From the NCBI GenBank assembly GCA_964416595.1, contig CAYQES010000004.1, forward strand, positions 5,588 to 69,587: a stretch of DNA of 64,000 bases, written 5' to 3'. The position numbers were made by a program, and so were the translations under genes. Under the pieces are notes generated by a model. That model saw only the letters and a list, made by a program, of their open reading frames with translations, was not told the origin of the DNA and ran no database searches. This document shows, piece by piece, positions 1 through 64,000 of this stretch. This DNA is from an uncultured Bdellovibrionales bacterium. GTDB lineage: Bacteria > Bdellovibrionota > UBA1018 > CAIPTA01. Numbering within the stretch: the first letter of the stretch is position 1; each line of letters starts with the position of its first letter.

Positions 1-555
1 ATTCCTAAAGGAATGCAGGTGGTGCTCCAGAGTGAGAATGGCCTTCTTGGCATTGGCCCTTTTCCCACAGAGGATAAAGTAGATCCTGATCTCATCAATG
101 CGGGTAAACAAACAATTACCGAAATACCTGGTTCCAGTTATTTTTCCTCGGCAGATTCATTCGCCATGATCCGTGGAGGGCATATTGATCTCTGCGTGCT
201 CGGTGCCATGCAGGTGGACGTGAAAGGTAACTTGGCCAACTGGATGATCCCCGGTAAAATGGTGAAGGGAATGGGCGGTGCCATGGATTTGGTGGCCGGT
301 TCCCGCAAAATCGTGATTGCCATGCAACATGTTTCCAAAGAGGGCGAATCCAAGATCCTCGAGGAATGCACCTTGCCGCTCACAGGCATTCATTGCGTGA
401 GCACGGTGGTTACGGAATTGGCTGTGCTGGAACTCCAGCAGGGCAAGGCGTTTCGTTTAAAAGAGCGGGCGCCAGGCGTGAGCGTGGACGAAATCAAAAA
501 AGCCACGGCTGCTCCTTTGTTGGTGGAGGGGAACGTTCCTGAAATGACGTTCTAA
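1..555 (+). CDS. scoB: 3-oxoacid CoA-transferase subunit B (succinyl-CoA:3-ketoacid CoA transferase B), 5'-truncated by window edge
   Basis: Translation ([29 protein letters not shown]...[23 protein letters not shown]...[20 protein letters not shown]) matches the C-terminal two-thirds of ScoB/AtoA family. The frame is open to position 1. Confidence 0.8.
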
Positions 556-589
556 CCACCGGGAGTGGTTCGGGCGGGAAGCGGGAAAC

Positions 590-1621
590 GTGGTCTCTGT
601 TCAGCATTTAAAAAAAGGCGACATCCTCATGAAAGAGGGTGAAACCAGTAACTCCATGTATTGGGTGCAGTCGGGCACGCTCCGGCTTTTCAAGAAAAAG
701 GGGTCCGGCTTCATCGAGCTCGGCGTGGTGCACTCTGGGGAAGTGGTGGGGGATATGAGTTTCCTCGATAACCAACCCCGTTCCGCTTCCGTGGAAGCCC
801 TCCAACCTTGCGATATCGTGGAAATCCCAAGAGGAAAGTTCGACGAATTCATCGCCGCCCAACCCGCCTGGATGAAATCTTTGGTGCAAACTTTGGTGAA
901 GCGCTTACGCAGCACCAATAATCGCCTGCGGGAGTTGGAAAATTCTTCCATGGTGTACACCAAAGACGAAGAAGGCCGTACCACCAAGGTGCATGAATTT
1001 TTGTCTACGGCGGAAACTTTGAAGTTAAGTTCCGCTATTTTGCTCGCAGCCAGCAGGAACGGCGAAAAGAATGCGGATGGCTCTCCCAAGATAAAAGCCG
1101 GTTGGGTGCAGTTTTATGGCTCCCAGATTTTCGGCGTGCAGCTTTCCAAGATCCAAACCTTTATCGATGTGCTCAACGATGCCAAAATCTTGCGCATCGA
1201 AAAAGGCAAAGATCAGGTGGATCTACATTTATTGCAGTTAGATCGCTTGGAAAAATTTATGTATTTCTCCCATGAGGAGAATGGCAAAACCGAAGATAAA
1301 CAATTACCCCTCACCGATAAGGGCGTAGCAATCCTCGAGTTCGTGGCCGAATTTAGCGAGATCAGTAAAGCCAAGGGCGAAACTTTTTCCGTGGATATGG
1401 AACAAGTGTTTCAAAAGGCTGCCGCTGCCAAGAATGAAAAAATTCCCTTCGAGTGGGAAGCGTTTAAAGAATTGGTGAAGGGCGGTTTTGCCCAGGAAGT
1501 GCGGGCCGAAGGCACGGCGAAAACGGCTGTGTTTCAGTTACCCCGCTTCCAAGCCCTGGCGCCTTTGATTTCGCTCCGGCAGCGTTTCCGGGAGCTGAAT
1601 GTGCAGAAGCGGGATGTGTAG
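590..1621 (+). CDS. cyclic nucleotide-binding (cNMP/Crp-like) domain protein with uncharacterised C-terminal domain
   Basis: The N-terminal 120 aa carry a cNMP-binding beta-barrel signature (GDILMKEGE...YWVQSGTLRLF...GEVVGDMSFLD...PRSASVEAL). The remaining ~220 aa have no recognisable motif. Confidence 0.6.
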   Translation: MVSVQHLKKGDILMKEGETSNSMYWVQSGTLRLFKKKGSGFIELGVVHSGEVVGDMSFLDNQPRSASVEALQPCDIVEIPRGKFDEFIAAQPAWMKSLVQTLVKRLRSTNNRLRELENSSMVYTKDEEGRTTKVHEFLSTAETLKLSSAILLAASRNGEKNADGSPKIKAGWVQFYGSQIFGVQLSKIQTFIDVLNDAKILRIEKGKDQVDLHLLQLDRLEKFMYFSHEENGKTEDKQLPLTDKGVAILEFVAEFSEISKAKGETFSVDMEQVFQKAAAAKNEKIPFEWEAFKELVKGGFAQEVRAEGTAKTAVFQLPRFQALAPLISLRQRFRELNVQKRDV

Positions 1622-1781
1622 AGCTAGCTGCCCCCTTTAATTGTTGATGGTGGGGCGGTTCAGAAACTTTACCTTGGGCGCCCAAGGTGAGCGATTTTCT
1701 CTGATAAAAATTTAGCTTCGTTTACACGCTGACGCATCCTTCATCTATAAAGCACTCATATATAAGAACCGATGAGAGATT

Positions 1782-4700
1782 GTGGAAATCTTTCGCAAAA
1801 TTTCGCTTTTTCTTTTTCTGCACTTGCTGTTGATAACGCAAGTTATGGCCGCGCCTACGGCGCTGGAGAGACGCTCCAAAGACCTCAAAGAATGGGGAAA
1901 TAGAGTTCGAGACGAAATGGGAACTTTGCTGACTCCACCTGCGGGCAGCATAGATCCTGCGGTAGCGGCGGCTCGCACTAAAATCCAAGAGATTGTGGAA
2001 AATTTGGCGGGGGAACGTTTAAAAAATGCACCCTTTCAATTGGTGATAAACTTATTCGAAGGCCCGGTGCCCAATGCCTACATGAACAACGTGGATGCTT
2101 CTTACCAAGAAAAAAAAGGTCTCCTTACGCGCATAAAAAAAATGCTGGGCGCAAAAGACAAACCTGTTTTTGAGTTGGGCATCAGCACCGAGCTTTTAAG
2201 GTTAGCCAGTACCGAAGATGAATTAGCTTTTATCGTGGGCCATGAATTGGGCCATTTGCTGGAAGGCCATGTGCACACTCACGCGGGCGAGGATCGATCA
2301 AAGCACTGGTGGTCGAGCCAAGCCAACGAAGTGGCCGCGGACTATGAAGGCCTACGCATGATGCGGGGGAAATATGATCTTACGGCCGGCATAGATATTC
2401 TCGCTAAATTGAAATCACTTCAGGCCGCCGACGAAAATCTCTTGCGGGGAGCCATTTTTTCCGGTTTAGGCACCCACCATCATGAAGGGCCGCGCTTTAG
2501 TTTAATGCAAGCGAATATCGAAAATTTACGGCGCACTCATTTGGATGCACAACCTCGGCAAAGGCTTCCCTTGGAAGAGGATTTACGTGTTCTAGGGGGG
2601 AGAAAAAGAGGAGGACAAGACGCCCAGATCTTTGAAAAAAATAAAGGCTTGGTGCAGGAAATTGTGGAGAAATATTTCCTGCCCGAAAAAAAATTTCCTA
2701 TTTCTTTTGAAGATGAGCATTATCTTTTCGATACGCCAAAAAAATTCGATAAGATATTTGACGCGGGAGAAGTATTAAGCGATCGGCAAATCCACGACAC
2801 TTTCCTCTATAATTTTAACCTAATCAAGAAGGCAAACGCCAGTAAGCAAGCGAAAGTAAATTCCCTGCTGAAGTTAGCACTATTATCTGACTATTATGTA
2901 GCCGCTAAAAATAGTAATGGTCACGTTTGGCAAATCCTATCGCCTAAGGAACTACAGGAAGTCACGCATTTTTTGGCTAGTCAAAGTGTAGGCGAAGGCG
3001 CTTGGCAGCTAAAAGGTTTTTTTGATTCTATTCAATATTCAACGGTGAAGGAAGTTTTATTGCAAAGCTTTCTCGCTAGCCCAAACCTCCAAAAGGAAAT
3101 ACAGCGCCTGGGGAAAACCATCCCTGCCTGGCACACATTCTATGATGATTTGTTGGCCAAGGTATTATTGGAAAACGACAAGATAAAGCTTAACGAGATT
3201 TCAAGAATTTTAAATACGCATCCCCCCCTCTTTTTTTCCAAAGAGACAATTCAAGAATCCGTTGGGGGGAAAAAAGTACGTGTAGTTCGCTATAAAATGC
3301 AGCCAACGGGCGCCCAAAATATTGAAACCATTTTTCGAATTTTAGGCACACAAAATTTAGCGGCGATTGTAAGGGAACAGCCCATAGAGGCACTGGACCT
3401 TTACGAAAAAACAAAAAATTTAGATGGAGTGAAAAATCCTCTGGAAAAGGAATTTTTAGTGAGAATGCGGCCGTTTTTGGAGCCGGCTCTGCGTGATTTA
3501 CAAGCTGACTATTTTTCTGTGTTTACTTCTCATCTTGCAAAGAGTAACAAACCATACCGCTACCACGGTGCTGTAGAAAATATTCTACTCTTTGAAAAGA
3601 GCATGGGAGCCAACCCAGCCTTTGATCATCCCACTCGCAACCTCTTTCTAGAAATTTCGGAGCTTTTCCCAAAACTCGGCAAAGACGTTGTGAACACAAT
3701 GCAATCCCCCATATTTGTAGACTACCTATCAAAGATGCTGGTGGATCCCACCATTCCTTTAGAGAAAAAGGAAAACCTATTCAACTGGCTAATCGCAGAT
3801 AGCATCGGAAAAATGCCTCTTTTCCAGGAAGAAGAAAAAAATCAGAAAATGTTGGCCCGGATTTCGGAATACTTTCAACAAAATTGGGATCGCGAAAAAT
3901 TGCAGAAATTTTTGACCAGTGGGGCTTTAAAGGCAAAAACAAAAAAGAAGATCGAAGCTTTTCAAGAGAGAATAAAGGCGGAGCCCTCACTTCTTTCATC
4001 CCAATCGCATGAATTGCATTATTTTTTAGGGCAGCCGCTGGAGGAAAAAAATGGCTTTTTAGCAATGTTAAGTCATTTGGAGGGAAAGGAAAAAATATTC
4101 GATTATTCTTCCCTCGACAAATATCTAGCGTGGAGAAACTCATATAAACAGTTGTCCCTAAAAGAGGTGGAAAGAGTTTCCGGAAAAAAATACATAAAAG
4201 ATGCGGTTGAATATCTTAATTTCACAGATATCAACTCCGCCTCGTTTCTTTTGGATGTTTTCGTGCAAAATCAGTCTCAGGCAACCAGTTATGCCAGCTG
4301 GAAAAAGAATTTTTTAGCCATTGTTCAGAATTTTCCCCAGGTGTTGGATGCTAATCAAAAGTACCGGCAAGAGCTCATGCCTTTTCTGGAAAAGAAATGG
4401 TTTGAGGGGTTGCCCATAGAAAAAATTGCAAAGGAATTGGAAAATCCTCACATCCGCGCCATCCTTAACCCTGAGCAATTGGCCGATTATTTATCTCGTT
4501 ACGCTTTAGCGAGATTGGACGGAGTGCTTTACACCAATACGCGCGCCAAGGATTTGTTGGAGAAAATAGAAAAAACCTACGTTTTAAAAGAAAATCCTGA
4601 AGCCAGAGAAATTTTTAAAGAGAAGTTCTTGGTGGGCATGAAAGCCCAACCTGGGCAGGCTGATAAACTTTTTCCTAACCTAACTAAGGCTTTTACCACC

Positions 4701-6419
4701 ACGGAACTTACTACTAGCATGAATGAGCCCATCCGGGGCCTCAGCACGATGGTGGCCCTTACGCGGCCGGAGCCTGTGGAAGAGCAATTGAAGATGATTG
4801 ACTATCTTTTAGGAAACCAAGATGAGGTTCCCACTTTTTTTAAAAAAGCGGTGGCAAAGGTTGATGCGAACAAATTGCCCCGGGCCAACAATCTTTTGTT
4901 ACTAGCCCGTTCCCGCTTGAAAAATGCCACGCAAGTGGAACGTGCCGTGATGGTGAATAGTTTCTTGGCGGGCCCCAGTGGCCCAGGGGAATCGGACGCT
5001 GGAATAAAAGTGATCACGGATAAGATTTTGGCGAATGTAGATTCAAAAAACAAAGAATTGGCAGAAGTTTTTGCCAAGGCTTTACTCGATGCCAATAGCG
5101 ATATGCGCTCCTTGGCATTGAGCTACATTCTTGCTGGCCAAAAACCCGGCGTAGCTTTAAAGGAAGCAGATATTTTGGCGAGCTTGTTATTAATGCACGG
5201 AGTGCCCGGTATTAAGCTCGGCCAGTATTTAGGTTTTACGGAAGCATTTAAAGAGTACGCGGAAAAATTAGCAGACTTTCAGGATGCAGCCTCTCCTTTG
5301 AAATACGGAGAAGTGATTGATCTATTAGAAAAGCGCTTTGGCAAAGATTGGCCAAAAACCATGGAAGTAAAAGGTTTGCTGGGCTCCGGTTCCGTGAACG
5401 TGGCTGTGGAATTAGTGGATAAGAAAACCGGTCAATCCCAAGTGATTTCTATTTTACGTCCAGATATCCAGGTGTCCGCTCAAGATAGTTTCCGTAAAAT
5501 GAACGCACTTCTTGCGGAATTATCGAAGGTAAAGACATTAGGATACAACTTTGATTTCCTAAAAGGCCTATCCGGCATTGTGCAAAAATCTGTGGAACTG
5601 GAATTCGATAAGCAGGCAGCTTTCGATATGCAGCGAAGGGTGTTCGACCGTTACGAAGCTAAGAAAAATGGCTGGACAATCGAATCCGTGGAAGCACTTA
5701 AGATGGAGCATGACGGAATCTTTATGCAAAAAGCTAATGGAGTAACGGCCAAGAAACTTTTCCGCACCGATCCCGCTCTGTACAAACAGACCATGACGGC
5801 CATGAGTGAAGTGGAAATGGATATTCTCTTAGGGATTGGGAAAGATGGCAAACCTCATCCTGTTCCTCTCCACGCCAATCCGGACTTCCACGATGGGCAA
5901 GTGATCATTGATGTAGAAAATCGCAAAGTGCAGATTCTAGATTTCGGCCAGGCCGTGGAAATTTCAAATGCGGAGAGGAACCAAGCCATTGAAGTGTTGC
6001 GGGTGATTTCCAAGTCTGAGAGCGCAGAATCGGCCCAGAAGATTTTAAATCAACTTTCTAAGGAGATTAGTGGTAAGGAAGCATTCACTTTAGATGAAGT
6101 GAAGAAGCTCCTCAATAGCTCTTCTGACCGCATGGATTTATTTGTGAAACTTATTTCCCATATGCGCCTGAAAGAATCGGAGCTACCGCTGCCAGTGGTG
6201 CATTGGGTTTTGGGGGTAAATCGCCAGATAGAATTGGGTAAAAAAATCGGGGTGGATAATTTGGCGGTTTTCCGTAACTTGATCATCGCCCGTAAAGCGG
6301 GATTGAGTCCTAAGTTTTACAACCGTGCCCACTTGAGTTTTCGCTCCGTGAAAAAATTTGCCCGCACTTGCAAGGAGCGCTTTGGCCAGCTGCTTTTGCT
6401 TTCGCCTATTAGCCCTTAA
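1782..6419 (+). CDS. giant secreted multidomain protein: signal peptide + M48-like Zn-peptidase (HExxH...ExxAD) + long helical region + C-terminal ABC1/UbiB-like atypical kinase fold
   Basis: Single 1545-aa ORF with a GTG start. The N-terminus is hydrophobic (FLFLHLLLITQVMAAP). There is a HELGHLLEGH motif followed by NEVAADYEGL (third Zn-ligand motif of M48). C-terminal motifs read LGSGSVNVAVEL, ELEFDKQAAFD, HANPDFHDGQVIID and ILDFGQA, in ABC1 order. Confidence 0.7.
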   Translation: MEIFRKISLFLFLHLLLITQVMAAPTALERRSKDLKEWGNRVRDEMGTLLTPPAGSIDPAVAAARTKIQEIVENLAGERLKNAPFQLVINLFEGPVPNAYMNNVDASYQEKKGLLTRIKKMLGAKDKPVFELGISTELLRLASTEDELAFIVGHELGHLLEGHVHTHAGEDRSKHWWSSQANEVAADYEGLRMMRGKYDLTAGIDILAKLKSLQAADENLLRGAIFSGLGTHHHEGPRFSLMQANIENLRRTHLDAQPRQRLPLEEDLRVLGGRKRGGQDAQIFEKNKGLVQEIVEKYFLPEKKFPISFEDEHYLFDTPKKFDKIFDAGEVLSDRQIHDTFLYNFNLIKKANASKQAKVNSLLKLALLSDYYVAAKNSNGHVWQILSPKELQEVTHFLASQSVGEGAWQLKGFFDSIQYSTVKEVLLQSFLASPNLQKEIQRLGKTIPAWHTFYDDLLAKVLLENDKIKLNEISRILNTHPPLFFSKETIQESVGGKKVRVVRYKMQPTGAQNIETIFRILGTQNLAAIVREQPIEALDLYEKTKNLDGVKNPLEKEFLVRMRPFLEPALRDLQADYFSVFTSHLAKSNKPYRYHGAVENILLFEKSMGANPAFDHPTRNLFLEISELFPKLGKDVVNTMQSPIFVDYLSKMLVDPTIPLEKKENLFNWLIADSIGKMPLFQEEEKNQKMLARISEYFQQNWDREKLQKFLTSGALKAKTKKKIEAFQERIKAEPSLLSSQSHELHYFLGQPLEEKNGFLAMLSHLEGKEKIFDYSSLDKYLAWRNSYKQLSLKEVERVSGKKYIKDAVEYLNFTDINSASFLLDVFVQNQSQATSYASWKKNFLAIVQNFPQVLDANQKYRQELMPFLEKKWFEGLPIEKIAKELENPHIRAILNPEQLADYLSRYALARLDGVLYTNTRAKDLLEKIEKTYVLKENPEAREIFKEKFLVGMKAQPGQADKLFPNLTKAFTTTELTTSMNEPIRGLSTMVALTRPEPVEEQLKMIDYLLGNQDEVPTFFKKAVAKVDANKLPRANNLLLLARSRLKNATQVERAVMVNSFLAGPSGPGESDAGIKVITDKILANVDSKNKELAEVFAKALLDANSDMRSLALSYILAGQKPGVALKEADILASLLLMHGVPGIKLGQYLGFTEAFKEYAEKLADFQDAASPLKYGEVIDLLEKRFGKDWPKTMEVKGLLGSGSVNVAVELVDKKTGQSQVISILRPDIQVSAQDSFRKMNALLAELSKVKTLGYNFDFLKGLSGIVQKSVELEFDKQAAFDMQRRVFDRYEAKKNGWTIESVEALKMEHDGIFMQKANGVTAKKLFRTDPALYKQTMTAMSEVEMDILLGIGKDGKPHPVPLHANPDFHDGQVIIDVENRKVQILDFGQAVEISNAERNQAIEVLRVISKSESAESAQKILNQLSKEISGKEAFTLDEVKKLLNSSSDRMDLFVKLISHMRLKESELPLPVVHWVLGVNRQIELGKKIGVDNLAVFRNLIIARKAGLSPKFYNRAHLSFRSVKKFARTCKERFGQLLLLSPISP

Positions 6420-6420
6420 A

Positions 6421-6455
6421 ACAAAAAACCCCAGGTCAACGACCCAGGGTTTTTC
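6421..6455. terminator. bidirectional intrinsic terminator between convergent genes
   Basis: An A-tract, a GC stem (aaaaaaCCCcagg...cCAGGGttttt) and a T-tract sit between the stop of the 1782..6419 gene (+) and the stop of the 6474..7574 gene (-). Confidence 0.45.
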
Positions 6456-6473
6456 TTCGCTCAATAGAACTTT

Positions 6474-7574
6474 TTAGTTCTTCTGGTAATTCACCGTCAT
6501 CTGATCGGTGCCTTCGAAAGTATAGCTACCGTTCAACTTGATGAAGTAACCCGTGCGAGGGTTGCCCGAGGTTGGGAAGAACGAAGTGGGGTGGTTCGAT
6601 TTATAGCCTTCGTAGCTCCAGCCGTTCGAAGTGGACTGGGGAACCGTTACACCATTTTTCTTCACCACGATGCTGCCTACCATGGGGCTCTCATTGATCA
6701 CCACATAGTTGAAGATCACGGATTGCACTACTACCTGCAATTGGTTGGCAATGTTCGCCAAAGAGTAGTTTAACTCACTATTACAGAGGTTGTACCAACG
6801 GGAGCCTAGGTCGTCGGACATATCCATATAACGCTGACCGCGGAAAGAGTTACTGCCGTAGCAGTTACCACCGGGAGAAACCACAGAGTAGAATTTGCTC
6901 ATCTCGGAAGGTCCCTTCAAGCCGCTGAAGAGGTTCTTATACGTATTGTAAGCCGCGATCGATTGTGGGCTATTATAATCCAAGATCTGCACGCCGTCAG
7001 AACGGGTCGTATAGGTAACGCCCGTGGTGTCTTCACCGTTAGAAATCACGATGATGGCGAGAGCCGCATCGGGGCGCAAGAAGCCTGTGCTGGTCATGCT
7101 GGCTTGGGTGATATTCTGATAGATCTTTTCAAAGCCTTTATCGGCGCTGCCCACGGCAGAGTTCACGGAACGGATCCAGCCGTAATCGCCGGTGGCGTTG
7201 TTGAAAGAGTTGGCTTGGGAAGGAGATAAACAGCTTGTAACACCGGAGATGTCACTGCAATTGGAGGCGATCACGTATTTTCCGTTCATTGTTTTGTTGC
7301 TCAAAAGCGGTAATACAGTGAAGTGGAAATCCCAGTTGTCGCTGAGTCCACCCAAGAAGCCTTGCATTTGCTGCTGTAAAGTGTTGATCGGGCCGTACAT
7401 TACGGAATCCGAGTTGTCCTGAAAAACGATGATATCGATTTTCGGTTTCGTTACGGAATATTGACCAGCCACAGCCGAGGCTTGGAAATCTTGTTTTTGG
7501 AACTTGGCTTTTCCGCAGGCGGAAAGCAGTACCAAGGCGGCAACAAGGACTGGCATCGATTTACTGAACTTCAT
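6474..7574 (-). CDS. hypothetical lipoprotein (signal peptide with LSAC lipobox)
   Basis: 366-aa ORF whose N-terminus MKFSKSMPVLVAALVLLSACGK is a textbook SPase II signal. The protein is Ser/Asn/Gly-rich with no catalytic motif recognised. Confidence 0.6.
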   Translation of the reverse strand: MKFSKSMPVLVAALVLLSACGKAKFQKQDFQASAVAGQYSVTKPKIDIIVFQDNSDSVMYGPINTLQQQMQGFLGGLSDNWDFHFTVLPLLSNKTMNGKYVIASNCSDISGVTSCLSPSQANSFNNATGDYGWIRSVNSAVGSADKGFEKIYQNITQASMTSTGFLRPDAALAIIVISNGEDTTGVTYTTRSDGVQILDYNSPQSIAAYNTYKNLFSGLKGPSEMSKFYSVVSPGGNCYGSNSFRGQRYMDMSDDLGSRWYNLCNSELNYSLANIANQLQVVVQSVIFNYVVINESPMVGSIVVKKNGVTVPQSTSNGWSYEGYKSNHPTSFFPTSGNPRTGYFIKLNGSYTFEGTDQMTVNYQKN

Positions 7575-7799
7575 AATAACTCCTACGGTTCACAAGGAAC
7601 TTCAGGCATAGGAAAAGCAAGGCCGATGCCAAAAGGAGACATGTACAATCAATTATTATAACTAATTGAAACTAATGGAAAAATGCAGAAACTGGGCTTT
7701 TACCTAGGGCCGTGTAAAGAATATAGACCCTGGTAAAATGTCGTATTTTTATACAGCTGTAGAGTTGCTGTCACCCGCCGCCTGCCTAATACTATAAGG

Positions 7800-8609
7800 A
7801 TGGAAAACACCCTAAATTTGCTACTTCAGGACACAGCCCCTAAATGGTTTACCGTGGTGAATGCGCGCCCGGTGGGCCCCTTGAGCGCTAAGGAGATAGT
7901 CCAGCGGCTCCAGGCCCATGAATTGAGCTTTGCCTCCCATGTGTGGAAGGACGGCCTGAAGGGTTGGACACGGATTTACGACGTGATCGATTTTAAGCCC
8001 CTCTTGCCTGTGGAGCCCGAGCCTTCTTTGATCGGAGAAATACAAAAATCCACCCAGGTGAATCCACCGCCTTTATCGCCGAAGCAAAAACAAGATTTGC
8101 GCACTTGGTATGTGTATTTGGACGAAGCCAATTACGGCCCCATTTCCGACCAAGAAGTAATTGGTCTTGTGCAAGCCGGAAGGATCATGCCCTCCACTTA
8201 TATGTGGCAGAAGGGATTTTCCGATTGGCAGCAGGCCAAGGATATCGACATTTGGACCAAGCTCATGGGCGGCGCTAAAGCTCCTGCGGCTTCCGGCAAA
8301 CCTGCGGATAAAAGGGCTGCTCCCCGCAAACCCTTCGAAGCCAAGATCTTGCTCACGGACGGCAAAGAAGTGGGCTGGGCCATTTGCCGGGATATCAGTG
8401 TGGGCGGTATGCAAGTGCTCATGGATCATGCGCCTGGCCCCGCGGGCACTACACTCAAACTTAATGTGAATCCCCACGGCAATATTCCGAGCTTTGCTTG
8501 CGAAGGTTCCGTGGTGCGCATTCTAGAAGATGGCCGGGGTTTTAGTTTCCGCTTCCAAGCCCTTTCGCCAGAAGCCAAGAGCGCTATCGAGAAACATATC
8601 GGCCAATGA
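7800..8609 (+). CDS. c-di-GMP-binding PilZ domain protein with two N-terminal GYF-like (DUF4339-type) repeats
   Basis: ATG preceded by AAGGA. The C-terminal domain carries RxxxR (RAAPRK) and D-x-S-x-G-G (RDISVGG) PilZ motifs. The N-terminus has two ~50-aa repeats (W..VVNARPVGP...W.DG...W and W.VYLDEANYGP...W..GFSDW). Confidence 0.6.
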   Translation: MENTLNLLLQDTAPKWFTVVNARPVGPLSAKEIVQRLQAHELSFASHVWKDGLKGWTRIYDVIDFKPLLPVEPEPSLIGEIQKSTQVNPPPLSPKQKQDLRTWYVYLDEANYGPISDQEVIGLVQAGRIMPSTYMWQKGFSDWQQAKDIDIWTKLMGGAKAPAASGKPADKRAAPRKPFEAKILLTDGKEVGWAICRDISVGGMQVLMDHAPGPAGTTLKLNVNPHGNIPSFACEGSVVRILEDGRGFSFRFQALSPEAKSAIEKHIGQ

Positions 8610-9526
8610 TCGTTCATAGCGAAGACGGCACTCTCCTTTACTGTGAATCTTTTCTCGCGCCTAAATCCAAGGGTGCGGTTTTGGTTGTGCATGGTTTGGG
8701 AGAACATAGTGGTCGCTACGGTGAACTCGCAAAACATTTCCTCAAGCTTGGGCTCGATGTGCATACCGTGGATTTACGGGGCCATGGTCGCTCTCAAGGA
8801 ACCCGGGGCCATTTCACCTCCCTGGATGAATTGCACCAAGATTTGGACGCGTGGATCACACACCTCGTGAGCTCTGGTTCGTTGGCTTCTAAGCGCCCGT
8901 GTTTTTTGTTGGGTCATAGCTTGGGCGGTTTGGTGGCGCTCACCTATGTGTCTAAATACGTAAAACATCCCTTATTCCCAGAACTCACGGGCCTTTGCCT
9001 TTCAGCTCCTGCCTTGGGTTTGCGTTGGAACCCAGTGCGGGAAGTGGAAACCTTGATCGCTCGGCATTTGCCAAAATTTTTCCAGTCTTTGCAAGTGCCC
9101 TCAGGGATCGATCCTGCAGAACTTTCCCACGATGCCAAAGAAGTGCAAGCCTATGTGGAAGATCCTTTAGTGCACTCCTGGATCACCCCGGCTGCGTTTT
9201 TGGCCATGGAAGAGGGCATACGATCTTTGTCTAAATTCATCCCACAATTAAATTTACCCATTTTGTTTTTGCTGGGCGGCAAGGACAAAGTAGTTTCCAG
9301 CCGGGCCGCAGAATCCTACGCGAAGAAACTGTCAGTTGCTCATCCGGGTATGGTGGAGGTAAGGGTATTCCATACGTTCTTTCACGAACCCTTCCACGAA
9401 ACCAAAAGGGAACGGGCCTATTTAGAATGTAAGAAATGGATTTTAAAATGCCTGCAAGCCCCTTTAAAGAAAAGCTCCTCCAGATCCTCCGGGAAAGAAG
9501 TTACCGCGAAGGCGACTTTACACTAG
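8606..9526 (+). CDS. alpha/beta-hydrolase (lysophospholipase / monoacylglycerol-lipase-like)
   Basis: HGLGEHSGRY oxyanion region and GHSLGG nucleophile elbow. The start overlaps the upstream stop (ATGA). Confidence 0.7.
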   Translation: MIVHSEDGTLLYCESFLAPKSKGAVLVVHGLGEHSGRYGELAKHFLKLGLDVHTVDLRGHGRSQGTRGHFTSLDELHQDLDAWITHLVSSGSLASKRPCFLLGHSLGGLVALTYVSKYVKHPLFPELTGLCLSAPALGLRWNPVREVETLIARHLPKFFQSLQVPSGIDPAELSHDAKEVQAYVEDPLVHSWITPAAFLAMEEGIRSLSKFIPQLNLPILFLLGGKDKVVSSRAAESYAKKLSVAHPGMVEVRVFHTFFHEPFHETKRERAYLECKKWILKCLQAPLKKSSSRSSGKEVTAKATLH

Positions 9527-10020
9527 CCTCCGGAAAAAAAAGTTCCTTCTACTTAGACGTGAAAGAAACCGCGCTTCATCCGGAGGGTGCGTTTTTGATT
9601 GGCACTTTGGCGGTGGAATTATTTCAGCGGGAAGATCTTGCGCCTTACGCGGTGGGAGGGCTCACCCTGGGCGCCGATCCCTTAGCTACGGCGGTGAGTT
9701 TGGCGGCTTTCGCAAACGGCATGAAAATGCCGGCCTTCATTGTGCGGAAAGCCCCCAAAGATCACGGCACCCTCGCTTGGATCGAGGGCGCAAAAACCTT
9801 TCCTAAGGGCGCAAAACTGGTGGTGCTGGAAGATGTTGCAACCACGGGCGCCTCGGCATTAAAGGCTGTGGAAAAATTACGGGAAGCGGGATTTGCGGTG
9901 GAAGCGATTGTAACCGTGGTGGATCGCTTGGAAGGCGCTCGGGAAGCGGTAACGGCGGCTGGGATAAAATTTTTTAGTTTAAGTACCCTGCCCGAGATCC
10001 GTTCTGGAAGCTCAAGCTAG
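9436..10020 (+). CDS. pyrE: orotate phosphoribosyltransferase
   Basis: FKEKLLQILRERSYREGDFTLASGKKSSFYLD aligns with the PyrE N-terminus, and VVLEDVATTGAS is the PRPP-binding motif. The true start may be ATG 9448 (MPAS...). There is an 80-90 nt out-of-frame overlap with the upstream gene. Confidence 0.8.
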   Translation: MDFKMPASPFKEKLLQILRERSYREGDFTLASGKKSSFYLDVKETALHPEGAFLIGTLAVELFQREDLAPYAVGGLTLGADPLATAVSLAAFANGMKMPAFIVRKAPKDHGTLAWIEGAKTFPKGAKLVVLEDVATTGASALKAVEKLREAGFAVEAIVTVVDRLEGAREAVTAAGIKFFSLSTLPEIRSGSSS

Positions 10021-10879
10021 TTTTAGCGATTTTTGCAAATCGCTGCTGGTTCCAATGGCAAGCATCAGCAGGCAAGATGTGTTGTTCGTCCACAATCCAA
10101 ATCAAAGTTTTCCCTGAGTGGAGAAAAGTTTCCGAATGATTAAAGCCTTGCTCCAGGGCAATTTGGTAAAAATCGGAAGTGGTATCGATCACGGTGGCTT
10201 TCCGCTTTTGCAATAAAAGGTTCGCTTCGGCTACCTCTAGGAAATCTCTTTCGTCTAGTTCCACTTCTTGGGCTTTGCGGTTCTGGGAAAATTCTAGGGA
10301 GTTAGGGCTAGCCAAATGCCGGCGGAAACGATCGCTCAACACATTTTTGGCCACAAATTGTAGCAACTCTTTGGCGTTGTCTTTTACTCCGCAGGTGAGG
10401 TGATCCACCAGAGTGCGGCCATAGGTGGTGTTGGAGCGGCCGAGGAAACTTACATCGCCCCCCTTCAGTACGGGGTGTACCCGGCCCGCTTCAGGTAGGA
10501 TGTAACTAAAACAAAGATCGCAAAAAAGAGCTTTGGCGAAGTCGTCATCTCCATGGAGGATGAGCCAGGAGCCCAAGGGAATTTCTAAATTCATATTTTG
10601 GATCGTGGGAGGCAGGCTAACGTTTTCAAAGCGGATAAGGCCGTCGTCCTTGTTTTTTAGTTGATGCAAAATCTCCGCCTTTCCCGTGGCGGGGCGTAGT
10701 TTTGCCGTAGATTTTTTCCATCCGAAGATCATGAAGCCCATTCCTCTTGAAGCGAACTGCAAGAGGTGAACCAGCGGCATTTTTTCTAAAAAAAAAGCAG
10801 GTGCAGCAAAAACACTTGAATTTATAGAGCATTTAATTTTTGCGTAGCGCCAATTGCAGGAATTCCTCCACAAAAACAA
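9974..10879 (-). CDS. hypothetical protein, possible degenerate (Walker-A-less) ABC-ATPase-like fold
   Basis: 301-aa ORF filling the pyrE-dsbD gap on the opposite strand. It has a weak ABC-like layout (ENVSL...LEIPLGSWLILHGDDDFAKA in place of GxSGSGKST; FSQNRKAQE in place of LSGGQ; TVIDTTSD in place of the Walker B). The start is uncertain. Confidence 0.35.
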   Translation of the reverse strand: MFLWRNSCNWRYAKIKCSINSSVFAAPAFFLEKMPLVHLLQFASRGMGFMIFGWKKSTAKLRPATGKAEILHQLKNKDDGLIRFENVSLPPTIQNMNLEIPLGSWLILHGDDDFAKALFCDLCFSYILPEAGRVHPVLKGGDVSFLGRSNTTYGRTLVDHLTCGVKDNAKELLQFVAKNVLSDRFRRHLASPNSLEFSQNRKAQEVELDERDFLEVAEANLLLQKRKATVIDTTSDFYQIALEQGFNHSETFLHSGKTLIWIVDEQHILPADACHWNQQRFAKIAKTSLSFQNGSRAGYLN

Positions 10880-10932
10880 GGAAGTGGTGTCAAGATGACT
10901 GGAGCCAATCGTGGCGGAATTACAAGGATTCT

Positions 10933-12957
10933 ATGGTGCGATCGATAGTTCTTCTTTGTTGGTTTTTGCTCCCACTCTTTGCGAGCGCGGAACCTAAAAG
11001 TACACCCCATGTACGTGCGCAGTTGTTGAGCGAAGAAGAATTTCTGCTGCCGGGAAAGAGCAACTGGGTTGGTTTGCAGCTGGAAATGCAGCCTCACTGG
11101 CATACGTACTGGAAGTTTCCCGGAGATTCCGGTTTGCCCACCACTGTGAAATGGCAGTTGCCGGAAGGTTGGAAAATTTCCGATGTCTACTGGCCGTTAC
11201 CAAGCCGAATTTTCATGCCGCCTTTAGTGAACTTTGGATTCGAGGGCGAAGCCTTGTTGGGTTTTATGCTCACACCACCTGCGGGAAGTTCGGGATCTTA
11301 TGAATTGCAGGCTAAGGCTTCGTGGCTCGTGTGCAAGGAAGAGTGCATTCCCGAGAGTGTAGATCTTCATTTGCGGGTGAGCGTAAAAGACGGGCAACCC
11401 AAAAAACGCACCGTGCTTTTTGAAAAATTGCGGCAGCAACAAGCCGTGCCTCCACCCCAAGGATCTTTTGTGGCCACTCATATGGAAGGCAAGCGCATCG
11501 GCTTAGCTTGGGAATTGGAAGAGGATTGGCTCTCGGGCACGGTGGATTTTTTTCCGTTGGTGGCGCAATTAGTAACGGGCGCGAAACGTCCGGAAGTGGT
11601 GAAAGAAAAAGGTCGCGCTATTGTTTGGCTGGATAAGGCCGAACCTTTTGCAAACCAAGAAAAAGAATTGCCGGGCATCTTAGTGGTGGGTGAAGGCCAC
11701 CAGCGCCGGGCCTACGAAGTGCGGGCGCCTTTGCCAGTGGTGGGAGCGGAAACTGTGGTGGCAGCCGAGGATACTACAGTGTGGCTGGCGATTCTTTTCG
11801 CTTTTTTAGGCGGAGTATTGCTCAACCTTATGCCCTGTGTGTTTCCTGTGTTGGGAATAAAGGTTTTATCTCTCGTTTCCCAAGGAGGCGAAGATCGCTG
11901 GCACGCTAGGAAGCACGGCAAAGTATATGGACTCGGCGTGCTTGTTTCTTTTTGGGTTCTGACGGGCATCTTGTTGCTCCTGCGATCTGCGGGGCAAGAA
12001 GTGGGTTGGGGTTTTCAATTGCAGCAACCAGGCTTTGTGTTGGTGTTGATCCTGCTCTTTTCATTGATGGCGGCCAATTTGGGAGGATTTTTTGAATTCA
12101 CGGGACGCTTCATGGGTTTGGGTTCAAACTTAGCAGCACGGGAAGGATATCTAGGCTCCTTCTTCACGGGAATTTTGGCCGTGGTGGTGGCCACTCCCTG
12201 CACGGCGCCTTTTATGGGCACCGCTATTGGTGTGGTGTTAACCCAACCGGCTTGGGCTGTGTTAGCGGTGTTTACGGCTTTGGCCATAGGTTTGGCCGCG
12301 CCCTTTCTTTTTTTGAGTTATCAGCCAAATTTAGTGAAATCTCTCCCGCGCCCTGGTCCGTGGATGGAGCGGGTGAAAGAATTTTTTGCCTTTCCTTTGG
12401 CGGCTACGGTGCTGTGGTTGTTCTGGGTGCTCGGAATCCAAATTGGTATCGACGGCTTGGTAGTGGCTATGGCCGGCTTGGTGCTGGTATTTTTCTCTCT
12501 CTGGGTGGGCCGCCGCTTTGCCGGAAAAGAAATGAAGGTTCTGGGTTGGTGTTTATTACTCGGCGGCTGCTTACTTACTGTTTCTAGCTTGCGCTGGCGG
12601 GGTAATGATTTGGGCGCCTCAGGGGCATGGCAGGTGTATTCGGATCAAGCCGTAGCAGAAGCCTTGGCAGCTAAGAAAAATGTGTTTGTGGATTTCACCG
12701 CCGCCTGGTGCCTCACCTGCCAAGTGAATAAAAGTTTGGTGCTTGAGCGTCCTGCGATGAAAAGTTTTTTCTTAGAAAAGGAAGTGGTGTTGTTTCGGGC
12801 TGATTGGACAAACAGCGATCCCCACATCACCAAAGCCTTGGAGCGCTACGGGCGTATCGGTGTTCCGCTCTATTTGGCGTTTCCTGGGGGCCGTGAGAAA
12901 CCAGAAATTCTGCCGCAAATTTTGACAGAGAAAATTGTGCGTGAAGTATTTCCCTGA
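10933..12957 (+). CDS. dsbD: thiol:disulfide interchange protein DsbD
   Basis: Signal peptide (MVRSIVLLCWFLLPLFASA), a multi-TM core with conserved Cys pairs (LMPCVFPVL; ATPCTAPF) and a C-terminal thioredoxin domain (FTAAWCLTCQ). Start chosen at ATG 10933 rather than the ORF-track 10840. Confidence 0.8.
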   Translation: MVRSIVLLCWFLLPLFASAEPKSTPHVRAQLLSEEEFLLPGKSNWVGLQLEMQPHWHTYWKFPGDSGLPTTVKWQLPEGWKISDVYWPLPSRIFMPPLVNFGFEGEALLGFMLTPPAGSSGSYELQAKASWLVCKEECIPESVDLHLRVSVKDGQPKKRTVLFEKLRQQQAVPPPQGSFVATHMEGKRIGLAWELEEDWLSGTVDFFPLVAQLVTGAKRPEVVKEKGRAIVWLDKAEPFANQEKELPGILVVGEGHQRRAYEVRAPLPVVGAETVVAAEDTTVWLAILFAFLGGVLLNLMPCVFPVLGIKVLSLVSQGGEDRWHARKHGKVYGLGVLVSFWVLTGILLLLRSAGQEVGWGFQLQQPGFVLVLILLFSLMAANLGGFFEFTGRFMGLGSNLAAREGYLGSFFTGILAVVVATPCTAPFMGTAIGVVLTQPAWAVLAVFTALAIGLAAPFLFLSYQPNLVKSLPRPGPWMERVKEFFAFPLAATVLWLFWVLGIQIGIDGLVVAMAGLVLVFFSLWVGRRFAGKEMKVLGWCLLLGGCLLTVSSLRWRGNDLGASGAWQVYSDQAVAEALAAKKNVFVDFTAAWCLTCQVNKSLVLERPAMKSFFLEKEVVLFRADWTNSDPHITKALERYGRIGVPLYLAFPGGREKPEILPQILTEKIVREVFP

Positions 12958-12982
12958 GACCCGAAAACGAAAAGGAGAGAAA

Positions 12983-13576
12983 ATGAAAGTTGTTCCCTAT
13001 GTACTAATGTGTTTATTAGCTCCCATGGCTGCGTTCGCAGTGCAAACCGGCAGCCCGGCCCCGGATTTTTCCGTGATGGATAGCAGTGGAAAAACCGTAA
13101 AACTTTCCGACTACAAAGGCAAAACCGTTGTGCTCGAGTGGCTAAACCACGGCTGCCCTTTTGTGAAAAAACACTACGAAAGCCACAATATGCAAGACTT
13201 ACAAAAGAAATACACCGGTAAGGGCGTGGTATGGCTTTCCGTGATCTCTTCGGCTCCGGGCAAACAAGGCCACGGGGATGGTGCCAAAGTGGAAGAGGAA
13301 AGAAAAAAATTGCACGCCAATCCCACAGCGATTTTGCTCGATGAAAAAGGTGTTATGGGTAAAGCCTATGGCGCAGAGACCACGCCCCATATGTTTGTGA
13401 TCAGTAAAGATGGCAAGCTTGTGTACCAAGGCGCCATCGATGATAAACCTTCCACGGAAAAAGAAGACGTGAAGGTGGCAAAGAACTATGTGAGCGCCGC
13501 CCTCGATTCTACTTTGGCCGGCAAGCCCGTGGCTGTAGCGCAGACCAAGGCGTATGGCTGCTCGGTGAAGTACTAA
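12983..13576 (+). CDS. periplasmic thioredoxin-fold redoxin (AhpC/TSA or TlpA-like)
   Basis: ATG 12983 is preceded by AAGGAGAG. It has a signal peptide, then PAPDFSVMDSSGKTVKLSDYKGKTVVLEWLNHGCPFV (redoxin family). It lies immediately downstream of dsbD. Confidence 0.65.
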   Translation: MKVVPYVLMCLLAPMAAFAVQTGSPAPDFSVMDSSGKTVKLSDYKGKTVVLEWLNHGCPFVKKHYESHNMQDLQKKYTGKGVVWLSVISSAPGKQGHGDGAKVEEERKKLHANPTAILLDEKGVMGKAYGAETTPHMFVISKDGKLVYQGAIDDKPSTEKEDVKVAKNYVSAALDSTLAGKPVAVAQTKAYGCSVKY

Positions 13577-13635
13577 GTCATTTTTCTCGGCGGGAGTGCT
13601 GCTTTACAGTCATGTAGCAGTGGTTCAAATGGCAA

Positions 13636-13663
13636 ACCGCAACATGGGGCGCCCCATGTTGCG
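13636..13663. terminator. 28-bp perfect palindrome (CCGCAACATGGGGC|GCCCCATGTTGCGG) between convergent genes
   Basis: Read directly from sequence. It sits between the redoxin stop (13576, +) and the nadB stop (13673, -). There is no T-tract, so it may be a factor-binding site rather than an intrinsic terminator. Confidence 0.4.
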
Positions 13664-13672
13664 GAGCGATGA

Positions 13673-15289
13673 TCACAAAACCGTATCGCGCTTAAACAGC
13701 AAATCGTTCACTTCTGGATAATCGATGTTTTGATGCAAGCCCCGGCTTTCTTTTCGCGCTTGGGCCGAGGTAACAATCAACTCCGCCACCGTGATCAAAT
13801 TTCGTAGCTCCACCAAATTTTTATGGATTTTCCGCTCCCAATAGCACTGGTTGATCTCTTGTTTTAAAAGTGCAATTCGGTGGGCAGCATGTTCTAAACG
13901 CCGGTTAGAACGCACAATGCCCACATAGTTCCACATCACTGTGCGGAGCTCATCCCAGCTGTGGGAAATGATCACTTCTTCTTCGTCTTCTTTGGCGAAA
14001 CCCGGATTCCAGGGAGGAATTTCTTTGGAGGGAAAATCCCGCAAAGCCCGTAAAGCTTCTGTGGCATGCAAAGCAGCCCGCTGGGAATACACAGCTGCTT
14101 CCAAAAGCGAATTAGAGGCCAAACGGTTTGCTCCGTGGAGGCCCGTATGGCTCGCTTCGCCACTCACATAGAGGCCCAAGATGTTTGTGCGTCCGTATTC
14201 ATCACTCATCACTCCGCCGCAGGTGTAGTGGGCGGCGGGCACCACGGGCACGGGCTCCCGCGTGAGATCAAAACCAAAACGGGCACAAGTGGCGGTGTTA
14301 TGGGGGAAATGGCTTTGCACAAACTCGGCGCCTTTATGGGAAATATCGAGGTACACACATTCATCCCCCCGTCTTTTCATTTCCTTATCGATCGAAAGGG
14401 CCACCACATCCCGGGGCGCAAGCTCCATATCCTGGTGGTACTTAGCCATGAAACGCTCGCCCGCTTTATTCACTAAATAAGCGCCTTCGCCTCGCAAGGC
14501 CTCGCTGAGCAACGCGCTTTTGGCTTCCGGATGGTAGAGGCAAGTGGGGTGGAATTGGATGAATTCCATATTGGCCACCTGGGCACCCAAACGATGGGCC
14601 ATGGCGATGCCATCACCCACGGAGGTGTCTGGGTTCGAAGTGTATTTATACACTTTGCCGGCGCCGCCGGTGGCGATCATGGTGATGGCGGCGCGCACGG
14701 AATAAACAGAATTAGTTGGTATGTGCAAAAGATAAGCACCCAAGCAGCGAGCGCCGAGGTTAGAACGAATGCGGGCAAGTTTATGATCCGAAACTAAATC
14801 GATGGCGATGGTTTCCGTGGCGAGTTCAATCTGTGGGTTAGCGCGGGCTTGGCGAATCAAAGCTTCCATGATCGCCCGGCCCGTGTGATCGGCCACATGC
14901 AAAATCCGTCGCCGCGAATGGCCGCCCTCTTGGGTGAAATCGTATTGGTCCTGGTGGCCTTCCCTGCGAGTGAATTGCACGCCACGGCGAATGAGATCCT
15001 GCACCCGATCGGGGCCTTCGGTTACAACGAGTCGGATGGCTTCTTCTTTGGCAATGCCACCGCCGGTGCGCAAGGTATCCTGAAAATGGGCTTCCACATC
15101 ATCGCCCTCATTCATCACGGCGGCGATTCCACCTTGGGCCCATTGGGTAGCGCTTTCGGCTAAGTCCGCGGATTTGGTTACCACCAACACCCGGGCGCTG
15201 GGGTTGCGTTCGGCGAATTCCAACGCGAAATTGAGGCCGGCTATGCCGGAGCCAAGAACGAGAGCATCAACCTGTTTTGCCGATTGCAT
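13673..15289 (-). CDS. nadB: L-aspartate oxidase
   Basis: N-terminal FAD motif DALVLGSGIAGL, then the fumarate-reductase/succinate-dehydrogenase flavoprotein fold (RSHTVAA-like ...HTGLHGANRLASNSLLE). Confidence 0.85.
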   Translation of the reverse strand: MQSAKQVDALVLGSGIAGLNFALEFAERNPSARVLVVTKSADLAESATQWAQGGIAAVMNEGDDVEAHFQDTLRTGGGIAKEEAIRLVVTEGPDRVQDLIRRGVQFTRREGHQDQYDFTQEGGHSRRRILHVADHTGRAIMEALIRQARANPQIELATETIAIDLVSDHKLARIRSNLGARCLGAYLLHIPTNSVYSVRAAITMIATGGAGKVYKYTSNPDTSVGDGIAMAHRLGAQVANMEFIQFHPTCLYHPEAKSALLSEALRGEGAYLVNKAGERFMAKYHQDMELAPRDVVALSIDKEMKRRGDECVYLDISHKGAEFVQSHFPHNTATCARFGFDLTREPVPVVPAAHYTCGGVMSDEYGRTNILGLYVSGEASHTGLHGANRLASNSLLEAAVYSQRAALHATEALRALRDFPSKEIPPWNPGFAKEDEEEVIISHSWDELRTVMWNYVGIVRSNRRLEHAAHRIALLKQEINQCYWERKIHKNLVELRNLITVAELIVTSAQARKESRGLHQNIDYPEVNDLLFKRDTVL

Positions 15290-15344
15290 GGGGAGCTTGT
15301 ATAATAACCCAGGGTAGAGTGGAATAGTGCAAGGAGGGCTCTAG

Positions 15345-16919
15345 ATGCGTAAACCCATATTGTTCTTGGGAGTGGGATTTCTAGCGCTGGCTAGCTTGTT
15401 CTTTTATGCGGAGCATAATCGGCGGGAAACCCAAGAAATGGAAGCCCAGAAGGCCATTGAAGAGGTATTACGGGCCCAAAACCAATCTTTAGCGGCTCAG
15501 TTGGCCGATAGTTTTTCCCGGGTGGATCGGGATGCCCTGGGCGCCTTCCTTCGCAAAAAGAAAGCCGCCGGCTTTGTGACAGACACCGCTTTAGCTGAGC
15601 CCCAGGCGCCCAAATGGATCATTGTGGGCGAACAAAAGCTGCGGGCCGCGGGTGTGGTGGATGATGCGCTTTTAGAAGACGCTCTCGCCAAGCATCTCTT
15701 GGGCAATAAAAAGCTCGCACTCTATCCCACTAAGGGTAAATATTTTCTATTTGTGAAAGGCTCCGTGAATGGCGAAGTTTACGCCGCCGCTTATGCGCCG
15801 GAAGTCTTTTTCTCGGCCTTTCGCGCGAGTGGCGGAATTCGCACTTGGTTGGTCTTGAAAGATGGCACAGTAATCTACCATCCGAATTTCCGTTTTATTG
15901 GTTCCAATAGCGCGAATCTAAAACCCGTGGCTGCGGGCATTCGTGGTCTCAATGCAAATGATGGCTCTCTCTTTGTGCGATCCTATCTGAGCTTGGAAGG
16001 CAATCAAACCGTGGGTGCTTGGACACCCTTGCCGATCCTTGATCTTTTAGTGGGCAGCGAATGGGTGGATATGCCCGCCGCTTCCGCCACTTCCTTATTT
16101 TTCTGGTTGGCCGTGGGTGGTGCAATCTTAGGAGCGTTGGCTTTAGGTTGGGCCTTGAACTTTCGATTGCAGCCTAGGGAAGTAAAAGCGTTCGACGAAA
16201 GCCGCCTCGACCAAGACGCCATGGATTACCTTGAAGGCGCCCGCCACACGGCAGAGCAAGCTCTGGCTTTAGCTGAAGAACGCCAACAGCAGCTGGACGC
16301 CATGTTGTCTGAAAAACGGGAAGACTCTGAACGCCAGGGAGAAATGGAGTGGCGGATCGCAGTGCTGCAGGAATTCCAGGAGAAAATCCTGCCGAAGGTA
16401 ACGGGAAAACAGGTATGGAGTGAGCTCTGCCAGCTGATCACGAGCCGCTCGCCCGGATTATCCGCCGTGTTCTATCGTTATTCCCCCTCTTCGTTCTCGC
16501 TGGTACCGGAAACTTTGCATGGCAAACAAGAATTGCCCGAGAGCGCCCAAGCCTATTTTCGGGATGCGCGCATTTTCATCGGCAATCCGAGCTTCTTGCC
16601 CCGTTTATTGGAAACGGAAGCCTTCCAGCAGTGGAACGCAAAGAGGGAGCGTCATATGCCCTTGCACCAGACAGATTTCCGCGCCTTTGCGATCCAATGT
16701 GCCGGGGTTCGGGGCGCTATTCTGTTGTATTTTGATCGTCGCATGAATGCCCAGGGCGAAATGGAAAATGCTCTAGATCTTTCCCTTTACCTGGCGGAAC
16801 GAACAGCTACGTTTTGCGATAGCTTGGGGCACTTGCTACAATCTCTCTATGCAAAGGGAAGCGCCTGGCACATGGCAAGTTCGGCAAACCACGCTGGAAA
16901 TCGATCTCAGCCTACTTAA
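15345..16919 (+). CDS. hypothetical two-TM membrane protein with periplasmic sensor-like domain and cytoplasmic coiled-coil/GAF-like region; no output domain
   Basis: TM1 at residues 5-22, a ~230-aa extracytoplasmic segment, TM2 (LFFWLAVGGAILGALALGWAL), then a Q/E-rich coiled coil and a ~150-aa alpha/beta region. Domain assignment is weak. Confidence 0.45.
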   Translation: MRKPILFLGVGFLALASLFFYAEHNRRETQEMEAQKAIEEVLRAQNQSLAAQLADSFSRVDRDALGAFLRKKKAAGFVTDTALAEPQAPKWIIVGEQKLRAAGVVDDALLEDALAKHLLGNKKLALYPTKGKYFLFVKGSVNGEVYAAAYAPEVFFSAFRASGGIRTWLVLKDGTVIYHPNFRFIGSNSANLKPVAAGIRGLNANDGSLFVRSYLSLEGNQTVGAWTPLPILDLLVGSEWVDMPAASATSLFFWLAVGGAILGALALGWALNFRLQPREVKAFDESRLDQDAMDYLEGARHTAEQALALAEERQQQLDAMLSEKREDSERQGEMEWRIAVLQEFQEKILPKVTGKQVWSELCQLITSRSPGLSAVFYRYSPSSFSLVPETLHGKQELPESAQAYFRDARIFIGNPSFLPRLLETEAFQQWNAKRERHMPLHQTDFRAFAIQCAGVRGAILLYFDRRMNAQGEMENALDLSLYLAERTATFCDSLGHLLQSLYAKGSAWHMASSANHAGNRSQPT

Positions 16920-17985
16920 ACAAAATTATTCCCGTTTGCTGAAGCGAGCAAAAGGGGCGGAGCTAATGGTAGTGCTAAAAAGCAATGCCTATGGCCATTC
17001 CCATCGGGAAGTTTCCCGTTGTTTGGAGGAGCTGGATCCGAGTTCCCGCCTCCACGGCTATGGGGTGGCTACTGTGGAAGAGGGCATTGAACTTAGGCGG
17101 GAAGGCATCCGCCGGCCGATCTATGTGCTCTCCGGCATCCAGCACTATGATGAAGATCTCCATCGTTGTTTGGAAACCTGCGATCTCATCCCTGTGTGCT
17201 CTTCGATTTCGGTTTTAAAACAGATTTGTGCTGTCACAAAAAAAATGGAATCTGCTCGCACTTTGCATTTGAAATTTAATACGGGCATGAATCGTTTAGG
17301 CATTGATGCACAAGAGCATGCCGAATGTTTGCAGCTCGTGCGTGCGCATCCATTGGTAAAAGTAGAAGGATTGATGAGCCATTTTGCGGCGGCAGAAAAT
17401 CCCAAACTTCCTCTCACAAAAAAACAGGTGAAAAATTTTCGGGCCTTGGTGCAGGAGTTTCATGCAGCAGGCATCCAACCCCGTTATCTCCATATGGCTA
17501 ATTCTTTTGGCTTGGCAGGGCACTTATTTCCAGAAGGAAATTTGGCGCGGGTTGGTTTGCATCTCTATGGTTTTGGGGATCCGGAGATGCGGCCCGTAGC
17601 CCATTGGACAGCCCAAGTGTACCAAGTGCGTGAATTAAAAAAAGGTGAACCCGTTGGTTATGGCAGCCGTTTTCGCGCGAAAAAGAAAATGCGTATGGCG
17701 GTGCTGGGAGTAGGTTACGGGGATGGCTACCGCAGGATTTTTTCTAATCGCGCCGAAGTTTTATTAAAAGGCAAACGCTGCCCAGTGATTGGCTCCGTGA
17801 GCATGGATCTTACGGCTATTGATGTTTCAGCCGTGAAGCATGTTTCTTGTGAGGATCGGGCCGTGCTCCTTGGCAAGGATGGAAAAGATTCCATTACTGC
17901 GGAAGAACTGGCCGATCACGCAAAAACGATTTCCTGGGAGATTCTCACGGGCATCTCTCCTAGAGTGCCCAGGGTGTTCAAATGA
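16849..17985 (+). CDS. alr: alanine racemase
   Basis: LEIDLSLLKQNYSRL, then the PLP-lysine motif VVLKSNAYGHSH, C-terminal GYGDGY and CMD.T. There is a 70-nt overlap with the upstream gene. Confidence 0.8.
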   Translation: MQREAPGTWQVRQTTLEIDLSLLKQNYSRLLKRAKGAELMVVLKSNAYGHSHREVSRCLEELDPSSRLHGYGVATVEEGIELRREGIRRPIYVLSGIQHYDEDLHRCLETCDLIPVCSSISVLKQICAVTKKMESARTLHLKFNTGMNRLGIDAQEHAECLQLVRAHPLVKVEGLMSHFAAAENPKLPLTKKQVKNFRALVQEFHAAGIQPRYLHMANSFGLAGHLFPEGNLARVGLHLYGFGDPEMRPVAHWTAQVYQVRELKKGEPVGYGSRFRAKKKMRMAVLGVGYGDGYRRIFSNRAEVLLKGKRCPVIGSVSMDLTAIDVSAVKHVSCEDRAVLLGKDGKDSITAEELADHAKTISWEILTGISPRVPRVFK

Positions 17986-19970
17986 CAGCTGAAATTTTAT
18001 CCTGGCTCATTCGCGATAATACCAATGTGATCCGTGGCCCGTTTGCGCACAACGAAGTGTTGCAATTGATTAAGAAGGGCCAGCTCAAGGGCAAGGTGGA
18101 AATTTCCCAAGCCAATTCCTATTGGTTTGCCATCGAAGAGCAAGAAGAACTGGCAAAATTTTTTCCAGAATTAGGTTTAGAAGTAAAAGAACAGCAAACG
18201 CAGATGACCGCGACCCTCAACCAAGCGGAACAATCAGTGGATATGACTCAGTTCACTTCAGTGCCAACAACTGAAATAAAAATCGACGAGGATTTGCTTT
18301 CTTCGGCCTCTGGCCAGATGCAATGGCTGAATGAAGAAGTGGCCATGGAATTTGGCGAGGACGAAACAGGCAGCACCCAAGCCACCCAAGAGATGATGCA
18401 GCGGGCATCCGTGAAGGCGGATACTTTGCCCAGCGAATTTAAAAGTGCTCAAGGGGAACGGCCAAAGCCCATGGATGCCGTATTAAAAGCGCCAGAAAAA
18501 GGCGCCTCAGCCTATCGGCAGGGCCAATCTAATATGGTGCATATTCCCTTAGATCGGGCCGAGAGTGTTCCTAAAATGGTGCACGCAGGATCTGAAACTA
18601 ATGAGGGCGGGGGAAAGAAAAAGCTCATTTTCGCCCTGGTGGCGGTGGGCATAGCGGTGTTTGGTCTTGTGGAGTGGATGGGGGCGAAGCCCGCTAGCGT
18701 TCCTTTGCAAACCAAATCTCATTTAGTTAATGGCGATGCCCGCACGGCTTTGGAAAAGTCTTTGCTGCTCTATAATTTAGAGGGCGCCAAAGAGGCCTTG
18801 GCCGAGTGGGAAATGAATCCCCTGTCTAAAGGGCAAGTAGCCTTGCCTATAGCTGTAGCTCTGATTAAAAAAGAATTTTTATTCGATACAGATGGCGCTT
18901 TGCTCTCGTTGCAAACCGCAAAATCTTTGGCCAAGGGAAATTCTTTAGAGCCAGAAGTGGATAATCTTATGGCCAACTATTCTTTCGAGCGGGATAAGAG
19001 CGATTCCCTCGCGGAATTTCGCCGGCTATTTGCGGCGCAGCCTGCGAACCAAGTTTTTCATTACAATTTAGCTTTGGCCCTATTGCGCAATGGCTTGGCG
19101 GCAGAAGCCTCGCGTTCGGCCGCGGCGGCGAATGTGGGGAAAGATCCCTTGGTAGCGGATTTTGCGATCCTTGCTGGCTGGGCGAAGGAAGTAGCTAGCG
19201 GTGGTAATGATCCTTCTGCGGAAGCCGCTTATGCCAAGGCCTTGGAGCATGTGCCCTATTCCGCTAAGGCCCGCCTTGGCCTCGGCATTTATCATTTACG
19301 AAAGGGGGGAATGCGGGCGTCGGAAGCGGATTTCCGGGCATTCCTGGATGCTTTGCCCGAGCTAGATCCTCCCACCCAAGTAACAAATTTTCGTAAAATG
19401 GCGGACACTGAGTTTTATCAGTTTGCCCGGGCCCAGCTCAGGGAGTTGAATGTGCCCTTGGGAGCTGCGGGCAATAAACCTTCCCCTTTGGTGATGGCTG
19501 TGGACGCTGTGCTCTCCTGCTTGCAAAATCGCACGGGCGAAGCAGGTAAGATTTTAGAAGGCGCGCTATCGGCGGCACCGGGCGATCCCCATTTGCTGAA
19601 AGCCGTGGGTTATCACCGTTGGAAAGAAGGGCGTTACCAGGAAATTATTGATCTCTTGAAAGAGATCCCTAGAGAAAAGCAAGGTTTTGCGATTGGTTTT
19701 TTATTGGCAAAATCTTATGGCAAAGTGGGCCGCTTAGAAATAGCGGAAAAATATTTAGAAGCTCTTACAGCTTCCCACCCCCAACGGAGCGATGGTTGGT
19801 CGCTCCTCGGCAGCGTGCAGCTCCAGAGAGGAAAAAAGGATTTGGCGATAAAATCTTTGTCCAAGGCCTTGGAGCAAGACTCTTTTGATCTTTTGGCCCT
19901 GCGGGGCCTCGACCATTTGGGGCAGGGTAAGGTATTGTCCCCCGAACTGGCTCGCAATCTTCCTTTCTAG
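17982..19970 (+). CDS. GYF-like (DUF4339-type) N-terminal domain / single-TM / TPR-repeat protein
   Basis: The start overlaps the alr stop (ATGA). The N-terminus WLIRDNTNVIRGPFAHNEVLQLIKKGQL...SYWFAIEE resembles the N-domain of the 7800..8609 PilZ protein. There is a TM helix (LIFALVAVGIAVFGLV), and the C-terminal ~400 aa are TPR-like helical repeats. Confidence 0.55.
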   Translation: MTAEILSWLIRDNTNVIRGPFAHNEVLQLIKKGQLKGKVEISQANSYWFAIEEQEELAKFFPELGLEVKEQQTQMTATLNQAEQSVDMTQFTSVPTTEIKIDEDLLSSASGQMQWLNEEVAMEFGEDETGSTQATQEMMQRASVKADTLPSEFKSAQGERPKPMDAVLKAPEKGASAYRQGQSNMVHIPLDRAESVPKMVHAGSETNEGGGKKKLIFALVAVGIAVFGLVEWMGAKPASVPLQTKSHLVNGDARTALEKSLLLYNLEGAKEALAEWEMNPLSKGQVALPIAVALIKKEFLFDTDGALLSLQTAKSLAKGNSLEPEVDNLMANYSFERDKSDSLAEFRRLFAAQPANQVFHYNLALALLRNGLAAEASRSAAAANVGKDPLVADFAILAGWAKEVASGGNDPSAEAAYAKALEHVPYSAKARLGLGIYHLRKGGMRASEADFRAFLDALPELDPPTQVTNFRKMADTEFYQFARAQLRELNVPLGAAGNKPSPLVMAVDAVLSCLQNRTGEAGKILEGALSAAPGDPHLLKAVGYHRWKEGRYQEIIDLLKEIPREKQGFAIGFLLAKSYGKVGRLEIAEKYLEALTASHPQRSDGWSLLGSVQLQRGKKDLAIKSLSKALEQDSFDLLALRGLDHLGQGKVLSPELARNLPF

Positions 19971-19978
19971 AGGTTCCC

Positions 19979-21169
19979 TTGTTGCAAACCTTCGCTGCCG
20001 CCTATTATTCCGCTAAGAATCGCAAAAAGATTTCCCAATATGCTGTGGCCGATCTCGATACCGCTGCTCACCTTTGGGGGGGCCTAGATAATTCCCGGGC
20101 TTTCCGCAATGTGTTGGTGGGAGAGCCGGAGCGGAGGGGTGAAATTTGGCAGGCATGGATCAGCGCTAATGAAATTGAACTTAGTGATGAAAATATTTTT
20201 TATGTGCTCCGCCACACAGCTAAACTAAAAACAGGTTCCTTTGAGCGTTGGGCCGTGTACTGCGCTTTGGATCTCCATGAACCTAAACTTTTTATCCACG
20301 AAGATGTGGTGAACGAGGGTGTGGAACGGGCCCGCCAGGCTACTGAAGCATGTGAAACCGATATGGCTCCCATTTTTGTGGGCTATGAAGAGAGTCTTTA
20401 TCGAGACGTGCGCCAAGTGTTGGAAAAGGCCGTAACAAACCAAACGCCACTATTAGTGTATGAAGAGTCTGCCACTTCTAAGCATACGGTTTGGCCTCTA
20501 AGCGATAAGGATGCCACGCAAAAACTGAAAAAACTTTTAGACGATCAACCGCTCTTTCTCCTGGATGGTCACCATCGTTTGGCTGCCGCCAAAGAAAACC
20601 ACCGCCACGGTTTGGGCGACGGAAAAATCCTCGCCTGCCTCTGTTCCATGGATGTTAACGATACCCTCATTCTTCCCATTCATCGCACCGTGCACTATAG
20701 CCGCTGGATGCTCCCGGATGCTATGTTCGCCGATCTCACCCGATCCGGTTGCAAAGTAACAGAGCTCACGGAAACAAAAGTGACTGCCCTCGAAAATTAT
20801 TTAACCAAAGAAATGCCCACTGGTGCCTATTGTTTGGCTTTGCATTCCTATTCTGCCTTGCCTCGTTTAGTGCAATTGCCCTCGGCCTCCCAATTGCCAC
20901 AAGCTTTAGCACCTTTAGCGGTGGCTCGTTTAGATCACTTGGTGCTGGAATCTCATCCGCAAGCCACCGCAATTCCCGTGGCCAGCTTGGAATTGGTGCT
21001 GGAGCAACTCGCCCTCGACCAATGCCAGGCCGCATTTTTCTTGCCTGCGGTGCAAGCTTCTCAGGTGCGAGCTGTTGCACTCGCGAAATTAAAGATGCCA
21101 CGCAAATCTACGCGTTTTGTGCCGAAGCCGGCGCTGGGATTAATTTGCCGGCCGTGGATGGTAAGTTAA
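19979..21169 (+). CDS. DUF1015 family protein
   Basis: Conserved LFLLDGHHRLAAA motif characteristic of DUF1015. Confidence 0.55.
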   Translation: MLQTFAAAYYSAKNRKKISQYAVADLDTAAHLWGGLDNSRAFRNVLVGEPERRGEIWQAWISANEIELSDENIFYVLRHTAKLKTGSFERWAVYCALDLHEPKLFIHEDVVNEGVERARQATEACETDMAPIFVGYEESLYRDVRQVLEKAVTNQTPLLVYEESATSKHTVWPLSDKDATQKLKKLLDDQPLFLLDGHHRLAAAKENHRHGLGDGKILACLCSMDVNDTLILPIHRTVHYSRWMLPDAMFADLTRSGCKVTELTETKVTALENYLTKEMPTGAYCLALHSYSALPRLVQLPSASQLPQALAPLAVARLDHLVLESHPQATAIPVASLELVLEQLALDQCQAAFFLPAVQASQVRAVALAKLKMPRKSTRFVPKPALGLICRPWMVS

Positions 21170-21250
21170 TCTGTTTTTCAGTTCACGGTTCACCACCGAG
21201 ACAGTGAACTGAGAACTGTGAACCGAGAACAGAACAACTGTTCCAAAATC

Positions 21251-21601
21251 CTATAGTCGCGCCTGCCTAAAATAAATTTCCTTCACAATATCTTTTCCCA
21301 AGCTTGCGTTAATGCGCCGGAGAATCAAATGCCGTTTGGACGTTAGCTCCGTAGTCCAAATAGGGTGTTGGGTTTCCACAAACAAAATTCCATTTTTAAA
21401 AGATTTGGGGCGGGCCTGTCGGGCAATATCGGCCCCCACGGATTGGGGCCAAGCTCCAAATACCTGAATCTCTTCGTTCACATTTTTCGGCATGGTCATC
21501 TGCATGAAATCTTTTAGGAGATCTCCTAGTGCTGAGGGACCAGATTTTTTCGCACGTTGCAGGGCCATGGGTTTTTGTACCAATTGAACTGTGTTACACA
21601 C
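21251..21601 (-). CDS. DUF721 (DciA-like) family protein
   Basis: 116-aa pattern LGDLL...VFGAWPQSVGADIA...NGILFVET.HPIWTTEL...ILRRINASLGKDIVKEIYF matches the DUF721/COG5512 consensus (W..vG..iA...P....G.L.V...s..W..eL......l..rlN..lG...v..i.f). Confidence 0.5.
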   Translation of the reverse strand: MCNTVQLVQKPMALQRAKKSGPSALGDLLKDFMQMTMPKNVNEEIQVFGAWPQSVGADIARQARPKSFKNGILFVETQHPIWTTELTSKRHLILRRINASLGKDIVKEIYFRQARL

Positions 21602-21606
21602 AAGGC

Positions 21607-22173
21607 ATGGGGCGCCTTTCTCGTCGTATAACTCTATGCATTATATTACTGGCATTTTCCGGCTGCGGCTACCATTTCCAGGGCAATCGTAATCCCTTGA
21701 AAGAATTGGGTGTGGAAAAAGTCTATGTAGTCCAATTTAAGAACACCACCTATCGCCCGGGCATTGAACAATTATTTTCTTCGGCCATGATCCGGGAAAT
21801 CCAAAAGGCGGGCTCCTTTCGTTTGGTGAATTCCCGGGAAGAGGCGGATGCGATTCTTACTGGGCAGATTTCTGGGGCTGACACAAGCATTGCATCCTCT
21901 AAATCCGTATTAATCGATGCAAAAAACACTGTGGATGTAGCCGCCGAATACAACACAGGCGTGCAATGTTCCGTGGATCTTGTGGATCGCACGGGGCGCA
22001 CTATTTTTTCCCAATCCATCAACAGCAACAAAATTTATCCCGGTGCCGCTCGCTTAGGCAGTGAGGGTGCCACGAATGCTTTGATCAATGATAGTGAACA
22101 ACGTTTAGCGATCCAGTTTTTGGCGTCGCAAATGATGGCCAGCGTTTACCAGCGCATGGTGGACACTTTCTGA
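21607..22173 (+). CDS. lptE: LPS-assembly lipoprotein LptE
   Basis: Start chosen at ATG 21607 (MGRLSRRITLCIILLAFSGCGYHF, lipobox SGC). LptE/RlpB-like fold signature. It lies immediately upstream of holA, the conserved lptE-holA linkage. Confidence 0.65.
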   Translation: MGRLSRRITLCIILLAFSGCGYHFQGNRNPLKELGVEKVYVVQFKNTTYRPGIEQLFSSAMIREIQKAGSFRLVNSREEADAILTGQISGADTSIASSKSVLIDAKNTVDVAAEYNTGVQCSVDLVDRTGRTIFSQSINSNKIYPGAARLGSEGATNALINDSEQRLAIQFLASQMMASVYQRMVDTF

Positions 22174-23171
22174 TGGCTGCAGCCGCCGAAAATAAAATCC
22201 GCGAAGAACTCCAGCGCAAAAAAATCCGGGAAGTGTATGTGCTGGCGGGCGAGGATGCTTTTAAGCAGGATTACTACGCTGATCGCATCCAAGAGGCGGC
22301 CTTTCCCGAAGGCGTTCAAAAACAGATTCTTTATGGTGATGAAGTAGATCCTAACCAATTGCTGGAACAAGTGCGCACACTCTCGCTCTGGGATCCCCAT
22401 AAATTTTTACTTGTACGCCAAGCGGAGCGATTCACGGCCAAGCAATGGGAAGCTTTGCTACCACTTCTAAAAGAGCCGCTAGAGCGCTGTGTGGTGGTGT
22501 TCCAAAGTGCAAAGGCTGATGCTCGTCTTAAGTTTTTCCAAGCTTTAGGTAAAGCTGGAGAGCGGGCAGCCCTCGTAAAATTAGAGCCGGCCCAGGGGAG
22601 TGAATGGAATTTTTGGCTGCAGACTTTTTTGCGGGAAAGCAAATTGGATGTTGACGACGAAGCCCGCCTGCTCCTTGCTCACTGGACCGCCGGCTCCCTT
22701 TCCGATTTAAAACACACACTAGAGCGAGCAGCGCTTTTTGCTGGCGCCGAGAAAATTAGAAAAGAACATGTGCTGGCTGTGGGTTTTAAAGTTTCTCCGG
22801 AAGATGTGTTTCGTTTTACGGAAAAATTATTGTCCGGCGATCGCCAAGCCTCTTTGGTATTATTGGAATCTTTGCTGAGCCAAGGGGAAGAACCGTTGGC
22901 ATTGGTGGGATTATTATCTCGCCAGTACCGTTGGCTGTTGGCAATCCTCACCCATCGGGCCGAGGGCAAAACTGATGGTGCTATCGCTTCCGCTGCTGGG
23001 ATTTTTCCCGCTGCGGGCAAGGTGCTCTTTCCCGCCGCTAAACGCATGGGCAGTAAATCAGTGATCCGGGGTCTCAACGCTTTGGCGGAAACAGATCACG
23101 GGCTAAAAAGCTCCCGCTTGCCAAGGGAGCAAATGCTCACCGAACTAGTAGTGCAGCTCACAGAGATCTAA
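22173..23171 (+). CDS. holA: DNA polymerase III subunit delta
   Basis: N-terminal REVYVLAGEDAF...LLVRQAERF pattern of HolA. The start overlaps the lptE stop. Confidence 0.75.
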   Translation: MAAAAENKIREELQRKKIREVYVLAGEDAFKQDYYADRIQEAAFPEGVQKQILYGDEVDPNQLLEQVRTLSLWDPHKFLLVRQAERFTAKQWEALLPLLKEPLERCVVVFQSAKADARLKFFQALGKAGERAALVKLEPAQGSEWNFWLQTFLRESKLDVDDEARLLLAHWTAGSLSDLKHTLERAALFAGAEKIRKEHVLAVGFKVSPEDVFRFTEKLLSGDRQASLVLLESLLSQGEEPLALVGLLSRQYRWLLAILTHRAEGKTDGAIASAAGIFPAAGKVLFPAAKRMGSKSVIRGLNALAETDHGLKSSRLPREQMLTELVVQLTEI

Positions 23172-23183
23172 CTTCAGAAATAG

Positions 23184-23214
23184 AAAAGCCAGGGGTTCAA
23201 CCCTGGCTTTTTGT
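23184..23214. terminator. bidirectional intrinsic terminator (AAAAGCCAGGG-gttcaa-CCCTGGCTTTTT)
   Basis: Perfect 7-bp GC stem flanked by A- and T-tracts, between the holA stop (+) and the rpsT stop (-). Confidence 0.7.
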
Positions 23215-23234
23215 TAGAACTTGAAAAGAAAAAA

Positions 23235-23504
23235 TTAAGCGTTGGCGGAAGCTAGCGCTTTGTTTTTTGCTTTTTGTAGCCGAGAAATTTTTCTTGCGGC
23301 CCGTCTTTTAGGGATGGATCCACGATGGGCAGCTTTTGCTAGCACAGAAGCGGCCTCGGTCAAGTTGGCAGTTTTTGCGTCCTTACGGATCGACTCCATG
23401 GTTTTTTGCGCAACCGTTTTCACGGCAGAACGGCGGGAACGATTTTGTTCCGTACGTTTGATGATTTGGCGGTTACGCTTCTCGGCAGACTTATGATTGG
23501 CCAT
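23235..23504 (-). CDS. rpsT: 30S ribosomal protein S20
   Basis: MANHKSAEKRNRQIIKRTEQNRSRRSAVKT is the canonical S20 N-terminus; 89 aa. Confidence 0.9.
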   Translation of the reverse strand: MANHKSAEKRNRQIIKRTEQNRSRRSAVKTVAQKTMESIRKDAKTANLTEAASVLAKAAHRGSIPKRRAARKISRLQKAKNKALASANA

Positions 23505-23510
23505 GGATTC

Positions 23511-23918
23511 TTATTCCTCTTCGTCAAATTTGGAAGGTGTCCAAGGATCTTCTTCGTCAGAATCCTCGGTATCGTCTTCGTTATATTCTTCCCAGCTTTC
23601 ACTTTCCTCATCGGTTTCTTCGTCAGAATCCTTCATGGGAGAGAGATTGCGATTTTTCAATTCTTCTGCGCGGAACAAAGAAGAGCCAGCGAATCCACCC
23701 ACAGCAGCGGCTACGGCAGCAGCTTTTTTAGGAGCGGCTTTCTTAGGAGCAGCCTTCTTGGCAGCTTTCTTAGCTGTCTTTTTAGGAGCAGCTTTTTTAG
23801 TGGCTTTTTTAGCTGACTTTTTAGGGGCAGCTTTTTTGGTCGCCTTTTTAGCTGACTTTTTGGGGGCAGCTTTTTTGGTCGCTTTTTTTGCAGTCTTCTT
23901 GGTTTTCTTTTTGGCCAT
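23511..23918 (-). CDS. histone H1-like lysine/alanine/proline-repeat DNA-binding protein with poly-acidic C-terminal tail
   Basis: ATG 23918 is preceded by GGAGAG. The N-terminal 80 aa are (KKA[AT][PK]KK[ST]A) repeats encoded by ~33-bp tandem DNA repeats. The C-terminal 45 aa are DSDEETDEESESWEEYNEDDTEDSDEEDPWTPSKFDEEE. It is co-directional with rpsT and ends 7 nt upstream of the rpsT start. Confidence 0.6.
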   Translation of the reverse strand: MAKKKTKKTAKKATKKAAPKKSAKKATKKAAPKKSAKKATKKAAPKKTAKKAAKKAAPKKAAPKKAAAVAAAVGGFAGSSLFRAEELKNRNLSPMKDSDEETDEESESWEEYNEDDTEDSDEEDPWTPSKFDEEE

Positions 23919-24004
23919 GAACTCTCTCCTAAACATTTGAGTAAAATGGTAAAACTGGGAAATGGCCCCCTCTTCATCCCACGGGGCCTAAAAATTTACA
24001 AGCG

Positions 24005-26302
24005 CTAGTGTTTGAGTTTGTTTATGTCGTCGGAAATCCTGGCGGCCCCATTACCCCCATTGAAACGCTCCAGGGGGTTGGTCCATTGCACGCCAGCCAG
24101 TTGGGGGTCATTGGTGCCTTTGCCCCCGCTTTTTAGGGAGCTAAAGGACACAAAACGCACGGAATAGCCGCTGCGCCCCATGTCCAGACCCAGCTCAGAA
24201 TTGGATTCAATACCCATATTGGGGTTATTCGTGTCGGCTGCGGTCTTTTGGTTGTTCCAGGAAGTTAATTGGCGCTTATAGGGATCTTCCATGCCGGCCA
24301 CGGTGAAGCGGCGGCCATAGGAGCGGGCATAGGCCTGGAGCTGGGGCTCATCGGTGAGCATGGGATCCGGGATATAGTGAAAAATTGTCTCTTTGCTATT
24401 GCGTAAATAACCCTGGAGTAAGCCGAATTTTGCATCGCTTTGTATGATGCTTAAAAACTCCGCGAATCTACCGCTCTCTAGGGATTCCCTATCCTTGGCA
24501 TCGGCCACTAGGTATTGGTTCACTTTGTCGCGGATGAAGCGCAGGTCGTTCCCATTGGTGCCATTCACGGGATAAACCGGGGCCACCAGGGAAAAGAATT
24601 TCCCGCCATACACAGGATTATCTTCAAATTTGCCAATCACATCCTGCTGAAAGTTAGCGGGGGGATTGTAGTAACCGATTTCCCAGGGGGCATAGGCCCC
24701 AGCTAAGCGGGGTCCATAATCTAATCGTCGCAAGGAAACCACAGCGTTCCGTAGGTAACCTAGGTGGGCGTTGGTGGAAAAGCCTCGCTGGTTGGAAGTG
24801 GTATCCCCATCGGCCACAAGCACATTCGGAAAGGCGTAAGAGAAACCGGTGATCTGATCATCCCTGGATTCATTCAAGAAGCTACGGCCCACCTGCGCCT
24901 TACCCAACATCATTTTGAGCATGCCATCATCGGTTTTTTCTGGATTAAGATCCTTGCCCACCCGGCTACCAAAGGGCTTTGCCGCCGAATAGGCCGAAAG
25001 GGTTACGATGCCATTGCCACCAAAGGGGGAAAAAAGGAGACGGGCCTTGGCCTGCAGGCGAACCGCATAGTAGGTGAGCACATTGGGATTTTTGGTAACT
25101 CCAAAAGGAAAGCGGGAAATTACCCGTACTTCCCGGTACTGGCTACAGTTACCGTTATCGCCATTATCAAGGGATTTAAAAAAGGAGTTGGCGAAGGCGG
25201 CTCGGCCCGTAAGATCATCGAACTTGGCTAGGATCGGAGGATTTTTTAAATTGGGATTTTGTTCCGTATTGCCGGGGGTGGTGGGGAGAAGTTCCGTGAG
25301 TTCGATCTCCGAAAAGTTGCCGTTATCCCCAGAAACGGACGGTAAATTATTGCGGGCGCTTAAGAAAGCTTGGATGGGCCGTTCGAAATAATCCAAGGTT
25401 TTATTGGATCCGGCTGGGGCCAAGCCTTTCAAGGAACTCATGGTTTCCTCGGTGATTGTGGCGCTTAGGCCCTCGCTACTGAGACTCATATTCAAGGCTT
25501 CTTCAAAATTATCAATGCGGGCCCGGAGCAGCGCCATGCGGGGTAATACCCCTAGGCGTTCGATGCCATCGGAAAAAGGAAAGGGATCGTCAGAATCATT
25601 GCCCACGGAAAAGAAAGGATCAGCAGCTTTGATAGGATCTAGGCCAAAGAGCCAGGCGATAAGGAATTTCTGATTGATCAAGGTGCGGCTGTAACAGTCT
25701 TCAAGTTTTTTATTGATGATTTGTGAGGTAGCTCGGCGAACGGCGGCCACGATCGGATCCGCTACCCCCCAACCTCCCCCGGAGGGGAATTCCGGAATAC
25801 CCGCCACTTTGTTTTTTTGGCAGTAGTTGTTGTCTTTGTCGAAGATGATGCAAACCGAAGGCAGGTAACTAAAGCCAGGCGCTGGAGGGGGTTCGTTATT
25901 ATTGAATTCCCGGGGATCATCGAACGCAAAATCATAACGGGCATCCGCAGCTGTATTGGTGGTGGCGGCACATTGGGGAATTTTCTGCCCCTGGTGGTTC
26001 AAGGGAAAACATGGCATGGCCACATACTGGCCCCGGGTGGTGTAATAAAACAAAAATTCTTTAAGAGCCCGGCGCATTTCGTAATTGAGGTAGGCCACGC
26101 TCGTGAGCTGGCGGGCTTGGGTAGCGGCACCGGCATAGGCAGCTGCGTCGGCGGCGTTTTGCAAATTGATCTTGGCGTGCACCAACATGCCGATATTGGT
26201 GGTGAAGGCGAACAACAGAATCATCGTGGACGCAAAAAGGGCCATGAAGATGGCCGCTTGTCCGCGCTCTTCTCGAAGCTTACGGGGAACTTTTCGGAGC
26301 AT
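24005..26302 (-). CDS. TadG/TadE-like (Flp/Tad pilus assembly) N-terminal domain protein, 765 aa
   Basis: N-terminus RGQAAIFMALFASTMILLFAFTTNIGMLVHAKINLQNAADAAAYAGA matches the TadE/TadG-like (PF13400-type) membrane-anchored motif. The large extracytoplasmic remainder is uncharacterised. It lies 10 nt downstream of truB on the same strand. Confidence 0.55.
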   Translation of the reverse strand: MLRKVPRKLREERGQAAIFMALFASTMILLFAFTTNIGMLVHAKINLQNAADAAAYAGAATQARQLTSVAYLNYEMRRALKEFLFYYTTRGQYVAMPCFPLNHQGQKIPQCAATTNTAADARYDFAFDDPREFNNNEPPPAPGFSYLPSVCIIFDKDNNYCQKNKVAGIPEFPSGGGWGVADPIVAAVRRATSQIINKKLEDCYSRTLINQKFLIAWLFGLDPIKAADPFFSVGNDSDDPFPFSDGIERLGVLPRMALLRARIDNFEEALNMSLSSEGLSATITEETMSSLKGLAPAGSNKTLDYFERPIQAFLSARNNLPSVSGDNGNFSEIELTELLPTTPGNTEQNPNLKNPPILAKFDDLTGRAAFANSFFKSLDNGDNGNCSQYREVRVISRFPFGVTKNPNVLTYYAVRLQAKARLLFSPFGGNGIVTLSAYSAAKPFGSRVGKDLNPEKTDDGMLKMMLGKAQVGRSFLNESRDDQITGFSYAFPNVLVADGDTTSNQRGFSTNAHLGYLRNAVVSLRRLDYGPRLAGAYAPWEIGYYNPPANFQQDVIGKFEDNPVYGGKFFSLVAPVYPVNGTNGNDLRFIRDKVNQYLVADAKDRESLESGRFAEFLSIIQSDAKFGLLQGYLRNSKETIFHYIPDPMLTDEPQLQAYARSYGRRFTVAGMEDPYKRQLTSWNNQKTAADTNNPNMGIESNSELGLDMGRSGYSVRFVSFSSLKSGGKGTNDPQLAGVQWTNPLERFNGGNGAARISDDINKLKH

Positions 26303-26311
26303 TCTAGAATT

Positions 26312-27223
26312 TTACGTTTCTAGGAGGCGGGGGTCAAAAACTCTTTCGATGGAGCAAAAAGGAACTAGCATCGGATGATGGTTACAGACCGCCACGGGCT
26401 TTCCTTCTTCCACCACCAGGAAATACCCGGGCTTTTCTATTTGACTGCGCAATCCATCGAACACCGCTAAATTTCCGTTTCGAACCTTCGCCGCCTGTTC
26501 GCTATTGCATTCTACCTGGCAGAGATGCGAAAGAGCCTCGCCGATAGAACGCAAAGGCACTTTTTCCCCAGGCATTTCTAAAATTTCTCGCAGTGGCAGC
26601 GCATCTTCCACACGGAAAGAGGAGGATTGCGTGCGACGTAAGCTTTTCAAATAGGCGGAACTGCCCGCAGCCTTGGCCAGATCCGCGGCCAACACTCGCA
26701 CATAGGTGCCCCCGGAGCAGCCCACACGGAAACGTAAAGAATTGCCTTCCACGGCCAAGATTTTAAATTCTTTCACCTGCACTTCCCGGGATTTCACTTC
26801 CACGGTTTTTCCTTCCCGGGCGTATTGGTATAGGGCTTTGCCTTTTACTTTGATCGCCGAGTAGGCCGGAGGAGTTTGCTGAATGCGACCCGTGAGTTTT
26901 TGCGCCAAGGCTTGCCACTCGTCTAAGGTGAGATTGGGCACGGCAGTGTTTTCTACGATTTCACCCGTGAGATCTCCTGTGTCGGTGGCAGAGCCCAGCA
27001 CGGCTTCTGCCTCATATGCCTTTTCCCCTTCCAGAAGAAAGCGGGCCACTTTTGTGCCTTCTCCCACTAAAGCCACAAGCAGGCCTGTAGCAAAAGGATC
27101 TAGTGTGCCGCCGTGACCAATGCGTGTGAAATCATGTTTAAGTTTTAGCTGGTTGAGCACATGGGCGGAGCTTACGCCGTCTGGTTTATCCACGAGCAAA
27201 ATGCCCGAGCGAGAATTGGGCAT
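26312..27223 (-). CDS. truB: tRNA pseudouridine(55) synthase
   Basis: GILLVDKP.G.SS..V, GHGGTLDPFATGLL catalytic Asp motif, C-terminal PUA-like region. Confidence 0.9.
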   Translation of the reverse strand: MPNSRSGILLVDKPDGVSSAHVLNQLKLKHDFTRIGHGGTLDPFATGLLVALVGEGTKVARFLLEGEKAYEAEAVLGSATDTGDLTGEIVENTAVPNLTLDEWQALAQKLTGRIQQTPPAYSAIKVKGKALYQYAREGKTVEVKSREVQVKEFKILAVEGNSLRFRVGCSGGTYVRVLAADLAKAAGSSAYLKSLRRTQSSSFRVEDALPLREILEMPGEKVPLRSIGEALSHLCQVECNSEQAAKVRNGNLAVFDGLRSQIEKPGYFLVVEEGKPVAVCNHHPMLVPFCSIERVFDPRLLET

Positions 27224-27226
27224 AGG

Positions 27227-27637
27227 TTAGTCCTGTTCGGAATCGTCTTTAGCGGCAGCAGCTTTTTTCTCTATTTCCGCGGCTTCCTGGAGTGCGGTGT
27301 TTATCACTACAGCGCGATCGAAAATACGGTCGAATTTAAAAATCAGGTGCGGATGCACTTTCATGGAAATGCGCTTAATCAACAATCGATGCACAAAGGA
27401 ACTCGCGGAGCGCAGAGCCTCTAGCGCGCCCTTTACGGCAGGATCCTTTTCTTCTTTGCCCATGAACGAAACCCAAACAGTGGCATTGCGCATATCTTCC
27501 GATAGATCCACACCGGAAACGGTGACCATGCCTACAGCTTCCAAGCGAGGATCGCTGATGTCTTTACGGAAAATGGTCACAAGTTCCTCGCGGATTGCGT
27601 TGGCTACTTGTCTGTGTCTGCGAGAAAGTTCAGCCAT
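27227..27637 (-). CDS. rbfA: ribosome-binding factor A
   Basis: R.RQVANAIREEL...DPRL...VTVSGVDLS.D...A.VWVS RbfA signature; located between infB and truB. Confidence 0.85.
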   Translation of the reverse strand: MAELSRRHRQVANAIREELVTIFRKDISDPRLEAVGMVTVSGVDLSEDMRNATVWVSFMGKEEKDPAVKGALEALRSASSFVHRLLIKRISMKVHPHLIFKFDRIFDRAVVINTALQEAAEIEKKAAAAKDDSEQD

Positions 27638-27638
27638 A

Positions 27639-36941: not shown

Positions 36942-38714
36942 CTACTTCTTCAACGGCTCATTGAGCCCCAAGAATAGCTCGTGGGTTTGCTCCGCGCTCA
37001 TGGTGGTGGAAGCCTTCTCCCCGTACTTTCGCACGCTGAAAGAATTCGCCGCCAATTCCCGATCTCCCACAGCTAACATAAATGGAATTTTCTGCATCTG
37101 GGCTTCCCGGGTTTTGGCGCCCATGGAAGAGTTGGAGCTGTCCACATCCACCCGCAATCCCAGCGCCTTCATCTTATTGGCAGCGGCTTCACAGAAAGCC
37201 ACGTGGGAATCATTGATGGGCACAAAGCGGGCTTGCACGGGCGCGCACCAAAATGGCAGCGCGCCGGCGGTGTGCTCGATCAAAATTCCCATGAAGCGCT
37301 CGAGAGATCCTAGCACTGCCCGGTGGATCACCACGGGTTGAGCGCGTCCATTATCCTCAGTCACGTACTCGAGTTTAAAACGATTCGGCAATTGGTAATC
37401 GAGCTGGATCGTGGAGAGCTGGAAGTAGCGGCCGATGGCATCTTTCACGTTGAAGTCGATTTTGGGTCCGTAGAAGGCGCCGTCGCCGGCGTTCACCACA
37501 TAGTTTAAATTATTCACCTTGATAGCGCCTTCGAGGGCGGCTTCAGCGCGATCCCAGAGATCGTCGGAACCAAGGCGTTTTTCCGGGCGTGTGGAGAGAT
37601 ACACGAGCGGATCCGCGAGACCAAACACTTCGTACACTTCCCGGATCATGCGGATCACGTTGGCCACTTCGTCGGCGATTTGGTCTTCGCGAACAAAAAT
37701 GTGAGCATCATCCTGACAAAAAGAGCGCACGCGGGTGAGGCCCGCCGTTACGCCGGATCTTTCGTAGCGGTGGAGGCGTCCGAAATCCGCCATGCGGATC
37801 GGCAACTCCCGGTAGGAATGTTGTTTCGTGCCGAAAATCAGCATGTGGCAGGGGCAGTTCATGGGCTTTACGGCCACGTCTTGCTCGTCTTGCTTCGAAA
37901 AATACATATTCTCTTTGTAGTTCGCGTAATGGCCCGAGGTGTGCCAGAGATCCACGTTGAGCACTTGGGGCGTGATCACTTCATCGTAGCCGTATTTCAC
38001 GTAGAGTTTGCGCATGAGGTTTGAGAGTTGGTTGTAAACCACGGCGCCCTTGGCGTGGAAAAAAGGCATCGCGGGCGCTTCCGGATGGAAGCTAAAGAGA
38101 TCGAGCTCTTTTCCGAGTTTCCGGTGGTCTCTTTTTTTCGCTTCTTCCAGCATTTTTAAATGTTCGTCGATCTCTTGCTGGCTGTTGAAGCAGAGGCCGT
38201 AGATTCGGGTGAGCATGGGATTTTTTTCGTTCCCGCGCCAGTAGGCACCGGCCATATGGGTGAGTTTGAACGCCTTGATCTCTTTGGTGTTGTTCACGTG
38301 GGGGCCTTGGCACATATCCGTGAACTGGCCCTCTTCGTAGAGCCCCACTTGTTGAAGGTTGAGATCGCGGATGAGCTCGAGTTTGAAGTGCTGGCCTTTA
38401 TCGCCAAAGAAACGCAAGGCTTCATCCCGGGAAATCACTTTCCGGTGGAAAGTATTTCCTTCCTTGATGATTTTTTTCATCTCCGCTTCGATGGTGGGGA
38501 GGATTTCTTCCGTAACGGCAACAGGGAATTTTACGTCGTAGTAGAAACCGTTCTCGATATGGGGGCCAACGCCGAATTCGGAGCCGGGGTAGAGGCGGGT
38601 GATCGCGTGGGCCATCACGTGGGCCGCCGAGTGGCGCATGGTTTCCAGGGCCGAGAGTTTTGGGGTTTCGAGGAGTTCCGAGAGTTCTTTATCCATAGAG
38701 GGGGATACTAGCAA
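36942..38714 (-). CDS. thrS: threonine--tRNA ligase lacking the N-terminal TGS domain
   Basis: RHSAAHVMAHAI...GPHIENGFYYDV aligns with the ThrRS N2/editing domain starting at about residue 60 of E. coli ThrRS. Class II motifs follow (FRYERSG..., GAFYGPKIDF) and a C-terminal anticodon-binding domain. 590 aa. Confidence 0.85.
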   Translation of the reverse strand: MLVSPSMDKELSELLETPKLSALETMRHSAAHVMAHAITRLYPGSEFGVGPHIENGFYYDVKFPVAVTEEILPTIEAEMKKIIKEGNTFHRKVISRDEALRFFGDKGQHFKLELIRDLNLQQVGLYEEGQFTDMCQGPHVNNTKEIKAFKLTHMAGAYWRGNEKNPMLTRIYGLCFNSQQEIDEHLKMLEEAKKRDHRKLGKELDLFSFHPEAPAMPFFHAKGAVVYNQLSNLMRKLYVKYGYDEVITPQVLNVDLWHTSGHYANYKENMYFSKQDEQDVAVKPMNCPCHMLIFGTKQHSYRELPIRMADFGRLHRYERSGVTAGLTRVRSFCQDDAHIFVREDQIADEVANVIRMIREVYEVFGLADPLVYLSTRPEKRLGSDDLWDRAEAALEGAIKVNNLNYVVNAGDGAFYGPKIDFNVKDAIGRYFQLSTIQLDYQLPNRFKLEYVTEDNGRAQPVVIHRAVLGSLERFMGILIEHTAGALPFWCAPVQARFVPINDSHVAFCEAAANKMKALGLRVDVDSSNSSMGAKTREAQMQKIPFMLAVGDRELAANSFSVRKYGEKASTTMSAEQTHELFLGLNEPLKK

Positions 38715-38925
38715 AAAGGGCGGGTGTGGGCCATATGGGCTTTAAGGGTACTTGTTGGGCGGCTCTTAAGGCGGAGCTTTTGGGTGCGGCGCAGCGTGGG
38801 TCGCCCAAGGTATAGTTTCTGTACTAGTGCGGGAGTCTCCATCAATTCCCCCTATCACAAACCCTTCTTCTTCCAATTGGCGCGGCTTGCGGTTCTTCGC
38901 GTACTTTTTCTCCCAAGGAGTACTT

Positions 38926-39600
38926 ATGAAAGAACTAGACCGAAGAAAATTTCTAAAACTGGGCATGGGCGTTTCCGCGGGCACCCTCATGATGGGCAGT
39001 ATTTTCCCCAAAGCCTGGGCCGCGAGCTGCGGCCTCACTCCGCCGCAAACACCGGGGCCTTTTTATCCCGGGGAATCCAAGTTCACGGCGGAGAATGATT
39101 TAACTCGAGTGATTGCTGATGGGCCCAGGGCGTTGGGCCAAGTGATCTATGTGCGGGGAAAAGTGTTGGATGCGCTTTGCCAGCCCGTGGAGGGCGCCAA
39201 CGTGGAAATCTGGCAGGCCTGCGCCAGTGGTCGCTACAATAATACTAAGGATCCAAACCCGGCGCCTCTCGATCCAAATTTCCGTTACTGGGGCGAAACT
39301 TTTACGAATAGCGAAGGCGAATATTTTTTCAAAACGATTCTTCCGGGCGCTTATCCTGCTGATAAGGATTGGATTCGACCCGCCCACATTCACTTTCGGG
39401 TGGCTAGGCTGGGTTTCAGGGAGCTGGTGACGCAGATGTATTTTAAGGGTGATCCTTACAACGATAAGGATTTTATTCTGCAGGATTTGCCGACGGCGGA
39501 GAGAGAGTTGGTGATCGTGGATTTTCAACCGTCGGCGGTGGGTTTTGAACCGGGAAGTTTGACGGGGAATTTTGATGTGACGTTGCGAGCTGTGCGCTAG
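38926..39600 (+). CDS. TAT-exported intradiol ring-cleavage dioxygenase-like protein
   Basis: ATG 38926 is preceded by AAGGAG. Twin-arginine signal DRRKFLKLGMGVSAGTLM; TPPQTPGPFYP motif typical of the intradiol dioxygenase family. Followed by a short hairpin TTTGCG-atgg-CGCAAA plus a T-run. Confidence 0.6.
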   Translation: MKELDRRKFLKLGMGVSAGTLMMGSIFPKAWAASCGLTPPQTPGPFYPGESKFTAENDLTRVIADGPRALGQVIYVRGKVLDALCQPVEGANVEIWQACASGRYNNTKDPNPAPLDPNFRYWGETFTNSEGEYFFKTILPGAYPADKDWIRPAHIHFRVARLGFRELVTQMYFKGDPYNDKDFILQDLPTAERELVIVDFQPSAVGFEPGSLTGNFDVTLRAVR

Positions 39601-39697
39601 GTGAGAGAGGTTTGCGATGGCGCAAACGTTTACTGTTTGTATTTTTGTGGAGTTAGTAAAAATATTTTTTTGTGTGAAAATTTTGTTCTGAATTTTG

Positions 39698-39706
39698 TGG
39701 TATAAT
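39698..39706 (+). promoter_or_regulatory. extended -10 promoter element TGgTATAAT upstream of the HNH gene
   Basis: TGGTATAAT is read ~27 nt upstream of ATG 39733 in an AT-rich leader. The -35 element is weak. Confidence 0.35.
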
Positions 39707-39732
39707 TTCTCCTTTTTTCGGAGGATTTTTCC

Positions 39733-40638
39733 ATGACAAACTCGGAACTAGAAATAAAGTTGCACGGTTTGGTGCGCGAAGAGCGCAAGATCACCGAAGA
39801 AATTTTGGGACTTATCCGGGAGGCGGATAGGCGGCGGCTCTATTTGGAGCGTGGGCATGGGAGTTTGTATGACTGGCTCACCCGGGAATATGGCTATTCC
39901 CATGGCGCGGCCCACCGCAGGATTCAATCGGCAAGGTTGGTAGAAGCTGTGCCCGAGGCGAAAGAGAAGTTGGGGGCGGGTAGCGTAAATCTTACTACTT
40001 TGGCCCAGGTGCAATCTGCGGTGCGGAAGAAAGAGCGGGCTTCTGGGAAAAAAGTTTCCGCGGAAATGCGGCGGGCTCTCGTGAAAGAGATCGAAGGAAA
40101 ATCTTCTAGGGAAACGGAAAAGATTCTAGCGGCCAATTTTCCTGAACAGGCCCCGGGCCGGGAATCTCTCAGGGCGGTGAATGGGGAGGAAACAAAACTT
40201 ACGGTGGTGCTCGGGGAAGAAGCCGTGGAGAACTTGAAGCGAGTGAAGGAGTTGCTGGCGCATACGAAGCCTGAGGCCTCCTTTGCCGAGGTGATCGCCC
40301 ACCTGGCCAAAGATTTCGTGGATAAAAAAGATCCGTTGAAAAAGTCCGCTGCCGGACAAGCGGGGTGTCAAAAAACCGCAACCCTCACGCCGGGCCAAAA
40401 GCGAGAAGTGCTCCAGAAAGCCAAAGGGCAATGCGAATTCGTGGATCCCATCACGAAACGCCGCTGCATGAGCCGCTTCCAATTAGAGGTAGACCACATC
40501 ATACCTAAAGCTAGAAACGGAACAAACGCACGCGAAAATCTCCGCTGCCTCTGCCGCGCGCACAACTTCTATGAGGCCGAGAAAAAATTAGGAAAAAGAT
40601 GTATGGAACAATACCGTTGGCAGCCGCAAGCGGTATGA
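39733..40638 (+). CDS. HNH endonuclease domain protein (DUF222-like N-terminus + C-terminal HNH)
   Basis: C-terminal CEFVDPITKRRC...LEVDHIIPKARNGTNARENLRCLCRAHN carries the HNH His-Asn-His and Cys4 zinc-finger spacing. Confidence 0.6.
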   Translation: MTNSELEIKLHGLVREERKITEEILGLIREADRRRLYLERGHGSLYDWLTREYGYSHGAAHRRIQSARLVEAVPEAKEKLGAGSVNLTTLAQVQSAVRKKERASGKKVSAEMRRALVKEIEGKSSRETEKILAANFPEQAPGRESLRAVNGEETKLTVVLGEEAVENLKRVKELLAHTKPEASFAEVIAHLAKDFVDKKDPLKKSAAGQAGCQKTATLTPGQKREVLQKAKGQCEFVDPITKRRCMSRFQLEVDHIIPKARNGTNARENLRCLCRAHNFYEAEKKLGKRCMEQYRWQPQAV

Positions 40639-40713
40639 GTTGTTAAGTGTTCCCATATATAGATGCAGAATCCGAATCTACTGAAGCGGGCAAAAAAAGA
40701 GGGAACGCGCCTC

Positions 40714-41496
40714 TCAACCCACCCGTCTATACACACTCGCACAAGCCGGATGCGGCAACGGATAGAACGGACAATCCACCCGGGAGCGCCACAGGATTTC
40801 TAGTGGCGCTTCTTTTCTTGCTCGATCGAACTCTTCTTCTTCCCACGGGCCTTGGTGAACCACCAACACCAAGCCTCCGGGCTTCAAATTTAAAGTATAG
40901 GCTTCGGCCCATTTTTTAGCGTCCCCAAATTCGGCGGGAATTCCCCAAGCCACGGCCGGATCCGGAGAAACAAAAGGATAGAAGGATAAAATCAATTGCG
41001 CAGGCCGATTGGCTTCAAAAAAATTCCCAGCCACATAATCATCATGGCGGTGGCCACCGGGAAGGGAGAGATAGTAGTTGGCTTTATCGGCCCGGGAATG
41101 AAAGCCCATGAGCACAGGGTAGGGATCTAGCTCCATGCCTTGCACGATGGGGGTGCGGCCGTGGCGTTTACAGAAGGCGCGGATGGCGGGCAACCGAGAA
41201 AAATCTTGGCAGCCAGGTTCCGAGAGCAAAAATTCGCCCTTCGGCAAAAGATCCGCCGGCAAGGTTTTTTCCAGGATCCAGAGGGTAGCGAGGTTTTTTT
41301 TGTACACTTCGGGAAAGAGGCGCGGGCGCAAAAAAATCATGCCGTAGCGGCGCTCTAAACGCATTTCCTCGGGGGTTAAAGGCAAAGTTTGGCTGCCCGT
41401 TTCTTTGTAGCCCGAACGGCGAAAGCCCAAAGTAGAGCGAAGCTTTAAAAAAAAGCGGTTGCGTTTGGAGTGTAAGCTTTCCATAGCTTTTCCCAT
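40714..41496 (-). CDS. hypothetical protein
   Basis: 260-aa ORF of good length with no overlapping competitor; no motif recognised. Confidence 0.4.
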   Translation of the reverse strand: MGKAMESLHSKRNRFFLKLRSTLGFRRSGYKETGSQTLPLTPEEMRLERRYGMIFLRPRLFPEVYKKNLATLWILEKTLPADLLPKGEFLLSEPGCQDFSRLPAIRAFCKRHGRTPIVQGMELDPYPVLMGFHSRADKANYYLSLPGGHRHDDYVAGNFFEANRPAQLILSFYPFVSPDPAVAWGIPAEFGDAKKWAEAYTLNLKPGGLVLVVHQGPWEEEEFDRARKEAPLEILWRSRVDCPFYPLPHPACASVYRRVG

Positions 41497-41604
41497 CCTT
41501 ATAAATCCTTCCTAAAAATCCTACCGAATCCTTTACGGGAGGCAAGTAGAACCACGGTGGCAGCGGCAGAATAGCGATCTTTATTTGACGGCACCCAGCA
41601 GGGC

Positions 41605-42774
41605 GTGCAAGAAGGGTGGCCGAGGAAGATTTTCTTGTCTAAATACTTTGTTACTTGCGCCCGGGGCTTAGAAGAGATCACGGAGCAGGAATTGCGACAG
41701 ATTGGTAGTAAAACCGTGGAAACGGTTCCGGGTGGTCTTTATTTTGAAGGCGATCAGGAGGTTTTATACAAAGCCCATTTATGGCTGCGCACAGGTAACC
41801 GCATCCTTTTGCCTCTGCGCTCATTTGCCTGCCGATCCCCAGAGGATTTATACGACAACTTGGCAAAATTCCGCTGGGAAACTTTTTTGACCGGCAAACT
41901 CACCTTCGCCGTGGATTGCACATTGAGTGGTCGCTTATCCCCTGCACTCTCCCATTCCCAATACGCAAAATTAAAAGCCAAAGATGCGATTGTGGATCGA
42001 CTCCGGGAAAAAACTGGCTCCCGGCCCGATGTGGATGCGGAAAATCCCGACATTCGGGTGGTGCTCTATATCCGCGATGGGATCTGCACGCTCAATATGG
42101 ACGCCACCGGTTATTCTCTCCATGAGCGGGGCTATCGCTCCCGGGATGCGGCAGCTCCGCTAAAAGAAACCTTAGCCGCGGGAATCTTACAATTGGCGGG
42201 TTGGGATGCTGCCACGCCTTTGATCGATCCCATGTGTGGTTCCGGCACTTTTTTATCGGAAGCCGCCCTGATTGCCACTCGCACGGCTCCCGGTTTATTG
42301 CGGGAGAAATTCCTGTTTATGAATTGGCCCGATTTTTACAAACCCCGCTGGGAGCAATGTGTGCAGGAAGCGGAAGCCGCCCGTTTGCCTTTACCGAAAA
42401 ATTTATTATTCGGAAGAGACGAAGAAAGCGAAGCGCTCAAACAAGTGCGCTACTCTCTCAAAGTTTTAGGTTTTACAGATGCCGTAACTCTTGAGAAAAA
42501 ACCTTTTGCCGAATTCCAGCGGCCCGAAGGAATCGAAAAAGGATTTCTGATCGTGAACCCTCCTTATGGGGATCGCTTGGGCGACGTGGAATCTCTGAAA
42601 CCGCTCTACAAAGGCATGGGCGATATGTTCAAAAAACAACTTACGGGCTGGCGGGCGGGAGTGCTCACGGGCAGCTCCGAATTGGCCAAGACCATTGGCC
42701 TCCGGGCCACACGGCGATATCCGCTCTGGAACGGACCCATCGAGTGCCGCTTGCTCACGTACGATATGTACTAA
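41605..42774 (+). CDS. THUMP-domain class I SAM-dependent rRNA (guanine-N2) methyltransferase, RlmL-like
   Basis: N-terminus FVTCARGLEEITEQEL as in RlmL, a THUMP region, then FLIVNPPYGDRLG (NPPY N-methyltransferase motif). Confidence 0.7.
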   Translation: MQEGWPRKIFLSKYFVTCARGLEEITEQELRQIGSKTVETVPGGLYFEGDQEVLYKAHLWLRTGNRILLPLRSFACRSPEDLYDNLAKFRWETFLTGKLTFAVDCTLSGRLSPALSHSQYAKLKAKDAIVDRLREKTGSRPDVDAENPDIRVVLYIRDGICTLNMDATGYSLHERGYRSRDAAAPLKETLAAGILQLAGWDAATPLIDPMCGSGTFLSEAALIATRTAPGLLREKFLFMNWPDFYKPRWEQCVQEAEAARLPLPKNLLFGRDEESEALKQVRYSLKVLGFTDAVTLEKKPFAEFQRPEGIEKGFLIVNPPYGDRLGDVESLKPLYKGMGDMFKKQLTGWRAGVLTGSSELAKTIGLRATRRYPLWNGPIECRLLTYDMY

Positions 42775-43406
42775 GAGCGGGATTCCCGCCGTAAAAATAC
42801 CAAAGCAGCTAAAATTTGGGCGTAGCCTAAGAGAAAAACGTTCAGGATCGGCACAAATAATAAAAAGTTGATGGCGAGCCCTAGAAGAAAGTTAGAAAAT
42901 CCGTGGTGAAAAAAAAGCCCTGCCCGCTCTTTCCCAAATTCTTTTTTTCGTTCGTACAAGTTGGCGAGAAATCCGTAGGCTGTCATCCATGCGGCCACCA
43001 CAAAACTCACTACTCCGAGAAAAGGAATGAGGCTAAGAAAAAACAGTAGGATAGTGAGTAGTAGTAAAACCACCGAATAGAATAACTCCCGGCCCAAACG
43101 CCGAAAACCGAAGGGCGGGGGGGCTAGTTTCACTTCTCCCCACACGCTTTTTTGGCATTCATTGATCAAGGCATCTTCCACGGGCAAGAGCGAAAGATTT
43201 CCGAACACCAACCAGGAAGCGAGAAACCCTAGCATCATGGCGGGCACGGCAATCCATAGGGTTTGTGCTTGGAGGAAAAATTCCCAGAGGAAATAAACGC
43301 TACAAGCAGAAAAAGCAAAAGTAAAAGCCCCGGGAAAAAAACCCAGGGCTAATAATTTTGGACGGGAAAAGAGAATCTTTGCGGCTTGGAATGGTAGCTG
43401 AATCAT
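42771..43406 (-). CDS. hypothetical multi-pass membrane protein (possibly CysZ/EI24-like)
   Basis: 211 aa with four predicted TM helices; weak resemblance to the EI24/CysZ family. Confidence 0.4.
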   Translation of the reverse strand: MIQLPFQAAKILFSRPKLLALGFFPGAFTFAFSACSVYFLWEFFLQAQTLWIAVPAMMLGFLASWLVFGNLSLLPVEDALINECQKSVWGEVKLAPPPFGFRRLGRELFYSVVLLLLTILLFFLSLIPFLGVVSFVVAAWMTAYGFLANLYERKKEFGKERAGLFFHHGFSNFLLGLAINFLLFVPILNVFLLGYAQILAALVFLRRESRS

Positions 43407-43411
43407 TATTA

Positions 43412-45859
43412 TTACAGAGCCGCGGCCAATTTTCTCAAAGATTCCCGCGTGCGAGCATCGGTAGTGGTGGCGATTTCCGCTTGGATCGCAATTTTCACCC
43501 GGGCCCGGGCGTCTACGGCCAGGGGAATATCTTTATAGCTTACCAGTGCATCCACAGCAGCAGCCCGCTCGGTGAGGGGGCGAGCAAGCTCTCCAGCTTT
43601 TGCACTAGCTAAGCCTTCGAGCACACCGATCACAAGCGCCTCCACATCAACCACGGCGCCGTTTCGGGAATGGAAGCTTAGTGGTGCCTCTGGGCTATAC
43701 TTCAAGGCTCCGGCCAAGCGTGTGCGCGCCCGGGCGAGGAGACTAGATTCTAGTGTTGTATAAGTAGTGTCGATCTTACTCAAGATCGCTCCTAGCTTTG
43801 CTTGTCGATCAGTATCCGAAAGTTGGATAAAAGCTGGTGTGGAGAGTAGCCATGCTTCCAAATTGGCCCGTAAGTTTTGCAAAGCTTCCTTTGTGGCCGT
43901 GGGAAACTGGGTAGCAATGGATACTTTTTCTAACAATTGCAGCGCGCGCTCCCGCATTTCCACTTCTTGGTAACCGGCTGGTAAAATACCAGGGCGGTAT
44001 ACATAGAGGGATTTTAGGGATTGGGAGCCGAGATAGGCTAAGCTATTGGCGGAGCCGCCCACATAAATCGAAGCGGTTCCTTGCAAAGTTTTTAGTGCCT
44101 CAGCAATTGCTTCTTCCGCAGCTGCTACGGTGGTGATGCTGGAGGCTTCTGGCAAATTATCGGAAACTCTCAAGATCGCCGAAGGAAGAGAAGTCATGCG
44201 GCGATTGCTGGCGTTTTTATTTTCTAAAAGATCCCAAGAGCGCAAGGCTTGTTTTGTGGGATCGGTGCCGATGTCGTAGCGCACGCAGAGAGGATCCACA
44301 CCTCCAGCCTTGGAATCGGCTTCCTCATCATTACAGGTAGGTAGCACGAGATCTGTGTTTCGCACGTCTTTACCTTCGTTATAGAGCATGGAAATGATTT
44401 GTCGATCGTATTCAAGCAACGGACCATCCGCAGAATCTAGATCAAAGAAAGCGGCTTCTTCTTCGTTATACTGGTTGTAATCCATGATGGAGTGGCTGAA
44501 GAGAGTGTTGGCATTATCAGGATCAAAGGAAAGGGATCCTTTGAAATTATGATCGAGTCCTAGAGCGTGGCCCACTTCATGGAACAACACGCCCTTCAAA
44601 AGCGCCCGGGCAAATTCTTCGGGGCTTTGTTTCGATTCCAAGGAAATGTGCAAGTGCGCGCTATCCATGCAGTGCACGGGTAGGGAGCGGCCCATGAATT
44701 TACGATTTTTTAGGATGCGAGATAAAACTTCCGAACGTTTCTCGTGGGCGGCTTCGGTGCCAGCGGCATTTTCCCAATATTCTTTTCCAATATTGATCCA
44801 AGCGTAAGGCAGGTAGATTAAGGAGTGGCTCTGAACGCCCGTGGTGGGATCGGCTGCTTGGCTTTCATAAGCGGAGCCAGCCTCCTGGATATTATCCCAA
44901 ACAATAATGTTGTAACGGGGATCGCCCACGTTCACGCCTTCAGGCAAGCGGCCCTCAAAGCGAACGAGATCCGTTTTTCCCATGGCCCGGGAATAACGGT
45001 TCCAAGCTTCCACGCTATTTTTTACGTCGAGGAGGTATTCTTCGGGGATATTCGGAGTCACCCACCAGCGGATCGCTTCGTTAGCTTTTGGCACGAAACG
45101 CACGGCCACCAATGTTTCGATGCGTTCGTCTTCGTGGTCCACATACACATCCCCTGCGTCCAAGAAACGGAAACGGGCGGCGTTAGGATTTAATTCTGGA
45201 TCGGCAAAAATGGGCTTCACATCTTCAGGAACAATCCGTTCCCGGGGTGTGAGAGTTTCCATAAATTCGGCCACTGAACCATTCATTAACTCCACAGAGC
45301 TTTGGATGAGGAAAAGTTCATCTTGGGCAGCAAATTCTAACGTGCGGATCCAAGAAGCGCGGGTGGGCATTTCATCTTCTGTTTCTGGATCCATCAAAAG
45401 AGTGCTCAGCACGGGAGAAGCTTTATCGGCCCGGAATGTGAGGAATTCTGCATTTTGGGAAAGGATCACGAATTCTTGGATCAAACGGGCTGGGTGATTT
45501 ACATCGGATTCAAATCCTAAGCGGGAATCCGTAACGAGCCGTAAGCGATTGTCTACGATTTTAAATTCTGCGGGAGTTTGCCCGATGGAGATCGCCATGA
45601 TCGGCTCAGCCTTTTCTTGTCCCCTTTCTCTTAAGGCAGCAAATTGCAAACTAGCGCCATAGAGGAAGGGGCGATTTAGGATAGCATCTTTGCGCACGGT
45701 TACTTCGGTAACCACAGCCGGCGAGCCTAAAGGCAAAAGAGAGTGAATAACGGATTGTTTCAATGTAGCCGTGAGAGGAACTCGTGGCCCTTGGGTTTTA
45801 CCGTCAGTGCTGAAAGCAAAAAGAACGATGAGTGAAAAAAGCAGATGGCATAAACGCAT
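43412..45859 (-). CDS. large secreted zinc metalloprotease (metzincin HExxHxxGxxH), 815 aa
   Basis: Signal peptide MRLCHLLFSLIVLFAFSTDG. HEVGHALGLDHNF zinc motif, with SIMDY as a Met-turn candidate. Long N- and C-terminal extensions. Confidence 0.65.
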   Translation of the reverse strand: MRLCHLLFSLIVLFAFSTDGKTQGPRVPLTATLKQSVIHSLLPLGSPAVVTEVTVRKDAILNRPFLYGASLQFAALRERGQEKAEPIMAISIGQTPAEFKIVDNRLRLVTDSRLGFESDVNHPARLIQEFVILSQNAEFLTFRADKASPVLSTLLMDPETEDEMPTRASWIRTLEFAAQDELFLIQSSVELMNGSVAEFMETLTPRERIVPEDVKPIFADPELNPNAARFRFLDAGDVYVDHEDERIETLVAVRFVPKANEAIRWWVTPNIPEEYLLDVKNSVEAWNRYSRAMGKTDLVRFEGRLPEGVNVGDPRYNIIVWDNIQEAGSAYESQAADPTTGVQSHSLIYLPYAWINIGKEYWENAAGTEAAHEKRSEVLSRILKNRKFMGRSLPVHCMDSAHLHISLESKQSPEEFARALLKGVLFHEVGHALGLDHNFKGSLSFDPDNANTLFSHSIMDYNQYNEEEAAFFDLDSADGPLLEYDRQIISMLYNEGKDVRNTDLVLPTCNDEEADSKAGGVDPLCVRYDIGTDPTKQALRSWDLLENKNASNRRMTSLPSAILRVSDNLPEASSITTVAAAEEAIAEALKTLQGTASIYVGGSANSLAYLGSQSLKSLYVYRPGILPAGYQEVEMRERALQLLEKVSIATQFPTATKEALQNLRANLEAWLLSTPAFIQLSDTDRQAKLGAILSKIDTTYTTLESSLLARARTRLAGALKYSPEAPLSFHSRNGAVVDVEALVIGVLEGLASAKAGELARPLTERAAAVDALVSYKDIPLAVDARARVKIAIQAEIATTTDARTRESLRKLAAAL

Positions 45860-46058
45860 ACATTCCCCCTTGTCTGCGGTCAGAACGCCGCAGAAGTCTA
45901 TGGGTTATGCTGAATTTCAACGTGTAGCACAAGAAATTTATGTTGGAGTTTTTTTGCCGAATATTCTGTAAGACTTTTACAGGATACCGCGTGGCCGCTA
46001 CATATTTATAAGTGCCTGTTTTCTTTAAAACATCCCTAGGTACGGGTAGAATTATTTT

Positions 46059-47327
46059 ATGGAACTCGCCTTTCGCTCGGAGCAAGGATCGCAACCGCGG
46101 AATGAGGATAGCTGTTTAGTTAAACAGGAGCAGGGATTATTTCTGGTTTGCGATGGTTTGAGCCTAAAAAAGGGCGGGAATTTGGCGGGCCAATTGGCCG
46201 CGGAGGCTTTTGTTTCTTGGTGGGAAAGTAACCGATCTTTACGGGAGAAGATTCCCAATCCACTGGCAAAGGAAGAAAAGAAGAATTGGGAAGAGGCCTT
46301 TCGCTTAGCTTTCCAGGAAGCATCGAAGCGAATTTTTCAAAAAGCCACTTCGGATCCAGAATTACATGGCATGTGCACAGGTTTGGATGCGCTCCTCATT
46401 TTGGGGCAGCATGCATTGATTGGTCATGTGGGTGCGGGCCGAGTGTATTTAGTGCGTAAGGGAGAATCCCATTTGCTCACGGAAGATCACACTCAACTTG
46501 CCTATTTACGAAGAGTGGGAAAATTACAAAACGTGAGCCCTCAGCAAATGGCCTCTTATGCCAGAAGAATGACACGGGCTGTGGGTTTTCAGGAGGACGT
46601 AAAAGCCGACTTTCTCTTTGTGGAGCTTGAGCCTAACGATCGCTTCGTGGTGATGACTGATGGTGTGTGGCAAACCTTAGGCGAAGAAACTACTTTTAGT
46701 TTGGCGGCACGGGCGGGGAATCCCCAGCAAGTATTAGATTCACTTCATACCACTGTGAACGAAACCGGGCCTCGGGATAATTTCACTACTCTTGTGTTAG
46801 ATCCACAACTCAGCTCTGCTCCAGTGGCGATAGCGGCAGAACAAAAAGTAAAACTGCTGGGAAAGGTGCCCGCCTTCGAATATTTATCGTACCAGGATTT
46901 ATTGAAAGTATTGAGCGTGGGAGATTTGGTGAAAGTGGCCGACGGGCAAACTCTCTGCAAGGAGGGCGATCCTGGCAGCGAGATGATGTTGATTTTATCC
47001 GGCGCTACGAATGTAATGAAGGGCGGACAAGTGATTCGCACCTTGGGCAAGGGTGATGTGTTTGGAGAAATGAGCATGATCGATGCGGCACCTCGCTCGG
47101 CCACGGTGGTGGCAACTGCTGCCACAAATCTTTTGGCCTTTCCTCGAGATTCGCTCTTTTCTTTACTACGTGAAGATCCCATTCTTTCTGTAAAATTTCT
47201 TTGGGGCATGGGAATCGAAATGAATAAGCGGCTACGGGTGGCTTCGAACCGACTCGTGGGTAAACCTGATAATGAGGGTGCTGCCACAGAAAAAAAGCTG
47301 GCCCTGCCTTTTCATCGGAGTGTGTAA
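46059..47327 (+). CDS. PP2C-family Ser/Thr phosphatase fused to a C-terminal cNMP-binding domain
   Basis: The N-terminus RNEDSCLV...GLFLVCDGLS and VVMTDGVW are PPM metal-binding motifs. The C-terminal ~130 aa carry a cNMP-binding signature (GDPGSEMMLILSGA...GDVFGEMSMID..PRSATVVA). Confidence 0.65.
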   Translation: MELAFRSEQGSQPRNEDSCLVKQEQGLFLVCDGLSLKKGGNLAGQLAAEAFVSWWESNRSLREKIPNPLAKEEKKNWEEAFRLAFQEASKRIFQKATSDPELHGMCTGLDALLILGQHALIGHVGAGRVYLVRKGESHLLTEDHTQLAYLRRVGKLQNVSPQQMASYARRMTRAVGFQEDVKADFLFVELEPNDRFVVMTDGVWQTLGEETTFSLAARAGNPQQVLDSLHTTVNETGPRDNFTTLVLDPQLSSAPVAIAAEQKVKLLGKVPAFEYLSYQDLLKVLSVGDLVKVADGQTLCKEGDPGSEMMLILSGATNVMKGGQVIRTLGKGDVFGEMSMIDAAPRSATVVATAATNLLAFPRDSLFSLLREDPILSVKFLWGMGIEMNKRLRVASNRLVGKPDNEGAATEKKLALPFHRSV

Positions 47328-48662
47328 ATGAAGATCTTATTGGTTTCCGACAATAAGGAAGTAAAAGAACTTTTGAGTTTTCATCTCACTTCCCATCATC
47401 CCATTACGGTGCGTGAATGCAGTTCCGCACGGGAAGCCGTGGAAATTCTCAGCAAAGAAGATTCTTCCACTTTCGGAGCGCTTGTGGCGCCTTACAATGG
47501 CCAAGATTCTGTGATTTTGCAGCATTTGAAAGGGCGCGCTACGCCCTTGCCTGTGATTTTTTTCTACGATCCAGTGATGGGCAAGCCTGATAATGCCGCC
47601 TTCGCGGGACTGGCTTTGATTGGCACTGTGGAGCAGGCCACAATGCTGGATGGAATTAGCAGTTTGCTCTCAGGTTTTTTGTTAAAGGGTGGATCGGCGG
47701 AGAGTTTGAGTGAGTATTGCCCGATTCGCACCAATCTCATTATTCGCGTGAGCCCCTTGAAGGGCGATATTTATGTGCGTCTTTCAAAAGATAAATACGT
47801 AAAACTTTTCCGTAGTGGCGATGAGTTTGAACACACAGATCTCGAGAAATACTACGAGACCAAAAAAATCGAATATATGTACTTGAAGCGAACGGATATT
47901 TCCGAATTCATCAATCGCTTTCGTAAAGAACTGGAAGATTTGCTCGCGCGCAGCGATGTGAAACCCGAAGAGGCCTTGGCTACGGCGGAAATGTCGCAAG
48001 AGGCGATCCAGGAATTAGTGCATCGAGTGGGTTTCAACGAGGAAGTGCAAGAGCTTGCGAAGAAAAACGTGCAACTTACTCTAAAGGCCATCGGTGCCCA
48101 CCCACGTTTGCAGGATCTCATCAACAAGGTAACCAAAGAGGGAAATTATATTTCCCAGCACAGCACGCTCCTAGCCCATGTTTCCTGTTGTGTGGCTAAA
48201 GAGATGGAGTGGGGTTCCGATTCCACTTTTAATAAATTAGTGCTCGCTTCTTTTATGCACGATGTTTCTCTCAATAATCCCCAGATCGCCAAGATCAACA
48301 CCATGCGGGAATTAGAGGAACGAAAAAGTGAATTTCCTGAGGATTTGGTGAAAAGCTACCACTTGCATCCGGCTAAATCCGCCGATGTGGTGCGGAATTT
48401 TAAAGAAATTCCTGCGGATGTGGATCTCATTGTGATGCAACACCATGAGCGCCCCAATGGAACAGGGTTTCCTCGAGGTTTGGCGCATAATTATGTAGCG
48501 CCTTTGGGTGCTCTCTTCATCATCTCCCACGATCTCACGCAAGCGATCATGGAACGGAAAGAGGCATTTTCTCTGCCCGATTTCGTGGAAGATAAAAAAA
48601 CTCTCTTCAATCAGGGCAATTTCAAAAAAGTGATGGCGGTGTTGGAGAAAGTGAAGTTATAG
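47328..48662 (+). CDS. degenerate receiver-like domain + HD-GYP-type phosphohydrolase domain protein
   Basis: Its ATG overlaps the upstream stop (TAAATG). The N-terminal ~110 aa have a REC-like fold pattern but no phospho-acceptor Asp (ILLVSDNKE; no D near residue 55). The C-terminus has FMHDVS (HD) and HHERPNGTGFP (HHExxDGxGYP-like) HD-GYP motifs. Confidence 0.6.
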   Translation: MKILLVSDNKEVKELLSFHLTSHHPITVRECSSAREAVEILSKEDSSTFGALVAPYNGQDSVILQHLKGRATPLPVIFFYDPVMGKPDNAAFAGLALIGTVEQATMLDGISSLLSGFLLKGGSAESLSEYCPIRTNLIIRVSPLKGDIYVRLSKDKYVKLFRSGDEFEHTDLEKYYETKKIEYMYLKRTDISEFINRFRKELEDLLARSDVKPEEALATAEMSQEAIQELVHRVGFNEEVQELAKKNVQLTLKAIGAHPRLQDLINKVTKEGNYISQHSTLLAHVSCCVAKEMEWGSDSTFNKLVLASFMHDVSLNNPQIAKINTMRELEERKSEFPEDLVKSYHLHPAKSADVVRNFKEIPADVDLIVMQHHERPNGTGFPRGLAHNYVAPLGALFIISHDLTQAIMERKEAFSLPDFVEDKKTLFNQGNFKKVMAVLEKVKL

Positions 48663-49358
48663 GAGCGGGCAGGCGCCAGCCTGATCGAACAAGCGATGCC
48701 AATCTTTGGTCCATGTTGCTTGTAAAACAAGAACTTTGCCCGAAAGTTGTTGGATTTTCATTTCTGCGCACCGAAGAAGCATGCGTTCCACTCCCGTGAG
48801 TGCGGCAAATTCTCGATTTAGTTTTTTATCTCCATGTTGTTTATCACCGAGTATTGGGAATCCAGCGGCTGCCAAATGGCGGCGAATCTGATGGAAGCGC
48901 CCAGTGAGTGGTTCGGCCCAAAGTAGGGTGAAGGTGCGTGGCGTGCCTTTGGGGCCAAGGATCGGTAGTTGAAAGTGGTGTAGGGCTTCGAGCTGGGTGC
49001 GGGCCGGCTGGGATTCGCCTTTTGTGTTTTTTAGGGGCAGTTCTAAGAGAGAGGATCCGAGAAAAGATCCTCGCACAAGGCAAAGGTATTTCTTCTGCAC
49101 CGATTGCTCTTGGAATTGTTTTTGGAAAAAACTATTTAGTTCTTTTTGTTTAGAGAAAAGCAGGATGCCGGAAGTGGCTCGATCTAAACGGTGCATGGGA
49201 TAGAGGGTGGTGGATAATTGCTTTTGCAGGATGCCAAGGCTATTCCAGCGAGGATTGAGGGCAATAGATTTATCTTCCGGCGGATGACTATGAAACCCTG
49301 GGGGCTTATCCACGGCTACGAGCGAATCGTCTTCATATAGGATGCGGAGAGCGAGCAT
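48657..49358 (-). CDS. RluA-family pseudouridine synthase
   Basis: HRLDRATSGILLFSK catalytic Asp motif; 233 aa. Confidence 0.75.
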   Translation of the reverse strand: MLALRILYEDDSLVAVDKPPGFHSHPPEDKSIALNPRWNSLGILQKQLSTTLYPMHRLDRATSGILLFSKQKELNSFFQKQFQEQSVQKKYLCLVRGSFLGSSLLELPLKNTKGESQPARTQLEALHHFQLPILGPKGTPRTFTLLWAEPLTGRFHQIRRHLAAAGFPILGDKQHGDKKLNREFAALTGVERMLLRCAEMKIQQLSGKVLVLQATWTKDWHRLFDQAGACPLL

Positions 49359-49547
49359 AGAGTTATAAGCGCAAGGTACATTTCCCAGAGGCTTTTTGCT
49401 ACTTTCTTAGCCTGTGAAATCTCAGGGGAATTTTCATTAACGGATCTAACTATTTGAATTTATGATGGTTTATTCCCCATTCTAATATACGACTAAATTA
49501 ATATGTTATAATTACCGATAGGGGTAACGTGCCTGGGGAGGTGTTGT

Positions 49548-52500
49548 TTGTTCTTAAAAGCCCTAGCCTTCGTTCGCGACCAAATTGCCAGTTTAATTAC
49601 AGTACAAACCGCTGCCTGGACTGGCTCGTCTATTTTGGCTGCCGTTGCCACTAAAACATTGGTGATGCCTATTATTATGGAAGAGCTGAAAATGGCTCAG
49701 CCGGAGTCTAATCCCGTGGTGGTGGAGGCTCCTCTTTCCTCTGAGCACTCCCACAGAGATTTTCACAATTTACCTAAATCTTTGAACAAGAACTTTGGGG
49801 ATTCAAAAAAAGCCCAATCAGAATCGGCTGCTGTAGATAAAGCTGGGCAAACGAGCGAAGTTGCCAGTAGTGGTGGAACTCCCACTTCAGAGGCAGTGCC
49901 TAGTTTTGGTTTTAGTGCCCCTCGCACACTAGCTTCCAGTGAAAGCAATAAAGTAAAAAAACAAGAGGAAGAGAAAAAGGATTCTTTGTTTGTGGGGGGA
50001 TCTAGTAGTGCTTCTACTAGCACCGATACAAGTACTTCCACGAGCACATCAGCCTCTACTAGCACCACAGAAGAGGCGGTGACCATCAGTGTATCTTTCG
50101 CTGCCAGTTCTCAAACTGTGACGGAAGGCACAGCTACCGCCACTGTAACGGTGAGCCTATCTTCTGCTTCTACAAATGAAATCACGGTGCCCGTTACTGT
50201 GGGCGTAGCTTCTACGGCCGTGAATATTACGGATTATACGATCGCGACTTCCACGGTAACCATCGCCGCCGGCAGCACTTCTGGTACTTTGACTGTAACT
50301 CTGGTGGATGATGCGCTCACAGAACTTTCGAAATCACTCGTATTAACCTTGGGAACACCCAGCGAGGGTGAATTGGTTACTGCTTCATCCACTCACACCA
50401 TTACTTTGAGTGATAACGACACTTCTTCCTTAGCGATCGGCACTCCAGTGAGTGTTACAGAGGGTGGGGTGGCTACCGCTACTGTGACCCTTACAGGTAC
50501 CGCAGCCTATGACATTACCGTTAGCTACTATACCACGGATAGTTCTGCTTTGGCTGCCACTGACTATACAGCTCGCTCGGCTACACTCACCATTCCTGCT
50601 GGTAGCACTTCGGGCGCGATCAACGTGAACACGATCAATAATTCTCTGGATGAAGCGGTTCGTAGTTTCTTTATAACTTTATCTACTCCTGTGGGAGCTT
50701 CTTTAACCACTAATACGGCCACTGTGAACATTAACGACGACGATTTTACCCCGGGTGTATACGCAAAAGCATCCATGGGTGGTGACGCCATGTTGCTGTT
50801 AACGGCTGGAGGAGGCTTAAAGACAAGTGGCAGTGCAAATATTAATGGCTGGATTTTCACTCCTACCGATGTATCTGGCTATACTACTGGCGTTTTAGAT
50901 ATTTCCGCTGGTAATGGCACGTTCTGCATTATCGTAACTGGAAACGCAGCCAAATGTTGGGGGGGGAACGGTAATGGTAGCGTTGGAGACGGAACCACCA
51001 GCAATCGTACAGCTCCCACTCAAGTAACAGGTCTTACTTCAGGAGTTGCACAGATTAGCGCTTATAGTTCATTGGCCTGCGCCGTATTAACTGATGGAGC
51101 GGCGAAATGCTGGGGTAATAATACAAGCGGCGTTTTAGGCGATGGAACTACGAATAACTCTTCCACTCCAGTTACAGTTTCAGGAATTGATGGGGTTGCT
51201 GCCGATGCAATTTATATTGCAGCTGGCACCTCCCGTTCTTGCGCGGTCATTTCCGATGGTACTATTCGTTGTTGGGGGGCTAACTGGTTAGGAGATAATA
51301 CCTCTAACCCCAGCAATACTCCGGTTACTGTGCAGGGGATCGCTTCCGGTGCTACAAAGGTGGGCGTAGGTTACGCCAACTCTTGCGCTCTGGTGAATGG
51401 TGGCGTGAAGTGTTGGGGTTGGGCTAACTATGGTGTAAACGGTGTTTATGCCAATGCTGCTACACCTGTTGATATCGCAGGCCTAACAACTAACGTAATC
51501 GATATAGCTGTGGGCTGGACTAATGCTTGTGCTGTTACTACGGCGGGTGCTGTAAAATGCTGGGGAACGAATGCTTCAGGTGAGCTAGGTAATGGTACCA
51601 GTACTGACAGCGCAACCCCCGTGCAAGTAACGGGTCTTACTTCAGGCGTTACGTCTATATCTGGAATCAGTGGTTCCTTTTGTGCTCGTTTAAGTACTTC
51701 TGAAGTGAAGTGTTGGGGTGACTCTTCTTATGGGAGGCAGGGTAATCAGAAGGGCCCTGGGCACCGATTTTCTCCTGTTGATCTAACTACTTTACCCGCC
51801 AATACTACTGCTCTTCAATTTGGTAACTTCCTTTGTGTGCTAAATAATTTAGGTGGAGTGAGTTGTGTGGGCAATAACGGGCAGCACGGAACCATGGGGA
51901 ATGGTACGTGGAGCAACGCAGTTACTTTCCAAAACGTTACAGGTCTTGCCTCTGGTGTAAGTAAACTAGCTTCTACCACCCATACAATATGTGCTCTATT
52001 GACCGATAAAACGGTTAAATGCTGGGGGTATAGCAATATTGGTCAAGTTGGCGATGGTGCCACCACCAGTCGTAACGTACCCGTGGCCGTAAGTGGTATT
52101 ACTGATGCTATCGATATCTATGCCTATAAAAGCGGTCATGGATTTTGTGTGATCTTAAACGATAAGACAGTAAAATGTTGGGGCTCGAATGACCAATATC
52201 AACTTGGCGATGGCACCAACACCAACCGCAGCGCCCCAGTTGCCGTTGTGGGTTTGGCCGATGTTTCGAAATTGGCTCTATCGACCAGTGGTGCTTGCGC
52301 GCTCTTAACTGATCAAACAGTAAAGTGTTGGGGGCTAGGAAATTCAGGACAGATAGGTGACGGTACAAATAATAACAGAACTAGTCCGACCCAAGTATCA
52401 GGCTTGGGAGTTAGCTCTGGAGTGGTGGATATTACTGCCGGCTCCAACCATTACTGCGTGCGTTTTAATTCTGGTGCTATGAAATGCTGGGGAAATGGTG

Positions 52501-52880
52501 GCTACGGTAATTTAGGCCAAGGAGCTAACACTAATAGTAACGTGCCTATCACTCCCACTGGTTTGGGTAGTGGAGTGAGTGGTATCGCGGCTGCCGGTAC
52601 GATCAGCTGTGCACTTCTTACTACCGGCCCTGTGAAATGTTGGGGCAGCTCTTGGACGTGCGGTAACCCGATTGGTAACGGAGATACTACTTGTGCATTA
52701 AAAAATACGCCGCAACAAGTTTCGGGTATTACAGCCGGAGTTACTGAAATCCAATCGCATACAACTGCTATCACAGCTAAATTAGAAGATGGCACTTGGA
52801 AGTTCTGGGGTGCTGTTGGCACCGATGCGGCCGTACCCGATGGTTTCAACAGCCGGGTTCCCAATTTCGTTGCGCCCTAA
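49548..52880 (+). CDS. giant repeat protein: Ser/Thr-rich linker + three Calx-beta-like repeats + about thirteen RCC1-like beta-propeller repeats
   Basis: Three ~100-aa repeats (TEGTATATVTVSLSSAS...ITVPVTV...DYT..TSTVTIAAGSTSGTLTV.L.DD.L.E). Then ~13 repeats of the form A..CA.L.DG.VKCWG.N..GQLGDGT...R..P. The ORF-track start 49548 is TTG. Alternative in-frame ATGs at 49665 and 49692 make the start uncertain. Confidence 0.6.
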   Translation: MFLKALAFVRDQIASLITVQTAAWTGSSILAAVATKTLVMPIIMEELKMAQPESNPVVVEAPLSSEHSHRDFHNLPKSLNKNFGDSKKAQSESAAVDKAGQTSEVASSGGTPTSEAVPSFGFSAPRTLASSESNKVKKQEEEKKDSLFVGGSSSASTSTDTSTSTSTSASTSTTEEAVTISVSFAASSQTVTEGTATATVTVSLSSASTNEITVPVTVGVASTAVNITDYTIATSTVTIAAGSTSGTLTVTLVDDALTELSKSLVLTLGTPSEGELVTASSTHTITLSDNDTSSLAIGTPVSVTEGGVATATVTLTGTAAYDITVSYYTTDSSALAATDYTARSATLTIPAGSTSGAINVNTINNSLDEAVRSFFITLSTPVGASLTTNTATVNINDDDFTPGVYAKASMGGDAMLLLTAGGGLKTSGSANINGWIFTPTDVSGYTTGVLDISAGNGTFCIIVTGNAAKCWGGNGNGSVGDGTTSNRTAPTQVTGLTSGVAQISAYSSLACAVLTDGAAKCWGNNTSGVLGDGTTNNSSTPVTVSGIDGVAADAIYIAAGTSRSCAVISDGTIRCWGANWLGDNTSNPSNTPVTVQGIASGATKVGVGYANSCALVNGGVKCWGWANYGVNGVYANAATPVDIAGLTTNVIDIAVGWTNACAVTTAGAVKCWGTNASGELGNGTSTDSATPVQVTGLTSGVTSISGISGSFCARLSTSEVKCWGDSSYGRQGNQKGPGHRFSPVDLTTLPANTTALQFGNFLCVLNNLGGVSCVGNNGQHGTMGNGTWSNAVTFQNVTGLASGVSKLASTTHTICALLTDKTVKCWGYSNIGQVGDGATTSRNVPVAVSGITDAIDIYAYKSGHGFCVILNDKTVKCWGSNDQYQLGDGTNTNRSAPVAVVGLADVSKLALSTSGACALLTDQTVKCWGLGNSGQIGDGTNNNRTSPTQVSGLGVSSGVVDITAGSNHYCVRFNSGAMKCWGNGGYGNLGQGANTNSNVPITPTGLGSGVSGIAAAGTISCALLTTGPVKCWGSSWTCGNPIGNGDTTCALKNTPQQVSGITAGVTEIQSHTTAITAKLEDGTWKFWGAVGTDAAVPDGFNSRVPNFVAP

Positions 52881-53066
52881 TTCTTCCTAAAACAGCATGA
52901 AGCTTATGTACCGACAGGTACTCACATCATAAGTGTCCGAATTTTTGATGTCACAAATTGTAATGCCAAAAACAGATTTGCTTGGTGCAAGCAATGCTCG
53001 ATAGCGATTTAGCGGAACTTTATGAGGTGGTTACGATTAACGCGCATGCGACACAAAAAGTAGCCG

Positions 53067-53143
53067 GACACCAAATGGTGCACTCGGCGAGAGTCGAACT
53101 CACGACCTTTGCCTTCGGAGGGCAACGCTCTATCCAACTGAGC
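53067..53143 (-). tRNA. tRNA-Arg (anticodon CCG), CCA encoded
   Basis: The reverse complement reads GCACTCG-TAGCTCAGTTGGATAGAGCG-TTGCC-CTCCGAA-GGCAA-AGGTC-GTGAGTTCGACTCTCGC-CGAGTGC-A-CCA. It has a 7-bp acceptor stem, anticodon loop CT-CCG-AA, a T-loop GTTCGA, and is 77 nt. Confidence 0.9.
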
Positions 53144-53311
53144 TACGAGTGCGAAAATTTGTCTTTGTCCTACCTTTTTCTGCCCACTAGCTCAATGGCT
53201 TTCTCGATTTCTCTCGCAAACCAAGAAATGATGCATTGAATCATTTCTTCCTGCTCTAGCTTGGATTTTTCTTTTTCCTTTCCTATGGCTATACTTTCTA
53301 GCGAGGTGGCA

Positions 53312-53668
53312 ATGAAACATATTCTATTACTTACTTTCATGATTCTGGTTCCTACTTTGGGTTTTGCTAAGCCGGCTAAGGATGAGAAAAAACAGAAAAC
53401 TTCCATCGCAGCGAGCGACTGCTTGAAAGTTGCTCAGGATGTGGCTACCAGAGCTTTAAAAGATGAGGATGAAGACGCCGCCCTTGTTCCTCTAGCCAAG
53501 GGTGAAAAGCCGCGATTTATGAACCTGCAGAACGGCGGGGTTTACGCTTTGGCCGGCAAAATCGGTGGCAGCGCTGGTTGGGATGTGGTGGTAGTGGTGA
53601 ATAACATTTGCGTGGAGCAAGATGTTTTTATCCAAGATGCCGTTAGTTACCCTGGCATGGCCGAATAA
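53312..53668 (+). CDS. small secreted hypothetical protein
   Basis: ATG 53312; signal peptide MKHILLLTFMILVPTLGFA; 118 aa. Followed by the hairpin AGCCTGCT-ttttaag-AGCGGGCT plus TTTTT, a candidate terminator at about 53699..53731. Confidence 0.5.
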   Translation: MKHILLLTFMILVPTLGFAKPAKDEKKQKTSIAASDCLKVAQDVATRALKDEDEDAALVPLAKGEKPRFMNLQNGGVYALAGKIGGSAGWDVVVVVNNICVEQDVFIQDAVSYPGMAE

Positions 53669-53784
53669 AATAAATTCTATAACGTCAAAATAATTTTAAG
53701 CCTGCTTTTTAAGAGCGGGCTTTTTGTTTCCTTCTATTTCTAAGCTTTGGTATGCAAAGGGCCTCGTAAATACTCAGAGGTTTT

Positions 53785-55002
53785 ATGCAGTCCATTTCTA
53801 GAAGTGCCAAGCTCGCTGTCCTTGTTTCGGCTTTAGGATATTTTGTTGATATCTATGATTTGCTTTTGTTTAGCATCGTACGAGTGGCGAGCCTTCGAAG
53901 CTTGGGCTTGCCCGAAGAAGAGTTACTTTCTCAAGGCGTGTTGCTGATCAATACGCAGATGGCGGGCTTGCTTTTAGGTGGAATTTTTTGGGGGGTTTTG
54001 GGAGACAAACGCGGGCGCCTATCAGTGCTGTTCGGCTCCATTCTACTTTACTCTCTAGCCAATATTGCCAATGCCTTTGTGCAAACAGTTCCCCAGTATG
54101 CCATCTTGCGTTTCATCGCGGGTATCGGTTTGGCCGGAGAATTGGGTGCGGGCATTACTTTGGTGTGTGAACTTATGCCCAAGGAAAAACGTGGCTATGG
54201 CACCATGGTTGTAGCAAGCATCGGAATTCTCGGCGCTGTATTTGCTGCCTTTGTAGGTGAGCTCACCTCTTGGCGCACAGCCTATGTGGTGGGTGGGGTG
54301 ATGGGGTTGATGCTACTTGTGCTGAGAGTAAGCGTGAGTGAGTCTGGTTTATTTGAAGGCATCAAAGCCCGAGTAGAAGTTAGCCGTGGAAATTTTTTGT
54401 CTCTTTTTTCTCCTTGGGCGCGAGCTAGAAAATATATCGCAGTGATTTTAGTGGGAGTTCCGATTTGGTTTATTGTGGGTGTTCCCGTAACTTTCGCTCC
54501 TGAATTTGGAAAAAGTTTTCTCATGCAAGAATTACCCAAGGCTGGTAGCGCCGTGATGTTTTGTTATCTTGGTTTGTCCTTAGGAGATTTAATTTCCGGA
54601 TGGGTGAGTCAGCTTTTGGGTAGCCGGAAAAAATCGTTGTATGTTTTTTTAGCGATTTTGGGCGGTTCCTATGCTCTCTACACACAATTTGCCGGCGCCT
54701 CTCTTTTCACTTACTACCTCTTTTGTTTTTTGATGGGTGTGGGCGCGGGCTATTGGGCCATGTTTGTTACGATAGCTTCAGAGCAATTCGGCACGAACCT
54801 TAGGGCCACCGCCACCACAACGGCACCTAATTTTGTGCGTGGAGCGGTGATTCCGATCACTATGTCCTTTGAGTATTTGCGCCAATCCTTCGGTGTGGTG
54901 CCGGGAGCATCAATGGTGGGTTTGGTGGTGTTGGGATTAGCTTTTATTTCGGTCTCGTTTTTGGAGGAAACTTTTTCCAAAGATATGGATTATCTCGAAT
55001 AG
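53785..55002 (+). CDS. MFS transporter
   Basis: 12 predicted TM helices and the MFS loop motif GVLGDKRGRL between TM2 and TM3. Confidence 0.75.
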   Translation: MQSISRSAKLAVLVSALGYFVDIYDLLLFSIVRVASLRSLGLPEEELLSQGVLLINTQMAGLLLGGIFWGVLGDKRGRLSVLFGSILLYSLANIANAFVQTVPQYAILRFIAGIGLAGELGAGITLVCELMPKEKRGYGTMVVASIGILGAVFAAFVGELTSWRTAYVVGGVMGLMLLVLRVSVSESGLFEGIKARVEVSRGNFLSLFSPWARARKYIAVILVGVPIWFIVGVPVTFAPEFGKSFLMQELPKAGSAVMFCYLGLSLGDLISGWVSQLLGSRKKSLYVFLAILGGSYALYTQFAGASLFTYYLFCFLMGVGAGYWAMFVTIASEQFGTNLRATATTTAPNFVRGAVIPITMSFEYLRQSFGVVPGASMVGLVVLGLAFISVSFLEETFSKDMDYLE

Positions 55003-55185
55003 TTTTCCACGGTGCCGTGTATCGGCATTGAAGATGGGTGCATTAGCCAAGATGCCCCGGTAGCCGGATAAATTATAAATCACTGAAATCACGTAAAGAT
55101 TTTAATTGTAGGGGAGCCCCTGACCGGGCGTTTACGTTTGACAGGAGGGAAAGGAAAATTTAGGCTTAAATAGGGAATAAAATAG

Positions 55186-55932
55186 GTGTGGGGGCCGCGC
55201 TTGATTTCTTTTGATGCAAAAATTTCCAGGAGAAAACTACTTACTTCCGCTCCTCTATTGATTGGTGGAGTGGCAACGGCGGGCGGAGCATTTACGTTGC
55301 CCCAGATTTTTTCTTCTTTCACAAAAAAAGAAAAGCAATCCGGCGCCGAAGCCTCCCAACTCAATTTAGTGCTTCATTACTCTCCCTTTGATTTCCATGA
55401 GAGTTGGAAAAAAAGCCAAGCTTCAGGTTCTTTCTCTACCATGGCCCGTTGCCTTTCTTACGATACGATGGCTAACTTCACCAAAAATGAGCTGTTGTTT
55501 CTCGAAGCATATAATGGTGAAGAGCTCGTGGGTTATGTGGGTTTGCGGAACTACAGAGATACCAATCCCGGCGAACTCGTTTCTTCTTTGAAGTTATGGT
55601 TTGGTAACGCTAATCCGCCTGCGGGCACCCGCGGTAAGATCGACGAATCCGCTCCCTGGGCTAAGTTCAAAGGTGATTTTGCTTATATCGCTCGCTATTG
55701 GGTGCACCCTGAGTGGCGGGGACAAAAGCTTGGTAGCCGCATGATCAAACGTTTGCAGCACGAAGCTTCGATGGTGTGGCGTCCGGAAGCGTATTTATCT
55801 TTTGTGGTGAAAAAAGATTTGGCCAATTATTTGGTGCGAGACAAAGCTTTTCAATCCCAGCACGCAAATAGCTTCGAATACACCTCGCCTTATCGGCATC
55901 TTTCCAATACAGCTCTCTGGCGCCGGGCTTAG
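55186..55932 (+). CDS. GNAT-fold acetyltransferase-like protein with TAT-type signal peptide
   Basis: GTG start. N-terminus SRRKLLTSAPLLIGGVATAGGAF (twin-arginine pattern). LVGYVGL...YIARYWVHPEWRGQKLGSRMIKRL resembles GNAT motifs A and B. Confidence 0.45.
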   Translation: MWGPRLISFDAKISRRKLLTSAPLLIGGVATAGGAFTLPQIFSSFTKKEKQSGAEASQLNLVLHYSPFDFHESWKKSQASGSFSTMARCLSYDTMANFTKNELLFLEAYNGEELVGYVGLRNYRDTNPGELVSSLKLWFGNANPPAGTRGKIDESAPWAKFKGDFAYIARYWVHPEWRGQKLGSRMIKRLQHEASMVWRPEAYLSFVVKKDLANYLVRDKAFQSQHANSFEYTSPYRHLSNTALWRRA

Positions 55933-55940
55933 TGCCTAGT

Positions 55941-64000: not shown

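Follow-up and report, generated by a model that had tools for sequence, protein, structure and literature searches.

A predicted disordered protein with a basic block and a conserved acidic tail, encoded directly upstream of rpsT in a Bdellovibrionota lineage

The open reading frame (ORF) that immediately precedes rpsT on the minus strand of the window, by which the whole analysed stretch of 64,000 nucleotides is meant, is a protein-coding gene under purifying selection (23511..23918, minus strand; supported by the ORF call, the ribosome binding site (RBS), the starts of the orthologues and the selection itself). Its product, here referred to as the target, is a 135-aa protein that is predicted to be disordered throughout and that is composed of an N-terminal Lys/Ala/Pro block, a short Gly/Ala-rich hinge and an acidic tail with conserved tryptophans. 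Bacterial H1-like Lys/Ala/Pro proteins are already known, yet the target apparently represents a new, unnamed and unannotated family, as literature searches returned no description that combines full disorder, a basic block with a conserved acidic Trp-motif tail, coupling to rpsT and restriction to one lineage of the Bdellovibrionota. With regard to function, we lean, tentatively, towards a growth-coupled binder of DNA or other polyanions that resembles the tail of histone H1, and whose acidic tail moderates the binding or recruits a partner.

The gene, its coding strand and its relatives

On the minus strand, the ORF in its full extent spans 23511..23936, with the TAA stop codon at 23511-23513, and would encode 141 aa. 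However, the second ATG (23918) is the likely start, leading to a 135-aa product that begins with MAKKK, because a Shine-Dalgarno sequence, AGGAGAG (23928-23922, minus strand, read from the sequence), is placed before this codon and would fall within the 141-aa ORF if the first ATG were used, and because all orthologues start with an equivalent M(A/T)KKK behind AGGAG, the latter being found at the equivalent place in every full-length orthologue. Strictly, 3 nt (23921-23919) separate AGGAGAG from the second ATG, or 6 nt by the gap counting used in this analysis, and the sequence immediately upstream of the gene is TTTAGGAGAGAGTTCATGG. A sequence-only reading of the window had proposed an ORF at 23511-23936 with a GGAGAG RBS; both the ORF and the RBS exist, but the start is more likely at 23918.

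Codon alignments of the region encoding the hinge and the tail, drawn from 11 lineages, gave dN values of 0.03-0.4 for the majority of members, rising to at most 0.8 with the distant P0040 lineage, and dN/dS was 0.09-0.39 where computable, with synonymous sites mostly saturated. Together with the RBS, the conserved orthologues and an antisense ORF that is not conserved, the dN/dS of the tail bears out the earlier view that the minus-strand ORF is the real gene. The opposite notion, namely that the ORF on the other strand (23497..23940, plus strand, 147 aa) is the real gene or that the region is non-coding, has a negligible probability and is effectively refuted. In the window and L008 the antisense frame is indeed open, as is expected opposite a coding sequence rich in AAR, GCN and GAR codons, but in L001 the antisense ORF falls into two pieces (381-683 and 729-902) and in L007 it is cut short, whereas the sense ORF is intact everywhere; moreover, the antisense ORF lacks an RBS, while the sense frame combines strong purifying selection with a conserved RBS. 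The codon usage of the gene did not discriminate its expression level.

A word-indexed search with the whole protein returned mostly low-complexity matches (SWIB proteins with KKAAPKK tails) and one clear homologue, P0001. An exhaustive HMMER search, in which a two-sequence profile was compared with 1.84 billion representative proteins, added P0018, P0019, P0020, P0021 and the more distant P0040; a motif scan of species-representative genomes contributed L007 and L008 (recorded as 'uncultured Bdellovibrionales bacterium' and 'Bdellovibrionota bacterium'), and motif scans of metagenomes four further loci, L015-L018. The family consists of the window protein and ten orthologues (P0001, P0018, P0019, P0020, P0021, P0040, L007, L008, L017 and L018), all of which come from metagenomes, and those records that are named taxonomically are exclusively metagenome-assembled genomes of Bdellovibrionota. 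All ten orthologues have kept the three-part architecture, i.e., the Lys/Ala/Pro block, a Gly/Ala hinge that ends in [ST][LI]F and an acidic tail with the motifs SWEE[YFL] and [DE]D[PS]W..K?FD[DE]E, as well as the place immediately before rpsT and, wherever the contig is long enough, behind a TadG-like gene. P0040 is divergent in places (SLDEL; DSW...SFDDED), and the full orthologue ORFs are 135-148 aa long. Since the layout and the position recur in ten independent relatives, the ORF is not a product of chance.

The family is tiny, with five clusters at 90% identity among 5.8 billion sequences and a sixth member, P0020, that was recovered by the HMMER search only, and one narrow motif pattern matched 2 times in 185,579 species genomes. 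No family member was seen in cultured Bdellovibrio, hence the target cannot be a general component of Bdellovibrionota chromatin, and the published list of nucleoid proteins of B. bacteriovorus holds nothing of its kind. A phage origin was considered and rejected, as the target has no relatives in viral contigs; its DNA has no plasmid match either. In a collection of 15 billion proteins, neither of the two possible products (141 aa and 135 aa) is present, nor are the antisense ORF, the ORFs in other frames and an internal-start product, whereas the same collection includes the products of the neighbouring genes (holA, rpsT, truB, nusA, rimP and the TadG-like gene), all recorded on one NCBI contig of 140,961 bp. 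It thus appears that the gene was never called, which suggests that low-complexity genes of this sort can be missed by gene calling.

Linkage to rpsT and the upstream region

The neighbouring rpsT gene (23235..23504, minus strand; Pfam Ribosomal_S20p, E=4.6e-17; TIGR00029, E=7.6e-19) encodes an ordinary bS20 protein of 89 aa. The target gene had been described as lying 7 nt downstream of rpsT; it actually lies upstream, on the 5' side, with exactly 6 nt between its TAA and the ATG of rpsT, and both ORFs are in the same reading frame. The two genes, which had also been proposed to form an operon, are on the same strand with this 6-nt spacer, and the terminator scan reported no terminator-like site between them. 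The same scan detected a bidirectional hairpin resembling an intrinsic terminator (23184..23211), which ends both the target-rpsT unit and the convergent holA; holA and lptE are located beyond rpsT, in convergent orientation.

The last codons of the target, GAC GAA GAG GAA, hold the sequence GAGGA (23515..23519, minus strand, read from the sequence), a candidate Shine-Dalgarno sequence of rpsT that is situated 10 nt upstream of the rpsT ATG. L005 and L006 have GAGGA(A/G) at the corresponding position, and in L001 it directly follows the stop codon. The presence of GAGGA within the last codons points to translational coupling between the target and rpsT. The two genes are almost certainly co-expressed, and their translation is probably coupled. 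The linkage is invariant across the family: the target is directly upstream of rpsT in all 11 lineages (the window and the ten orthologues), with a spacer of 6-7 nt in nine of them and of 18-25 nt in the P0040 lineage. On its other side, wherever the contig is long enough, the target follows a gene for a protein of 750-765 aa with an N-terminal TadE/G-like segment, and the larger gene order rimP-nusA-infB-rbfA-truB-TadG-like-target-rpsT is shared by the window and a 313-kb JGI contig. The NusA protein of the window belongs to a 90%-identity cluster that includes sequences labelled as Bdellovibrionota and Bacteriovoracia MAGs, so that the DNA most likely stems from an uncultured member of the Bdellovibrionota.

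The intergenic region upstream of the target (23919..24004, minus strand) contains the blocks TTGTAAA, YCRTGGGAWGA and ATTTYCCGAGTTTT, which are conserved in an alignment of six lineages. In the same alignment, no RNA helix of the upstream region was supported by covariation (RNAalifold, RNAfold). Rfam gave no family match in the leader or the gene region, and the promoter scan found no sigma-70-like site.

Basic block, hinge and acidic tail

The Lys/Ala/Pro block, delimited by composition, comprises residues 1-65 (23724..23918, minus strand), of which 48% are Lys, 31% Ala and 8% Pro, with a net charge of +31. The early description of the basic half as H1-like is apt in that these residues match the C-terminal tail of histone H1 in composition. 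Most of the block is encoded by a tandem DNA repeat (23738..23888), for which Tandem Repeats Finder gave a period of 39 bp, 3.8 copies, 87% matches and a score of 209, with sub-periods of 12, 15 and 27 nt. The repeat encodes 13-aa units of the type AKKATKKAAPKKS, namely four units, three of the form AKKATKKAAPKK(S/T) and one AKKAAKKAAPKKA, with partial units on either side; the sequence-only reading had reported 33-bp repeats and about six near-identical copies, which gave the wrong period and overcounted the units.

Across the orthologues, the Lys-rich block has a length of 54-73 aa and a charge of +27 to +35, and its composition is 44-54% Lys, 23-39% Ala and 4-10% Pro in 8/8 full-length members. 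In the close pair L007 and L018 (dS of the tail, 0.23), the block differs by in-frame indels of 3 nt and 12 nt, and AKKA and APKK units have been shuffled. The number and the order of the repeats vary freely, while the bulk properties are retained, and the predicted length polymorphism of the locus is confirmed by the in-frame indels between these two relatives. In many bacteria, unrelated proteins also carry the KKAAPKK module, attached to SWIB or other domains as the C-terminal module (e.g., SWIB/MDM2: P0002, P0005-P0016), which fits a portable tether for nucleic acids.

The block is followed by the hydrophobic, Gly/Ala-rich hinge AAAVAAAVGGFAGSSLF (residues 66-82; 23673..23723, minus strand; alignment A3), 17 uncharged residues of mostly Gly, Ala and Val that end in SLF, with the conserved core (A)G(V)AGASLF(K/R)AEE. 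The uncharged hydrophobic Gly/Ala/Val run extends over 17-23 residues in the window protein, L008 and P0021, which would be compatible with a single-pass membrane protein with a cytoplasmic Lys-rich N-terminus, according to the positive-inside rule, a hinge that spans the membrane and a periplasmic acidic tail. Such a topology is very improbable, however, as the run shrinks to about 9 residues in P0040 and to 15 in P0001 and is broken up by Lys in both L007 and L018; in addition, the hinge is rich in Ala, Gly and Ser and only marginally hydrophobic, and no hinge helix appeared in the AlphaFold2 run with an alignment. A transmembrane hinge was rejected because the length of the hydrophobic run is not conserved. 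A β-clamp-binding motif was likewise considered for the conserved ASLF and dismissed, since ASLF lacks the Gln and the second Leu of the consensus QL[SD]LF.

The acidic tail (residues 83-135; 23514..23672, minus strand; defined by composition and alignments A2 and A3) has 53 aa, of which 47% are Asp or Glu, and a net charge of -20, in agreement with the earlier remark that the C-terminal end is strongly acidic. It carries two motifs with a conserved Trp, ESWEEY (in the region 23586-23600) and EEDPWTPSKFDEEE (of the type EEDPWxPSKFDEE). According to alignments A2 and A3, S108, W109, E110, E111, D124, W126, F131 and D132 are invariant or nearly so, and the conserved core runs from the end of the hinge into the tail: (A)G(V)AGASLF(K/R)AEE.(Y/F).EKNR; E(S/A)SWEE(Y/F)NE; EEDPW.P(S/A)KFDEE(E). 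The hinge and the acidic Trp-motif tail are thus the conserved part of the protein, a point that the first reading of the sequence had missed. Among 1.84 billion representative proteins, the conserved tail was not found fused to any other domain.

In the full-length members the charge of the tail is -17 to -22 and the net charge of the protein is always positive, +7 to +17; the tail offsets about two thirds of the positive charge in all members. The charges are strongly segregated, with a kappa of 0.42-0.49 vs about 0.16 for shuffled sequences. Purifying selection on the tail, combined with indels in the basic block, fits a requirement for bulk charge in the block and for a specific contact in the tail, and a further specific contact is suggested by the Trp and Phe positions that are invariant in the alignments. 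When given the family alignment, AlphaFold2 predicted no secondary structure, with a mean pLDDT of 55 and a pTM of 0.11.

Known analogues and possible functions

The target had been likened to H1, to nucleoid proteins of the Hc1/AlgP/BpH1 type, to HMG-box proteins and to nucleoplasmin; membership of these kinds is not upheld, as there is no domain match, no NCBIfam score above the cut-off and no predicted fold. Pfam-A at E<=1 gave no match apart from a spurious one to CDC27, a PDB sequence search returned noise only (E>=0.35), and the one relevantly named NCBIfam model with any match, NF038053 (Burkholderiales H1-like, BpH1 type), scored 19.4 bits vs a cut-off of 80 (E=9.8e-4) and matched the low-complexity part only, the other NCBIfam matches being sub-threshold and of low complexity as well. 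The absence of Pfam, NCBIfam and PDB matches places the target outside the H1, Hc1, BpH1, AlgP/PhaF, HMGB and nucleoplasmin families. It shares its composition with the basic tails of H1, Hc1, BpH1 and AlgP/PhaF, and the idea of an acidic tail with HMGB and nucleoplasmin.

The C-terminal tail of the eukaryotic linker histone H1 resembles the basic block in its Lys/Ala/Pro composition, short AKKA/PKK repeats, disorder and size (about 65 aa), a compositional likeness that is not evidence of homology. In contrast to H1, the target has no winged-helix globular domain (no match to Pfam Linker_histone, and no folded domain in the AlphaFold2 model) and no detectable homology, and its basic block is N-terminal, with an acidic tail in the same chain. 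Acidic segments pair with polycationic DNA binders in HMGB1, by means of its acidic tail, and in the prothymosin-α/H1 pair, which lowers affinity and accelerates exchange. The target likewise combines a poly-Asp/Glu segment with a polycationic one, but HMGB1 has two folded HMG boxes, for which the target has no Pfam match, so that only its acidic tail is analogous, and prothymosin-α and H1 are separate proteins, whereas both halves of the target are disordered and belong to one chain. Acidic histone chaperones such as nucleoplasmin have an acidic tract as well; the folded core domain is missing from the target. Myxococcus CarD joins an acidic region to AT-hooks, which are replaced by an H1-like Lys-rich region in Anaeromyxobacter, behind a folded N-terminal domain that binds RNA polymerase. 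CarD is similar in that a bacterial protein pairs an acidic stretch with an H1/HMGA-like basic stretch; unlike CarD, the target has no folded polymerase-binding domain and arranges its charged parts in the opposite order, and the two proteins are not homologous. The acidic C-terminal tips of SSB and phage T7 gp2.5 contain conserved aromatic residues and dock on basic surfaces of their own protein and of partners. The tail of the target has conserved aromatic residues too, but those tips follow an OB fold and end in an aromatic residue, whereas the aromatics of the target are internal (SWEEY, DPW, KF) and no folded domain precedes them.

Among bacterial proteins, chlamydial Hc1 and Hc2 and the BpH1-type proteins of Bordetella and other Burkholderiales are likewise small and Lys/Ala-rich, and they condense the nucleoid; they differ from the target in lacking a conserved acidic, Trp-containing tail, and Pfam Hc1 did not match at E<=1. 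The number of repeats in Hc2 differs between strains (PMC2848022). Pseudomonas AlgP and PhaF share with the target a disordered Lys/Ala/Pro tandem-repeat block that is encoded by unstable DNA repeats; granules are tethered to the nucleoid through their DNA-binding KPAA tails, and the repeats are required for granule spacing and DNA tethering (PMC9239181). In contrast to the target, AlgP and PhaF contain a folded, helical domain at the N-terminus and a 4-aa KPAA unit, and they have no acidic tail and no linkage to rpsT; the 13-mer unit of the target has no KPAA periodicity.

As the polyanion binder towards which we lean, the target would be an abundant, fully disordered 'diblock' protein. To judge from its composition, the basic block would bind polyanions non-specifically, and chromosomal DNA, which would be neutralised and compacted, is the likeliest of these because AlgP, PhaF and the Hc proteins behave in this way (PMC9239181, PMC2848022). 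The acidic tail may fold back on its own basic block or reach the block of a neighbouring molecule, and this competition could render binding weaker, fast-exchanging and salt-sensitive, as in HMGB1, and make head-to-tail networks or coacervates possible. In addition, the tail could offer docking sites for a specific partner in its two Trp-acidic motifs and the terminal KFDEE. Binding of DNA or another polyanion, autoinhibition by the tail and condensation are what we infer for the protein; DNA binding, self-regulation by the tail and a chaperone role, as proposed from the sequence alone, are plausible on the grounds of composition. That its expression is tied to the synthesis of ribosomes is largely shown, as the gene ends the rimP-nusA-infB-rbfA-truB cluster and its translation is probably coupled to that of rpsT. 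In E. coli, the nucleoid gene ihfB is part of a transcript with rpsA, and ihfA of one with pheST, a precedent that makes a position in a translation operon compatible with a nucleoid protein. Several observations count against the nucleoid reading: a block of Lys/Ala/Pro composition binds rRNA, polyphosphate or any other polyanion, the strict linkage to rpsT, seen in every lineage, finds no explanation in a nucleoid role, and the tiny size of the family, with none in cultured Bdellovibrio, speaks against a general role of this kind.

The linkage to rpsT is explained best if the protein acts on rRNA or bS20, be it as a chaperone, an assembly factor or a lineage-specific ribosome-associated factor, a possibility that we regard as doubtful but worth serious consideration. 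In one variant, 16S rRNA or precursor particles would be the ligand of the basic block, while the acidic Trp tail would mimic rRNA and hold newly made, highly basic bS20 up to its delivery. Besides the position directly before rpsT in 11/11 lineages, the short spacer and a Shine-Dalgarno sequence of rpsT in or next to the last codons, such a role is favored by the location of the gene at the end of a cluster for ribosome biogenesis and translation, and by a conserved part, the tail, that has the properties of short docking motifs; coupled translation moreover leads to roughly equimolar and co-localised synthesis, as is typical of partners. However, to our knowledge no dedicated chaperone of a ribosomal protein is known in bacteria, a block of +31 is much bigger than a chaperone needs, and the bS20 protein encoded here is an ordinary one. 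When an artificial fusion of the target with bS20 was modelled by AlphaFold2 in a single-sequence run, bS20 reached a pLDDT of >90, whereas the values of the tail were 51-62 and neither induced structure nor a docking signal appeared, a negative that carries little weight in a run of this type.

The same short spacer, a reading frame in common with rpsT and the Shine-Dalgarno sequence of rpsT within the last codons would also be compatible with an ORF that is mainly a translated leader, which opens the start of rpsT or delivers ribosomes to it and whose peptide matters little. This explanation is given a slim chance, as an ORF of 135-148 aa with a conserved three-part layout, the low dN/dS of its tail and invariant Trp and Phe residues far from the rpsT start are not expected of a leader. 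Also improbable, if not quite to the same degree, is a tether for granules or condensates in the manner of AlgP and PhaF, in which the basic block would bind polyphosphate, or link polyphosphate to DNA, and organise storage granules. The composition of the Lys/Ala/Pro repeats does match that of AlgP and PhaF (PMC9239181), but the target lacks their folded N-terminal domain, there are no ppk or pha genes nearby and the acidic tail would repel polyphosphate.

A bolder extension would make the target a self-chaperoned analogue of linker histones for the histone-based chromatin of Bdellovibrionota or, alternatively, its tail the first dedicated bacterial chaperone of bS20; we consider this unlikely. 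As a linker-histone analogue, the target would use its H1-like block to bind the DNA that separates histone-coated segments, and the Trp-acidic tail would bind the bacterial histone or its own basic block and thereby control compaction, by analogy to prothymosin-α, HMGB1 and the 'aromatic anchor' motifs of histone chaperones. The nucleoids of Bdellovibrionota are very compact, and the compacting agent is not known (bioRxiv 10.1101/2025.09.24.678257). True histones and the extreme compaction of the nucleoid are now under study in this phylum, from which no partner of a linker or charge-buffering type has been reported. If the target binds DNA, it would constitute a minimal natural model of tail-regulated binding of a polycation to DNA and of condensation by a diblock polyampholyte; if it binds bS20 or rRNA, it would represent a new kind of helper of bacterial ribosome biogenesis. 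The link to a histone-bearing, hyper-compacted phylum makes the target worth an experiment, and within the protein DSDEETDEESESWEEYNEDDTEDSDEEDPWTPSK is a good proteotypic peptide.

Setting of the gene and its upstream spacer

The gene (window 23511-23918, minus strand) for the 135-residue, predicted disordered protein is preceded by a TadG-like gene (24005-26302, minus strand), whose 765-residue product has an N-terminal TadE/G-like (pseudopilin-type) segment as its sole recognisable part. This TadG-like gene lies between truB and the target gene, within an otherwise classical rimP-nusA-infB-rbfA-truB cluster, and the same insertion is found in six loci of relatives (L001, L007, L008, L010, L016 and L018) and in a 313-kb JGI contig.

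The two genes are separated by 86 nt (23919-24004, minus strand), and alignment with the corresponding spacers of relatives (L007 3705-3802, L018 281-378, L016 170-267, L008 3682-3775 and L004 84-181) revealed sequence blocks that are common to six lineages. These follow in the order TTGTAAA, which is immediately 3' of the TadG-like stop codon, YC(A/G)TGGGA(A/T)GA and ATTTYCCGAGTTTT, before the ribosome-binding site of the target gene is reached. In the window, a GGCCCC...GGGGCC hairpin surrounds the second block. Neither an Rfam family, nor covariation support for a structure, nor a sigma-70 consensus was found in the spacer. The conserved spacer may act as a promoter/operator, or alternatively as the leader of an mRNA.

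Junction with rpsT and a shared terminator-like hairpin

The target gene and rpsT (23235-23504, minus strand) are in one reading frame, with no more than two sense codons, GAA and TCC, between the TAA of the former and the start of the latter (23502-23525, minus strand), and therefore read-through of the stop codon would yield a fusion of the target protein to bS20 via Glu-Ser. The in-frame spacing of 6 nt is retained in most lineages, the exceptions being L001 (7 nt) and L010 (25 nt). Beyond rpsT, a single GC-rich terminator-like hairpin (23184-23211), with A-runs and T-runs at its flanks, is shared by two convergent units, namely holA (plus strand) and target-rpsT (minus strand).

Gene calling and a broken reading frame

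A collection of 15 billion proteins contained no product of 23511-23940 from either strand, for any of the frames and starts that were tried; the HolA, RpsT, TruB, NusA, RimP and TadG-like proteins were found there, all recorded on one 140,961-bp NCBI contig. Gene calling on the source assembly probably missed the target gene. In the orthologue at L005 (1-130), the Lys-rich part and the remainder are in different frames (ATGAAAGGGGACAAAAAAAGC...). An indel of 1 nt close to a homopolymer run would restore a single frame, and the break reflects either an error in the assembly or slippage at the repeats.

Similar layouts and tails in other proteins

A more loosely defined group of small proteins from metagenomes (P0003, P0008, P0015, P0023, P0024 and P0047; loci L009, L013, L014 and L019) matches the target in layout: the N-terminus is rich in Lys, a Gly/Ala hinge follows, and the acidic tail ends in ...GYF. 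Unlike the target gene, their genes do not adjoin rpsT: P0047 is encoded next to a DNA ligase on a phage-like contig, and P0023 next to an outer-membrane-protein gene. These proteins may be distant homologues of the target or convergent.

Among the hits P0002, P0005-P0016 and P0055-P0131 are many bacterial SWIB/MDM2-domain proteins of ~130 residues with a KKAAPKK-type tail at the N-terminus, whose composition is almost the same as that of the basic block of the target. Such a tail is also present in a few glyoxalase-like and peroxiredoxin-like proteins, and the H1-like tail appears to be a module that has been reused widely.

Follow-up and report, generated by a model that had tools for sequence, protein, structure and literature searches.

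Two adjacent genes in the window (the whole 64-kb stretch of DNA analysed here, from an uncultured Bdellovibrionota bacterium) raise the question of whether a cyclic-nucleotide-sensing phosphatase and an HD-GYP-type protein act as one signalling unit, and of whether c-di-GMP lies downstream of it. The first-pass annotation had proposed such a route from cyclic nucleotides to c-di-GMP. We approached the question by asking which domains the two genes encode, which of their residues are conserved, and how the genes are arranged and distributed. All four domain calls of that annotation (PP2C, cNMP-binding, receiver-like and HD-GYP-type) hold; judged by its residues, the link of gene 2 to c-di-GMP appears doubtful.

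Organisation of the locus

The pair and its parts are laid out as follows.

45860..46058, + strand: intergenic region separating gene 1 from a divergent DUF4953 Met-zincin gene; its position alone suggests that it may hold the promoter of the pair
46059..47327, + strand: gene 1, an ORF of 422 aa, PP2C (PPM) Ser/Thr phosphatase with a C-terminal cNMP-binding domain
46059..46808, + strand: PP2C catalytic domain, residues 1-250 (invariant columns, Foldseek)
46833..47258, + strand: cNMP-binding domain, residues ~259-400 (Pfam, PDB matches), with the phosphate-binding cassette FGEMSMIDAAPRSAT
47317..47330, + strand: coupling junction of Shine-Dalgarno, stop and start, read from the sequence
47328..48662, + strand: gene 2, an ORF of 444 aa, pseudo-receiver, Bd1817-type N-domain and HD-G(F)P domain
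47328..47687, + strand: pseudo-receiver, residues 1-120 ((beta-alpha)5 fold, Foldseek, profile matches)
47709..48113, + strand: Bd1817-NTD-like beta-rich domain, residues ~128-207, and helical linker, residues 208-262 (phmmer, profile, Foldseek)
48114..48662, + strand: HD-GYP-type domain, residues 263-444 (Pfam HD_5; alignments to 5z7c, 4r8z, 4mcw and 9rbz)

The neighbours of the pair encode EI24, DUF4953, RluA and an RCC1 protein. The junction between gene 1 and gene 2 reads gtgTAAATGaag, with the stop codon TAA of gene 1 at 47325-47327 and the start codon ATG of gene 2 at 47328-47330; the spacer is thus 0 nt long, and no base belongs to both genes. The earlier description of a TAAATG overlap was thus right in placing the start of gene 2 directly at the stop of gene 1, but wrong in calling it an overlap. 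A Shine-Dalgarno GGAG lies at 47317-47320, within the H-R-S codons that are the last of gene 1, and with this motif inside gene 1 and the absence of any spacer the suggested translational coupling of the two genes is plausible. At orthologous loci the junction is an ATGA overlap (L003), a GTGA overlap (L006), a 5-nt gap (L005), a 22-nt gap (L004) or a gap or overlap of 0-2 nt (L081, L082, L166 and L167). Scans for promoters and terminators stayed at chance level, the promoter-like matches at 46024-46052 upstream of gene 1 being no more frequent than expected by chance. At the Rfam gathering thresholds we found no riboswitch or other RNA element upstream, and the sole Rfam family in the window was one tRNA elsewhere.

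The phosphatase and its cyclic-nucleotide-binding domain

Pfam bears out the earlier reading of gene 1 as a PP2C phosphatase that carries a cNMP-binding domain: PP2C_2 (47.3 bits, cut-off 24), PP2C (31.6 bits, cut-off 20.3) and cNMP_binding (73.8 bits, cut-off 27.5, residues 291-373) all score above cut-off. The AlphaFold model reaches pLDDT 88.7 and pTM 0.85, and in Foldseek its PP2C domain matches tPphA, PstP, Stp1 and PppA (E about 1e-17, TM 0.84-0.90), with E 1.8e-17 and TM 0.89 for tPphA 2y09. The phosphatase is closest to the Stp1/tPphA/PstP-type enzymes. The NCBIfam model Stp1_PP2C_phos gives 136.6 bits, under its equivalog cut-off of 230, which makes gene 1 a relative and not an equivalog. 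The M1/M2 ligands of motifs 1, 2, 8 and 11 (E16-D17, D32-G33, D201-G202 and D240) do not vary among 28 sequences from two phyla. Motif 5 reads HVGAGR, not HVGDSR, with Ala126 at the Asp position; in the 28-sequence alignment this position is A or S across the Bdellovibrionota clade, whereas D is kept in the Myxococcota clade. In tPphA-type PP2Cs the motif-5 Asp binds a third metal (PMC12088040). Because this Asp is replaced by Ala126, the gene 1 phosphatase may be slow or differently tuned.

The architecture of gene 1, a PP2C with a C-terminal cNMP-binding domain, is also that of Mxan4398, sce2855 and sce6950 of Myxococcales, which are 30-37% identical to gene 1 over >90% of its length. Unlike gene 1, the myxobacterial proteins retain HVGDSR, and their genes never adjoin an HD-GYP gene among the matches listed. 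The fusion was noted in Myxococcales in 2010, with the proposal that cAMP or cGMP regulates it (PMC2887360); the statement made then that Myxococcales alone possess it can no longer be upheld. A search of the literature for work characterising a PP2C-cNMP protein (Mxan4398) turned up the 2010 census alone (PMC2887360).

Among the PDB matches of gene 1 are the cyclic-nucleotide-binding domains of PKG, PKA-R and MloK1. The phosphate-binding cassette (Gly-Glu ... Arg-(Ser/Thr/Ala)-Ala) is intact, and its residues G336, E337, R346, S347 and A348 are invariant in the 28 sequences. With these five positions fixed, the cyclic-nucleotide gating of the phosphatase that had been suggested is plausible, as we infer from the sequence. 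The RSAT of gene 1 resembles the corresponding stretch of CRP and of Bd1971, each of which binds cAMP and cGMP, and the predicted ligand is probably cAMP, or else cGMP. A Pycsar-type or other defence reading of the pair was also tried and rejected: the PADLOC matches of PycTIR type span the cNMP-binding domain only, no cyclase is close by, and the locus belongs to a stretch of housekeeping genes whose synteny is conserved.

The pseudo-receiver and the HD-GYP-type domain

Gene 2 has 184 homologues which, where named, all belong to Bdellovibrionota, Oligoflexia or Bacteriovoracia. In its AlphaFold model (pLDDT 87.3), DSSP gives the pattern b1-a1...b5-a5 over residues 2-119, and Foldseek superposes this N-domain on the receivers of PhoP, CheY and Spo0F (TM 0.66-0.80; PhoP 1mvo, TM 0.80 and 2.5 A). 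The family profile matches solved receiver domains (NtrC1 and other response regulators) over residues 1-127 with E 5e-4 to 5e-3. Pfam Response_reg has no match to gene 2, in which HD_5 was the only Pfam family found. The phospho-acceptor position at the end of beta3 is Pro55 and is Pro in 58/69 orthologues; only D/E8 is kept of the receiver acidic pair, and no T/S or K is conserved. Lacking the acceptor Asp, the T/S or K and a Response_reg match, the N-domain is therefore a pseudo-receiver, in agreement with the first description of it as receiver-like but devoid of the acceptor, and it would no longer be phosphorylatable on Asp. Moreover, a homologue that is 64% identical to gene 2 matches the KaiA_N pseudo-receiver model. 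A receiver-fold domain upstream of HD-GYP is likewise found in the response regulators RpfG and PA4781 (4R8Z), the latter also reading GFP. PA4781 is a weak phosphodiesterase on c-di-GMP and pGpG, with a preference for pGpG, and its active site is blocked by its own unphosphorylated REC. Gene 2 differs from these REC-HD-GYP proteins by the Pro at the acceptor site, hence the lack of an Asp-phosphorylation mode, by a Bd1817-type domain between receiver and HD-GYP, and by the absence of the canonical substrate-contact residues.

This Bd1817-type domain (residues ~128-260) had been overlooked in the first-pass annotation. Bd1817 of Bdellovibrio bacteriovorus (PDB 3TM8), an "unconventional" DUF3391-HD-GYP protein, is the best fold match of gene 2 and, leaving the receiver aside, the one PDB entry with a significant sequence match to all the rest of gene 2. 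A single-sequence phmmer comparison gives E 9.6e-12, with the alignment starting at Bd1817 residue ~19-23; the profile aligns gene 2 residues 125-396 with Bd1817 residues 19-280 (E 1.6e-18), and Foldseek matches gene 2 to 3tmd with E 1.2e-8 over 324 columns. None of 32 family members matches Pfam DUF3391 (PF11871) at E<=1, and Bd1817 itself has been described as far from the DUF3391 consensus. The two proteins, only ~20% identical, share the N-domain, the helical linker and the HD-GYP layout, a non-consensus GYP, N for D in DGxGYP, the lack of the HDxxK lysine and a binuclear-type site without an E185 equivalent. Unlike Bd1817, gene 2 carries the additional pseudo-receiver, HHE instead of HEE, a metal-binding Asp/Glu instead of the terminal Asn, and a Phe where Bd1817 has a deletion.

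The HD-GYP-type domain itself is supported by HD_5 (37.9 bits, cut-off 27.2). As had been noticed, its GYP reads GFP (G380-F381-P382, within HHERPNGTGFP), and Phe takes the Tyr position in 116/116 family proteins. The metal motif H...HD...H...HH...D is kept: H278, H311, H347, H372 and H373 are present in 116/116, as are E374 and D/E402, and D312 is found in 115/116. The residues expected to hold or cleave the substrate fare differently. In low-identity alignments to PmGH, the HDxxK lysine (K225) corresponds to L315, with L/V/I/F/M in 116/116, and at the equivalents of D183 (residue 272) and D308 (residue 405) G and Q, respectively, each occur in 63/69 orthologues. Neither KPG nor RxxK, the c-di-GMP contact motifs, is conserved (aligned segments ERKSEF, ERKEAF..). 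In PmGH the mutations D183A, K225A and D308A abolish activity, while Y285A stays active (PMC4159591). By analogy with Y285A and with the GFP of PA4781, the Tyr-to-Phe change seems the least worrying of the HD-GYP deviations. HMMER aligns K322 of gene 2 with the lysine of HDIGK in V-cGAP3, via a 7-residue insertion, and K/R322 is kept in 61/69 orthologues, so that a displaced catalytic Lys is possible. Overall, the residues suggest an HD domain with a complete binuclear metal site that has lost nearly all of the canonical positions for holding and cleaving c-di-GMP.

In the model of the first-pass annotation, a cNMP-gated PP2C would control an active HD-GYP c-di-GMP phosphodiesterase; such a pair would be a two-protein analogue of Bd1971. 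Bd1971, a cNMP-EAL c-di-GMP phosphodiesterase of B. bacteriovorus, is indeed a precedent from the same phylum for a cAMP/cGMP input to c-di-GMP, with Ser after the Arg of its phosphate-binding cassette as in gene 1. However, Bd1971 is a proven phosphodiesterase in which allostery acts directly within one polypeptide, unlike the pair, which consists of two proteins with a phosphatase step between them and whose HD-GYP domain is doubtful as a c-di-GMP enzyme. The intact metal ligands and HHE, in which gene 2 departs from Bd1817, the activity of PmGH Y285A and of PA4781, and the tight coupling and frequent conservation of the pair all speak for an active enzyme. Against it stand the invariably hydrophobic lysine position, the Gly and Gln at the D183 and D308 equivalents where the matching PmGH alanine mutants are dead, the missing KPG and RxxK, and the closest solved relative, Bd1817, which neither binds nor hydrolyses c-di-GMP; the pair is moreover dispensable in 7/18 inspected loci. 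We therefore regard c-di-GMP turnover or sensing by gene 2 as doubtful, and consider this model rather unlikely.

Conservation of the pair and its possible role

Inspection of 18 orthologous loci showed both genes in 11, gene 2 only in 6 and gene 1 only in 1, so that the link between them is facultative. The expectation of co-conservation thus holds in so far as the pair recurs in related genomes, but not as an obligate association. The 11 loci share the slot RlmL-EI24-DUF4953, pair, RluA, and all seven single-gene loci lie in this same chromosomal slot, which has seen at least 3-4 losses of gene 1 and a single loss of gene 2. Beyond the 11 inspected loci, contigs of identical length among the matches of gene 1 and gene 2 point to the pair on 20 more. 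The deepest orthologue branches have both genes, and the pair is probably ancestral in this Bdellovibrionota clade.

Such repeated losses might also be expected of unrelated neighbours on one transcript, the phosphatase having its role in Hanks-kinase signalling outside the locus while the HD-GYP protein acts independently. In line with this, the gene 1 and gene 2 proteins each retain their catalytic residues when alone, none of the 73 loci of gene 2 paralogues has a PP2C, and no HD-GYP relative lies near any of at least 80 Myxococcota-type PP2C-cNMP loci among the matches listed (metagenome scan, gene 1 alignment). Nearly all of the relatives listed in that scan were of Myxococcota type. The search for Ser/Thr residues conserved only in phosphatase-paired gene 2 proteins yielded nothing convincing and no pair-specific signal; only T251 differs (27/27 in paired against 9/14 S/T in unpaired proteins), in sequences that are phylogenetically non-independent. 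Against unrelated neighbours speak an abutting or overlapping stop-start that is kept across orthologues only 45-70% identical, and a Shine-Dalgarno placed in the conserved C-terminal tail of gene 1, a tail that differs in the one orthologue without gene 2; the apparent ancestry of the pair points the same way. We regard unrelated neighbours as rather unlikely.

The explanation towards which we lean, with moderate confidence, is a two-gene chromosomal operon of a cNMP-regulated PP2C and an unconventional HD-GYP protein without ordinary c-di-GMP hydrolysis. The analysis shows which domains and conserved residues the pair has and how the genes are ordered and distributed, whereas the gating by a ligand, the target of the phosphatase and the output of the HD domain are what we infer. 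Both proteins would be made together from one coupled transcript, and a cyclic nucleotide would most likely alter the activity of the phosphatase via its C-terminal cNMP-binding domain. The phosphatase might then modulate the gene 2 pathway as a dispensable component, its target being either the gene 2 protein itself or a shared phospho-Ser/Thr partner. As its output, gene 2 would act or interact in a metal-dependent way other than by ordinary c-di-GMP hydrolysis; at best it would be a weak hydrolase, or would cleave a different nucleotide such as pGpG. Ala126 in motif 5, the low identity of the PmGH alignments with the possible displaced Lys K322, the weak activity of PA4781 with its GFP and the lack of a Ser/Thr site specific to paired proteins count against this explanation, as does the repeated loss of either gene, which unrelated neighbours would show likewise.

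A bolder form, in which Ser/Thr phosphorylation by a Hanks kinase has replaced the Asp input and a cAMP-gated PP2C controls a non-c-di-GMP HD-G(F)P enzyme (acting for example on pGpG), would place the phosphosite of gene 2 on its pseudo-receiver or its linker, with the co-translated PP2C removing the phosphate; we consider it quite improbable. No Hanks-kinase motif HRDxKxxN occurs in the six frames of the window. The partner switch that had been suggested, with gene 1 acting like RsbU/SpoIIE on a STAS-type anti-anti-sigma factor, is very improbable and was rejected, since the weak SpoIIE match (22.9 bits, residues 172-248) does not reach the cut-off of 25, Stp1/IreP, tPphA, PstP and PppA match best, and no STAS, anti-sigma or sigma gene is found in the window neighbourhood or the 18 orthologous loci.

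In the gene 2 family the metal site is perfect and the GFP invariant, yet the c-di-GMP contacts have apparently been discarded; within one clade, most members are also physically coupled to a phosphatase that senses cyclic nucleotides. With a single operon, two soluble proteins and sister lineages that serve as natural "knock-outs" of one gene or the other, there is a testable handle on the function of Bd1817-like proteins and on the targets of PP2C-cNMP fusions. Should the link be only genomic, the two would be signalling genes of an ordinary kind. Regarding other second-messenger genes, we found no cyclase, GGDEF or EAL in the 45 window ORFs scanned, 6 ORFs between 58031 and 63635 lying outside the scan. 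The two further proteins that had been pointed out are as described: 7800..8609 encodes a PilZ protein (two GYF_2 domains and PilZ) and 590..1621 a protein of 343 residues with cNMP_binding in residues 5-89. Both lie 38-45 kb from the pair, with housekeeping operons between.

The gene pair and its junction

Both genes of the pair lie on the forward strand, and the ORF call returned exactly the positions read in the first-pass annotation:

46059..47327, plus strand: gene 1, ORF of 422 aa, PP2C-cNMP phosphatase
47328..48662, plus strand: gene 2, ORF of 444 aa, pseudo-receiver/Bd1817-like/HD-GYP-type protein

The first-pass annotation had proposed a signalling node leading from cNMP to c-di-GMP; our analysis confirms its observation and supports its interpretation in part. 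Gene 1 is of a known kind, a PP2C-cNMP fusion, and so is gene 2, a Bd1817-like or RpfG-like HD-GYP protein (Bd1817 is an unconventional HD-GYP protein of Bdellovibrio bacteriovorus). What appears to be new in the searched literature is the architecture of gene 2, in which a pseudo-receiver and a Bd1817 N-domain are combined with an HD-G(F)P domain whose Phe is invariant and whose metal site is intact, as well as the coupling of such a gene, in one Bdellovibrionota clade, to a gene of the PP2C-cNMP kind.

Between the two genes the sequence is gtgTAAATGaag. The TAA stop of gene 1 (47325-47327) is directly followed by the ATG of gene 2 (47328), with a spacer of 0 nt; the 'TAAATG overlap' described initially is thus an adjacency and not a true overlap, as no base is shared. 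The GGAG Shine-Dalgarno of gene 2 is located 7 nt 5' of the ATG, within the final codons of gene 1, where the tail LPFHRS is encoded as ...cat cgg agt... (window 47310-47330). In P0155 (L084, positions 5001-6299), the one gene 1 orthologue from whose locus gene 2 has been lost, the C-terminal tail is different (LPFQWAKRRLNG). Since the tail encodes the GGAG and differs where gene 2 is lost, its conservation may partly reflect a nucleotide-level constraint. Among loci with both genes, the junction is a 4-bp overlap, a spacer of 0-5 nt or, once, of 22 nt. Gene 1 and gene 2 form a coupled two-gene unit.

Domains and catalytic residues of the two proteins

The fusion of PP2C and cNMP-binding domains in gene 1 was borne out by Pfam, with all three models above cut-off: PP2C_2 (47.3 bits, cut-off 24), PP2C (31.6 bits, cut-off 20.3) and cNMP_binding (73.8 bits, cut-off 27.5). 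The nearest NCBIfam families are Stp1/IreP phosphatases (136.6 bits, under the equivalog cut-off), and the structural model (pLDDT 88.7, pTM 0.85) compared with the structures of tPphA, PstP, Stp1 and PppA gave TM scores of 0.84-0.90. Across 28 aligned sequences from two phyla, no variation occurs in the four M1/M2 Asp ligands (D17, D32, D201, D240) or in the DG and DN motifs. Motif 5 reads HVGAGR instead of the usual HVGDSR, Ala replacing the third-metal Asp of tPphA-type PP2Cs (PMC12088040); this position is Ala or Ser across the Bdellovibrionota clade, and Asp is retained in Myxococcota relatives. The gene 1 product is probably an active PP2C. Every ligand-contact residue of its phosphate-binding cassette, FGEMSMIDAAPRSAT, is invariant, and the Ser following the Arg is found as in CRP and Bd1971, each of which binds cAMP as well as cGMP; the cNMP domain is predicted to be ligand-competent. 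The same domain (residues 284-393) matches the PADLOC model of PycTIR at 55 bits. PycTIR is an effector of cCMP/cUMP Pycsar systems; the match is shared-domain homology only, and a Pycsar defence reading was rejected. The partner switch that formed part of the first-pass model was also rejected, on domain scores and neighbouring genes.

In gene 2, Pfam recognized HD_5 (37.9 bits, cut-off 27.2) and detected no receiver. Profile and model comparisons revealed the fold, in agreement with the receiver-like domain without phospho-acceptor Asp that had been annotated there. With a profile of 32 family members, residues 1-127 match receivers of known structure, NtrC1, RR468 and YycF among them; moreover, the KaiA_N pseudo-receiver model is reached by one homologue (64% identity), and the Response_reg model is narrowly missed by one paralogue (40% identity). 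In the AlphaFold model (pLDDT 87.3), residues 2-119 fold into a well-defined (beta-alpha)5 domain, and superposition of the N-domain on PhoP, CheY and Spo0F gave TM scores of 0.66-0.80. The phospho-acceptor position is occupied by Pro55 (Pro in 58/69 orthologues; Asp in 20/47 more distant paralogues), and the Thr/Ser and Lys of true receivers are absent. This domain is a pseudo-receiver, dead as a receiver. Its conserved face (window 47328-47687, residues 1-120) comprises, together with P55, D/E8 (64/69 orthologues), Y/F56 (63/69), D/E81 (68/69), P82 (50/69) and E/D102 (56/69). These residues map to the active-site location of real receivers, and the face could be a docking surface.

Residues ~128-260, overlooked in the first-pass annotation, correspond by homology to the Bd1817 N-terminal domain plus its linker. 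Bd1817 is the sole PDB sequence match here (E 9.6e-12; 1.6e-18 with a profile, the alignment beginning at Bd1817 residue ~19), and it also ranks first among the fold matches (E 1.2e-8). Galperin and Chou assigned the Bd1817 N-domain to DUF3391 and remarked on its distance from the DUF3391 consensus; consistent with this, the Pfam DUF3391 model matched 0/32 gene 2 family members.

HD-GYP residues were counted in an alignment of 116 full-length sequences of the family, of which 69 are orthologues and 47 paralogues, mapped by sequence alignments to the reference proteins PmGH, V-cGAP3 and PA4781, with residue roles taken from the PmGH paper (PMC4159591) and the HD-GYP census. The full binuclear H..HD..H..HH..D motif is present: H278, H311, H347, H372, H373, E374 and D/E402 are retained in 116/116 members and D312 in 115/116. 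In contrast, the motif of Bd1817 is broken (HEE, terminal Asn). GYP does read GFP, as first noted, the position of PmGH Y285 being Phe in 116/116. In PmGH, D183A, K225A and D308A are essentially inactive and Y285A is still active (PMC4159591); GFP is thus a family trait and the least damaging of its deviations. PA4781 (PDB 4R8Z), a weak phosphodiesterase that prefers pGpG, reads HHERWDGRGFPEGL, with GFP and not GYP, which drew no comment in the PA4781 literature searched.

The position of D183 is Gly and that of D308 is Gln, each in 63/69 orthologues, and the third-metal ligand E185 is replaced by Tyr or Phe in every family member. At K225 (HDxxK), L/V/I/F/M is found in 116/116, with the caveat that HMMER placed the HDIGK lysine of V-cGAP3 opposite K322, via a 7-residue insertion, and that K/R322 is retained in 61/69 orthologues. 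The KPG and RxxK c-di-GMP contact motifs are without counterpart in the aligned family. This loss of catalytic helpers and base contacts is a stronger argument than GFP against ordinary c-di-GMP hydrolysis. For the c-di-GMP turnover or sensing proposed initially, the metal ligands kept speak in favor, and the missing HDxxK Lys, D183 and D308 equivalents, KPG and RxxK speak against; judged from the alignment, the HD domain is metal-competent and substrate-divergent.

Distribution of the pair and a putative mechanism

Gene 2 has 184 homologues; those that carry a taxon name are nearly all from MAGs of Bdellovibrionota, Oligoflexia or Bacteriovoracia, the exceptions being two generic labels ('Proteobacteria' and 'Bacteroidia'). 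Gene 1 has ~45 orthologue clusters (45-70% identity) and a separate Myxococcota group with the same architecture (30-37% identity). In 2010 the PP2C-cNMP fusion was reported for Mxan4398, sce2855 and sce6950 and described as confined to Myxococcales (PMC2887360); no functional study of it was found in the literature searched.

Orthologous loci share a slot in which RlmL, EI24 and a DUF4953 Met-zincin (minus strand) are followed by the pair and then by an RluA-type pseudouridine synthase (minus strand). The Met-zincin is syntenic with the pair in every inspected orthologous locus, whether one or both pair genes are present.

Occupancy of the slot in the window and in loci of relatives
Both genes (11): window, L003-L006, L081, L082, L086, L166, L167, locus of protein P0129
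Gene 2 only (6): L001, L002, L083, L168, L169, L170
Gene 1 only (1): L084, 3.08-Mb contig

Co-conservation is therefore partial, with both genes in 11 inspected loci and a single one in 7. Another 20 contigs probably carry both, as judged from gene 1 and gene 2 clusters whose longest contigs are identical in length. When the gene 2 orthologues were arranged by neighbour joining, the deepest branches were those of paired loci, and loci with gene 2 alone branched off at no fewer than three or four separate points; the pair is thus probably ancestral to the Bdellovibrionota clade and was repeatedly lost. A PP2C neighbour was found in 0/73 loci of gene 2 paralogues, and an HD-GYP relative in the vicinity of none of at least 80 Myxococcota-type PP2C-cNMP loci among the matches listed. 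Catalytic residues are intact in both proteins also when either gene stands alone.

cAMP (or cGMP) bound by the cNMP domain of gene 1 would tune the phosphatase, which would then modulate the pathway in which the gene 2 product acts. Its target may be the gene 2 protein itself, whose receiver is no longer able to accept an Asp phosphate, or alternatively a shared phospho-protein. Alignment comparison gave no residue pattern pointing to a phosphosite that only paired gene 2 proteins would have, and no kinase was found in the window. Given that either gene has been lost repeatedly, any link between them would be one of modulation and not an obligatory one. For the gene 2 HD domain, an output other than standard c-di-GMP turnover is most likely: it might be slow hydrolysis, hydrolysis of another nucleotide, e.g. 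pGpG, or a part in sensing or as an adaptor that depends on the metal, as also suspected for Bd1817.

Other features of the window

The domain scan confirmed the PilZ protein (7800..8609) and the cNMP-domain protein (590..1621) already annotated; their ORFs lie 38-45 kb from the pair, with housekeeping operons in between (rimP-nusA-infB-truB, alr, holA, lptE and thrS included). No cyclase, GGDEF or EAL gene was found among the 45 window ORFs scanned, six ORFs between 58031 and 63635 being outside the scan. A riboswitch reading was rejected, the Rfam match being one tRNA only.

Additional features
590-1621, plus strand: protein of 343 residues, cNMP_binding confined to residues 5-89, the other ~250 residues without Pfam match
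1782-6419, plus strand: 1545-aa ORF, matched in Pfam only by Peptidase_M48, over a short stretch near the N-terminus (residues 66-166)
7800-8609, plus strand: two GYF_2 domains fused to a C-terminal PilZ
34467-35939, minus strand: second HD-superfamily protein, 490 aa, plain PF01966 HD (residues 69-215) and no HD_5 match, 10 kb upstream of the pair
43412-45859, minus strand: DUF4953 Met-zincin, 815 aa, signal-peptide-like N-terminus, divergent from the pair
53079-53152, minus strand: single tRNA gene, sole Rfam match in the window
49548-52880, plus strand: 1110-aa protein, N-terminal region of low complexity and rich in Ser/Thr, two Calx-beta domains, long beta-propeller of RCC1/RLD type

Follow-up and report, generated by a model that had tools for sequence, protein, structure and literature searches.

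The gene described here lies at 49548-52880 (+) of the window, the whole stretch of 64 kb of DNA that was analysed, in the slot between a truC/rluA-family pseudouridine synthase gene and tRNA-Arg(CCG). It is one uninterrupted ORF of 1110 aa (coordinates with the stop codon), as the initial annotation had it, and is a real and intact gene, large but not "giant" as it had been called. The start is TTG 49548, located 6 nt 3' of a Shine-Dalgarno sequence GGAGG (49537-49541), both read directly in the sequence, and the earlier doubt that a convincing start exists is not upheld. An extended -10 element, TGTTATAAT, is present 5' of the start, with TG at 49504-5 and TATAAT at 49507-49512, in a region of 37% G+C; the AT-rich promoter region with a TATAAT box was thus described correctly. 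A full -35/-10 promoter was not reported by the consensus scan in the upstream region 49359-49547. This region was not alignable to relatives and gave no blastn match to the intergenic DNA of L043-L045.

The truC-like gene on the left matched NCBIfam TruC (E 3e-42) and the RluA subfamily (8.8e-37), in each case short of the equivalog cut-off. On the right, the 3' end of tRNA-Arg(CCG) faces the gene across a gap of 195 nt. Both neighbours had been placed there initially as well, and rightly. Rfam recognized no RNA element other than tRNA. A hairpin with a T-run on the minus strand, found at 52994-52978 in the terminator scan, is likely the tRNA-Arg terminator. An ORF6N-like peptide was noticed at 52994-53041 (+), with a sub-threshold Pfam match (E 0.016) and no PHROG support. 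In blastn, positions 1-96 of L043, the closest relative, matched window positions 53132-53037 at 89.6%, and the window-specific DNA extends from 49359 to about 53036 (3.7 kb). The features are listed in Table 1.

Table 1. Features of the slot between truC and tRNA-Arg(CCG), with coordinates in the window.
Feature	Coordinates	Strand	Evidence
truC/rluA-family pseudouridine synthase gene, conserved left anchor of the slot	48657..49358	-	NCBIfam, homologs
Divergent intergenic region with extended -10 and Shine-Dalgarno sequence	49359..49547	.	AT-rich, 37% GC
N-terminal 176 aa (weakly hydrophobic head, then linker)	49548..50075	+	AF2, hydropathy, homology search
Calx-beta module 1 (aa ~177-290)	50076..50417	+	Pfam PF03160; AF2 beta-sandwich, pLDDT ~80-90
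Calx-beta module 2 (aa ~291-402)	50418..50753	+	Best Pfam stretch aa 302-399; AF2
RCC1-like beta-propeller 1, blades 1-7 (aa ~405-752; boundary with propeller 2 approximate)	50760..51803	+	AF2, Foldseek, PDB
RCC1-like beta-propeller 2, blades 8-14 (aa ~753-1110), and stop codon	51804..52880	+	AF2, Pfam, PDB
Window-specific trailing DNA	52881..53036	.	Terminator scan; homology to L043 ends ~53037
39-nt 3' flank of tRNA-Arg, shared with closest relative L043; right edge of the slot	53037..53075	-	blastn, alignment
tRNA-Arg(CCG), conserved right anchor of the slot	53076..53152	-	ARAGORN; Rfam tRNA, 69.1 bits

Pfam, a sequence search of PDB, and the AlphaFold2 (AF2) model agreed on the architecture of the protein: an orphan N-terminus, two Calx-beta sandwiches of the calcium-type, Ig-like kind, and 14 RCC1-like blades. 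Pfam matches above gathering thresholds were found for Calx-beta (PF03160; E 4.9e-23, 81.8 bits against a cut-off of 27, in two stretches), RCC1 (PF00415; 1.2e-43, 147.8 against 21.7), RCC1_2 (PF13540; 3.4e-41, 138.5 against 22), and WD40_RLD (PF25390; 5.5e-69, 233.7 against 150, with the best stretch at aa 709-970). These bear out both domain types named in the initial annotation. Their numbers had to be corrected, as there are two Calx-beta modules and not three (two Pfam stretches, two AF2 sandwiches), and 14 four-stranded blades and not about 13. Calx-beta module 1 had a Foldseek match to NCX1 CBD12 (E ~1e-14), and PDB sequence matches to the Na/Ca exchanger CBD were at aa 316-406, in module 2. 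Candidates for acidic Ca2+-coordinating residues are found in VDDALTE and a terminal DND of module 1 and in NNSLDE and a terminal DDD of module 2.

In the predicted structure, 14 groups of four strands, with pLDDT mostly >90, make two closed 7-bladed RCC1-like propellers in tandem; over sandwiches and blades together, pLDDT is mostly >85-95. PDB sequence matches were to UVR8 at aa 500-694 (E 2e-33) and to HERC2/RCC1 at aa 822-1000. In Foldseek, the model matched UVR8 with target-normalised TM of 0.83-0.87 and rmsd of about 2 A, and also the RLDs of HERC2 and RPGR. In sequence, the protein is closer to UVR8 or HERC2 than to RCC1 proper (E ~1e-12). A C-x9-10-C-W/V-G motif was identified in 12 of the 14 blades, the first and the last being degenerate. 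All 26 Cys are within blades 2-13 and form 13 pairs with spacing of 9-11 residues; the family consensus keeps the CAxxxxGxxxCWG pattern. No C-terminal sorting domain follows the last blade, and no paralogs of the gene were found in the window.

The head of the N-terminus, aa 1-44, is weakly hydrophobic and includes a possible AVA|T cleavage motif at 32-34; a disordered Ser/Thr-rich linker follows within aa 1-176. In the AF2 model, pLDDT is <50 over most of these 176 residues, and hydropathy reaches at most 1.57 (Kyte-Doolittle mean over 19 residues). Among 1.84 billion representatives, aa 1-156 had no homologs apart from the sequence itself and one weak low-complexity match, and the region matched no Pfam family. 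Neither a canonical Sec signal peptide nor a lipoprotein signal was identified at the N-terminus, and neither an in-frame extension upstream nor a signal peptide hidden upstream or in other frames was found. The signal peptide with lipobox Cys that a member of the Calx-beta/RCC1 lipoprotein family (P0004, P0007, P0018, P0029, P0039) should have is absent: the N-terminal 176 aa contain no lipobox and no Cys, the first Cys of the protein being residue 460. The homologs of the same architecture begin with lipoprotein signal peptides and are therefore exported. By analogy to them, and according to the borderline hydrophobic N-terminus and the Cys pattern, the window protein is probably exported, too.

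Non-self matches were at best 33-41% identical, with none above 41% in 5.8 billion clusters, and no donor was therefore identified. Plasmids and phages yielded nothing closer than distant RCC1-like propellers of unrelated architecture (<=40% identity), and no donor element. RCC1-like propellers had initially been taken as uncommon in bacteria, which is contradicted by 352 matches at E<=1e-5 among the scored candidates and by their presence on 69 plasmids of many genera; they are described as pangenomic by Stevens & Paoli (2008), as cited in PMC9218822. The same domain order is found in Calx-beta and RCC1-like lipoproteins named "alpha-tubulin suppressor-like RCC1 family protein" (COG5184-type; P0004, P0007, P0009, P0010, P0018), in which Calx-beta repeats are followed by about 14 or more blades with CAxxxxGxxxCWG, and which are 33-37% identical over about 82% of the query. 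Like them, the window protein stops directly after the last blade. These lipoproteins differ in having a lipoprotein signal peptide, 4-6 Calx-beta domains, low-GC genomes, and ordinary chromosomal contexts, whereas the window protein has the orphan disordered 176-aa N-terminus without lipobox, two Calx-beta domains, and a place in the tRNA-Arg/truC slot. Genes of the same-architecture homologs are from genomes of 35-40% GC and have GC3 of 0.21-0.27.

Eukaryotic RLDs (UVR8, HERC2, RPGR, RCC1) have the same seven-bladed propeller with repeats of about 50 aa (target-normalised TM 0.76-0.87, E to 2e-33), but the window protein has two propellers in tandem, Cys pairs in the blades, and a Calx-beta fusion, and it is probably extracytoplasmic. 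No evidence of the GEF, chromatin, and UV-B functions of these RLDs was found in it. A functional analogy is offered by BLIP-II, the Streptomyces beta-lactamase inhibitor protein II, which PMC9218822 describes as a secreted propeller of the RCC1/BLIP-II group that is a tight protein binder only. It belongs to the same superfamily and differs in that it is one small propeller with no Calx-beta domains; for the window protein, no link to a beta-lactamase was found.

The G+C content of the gene (0.484) is typical when compared with the rest of the window (0.494), while its GC3 of 0.404 is the window minimum and its GC2 of 0.564 the window maximum. The gene, initially said to be AT-richer, is so at third codon positions but not overall. 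Its length-corrected synonymous codon deviation is the largest of the window (excess B 0.217, z=12) and is directed toward T-ending codons, with GGT 0.42 against 0.23, ACT 0.41 against 0.22, and GCT 0.45 against 0.26, so the codon usage heavy in GGT and ACT was seen correctly. Calculated within amino-acid classes, this deviation is even over the four parts of the gene. T3 is also raised, to 0.35-0.41, in several other window genes. ThrRS (C3 = 0.50) and other housekeeping genes in the window favour C-ending codons; the T-ending bias is opposite to this, and a high-expression pattern was therefore rejected. The gene had also been called highly internally repetitive, which holds at the protein level but not at the DNA level, where repeat copies are only 60-72% identical over <=43 nt and TRF found no relevant tandem repeats. 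With copies so diverged, assembly collapse is unlikely.

Synteny was compared with Bdellovibrionota relatives, which are distant (TruC 55-60% identical); four of them have readable DNA around the site (L043-L046). Scans of genome and metagenome contigs with TruC gave two other candidates with unrelated neighbours, which were rejected as synteny relatives, L001 as distant (TruC 45% identical) and L034 as fragmentary (TruC 73% over 48 aa). As the initial annotation had proposed to check, the two anchors are neighbours in relatives as well, since tRNA-Arg(CCG) is upstream of truC in L043, L044, L045, and L046, with gaps of ~380, 760, 20, and ~610 nt, respectively; the tRNA-Arg of L043 is truncated. 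In a fifth relative, no more than 966 nt in total lie between the TRAM methyltransferase gene and truC. The order LemA / TRAM-methyltransferase / tRNA-Leu / ... / tRNA-Arg / truC / HD_5 / PP2C-cNMP / DUF4953 / EI24 / RlmL is kept in relatives. What the slot contains differs among the four: nothing, a small secreted ORF, tRNA_bind and a 100-aa ORF, or a GNAT-like ORF. The Calx-beta/RCC1 gene is absent from the slot in all five relatives, and L043-L046 have no Calx-beta or RCC1 remnant there. The comparison supports a variable slot and a lineage-specific gain of the gene in it.

With a probability of about 0.7, the gene encodes an intact Calx-beta/RCC1-like protein, proposed to be an exported binder, that was gained in this lineage at the tRNA-Arg/truC slot. 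In relatives the slot is occupied by other small genes or is empty, so that the gene is an ordinary lineage-specific gain, and its product belongs to a type of surface protein common in bacteria. The gene, its own promoter, and a short 3' trailer (49359-~53036, ~3.7 kb) would have been gained together, entering a short spacer that was ancestrally between tRNA-Arg(CCG) and truC and whose content appears to turn over repeatedly in relatives. The source was most likely a lower-GC lineage, and the route one that leaves no integrase or att scar; the evidence fits transfer from outside and relocation within the genome alike.

The synteny relatives are distant and give no date for the gain, and several lineages could conceivably have lost the gene instead. 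The gene could accordingly be ancestral at the slot and lost independently in the sampled relatives, its codon bias being due to low expression and unusual amino-acid composition. Host-like overall GC, the lack of mobility genes, and the raised T3 of other window genes would agree with such a history. It is nevertheless unlikely, as the slot content is different in each of the four readable relatives without any remnant of the gene, the codon deviation persists within amino-acid classes and along all four parts, and no homolog exceeds the 41% identity given above.

Just as unlikely is that the gene is the surviving cargo of an integrase-mediated island or prophage in the 3' end of tRNA-Arg, with integrase and att since deleted. 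Like tRNA-associated genomic islands, it lies directly 3' of a tRNA, is missing in relatives, and has atypical codon usage, with a typical overall GC; the window-specific DNA starts 39 nt past the tRNA, and the weak ORF6N-like peptide is just within that boundary. Unlike such islands, it has no integrase, no att duplication, and a cargo of one gene only. Neither an integrase nor another tyrosine or serine recombinase was identified among the ORFs from 43 to 64 kb, which agrees with the initial annotation, and no transposase was found. The tRNA 3' end (24 nt) occurs once in 64 kb, even with 3 mismatches allowed, no direct repeats flank the gene, and the ORF6N match is sub-threshold and without PHROG support. 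The slot of relatives holds small non-mobile genes, which suggests recombinational turnover and not site-specific integration. From the horizontal acquisition at a tRNA hotspot that had been suggested, the lineage-specific addition is retained, but the hallmarks of a mobile element (integrase, tRNA 3' duplicate) are missing.

For the protein, an exported ligand- or surface-binding function is likely by analogy, and the 13 regularly spaced Cys pairs point in that direction. The protein would cross the inner membrane, and an intra-blade disulfide would lock each blade. The stalk of two Ig-like Calx-beta domains and the flexible linker would keep the two propellers clear of the cell or membrane, where their surfaces may bind a protein or glycan ligand without enzymatic action. 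This ligand could, for a Bdellovibrionota bacterium, be on the surface of prey or of a particle. A more far-reaching and rather improbable proposal is that the tRNA-Arg(CCG)-truC spacer and the tRNA-Leu-to-tRNA-Arg block form, in this Bdellovibrionota family, a dedicated, integrase-independent exchange site where single genes of secreted or surface proteins come and go, the Calx-beta/RCC1 protein serving as a lineage-specific determinant of prey or substrate recognition. If that were true, the orphan 176-aa N-terminus would be a new export or anchoring signal replacing the lipoprotein signal of its relatives.

A cytoplasmic or injected effector of RCC1 type, like the Ran GTPase-activating Legionella RCC1-repeat proteins, would suit the lack of a canonical Sec or lipoprotein signal, and bacterial effectors with RCC1 repeats are known (Swart et al. 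2020, as cited in bioRxiv 10.1101/2023.11.21.568195). Proteins of the LegG1/PpgA type also have RCC1 repeats, but they are described as translocated into eukaryotic host cells and acting on Ran, whereas the features of the window protein are of extracellular type and its organism belongs to a Bdellovibrionota lineage. Against an effector, and for a surface binder, stand the 13 regular Cys pairs, the Calx-beta domains, and the Ser/Thr linker, all of a kind seen in extracytoplasmic proteins. The homologs are lipoproteins, the protein resembles generic RLDs more than RCC1 proper, and no secretion-system genes adjoin the gene, which makes an effector very improbable. A repeat-collapsed or chimeric join in the metagenome-assembled contig, for which it could be said that the source is seemingly a singleton genome with all queried proteins on one contig, is extremely unlikely, as the DNA repeats are too diverged for collapse (60-72% identity), the ORF is uninterrupted with all 14 blades predicted to fold with high confidence, regulatory signals match the ORF, and the same codon usage runs through the whole gene.

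The finding is of value mainly for annotation. For a Bdellovibrionota lineage that is poorly sampled, it clearly documents the turnover of genes in a slot flanked by a tRNA, and it enlarges the widespread class of Calx-beta/RCC1-like surface proteins of bacteria by a variant that lacks a lipobox. Should these proteins mediate the recognition of prey or surfaces in predatory bacteria, their lineage-specific copies would be candidate determinants of host range.

The gene for the Calx-beta/RCC1 repeat protein is located between truC and tRNA-Arg(CCG), and its lineage-specific gain, taken jointly with the domain architecture described below, has an estimated probability of about 0.7. The ORF is uninterrupted in a single frame, and the ORF list, ARAGORN, and Rfam agree with the initial annotation on its length and on its position between an rluA-type gene and the 3' end of the tRNA. 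As the tRNA is coded on the minus strand, this end faces the stop codon of the gene at a distance of 195 nt.

Features of the locus and other features mentioned in the text (window positions unless a contig is named)
Feature	Position	Strand	Remark
1545-aa ORF	1782-6419	+	GC 0.44
290-aa ORF	33598-34470	-	no Pfam family
290-aa ORF	36065-36937	+	no Pfam family
RluA-family pseudouridine synthase (truC)	48657-49358	-	closest to TruC
Window-specific segment	49359-~53036		
Intergenic region upstream of Calx-beta/RCC1 gene	49359-49547		37% GC
TG-n-TATAAT	49504-49512		
In-frame stop	49509-49511		
GGAGG	49537-49541		
Calx-beta/RCC1 ORF	49548-52880	+	1110 aa, TTG start
Hairpin and T-run	52978-52994	-	likely tRNA-Arg terminator
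Peptide MLDSDLAELYEVVTIN	52994-53041	+	resembles ORF6N N-terminus
tRNA-Arg(CCG)	53076-53152	-	ARAGORN, Rfam
Second variable region	53153-58868		tRNA-Arg(CCG) to tRNA-Leu(CAG)
ORF with MKHILLLTFMILVPTLGFA/KPA	53261-53668	+	listed TTG start probably too far upstream
tRNA-Leu(CAG)	58869-58953	-	ARAGORN
DUF4423 protein	L040 15593-16317		
DUF4423 protein	L042 4988-5794		
DUF4423 protein	L047 10422-11231		

Direct scans with TruC for comparable loci revealed distant or fragmentary loci only. A protein search found TruC homologs with 55-60% identity, several of which bear the label Bdellovibrionota or Bacteriovoracia, and the contigs of these relatives keep the gene order of the window both on the truC side (truC, HD_5, PP2C/cNMP, DUF4953, EI24, and RlmL) and on the other side (LemA and TRAM-tRNA-methyltransferase), with tRNA-Leu(CAG) and tRNA-Arg(CCG) recurring inside this frame. 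In four of them, tRNA-Arg closely precedes truC and has the same orientation; the distance from its 3' end to truC is 20 nt with nothing between in L045, ~380 nt in L043 (a ~101-aa secreted ORF), ~610 nt in L046 (a GNAT-like ORF), and 760 nt in L044 (tRNA_bind and a 100-aa ORF). In a fifth relative genome, the methyltransferase gene is just 966 nt from truC. The Calx-beta/RCC1 gene is absent from this gap in all five relatives compared, and the comparison proposed in the initial annotation shows tRNA-Arg and truC adjacent (20-760 nt) without it in four of them. When the window was aligned with its closest relative, L043, the tRNA and 39 nt of its 3' flank were common and the sequences then diverged, which delimits a window-specific segment containing the gene, its promoter, and a 156-nt trailer.

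The start of the gene is better defined than it first seemed, when none was considered convincing: TTG is the first canonical start past an in-frame stop and follows GGAGG by 6 nt, and neither an upstream extension nor a signal peptide was found in other frames and upstream. No plus-strand intrinsic terminator was found after the stop codon. On the minus strand, a hairpin (TTGCTTGCACCAAGCAA) with T-run follows the 3' end of tRNA-Arg at a distance of ~80 nt.

Synteny and codon usage favour the initial proposal of horizontal acquisition, but no mobile-element signature of any kind supports it. As previously noted, there is no integrase nearby, nor a transposase; no direct repeats flank the gene, and the tRNA-Arg 3' end occurs only once within 64 kb, also with three mismatches allowed. 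Just inside the right edge of the window-specific DNA, the peptide MLDSDLAELYEVVTIN resembles ORF6N (Pfam E 0.016; no match in PHROGs), a hint which may be due to chance. ORF6N-domain proteins are often associated with phages or mobile elements.

The gene was initially described as AT-richer and compositionally atypical. This holds for codon usage, but the total GC of 0.484 is the same as in the rest of the window (0.494). Among 45 long ORFs of the window it has the lowest GC3 (0.404) and the highest GC2 (0.564), the latter because the protein is rich in Thr, Gly, Ser, and Ala. T-ending codons are favoured within synonymous families; T3 in four-fold families is 0.42 versus typical 0.2-0.25, uniformly over all four gene segments. 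No other gene of the window deviates as much in codon usage (excess Karlin B 0.217, z=12 in a simulation corrected for length and composition). ThrRS alone comes close, but its bias runs the other way (C3 0.50, T3 0.11), so the T-bias is not the translationally optimal pattern. The repetitiveness noted before is evident in the protein blades, but DNA repeats are just 60-72% identical and no longer than 43 nt, with no tandem array in TRF, which makes assembly collapse unlikely.

Elsewhere in the window, the two 290-aa ORFs flanking an HD-domain gene and ThrRS have the lowest GC (0.42-0.43; GC3 0.42-0.43) and may be further lineage-specific insertions. The 1545-aa ORF has a weak N-terminal M48 peptidase match and ~1350 residues without assignment beyond it. 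The second variable region encodes a 135-aa secreted ORF, MFS transporter, GNAT, 303-aa ORF, catalase-like, and HTH protein; L044 and L045 have mostly other genes there (radical SAM, S8 peptidase, BrkB, RoxA-like cytochrome, and PAP2), the catalase-like gene alone being partly common to L045. tRNA-Leu(CAG) is conserved in both, and was missing from the whole-window Rfam scan at gathering threshold.

Calx-beta (two stretches), RCC1, RCC1_2, and RCC1-like WD40_RLD were all matched well above curated Pfam thresholds, confirming the suspected domain types. A PDB sequence search matched UVR8 (E 2e-33), HERC2/HERC1 RLDs, RPGR, and RCC1, and Na/Ca-exchanger CBDs at aa ~316-406. In an AlphaFold2 model from an alignment of 33 homologs (mean pLDDT 78.7), most of aa 1-176 is disordered, aa 177-400 form two beta-sandwiches, and aa 405-1108 form 14 four-strand groups with pLDDT mostly >85-95. 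Foldseek placed one propeller on UVR8 (target-normalised TM 0.83-0.87, rmsd ~2 A) and the sandwiches on NCX1 CBD12. Together, these results predict a leader/linker, two Calx-beta domains, and two seven-bladed RCC1-like propellers, instead of the three Calx-beta modules and ~13 blades counted at first. The motif C-x9-10-C-W/V-G is present in 12 blades; the first and last are degenerate.

Identity to the best non-self homologs is 33-41%. Where the architecture is the same, the homologs are lipoproteins that have 4-6 Calx-beta domains, and their genes are in ordinary chromosomal contexts of genomes with 35-40% GC, with GC3 of 0.21-0.27. The GC3 of 0.40 is intermediate between these and the host mean (~0.53), which is compatible with, though no proof of, acquisition from a lineage of lower GC followed by ongoing amelioration. 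DUF4423 proteins are found repeatedly close to the genes of these homologs and also in one relative of the host genome; given the family's distribution, this may hint that these homologs also come from Bdellovibrionota-like lineages.

All 26 cysteines are in blades 2-13 and form 13 pairs with 9-11 residue spacing, a pattern kept in the family consensus. This pattern, considered along with the Calx-beta domains, the Ser/Thr linker, and homologs that are lipoproteins, suggests that the protein is extracytoplasmic and that disulfides staple its blades. The least secure part of this reading is the N-terminus, which lacks a lipobox; a search with its first 156 residues against 1.84 billion representatives gave no homolog besides one weak low-complexity match. 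The initial annotation saw no signal peptide; there is a single borderline hydrophobic stretch (maximum 19-residue hydropathy 1.57) and, judging by sequence, a possible AVA/T cleavage motif at 32-34. Unlike this N-terminus, the internal MKHILLLTFMILVPTLGFA/KPA of the neighbouring ORF resembles a canonical Sec signal peptide, so the organism uses ordinary ones.

On the whole, the initial observation was largely right, with details corrected. Its view of RCC1 propellers as uncommon in bacteria did not hold: they are widespread, with 352 matches at E<=1e-5 among scored candidates. Matches also occurred on 69 plasmids from many different genera and on a few phages, in many domain combinations, and RCC1/BLIP-II propellers are regarded as pangenomic in the literature (Stevens & Paoli 2008, cited in PMC9218822). 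The protein belongs to a known, common class of bacterial repeat proteins, and the tRNA-Arg/truC site is a classical variable tRNA-adjacent slot. Given its extracytoplasmic features, the protein is proposed to be a binder, either exposed at the surface or secreted, whose linker and Calx-beta stalk would hold out two propeller faces to a ligand, with export and binding details less certain than the architecture and gain.
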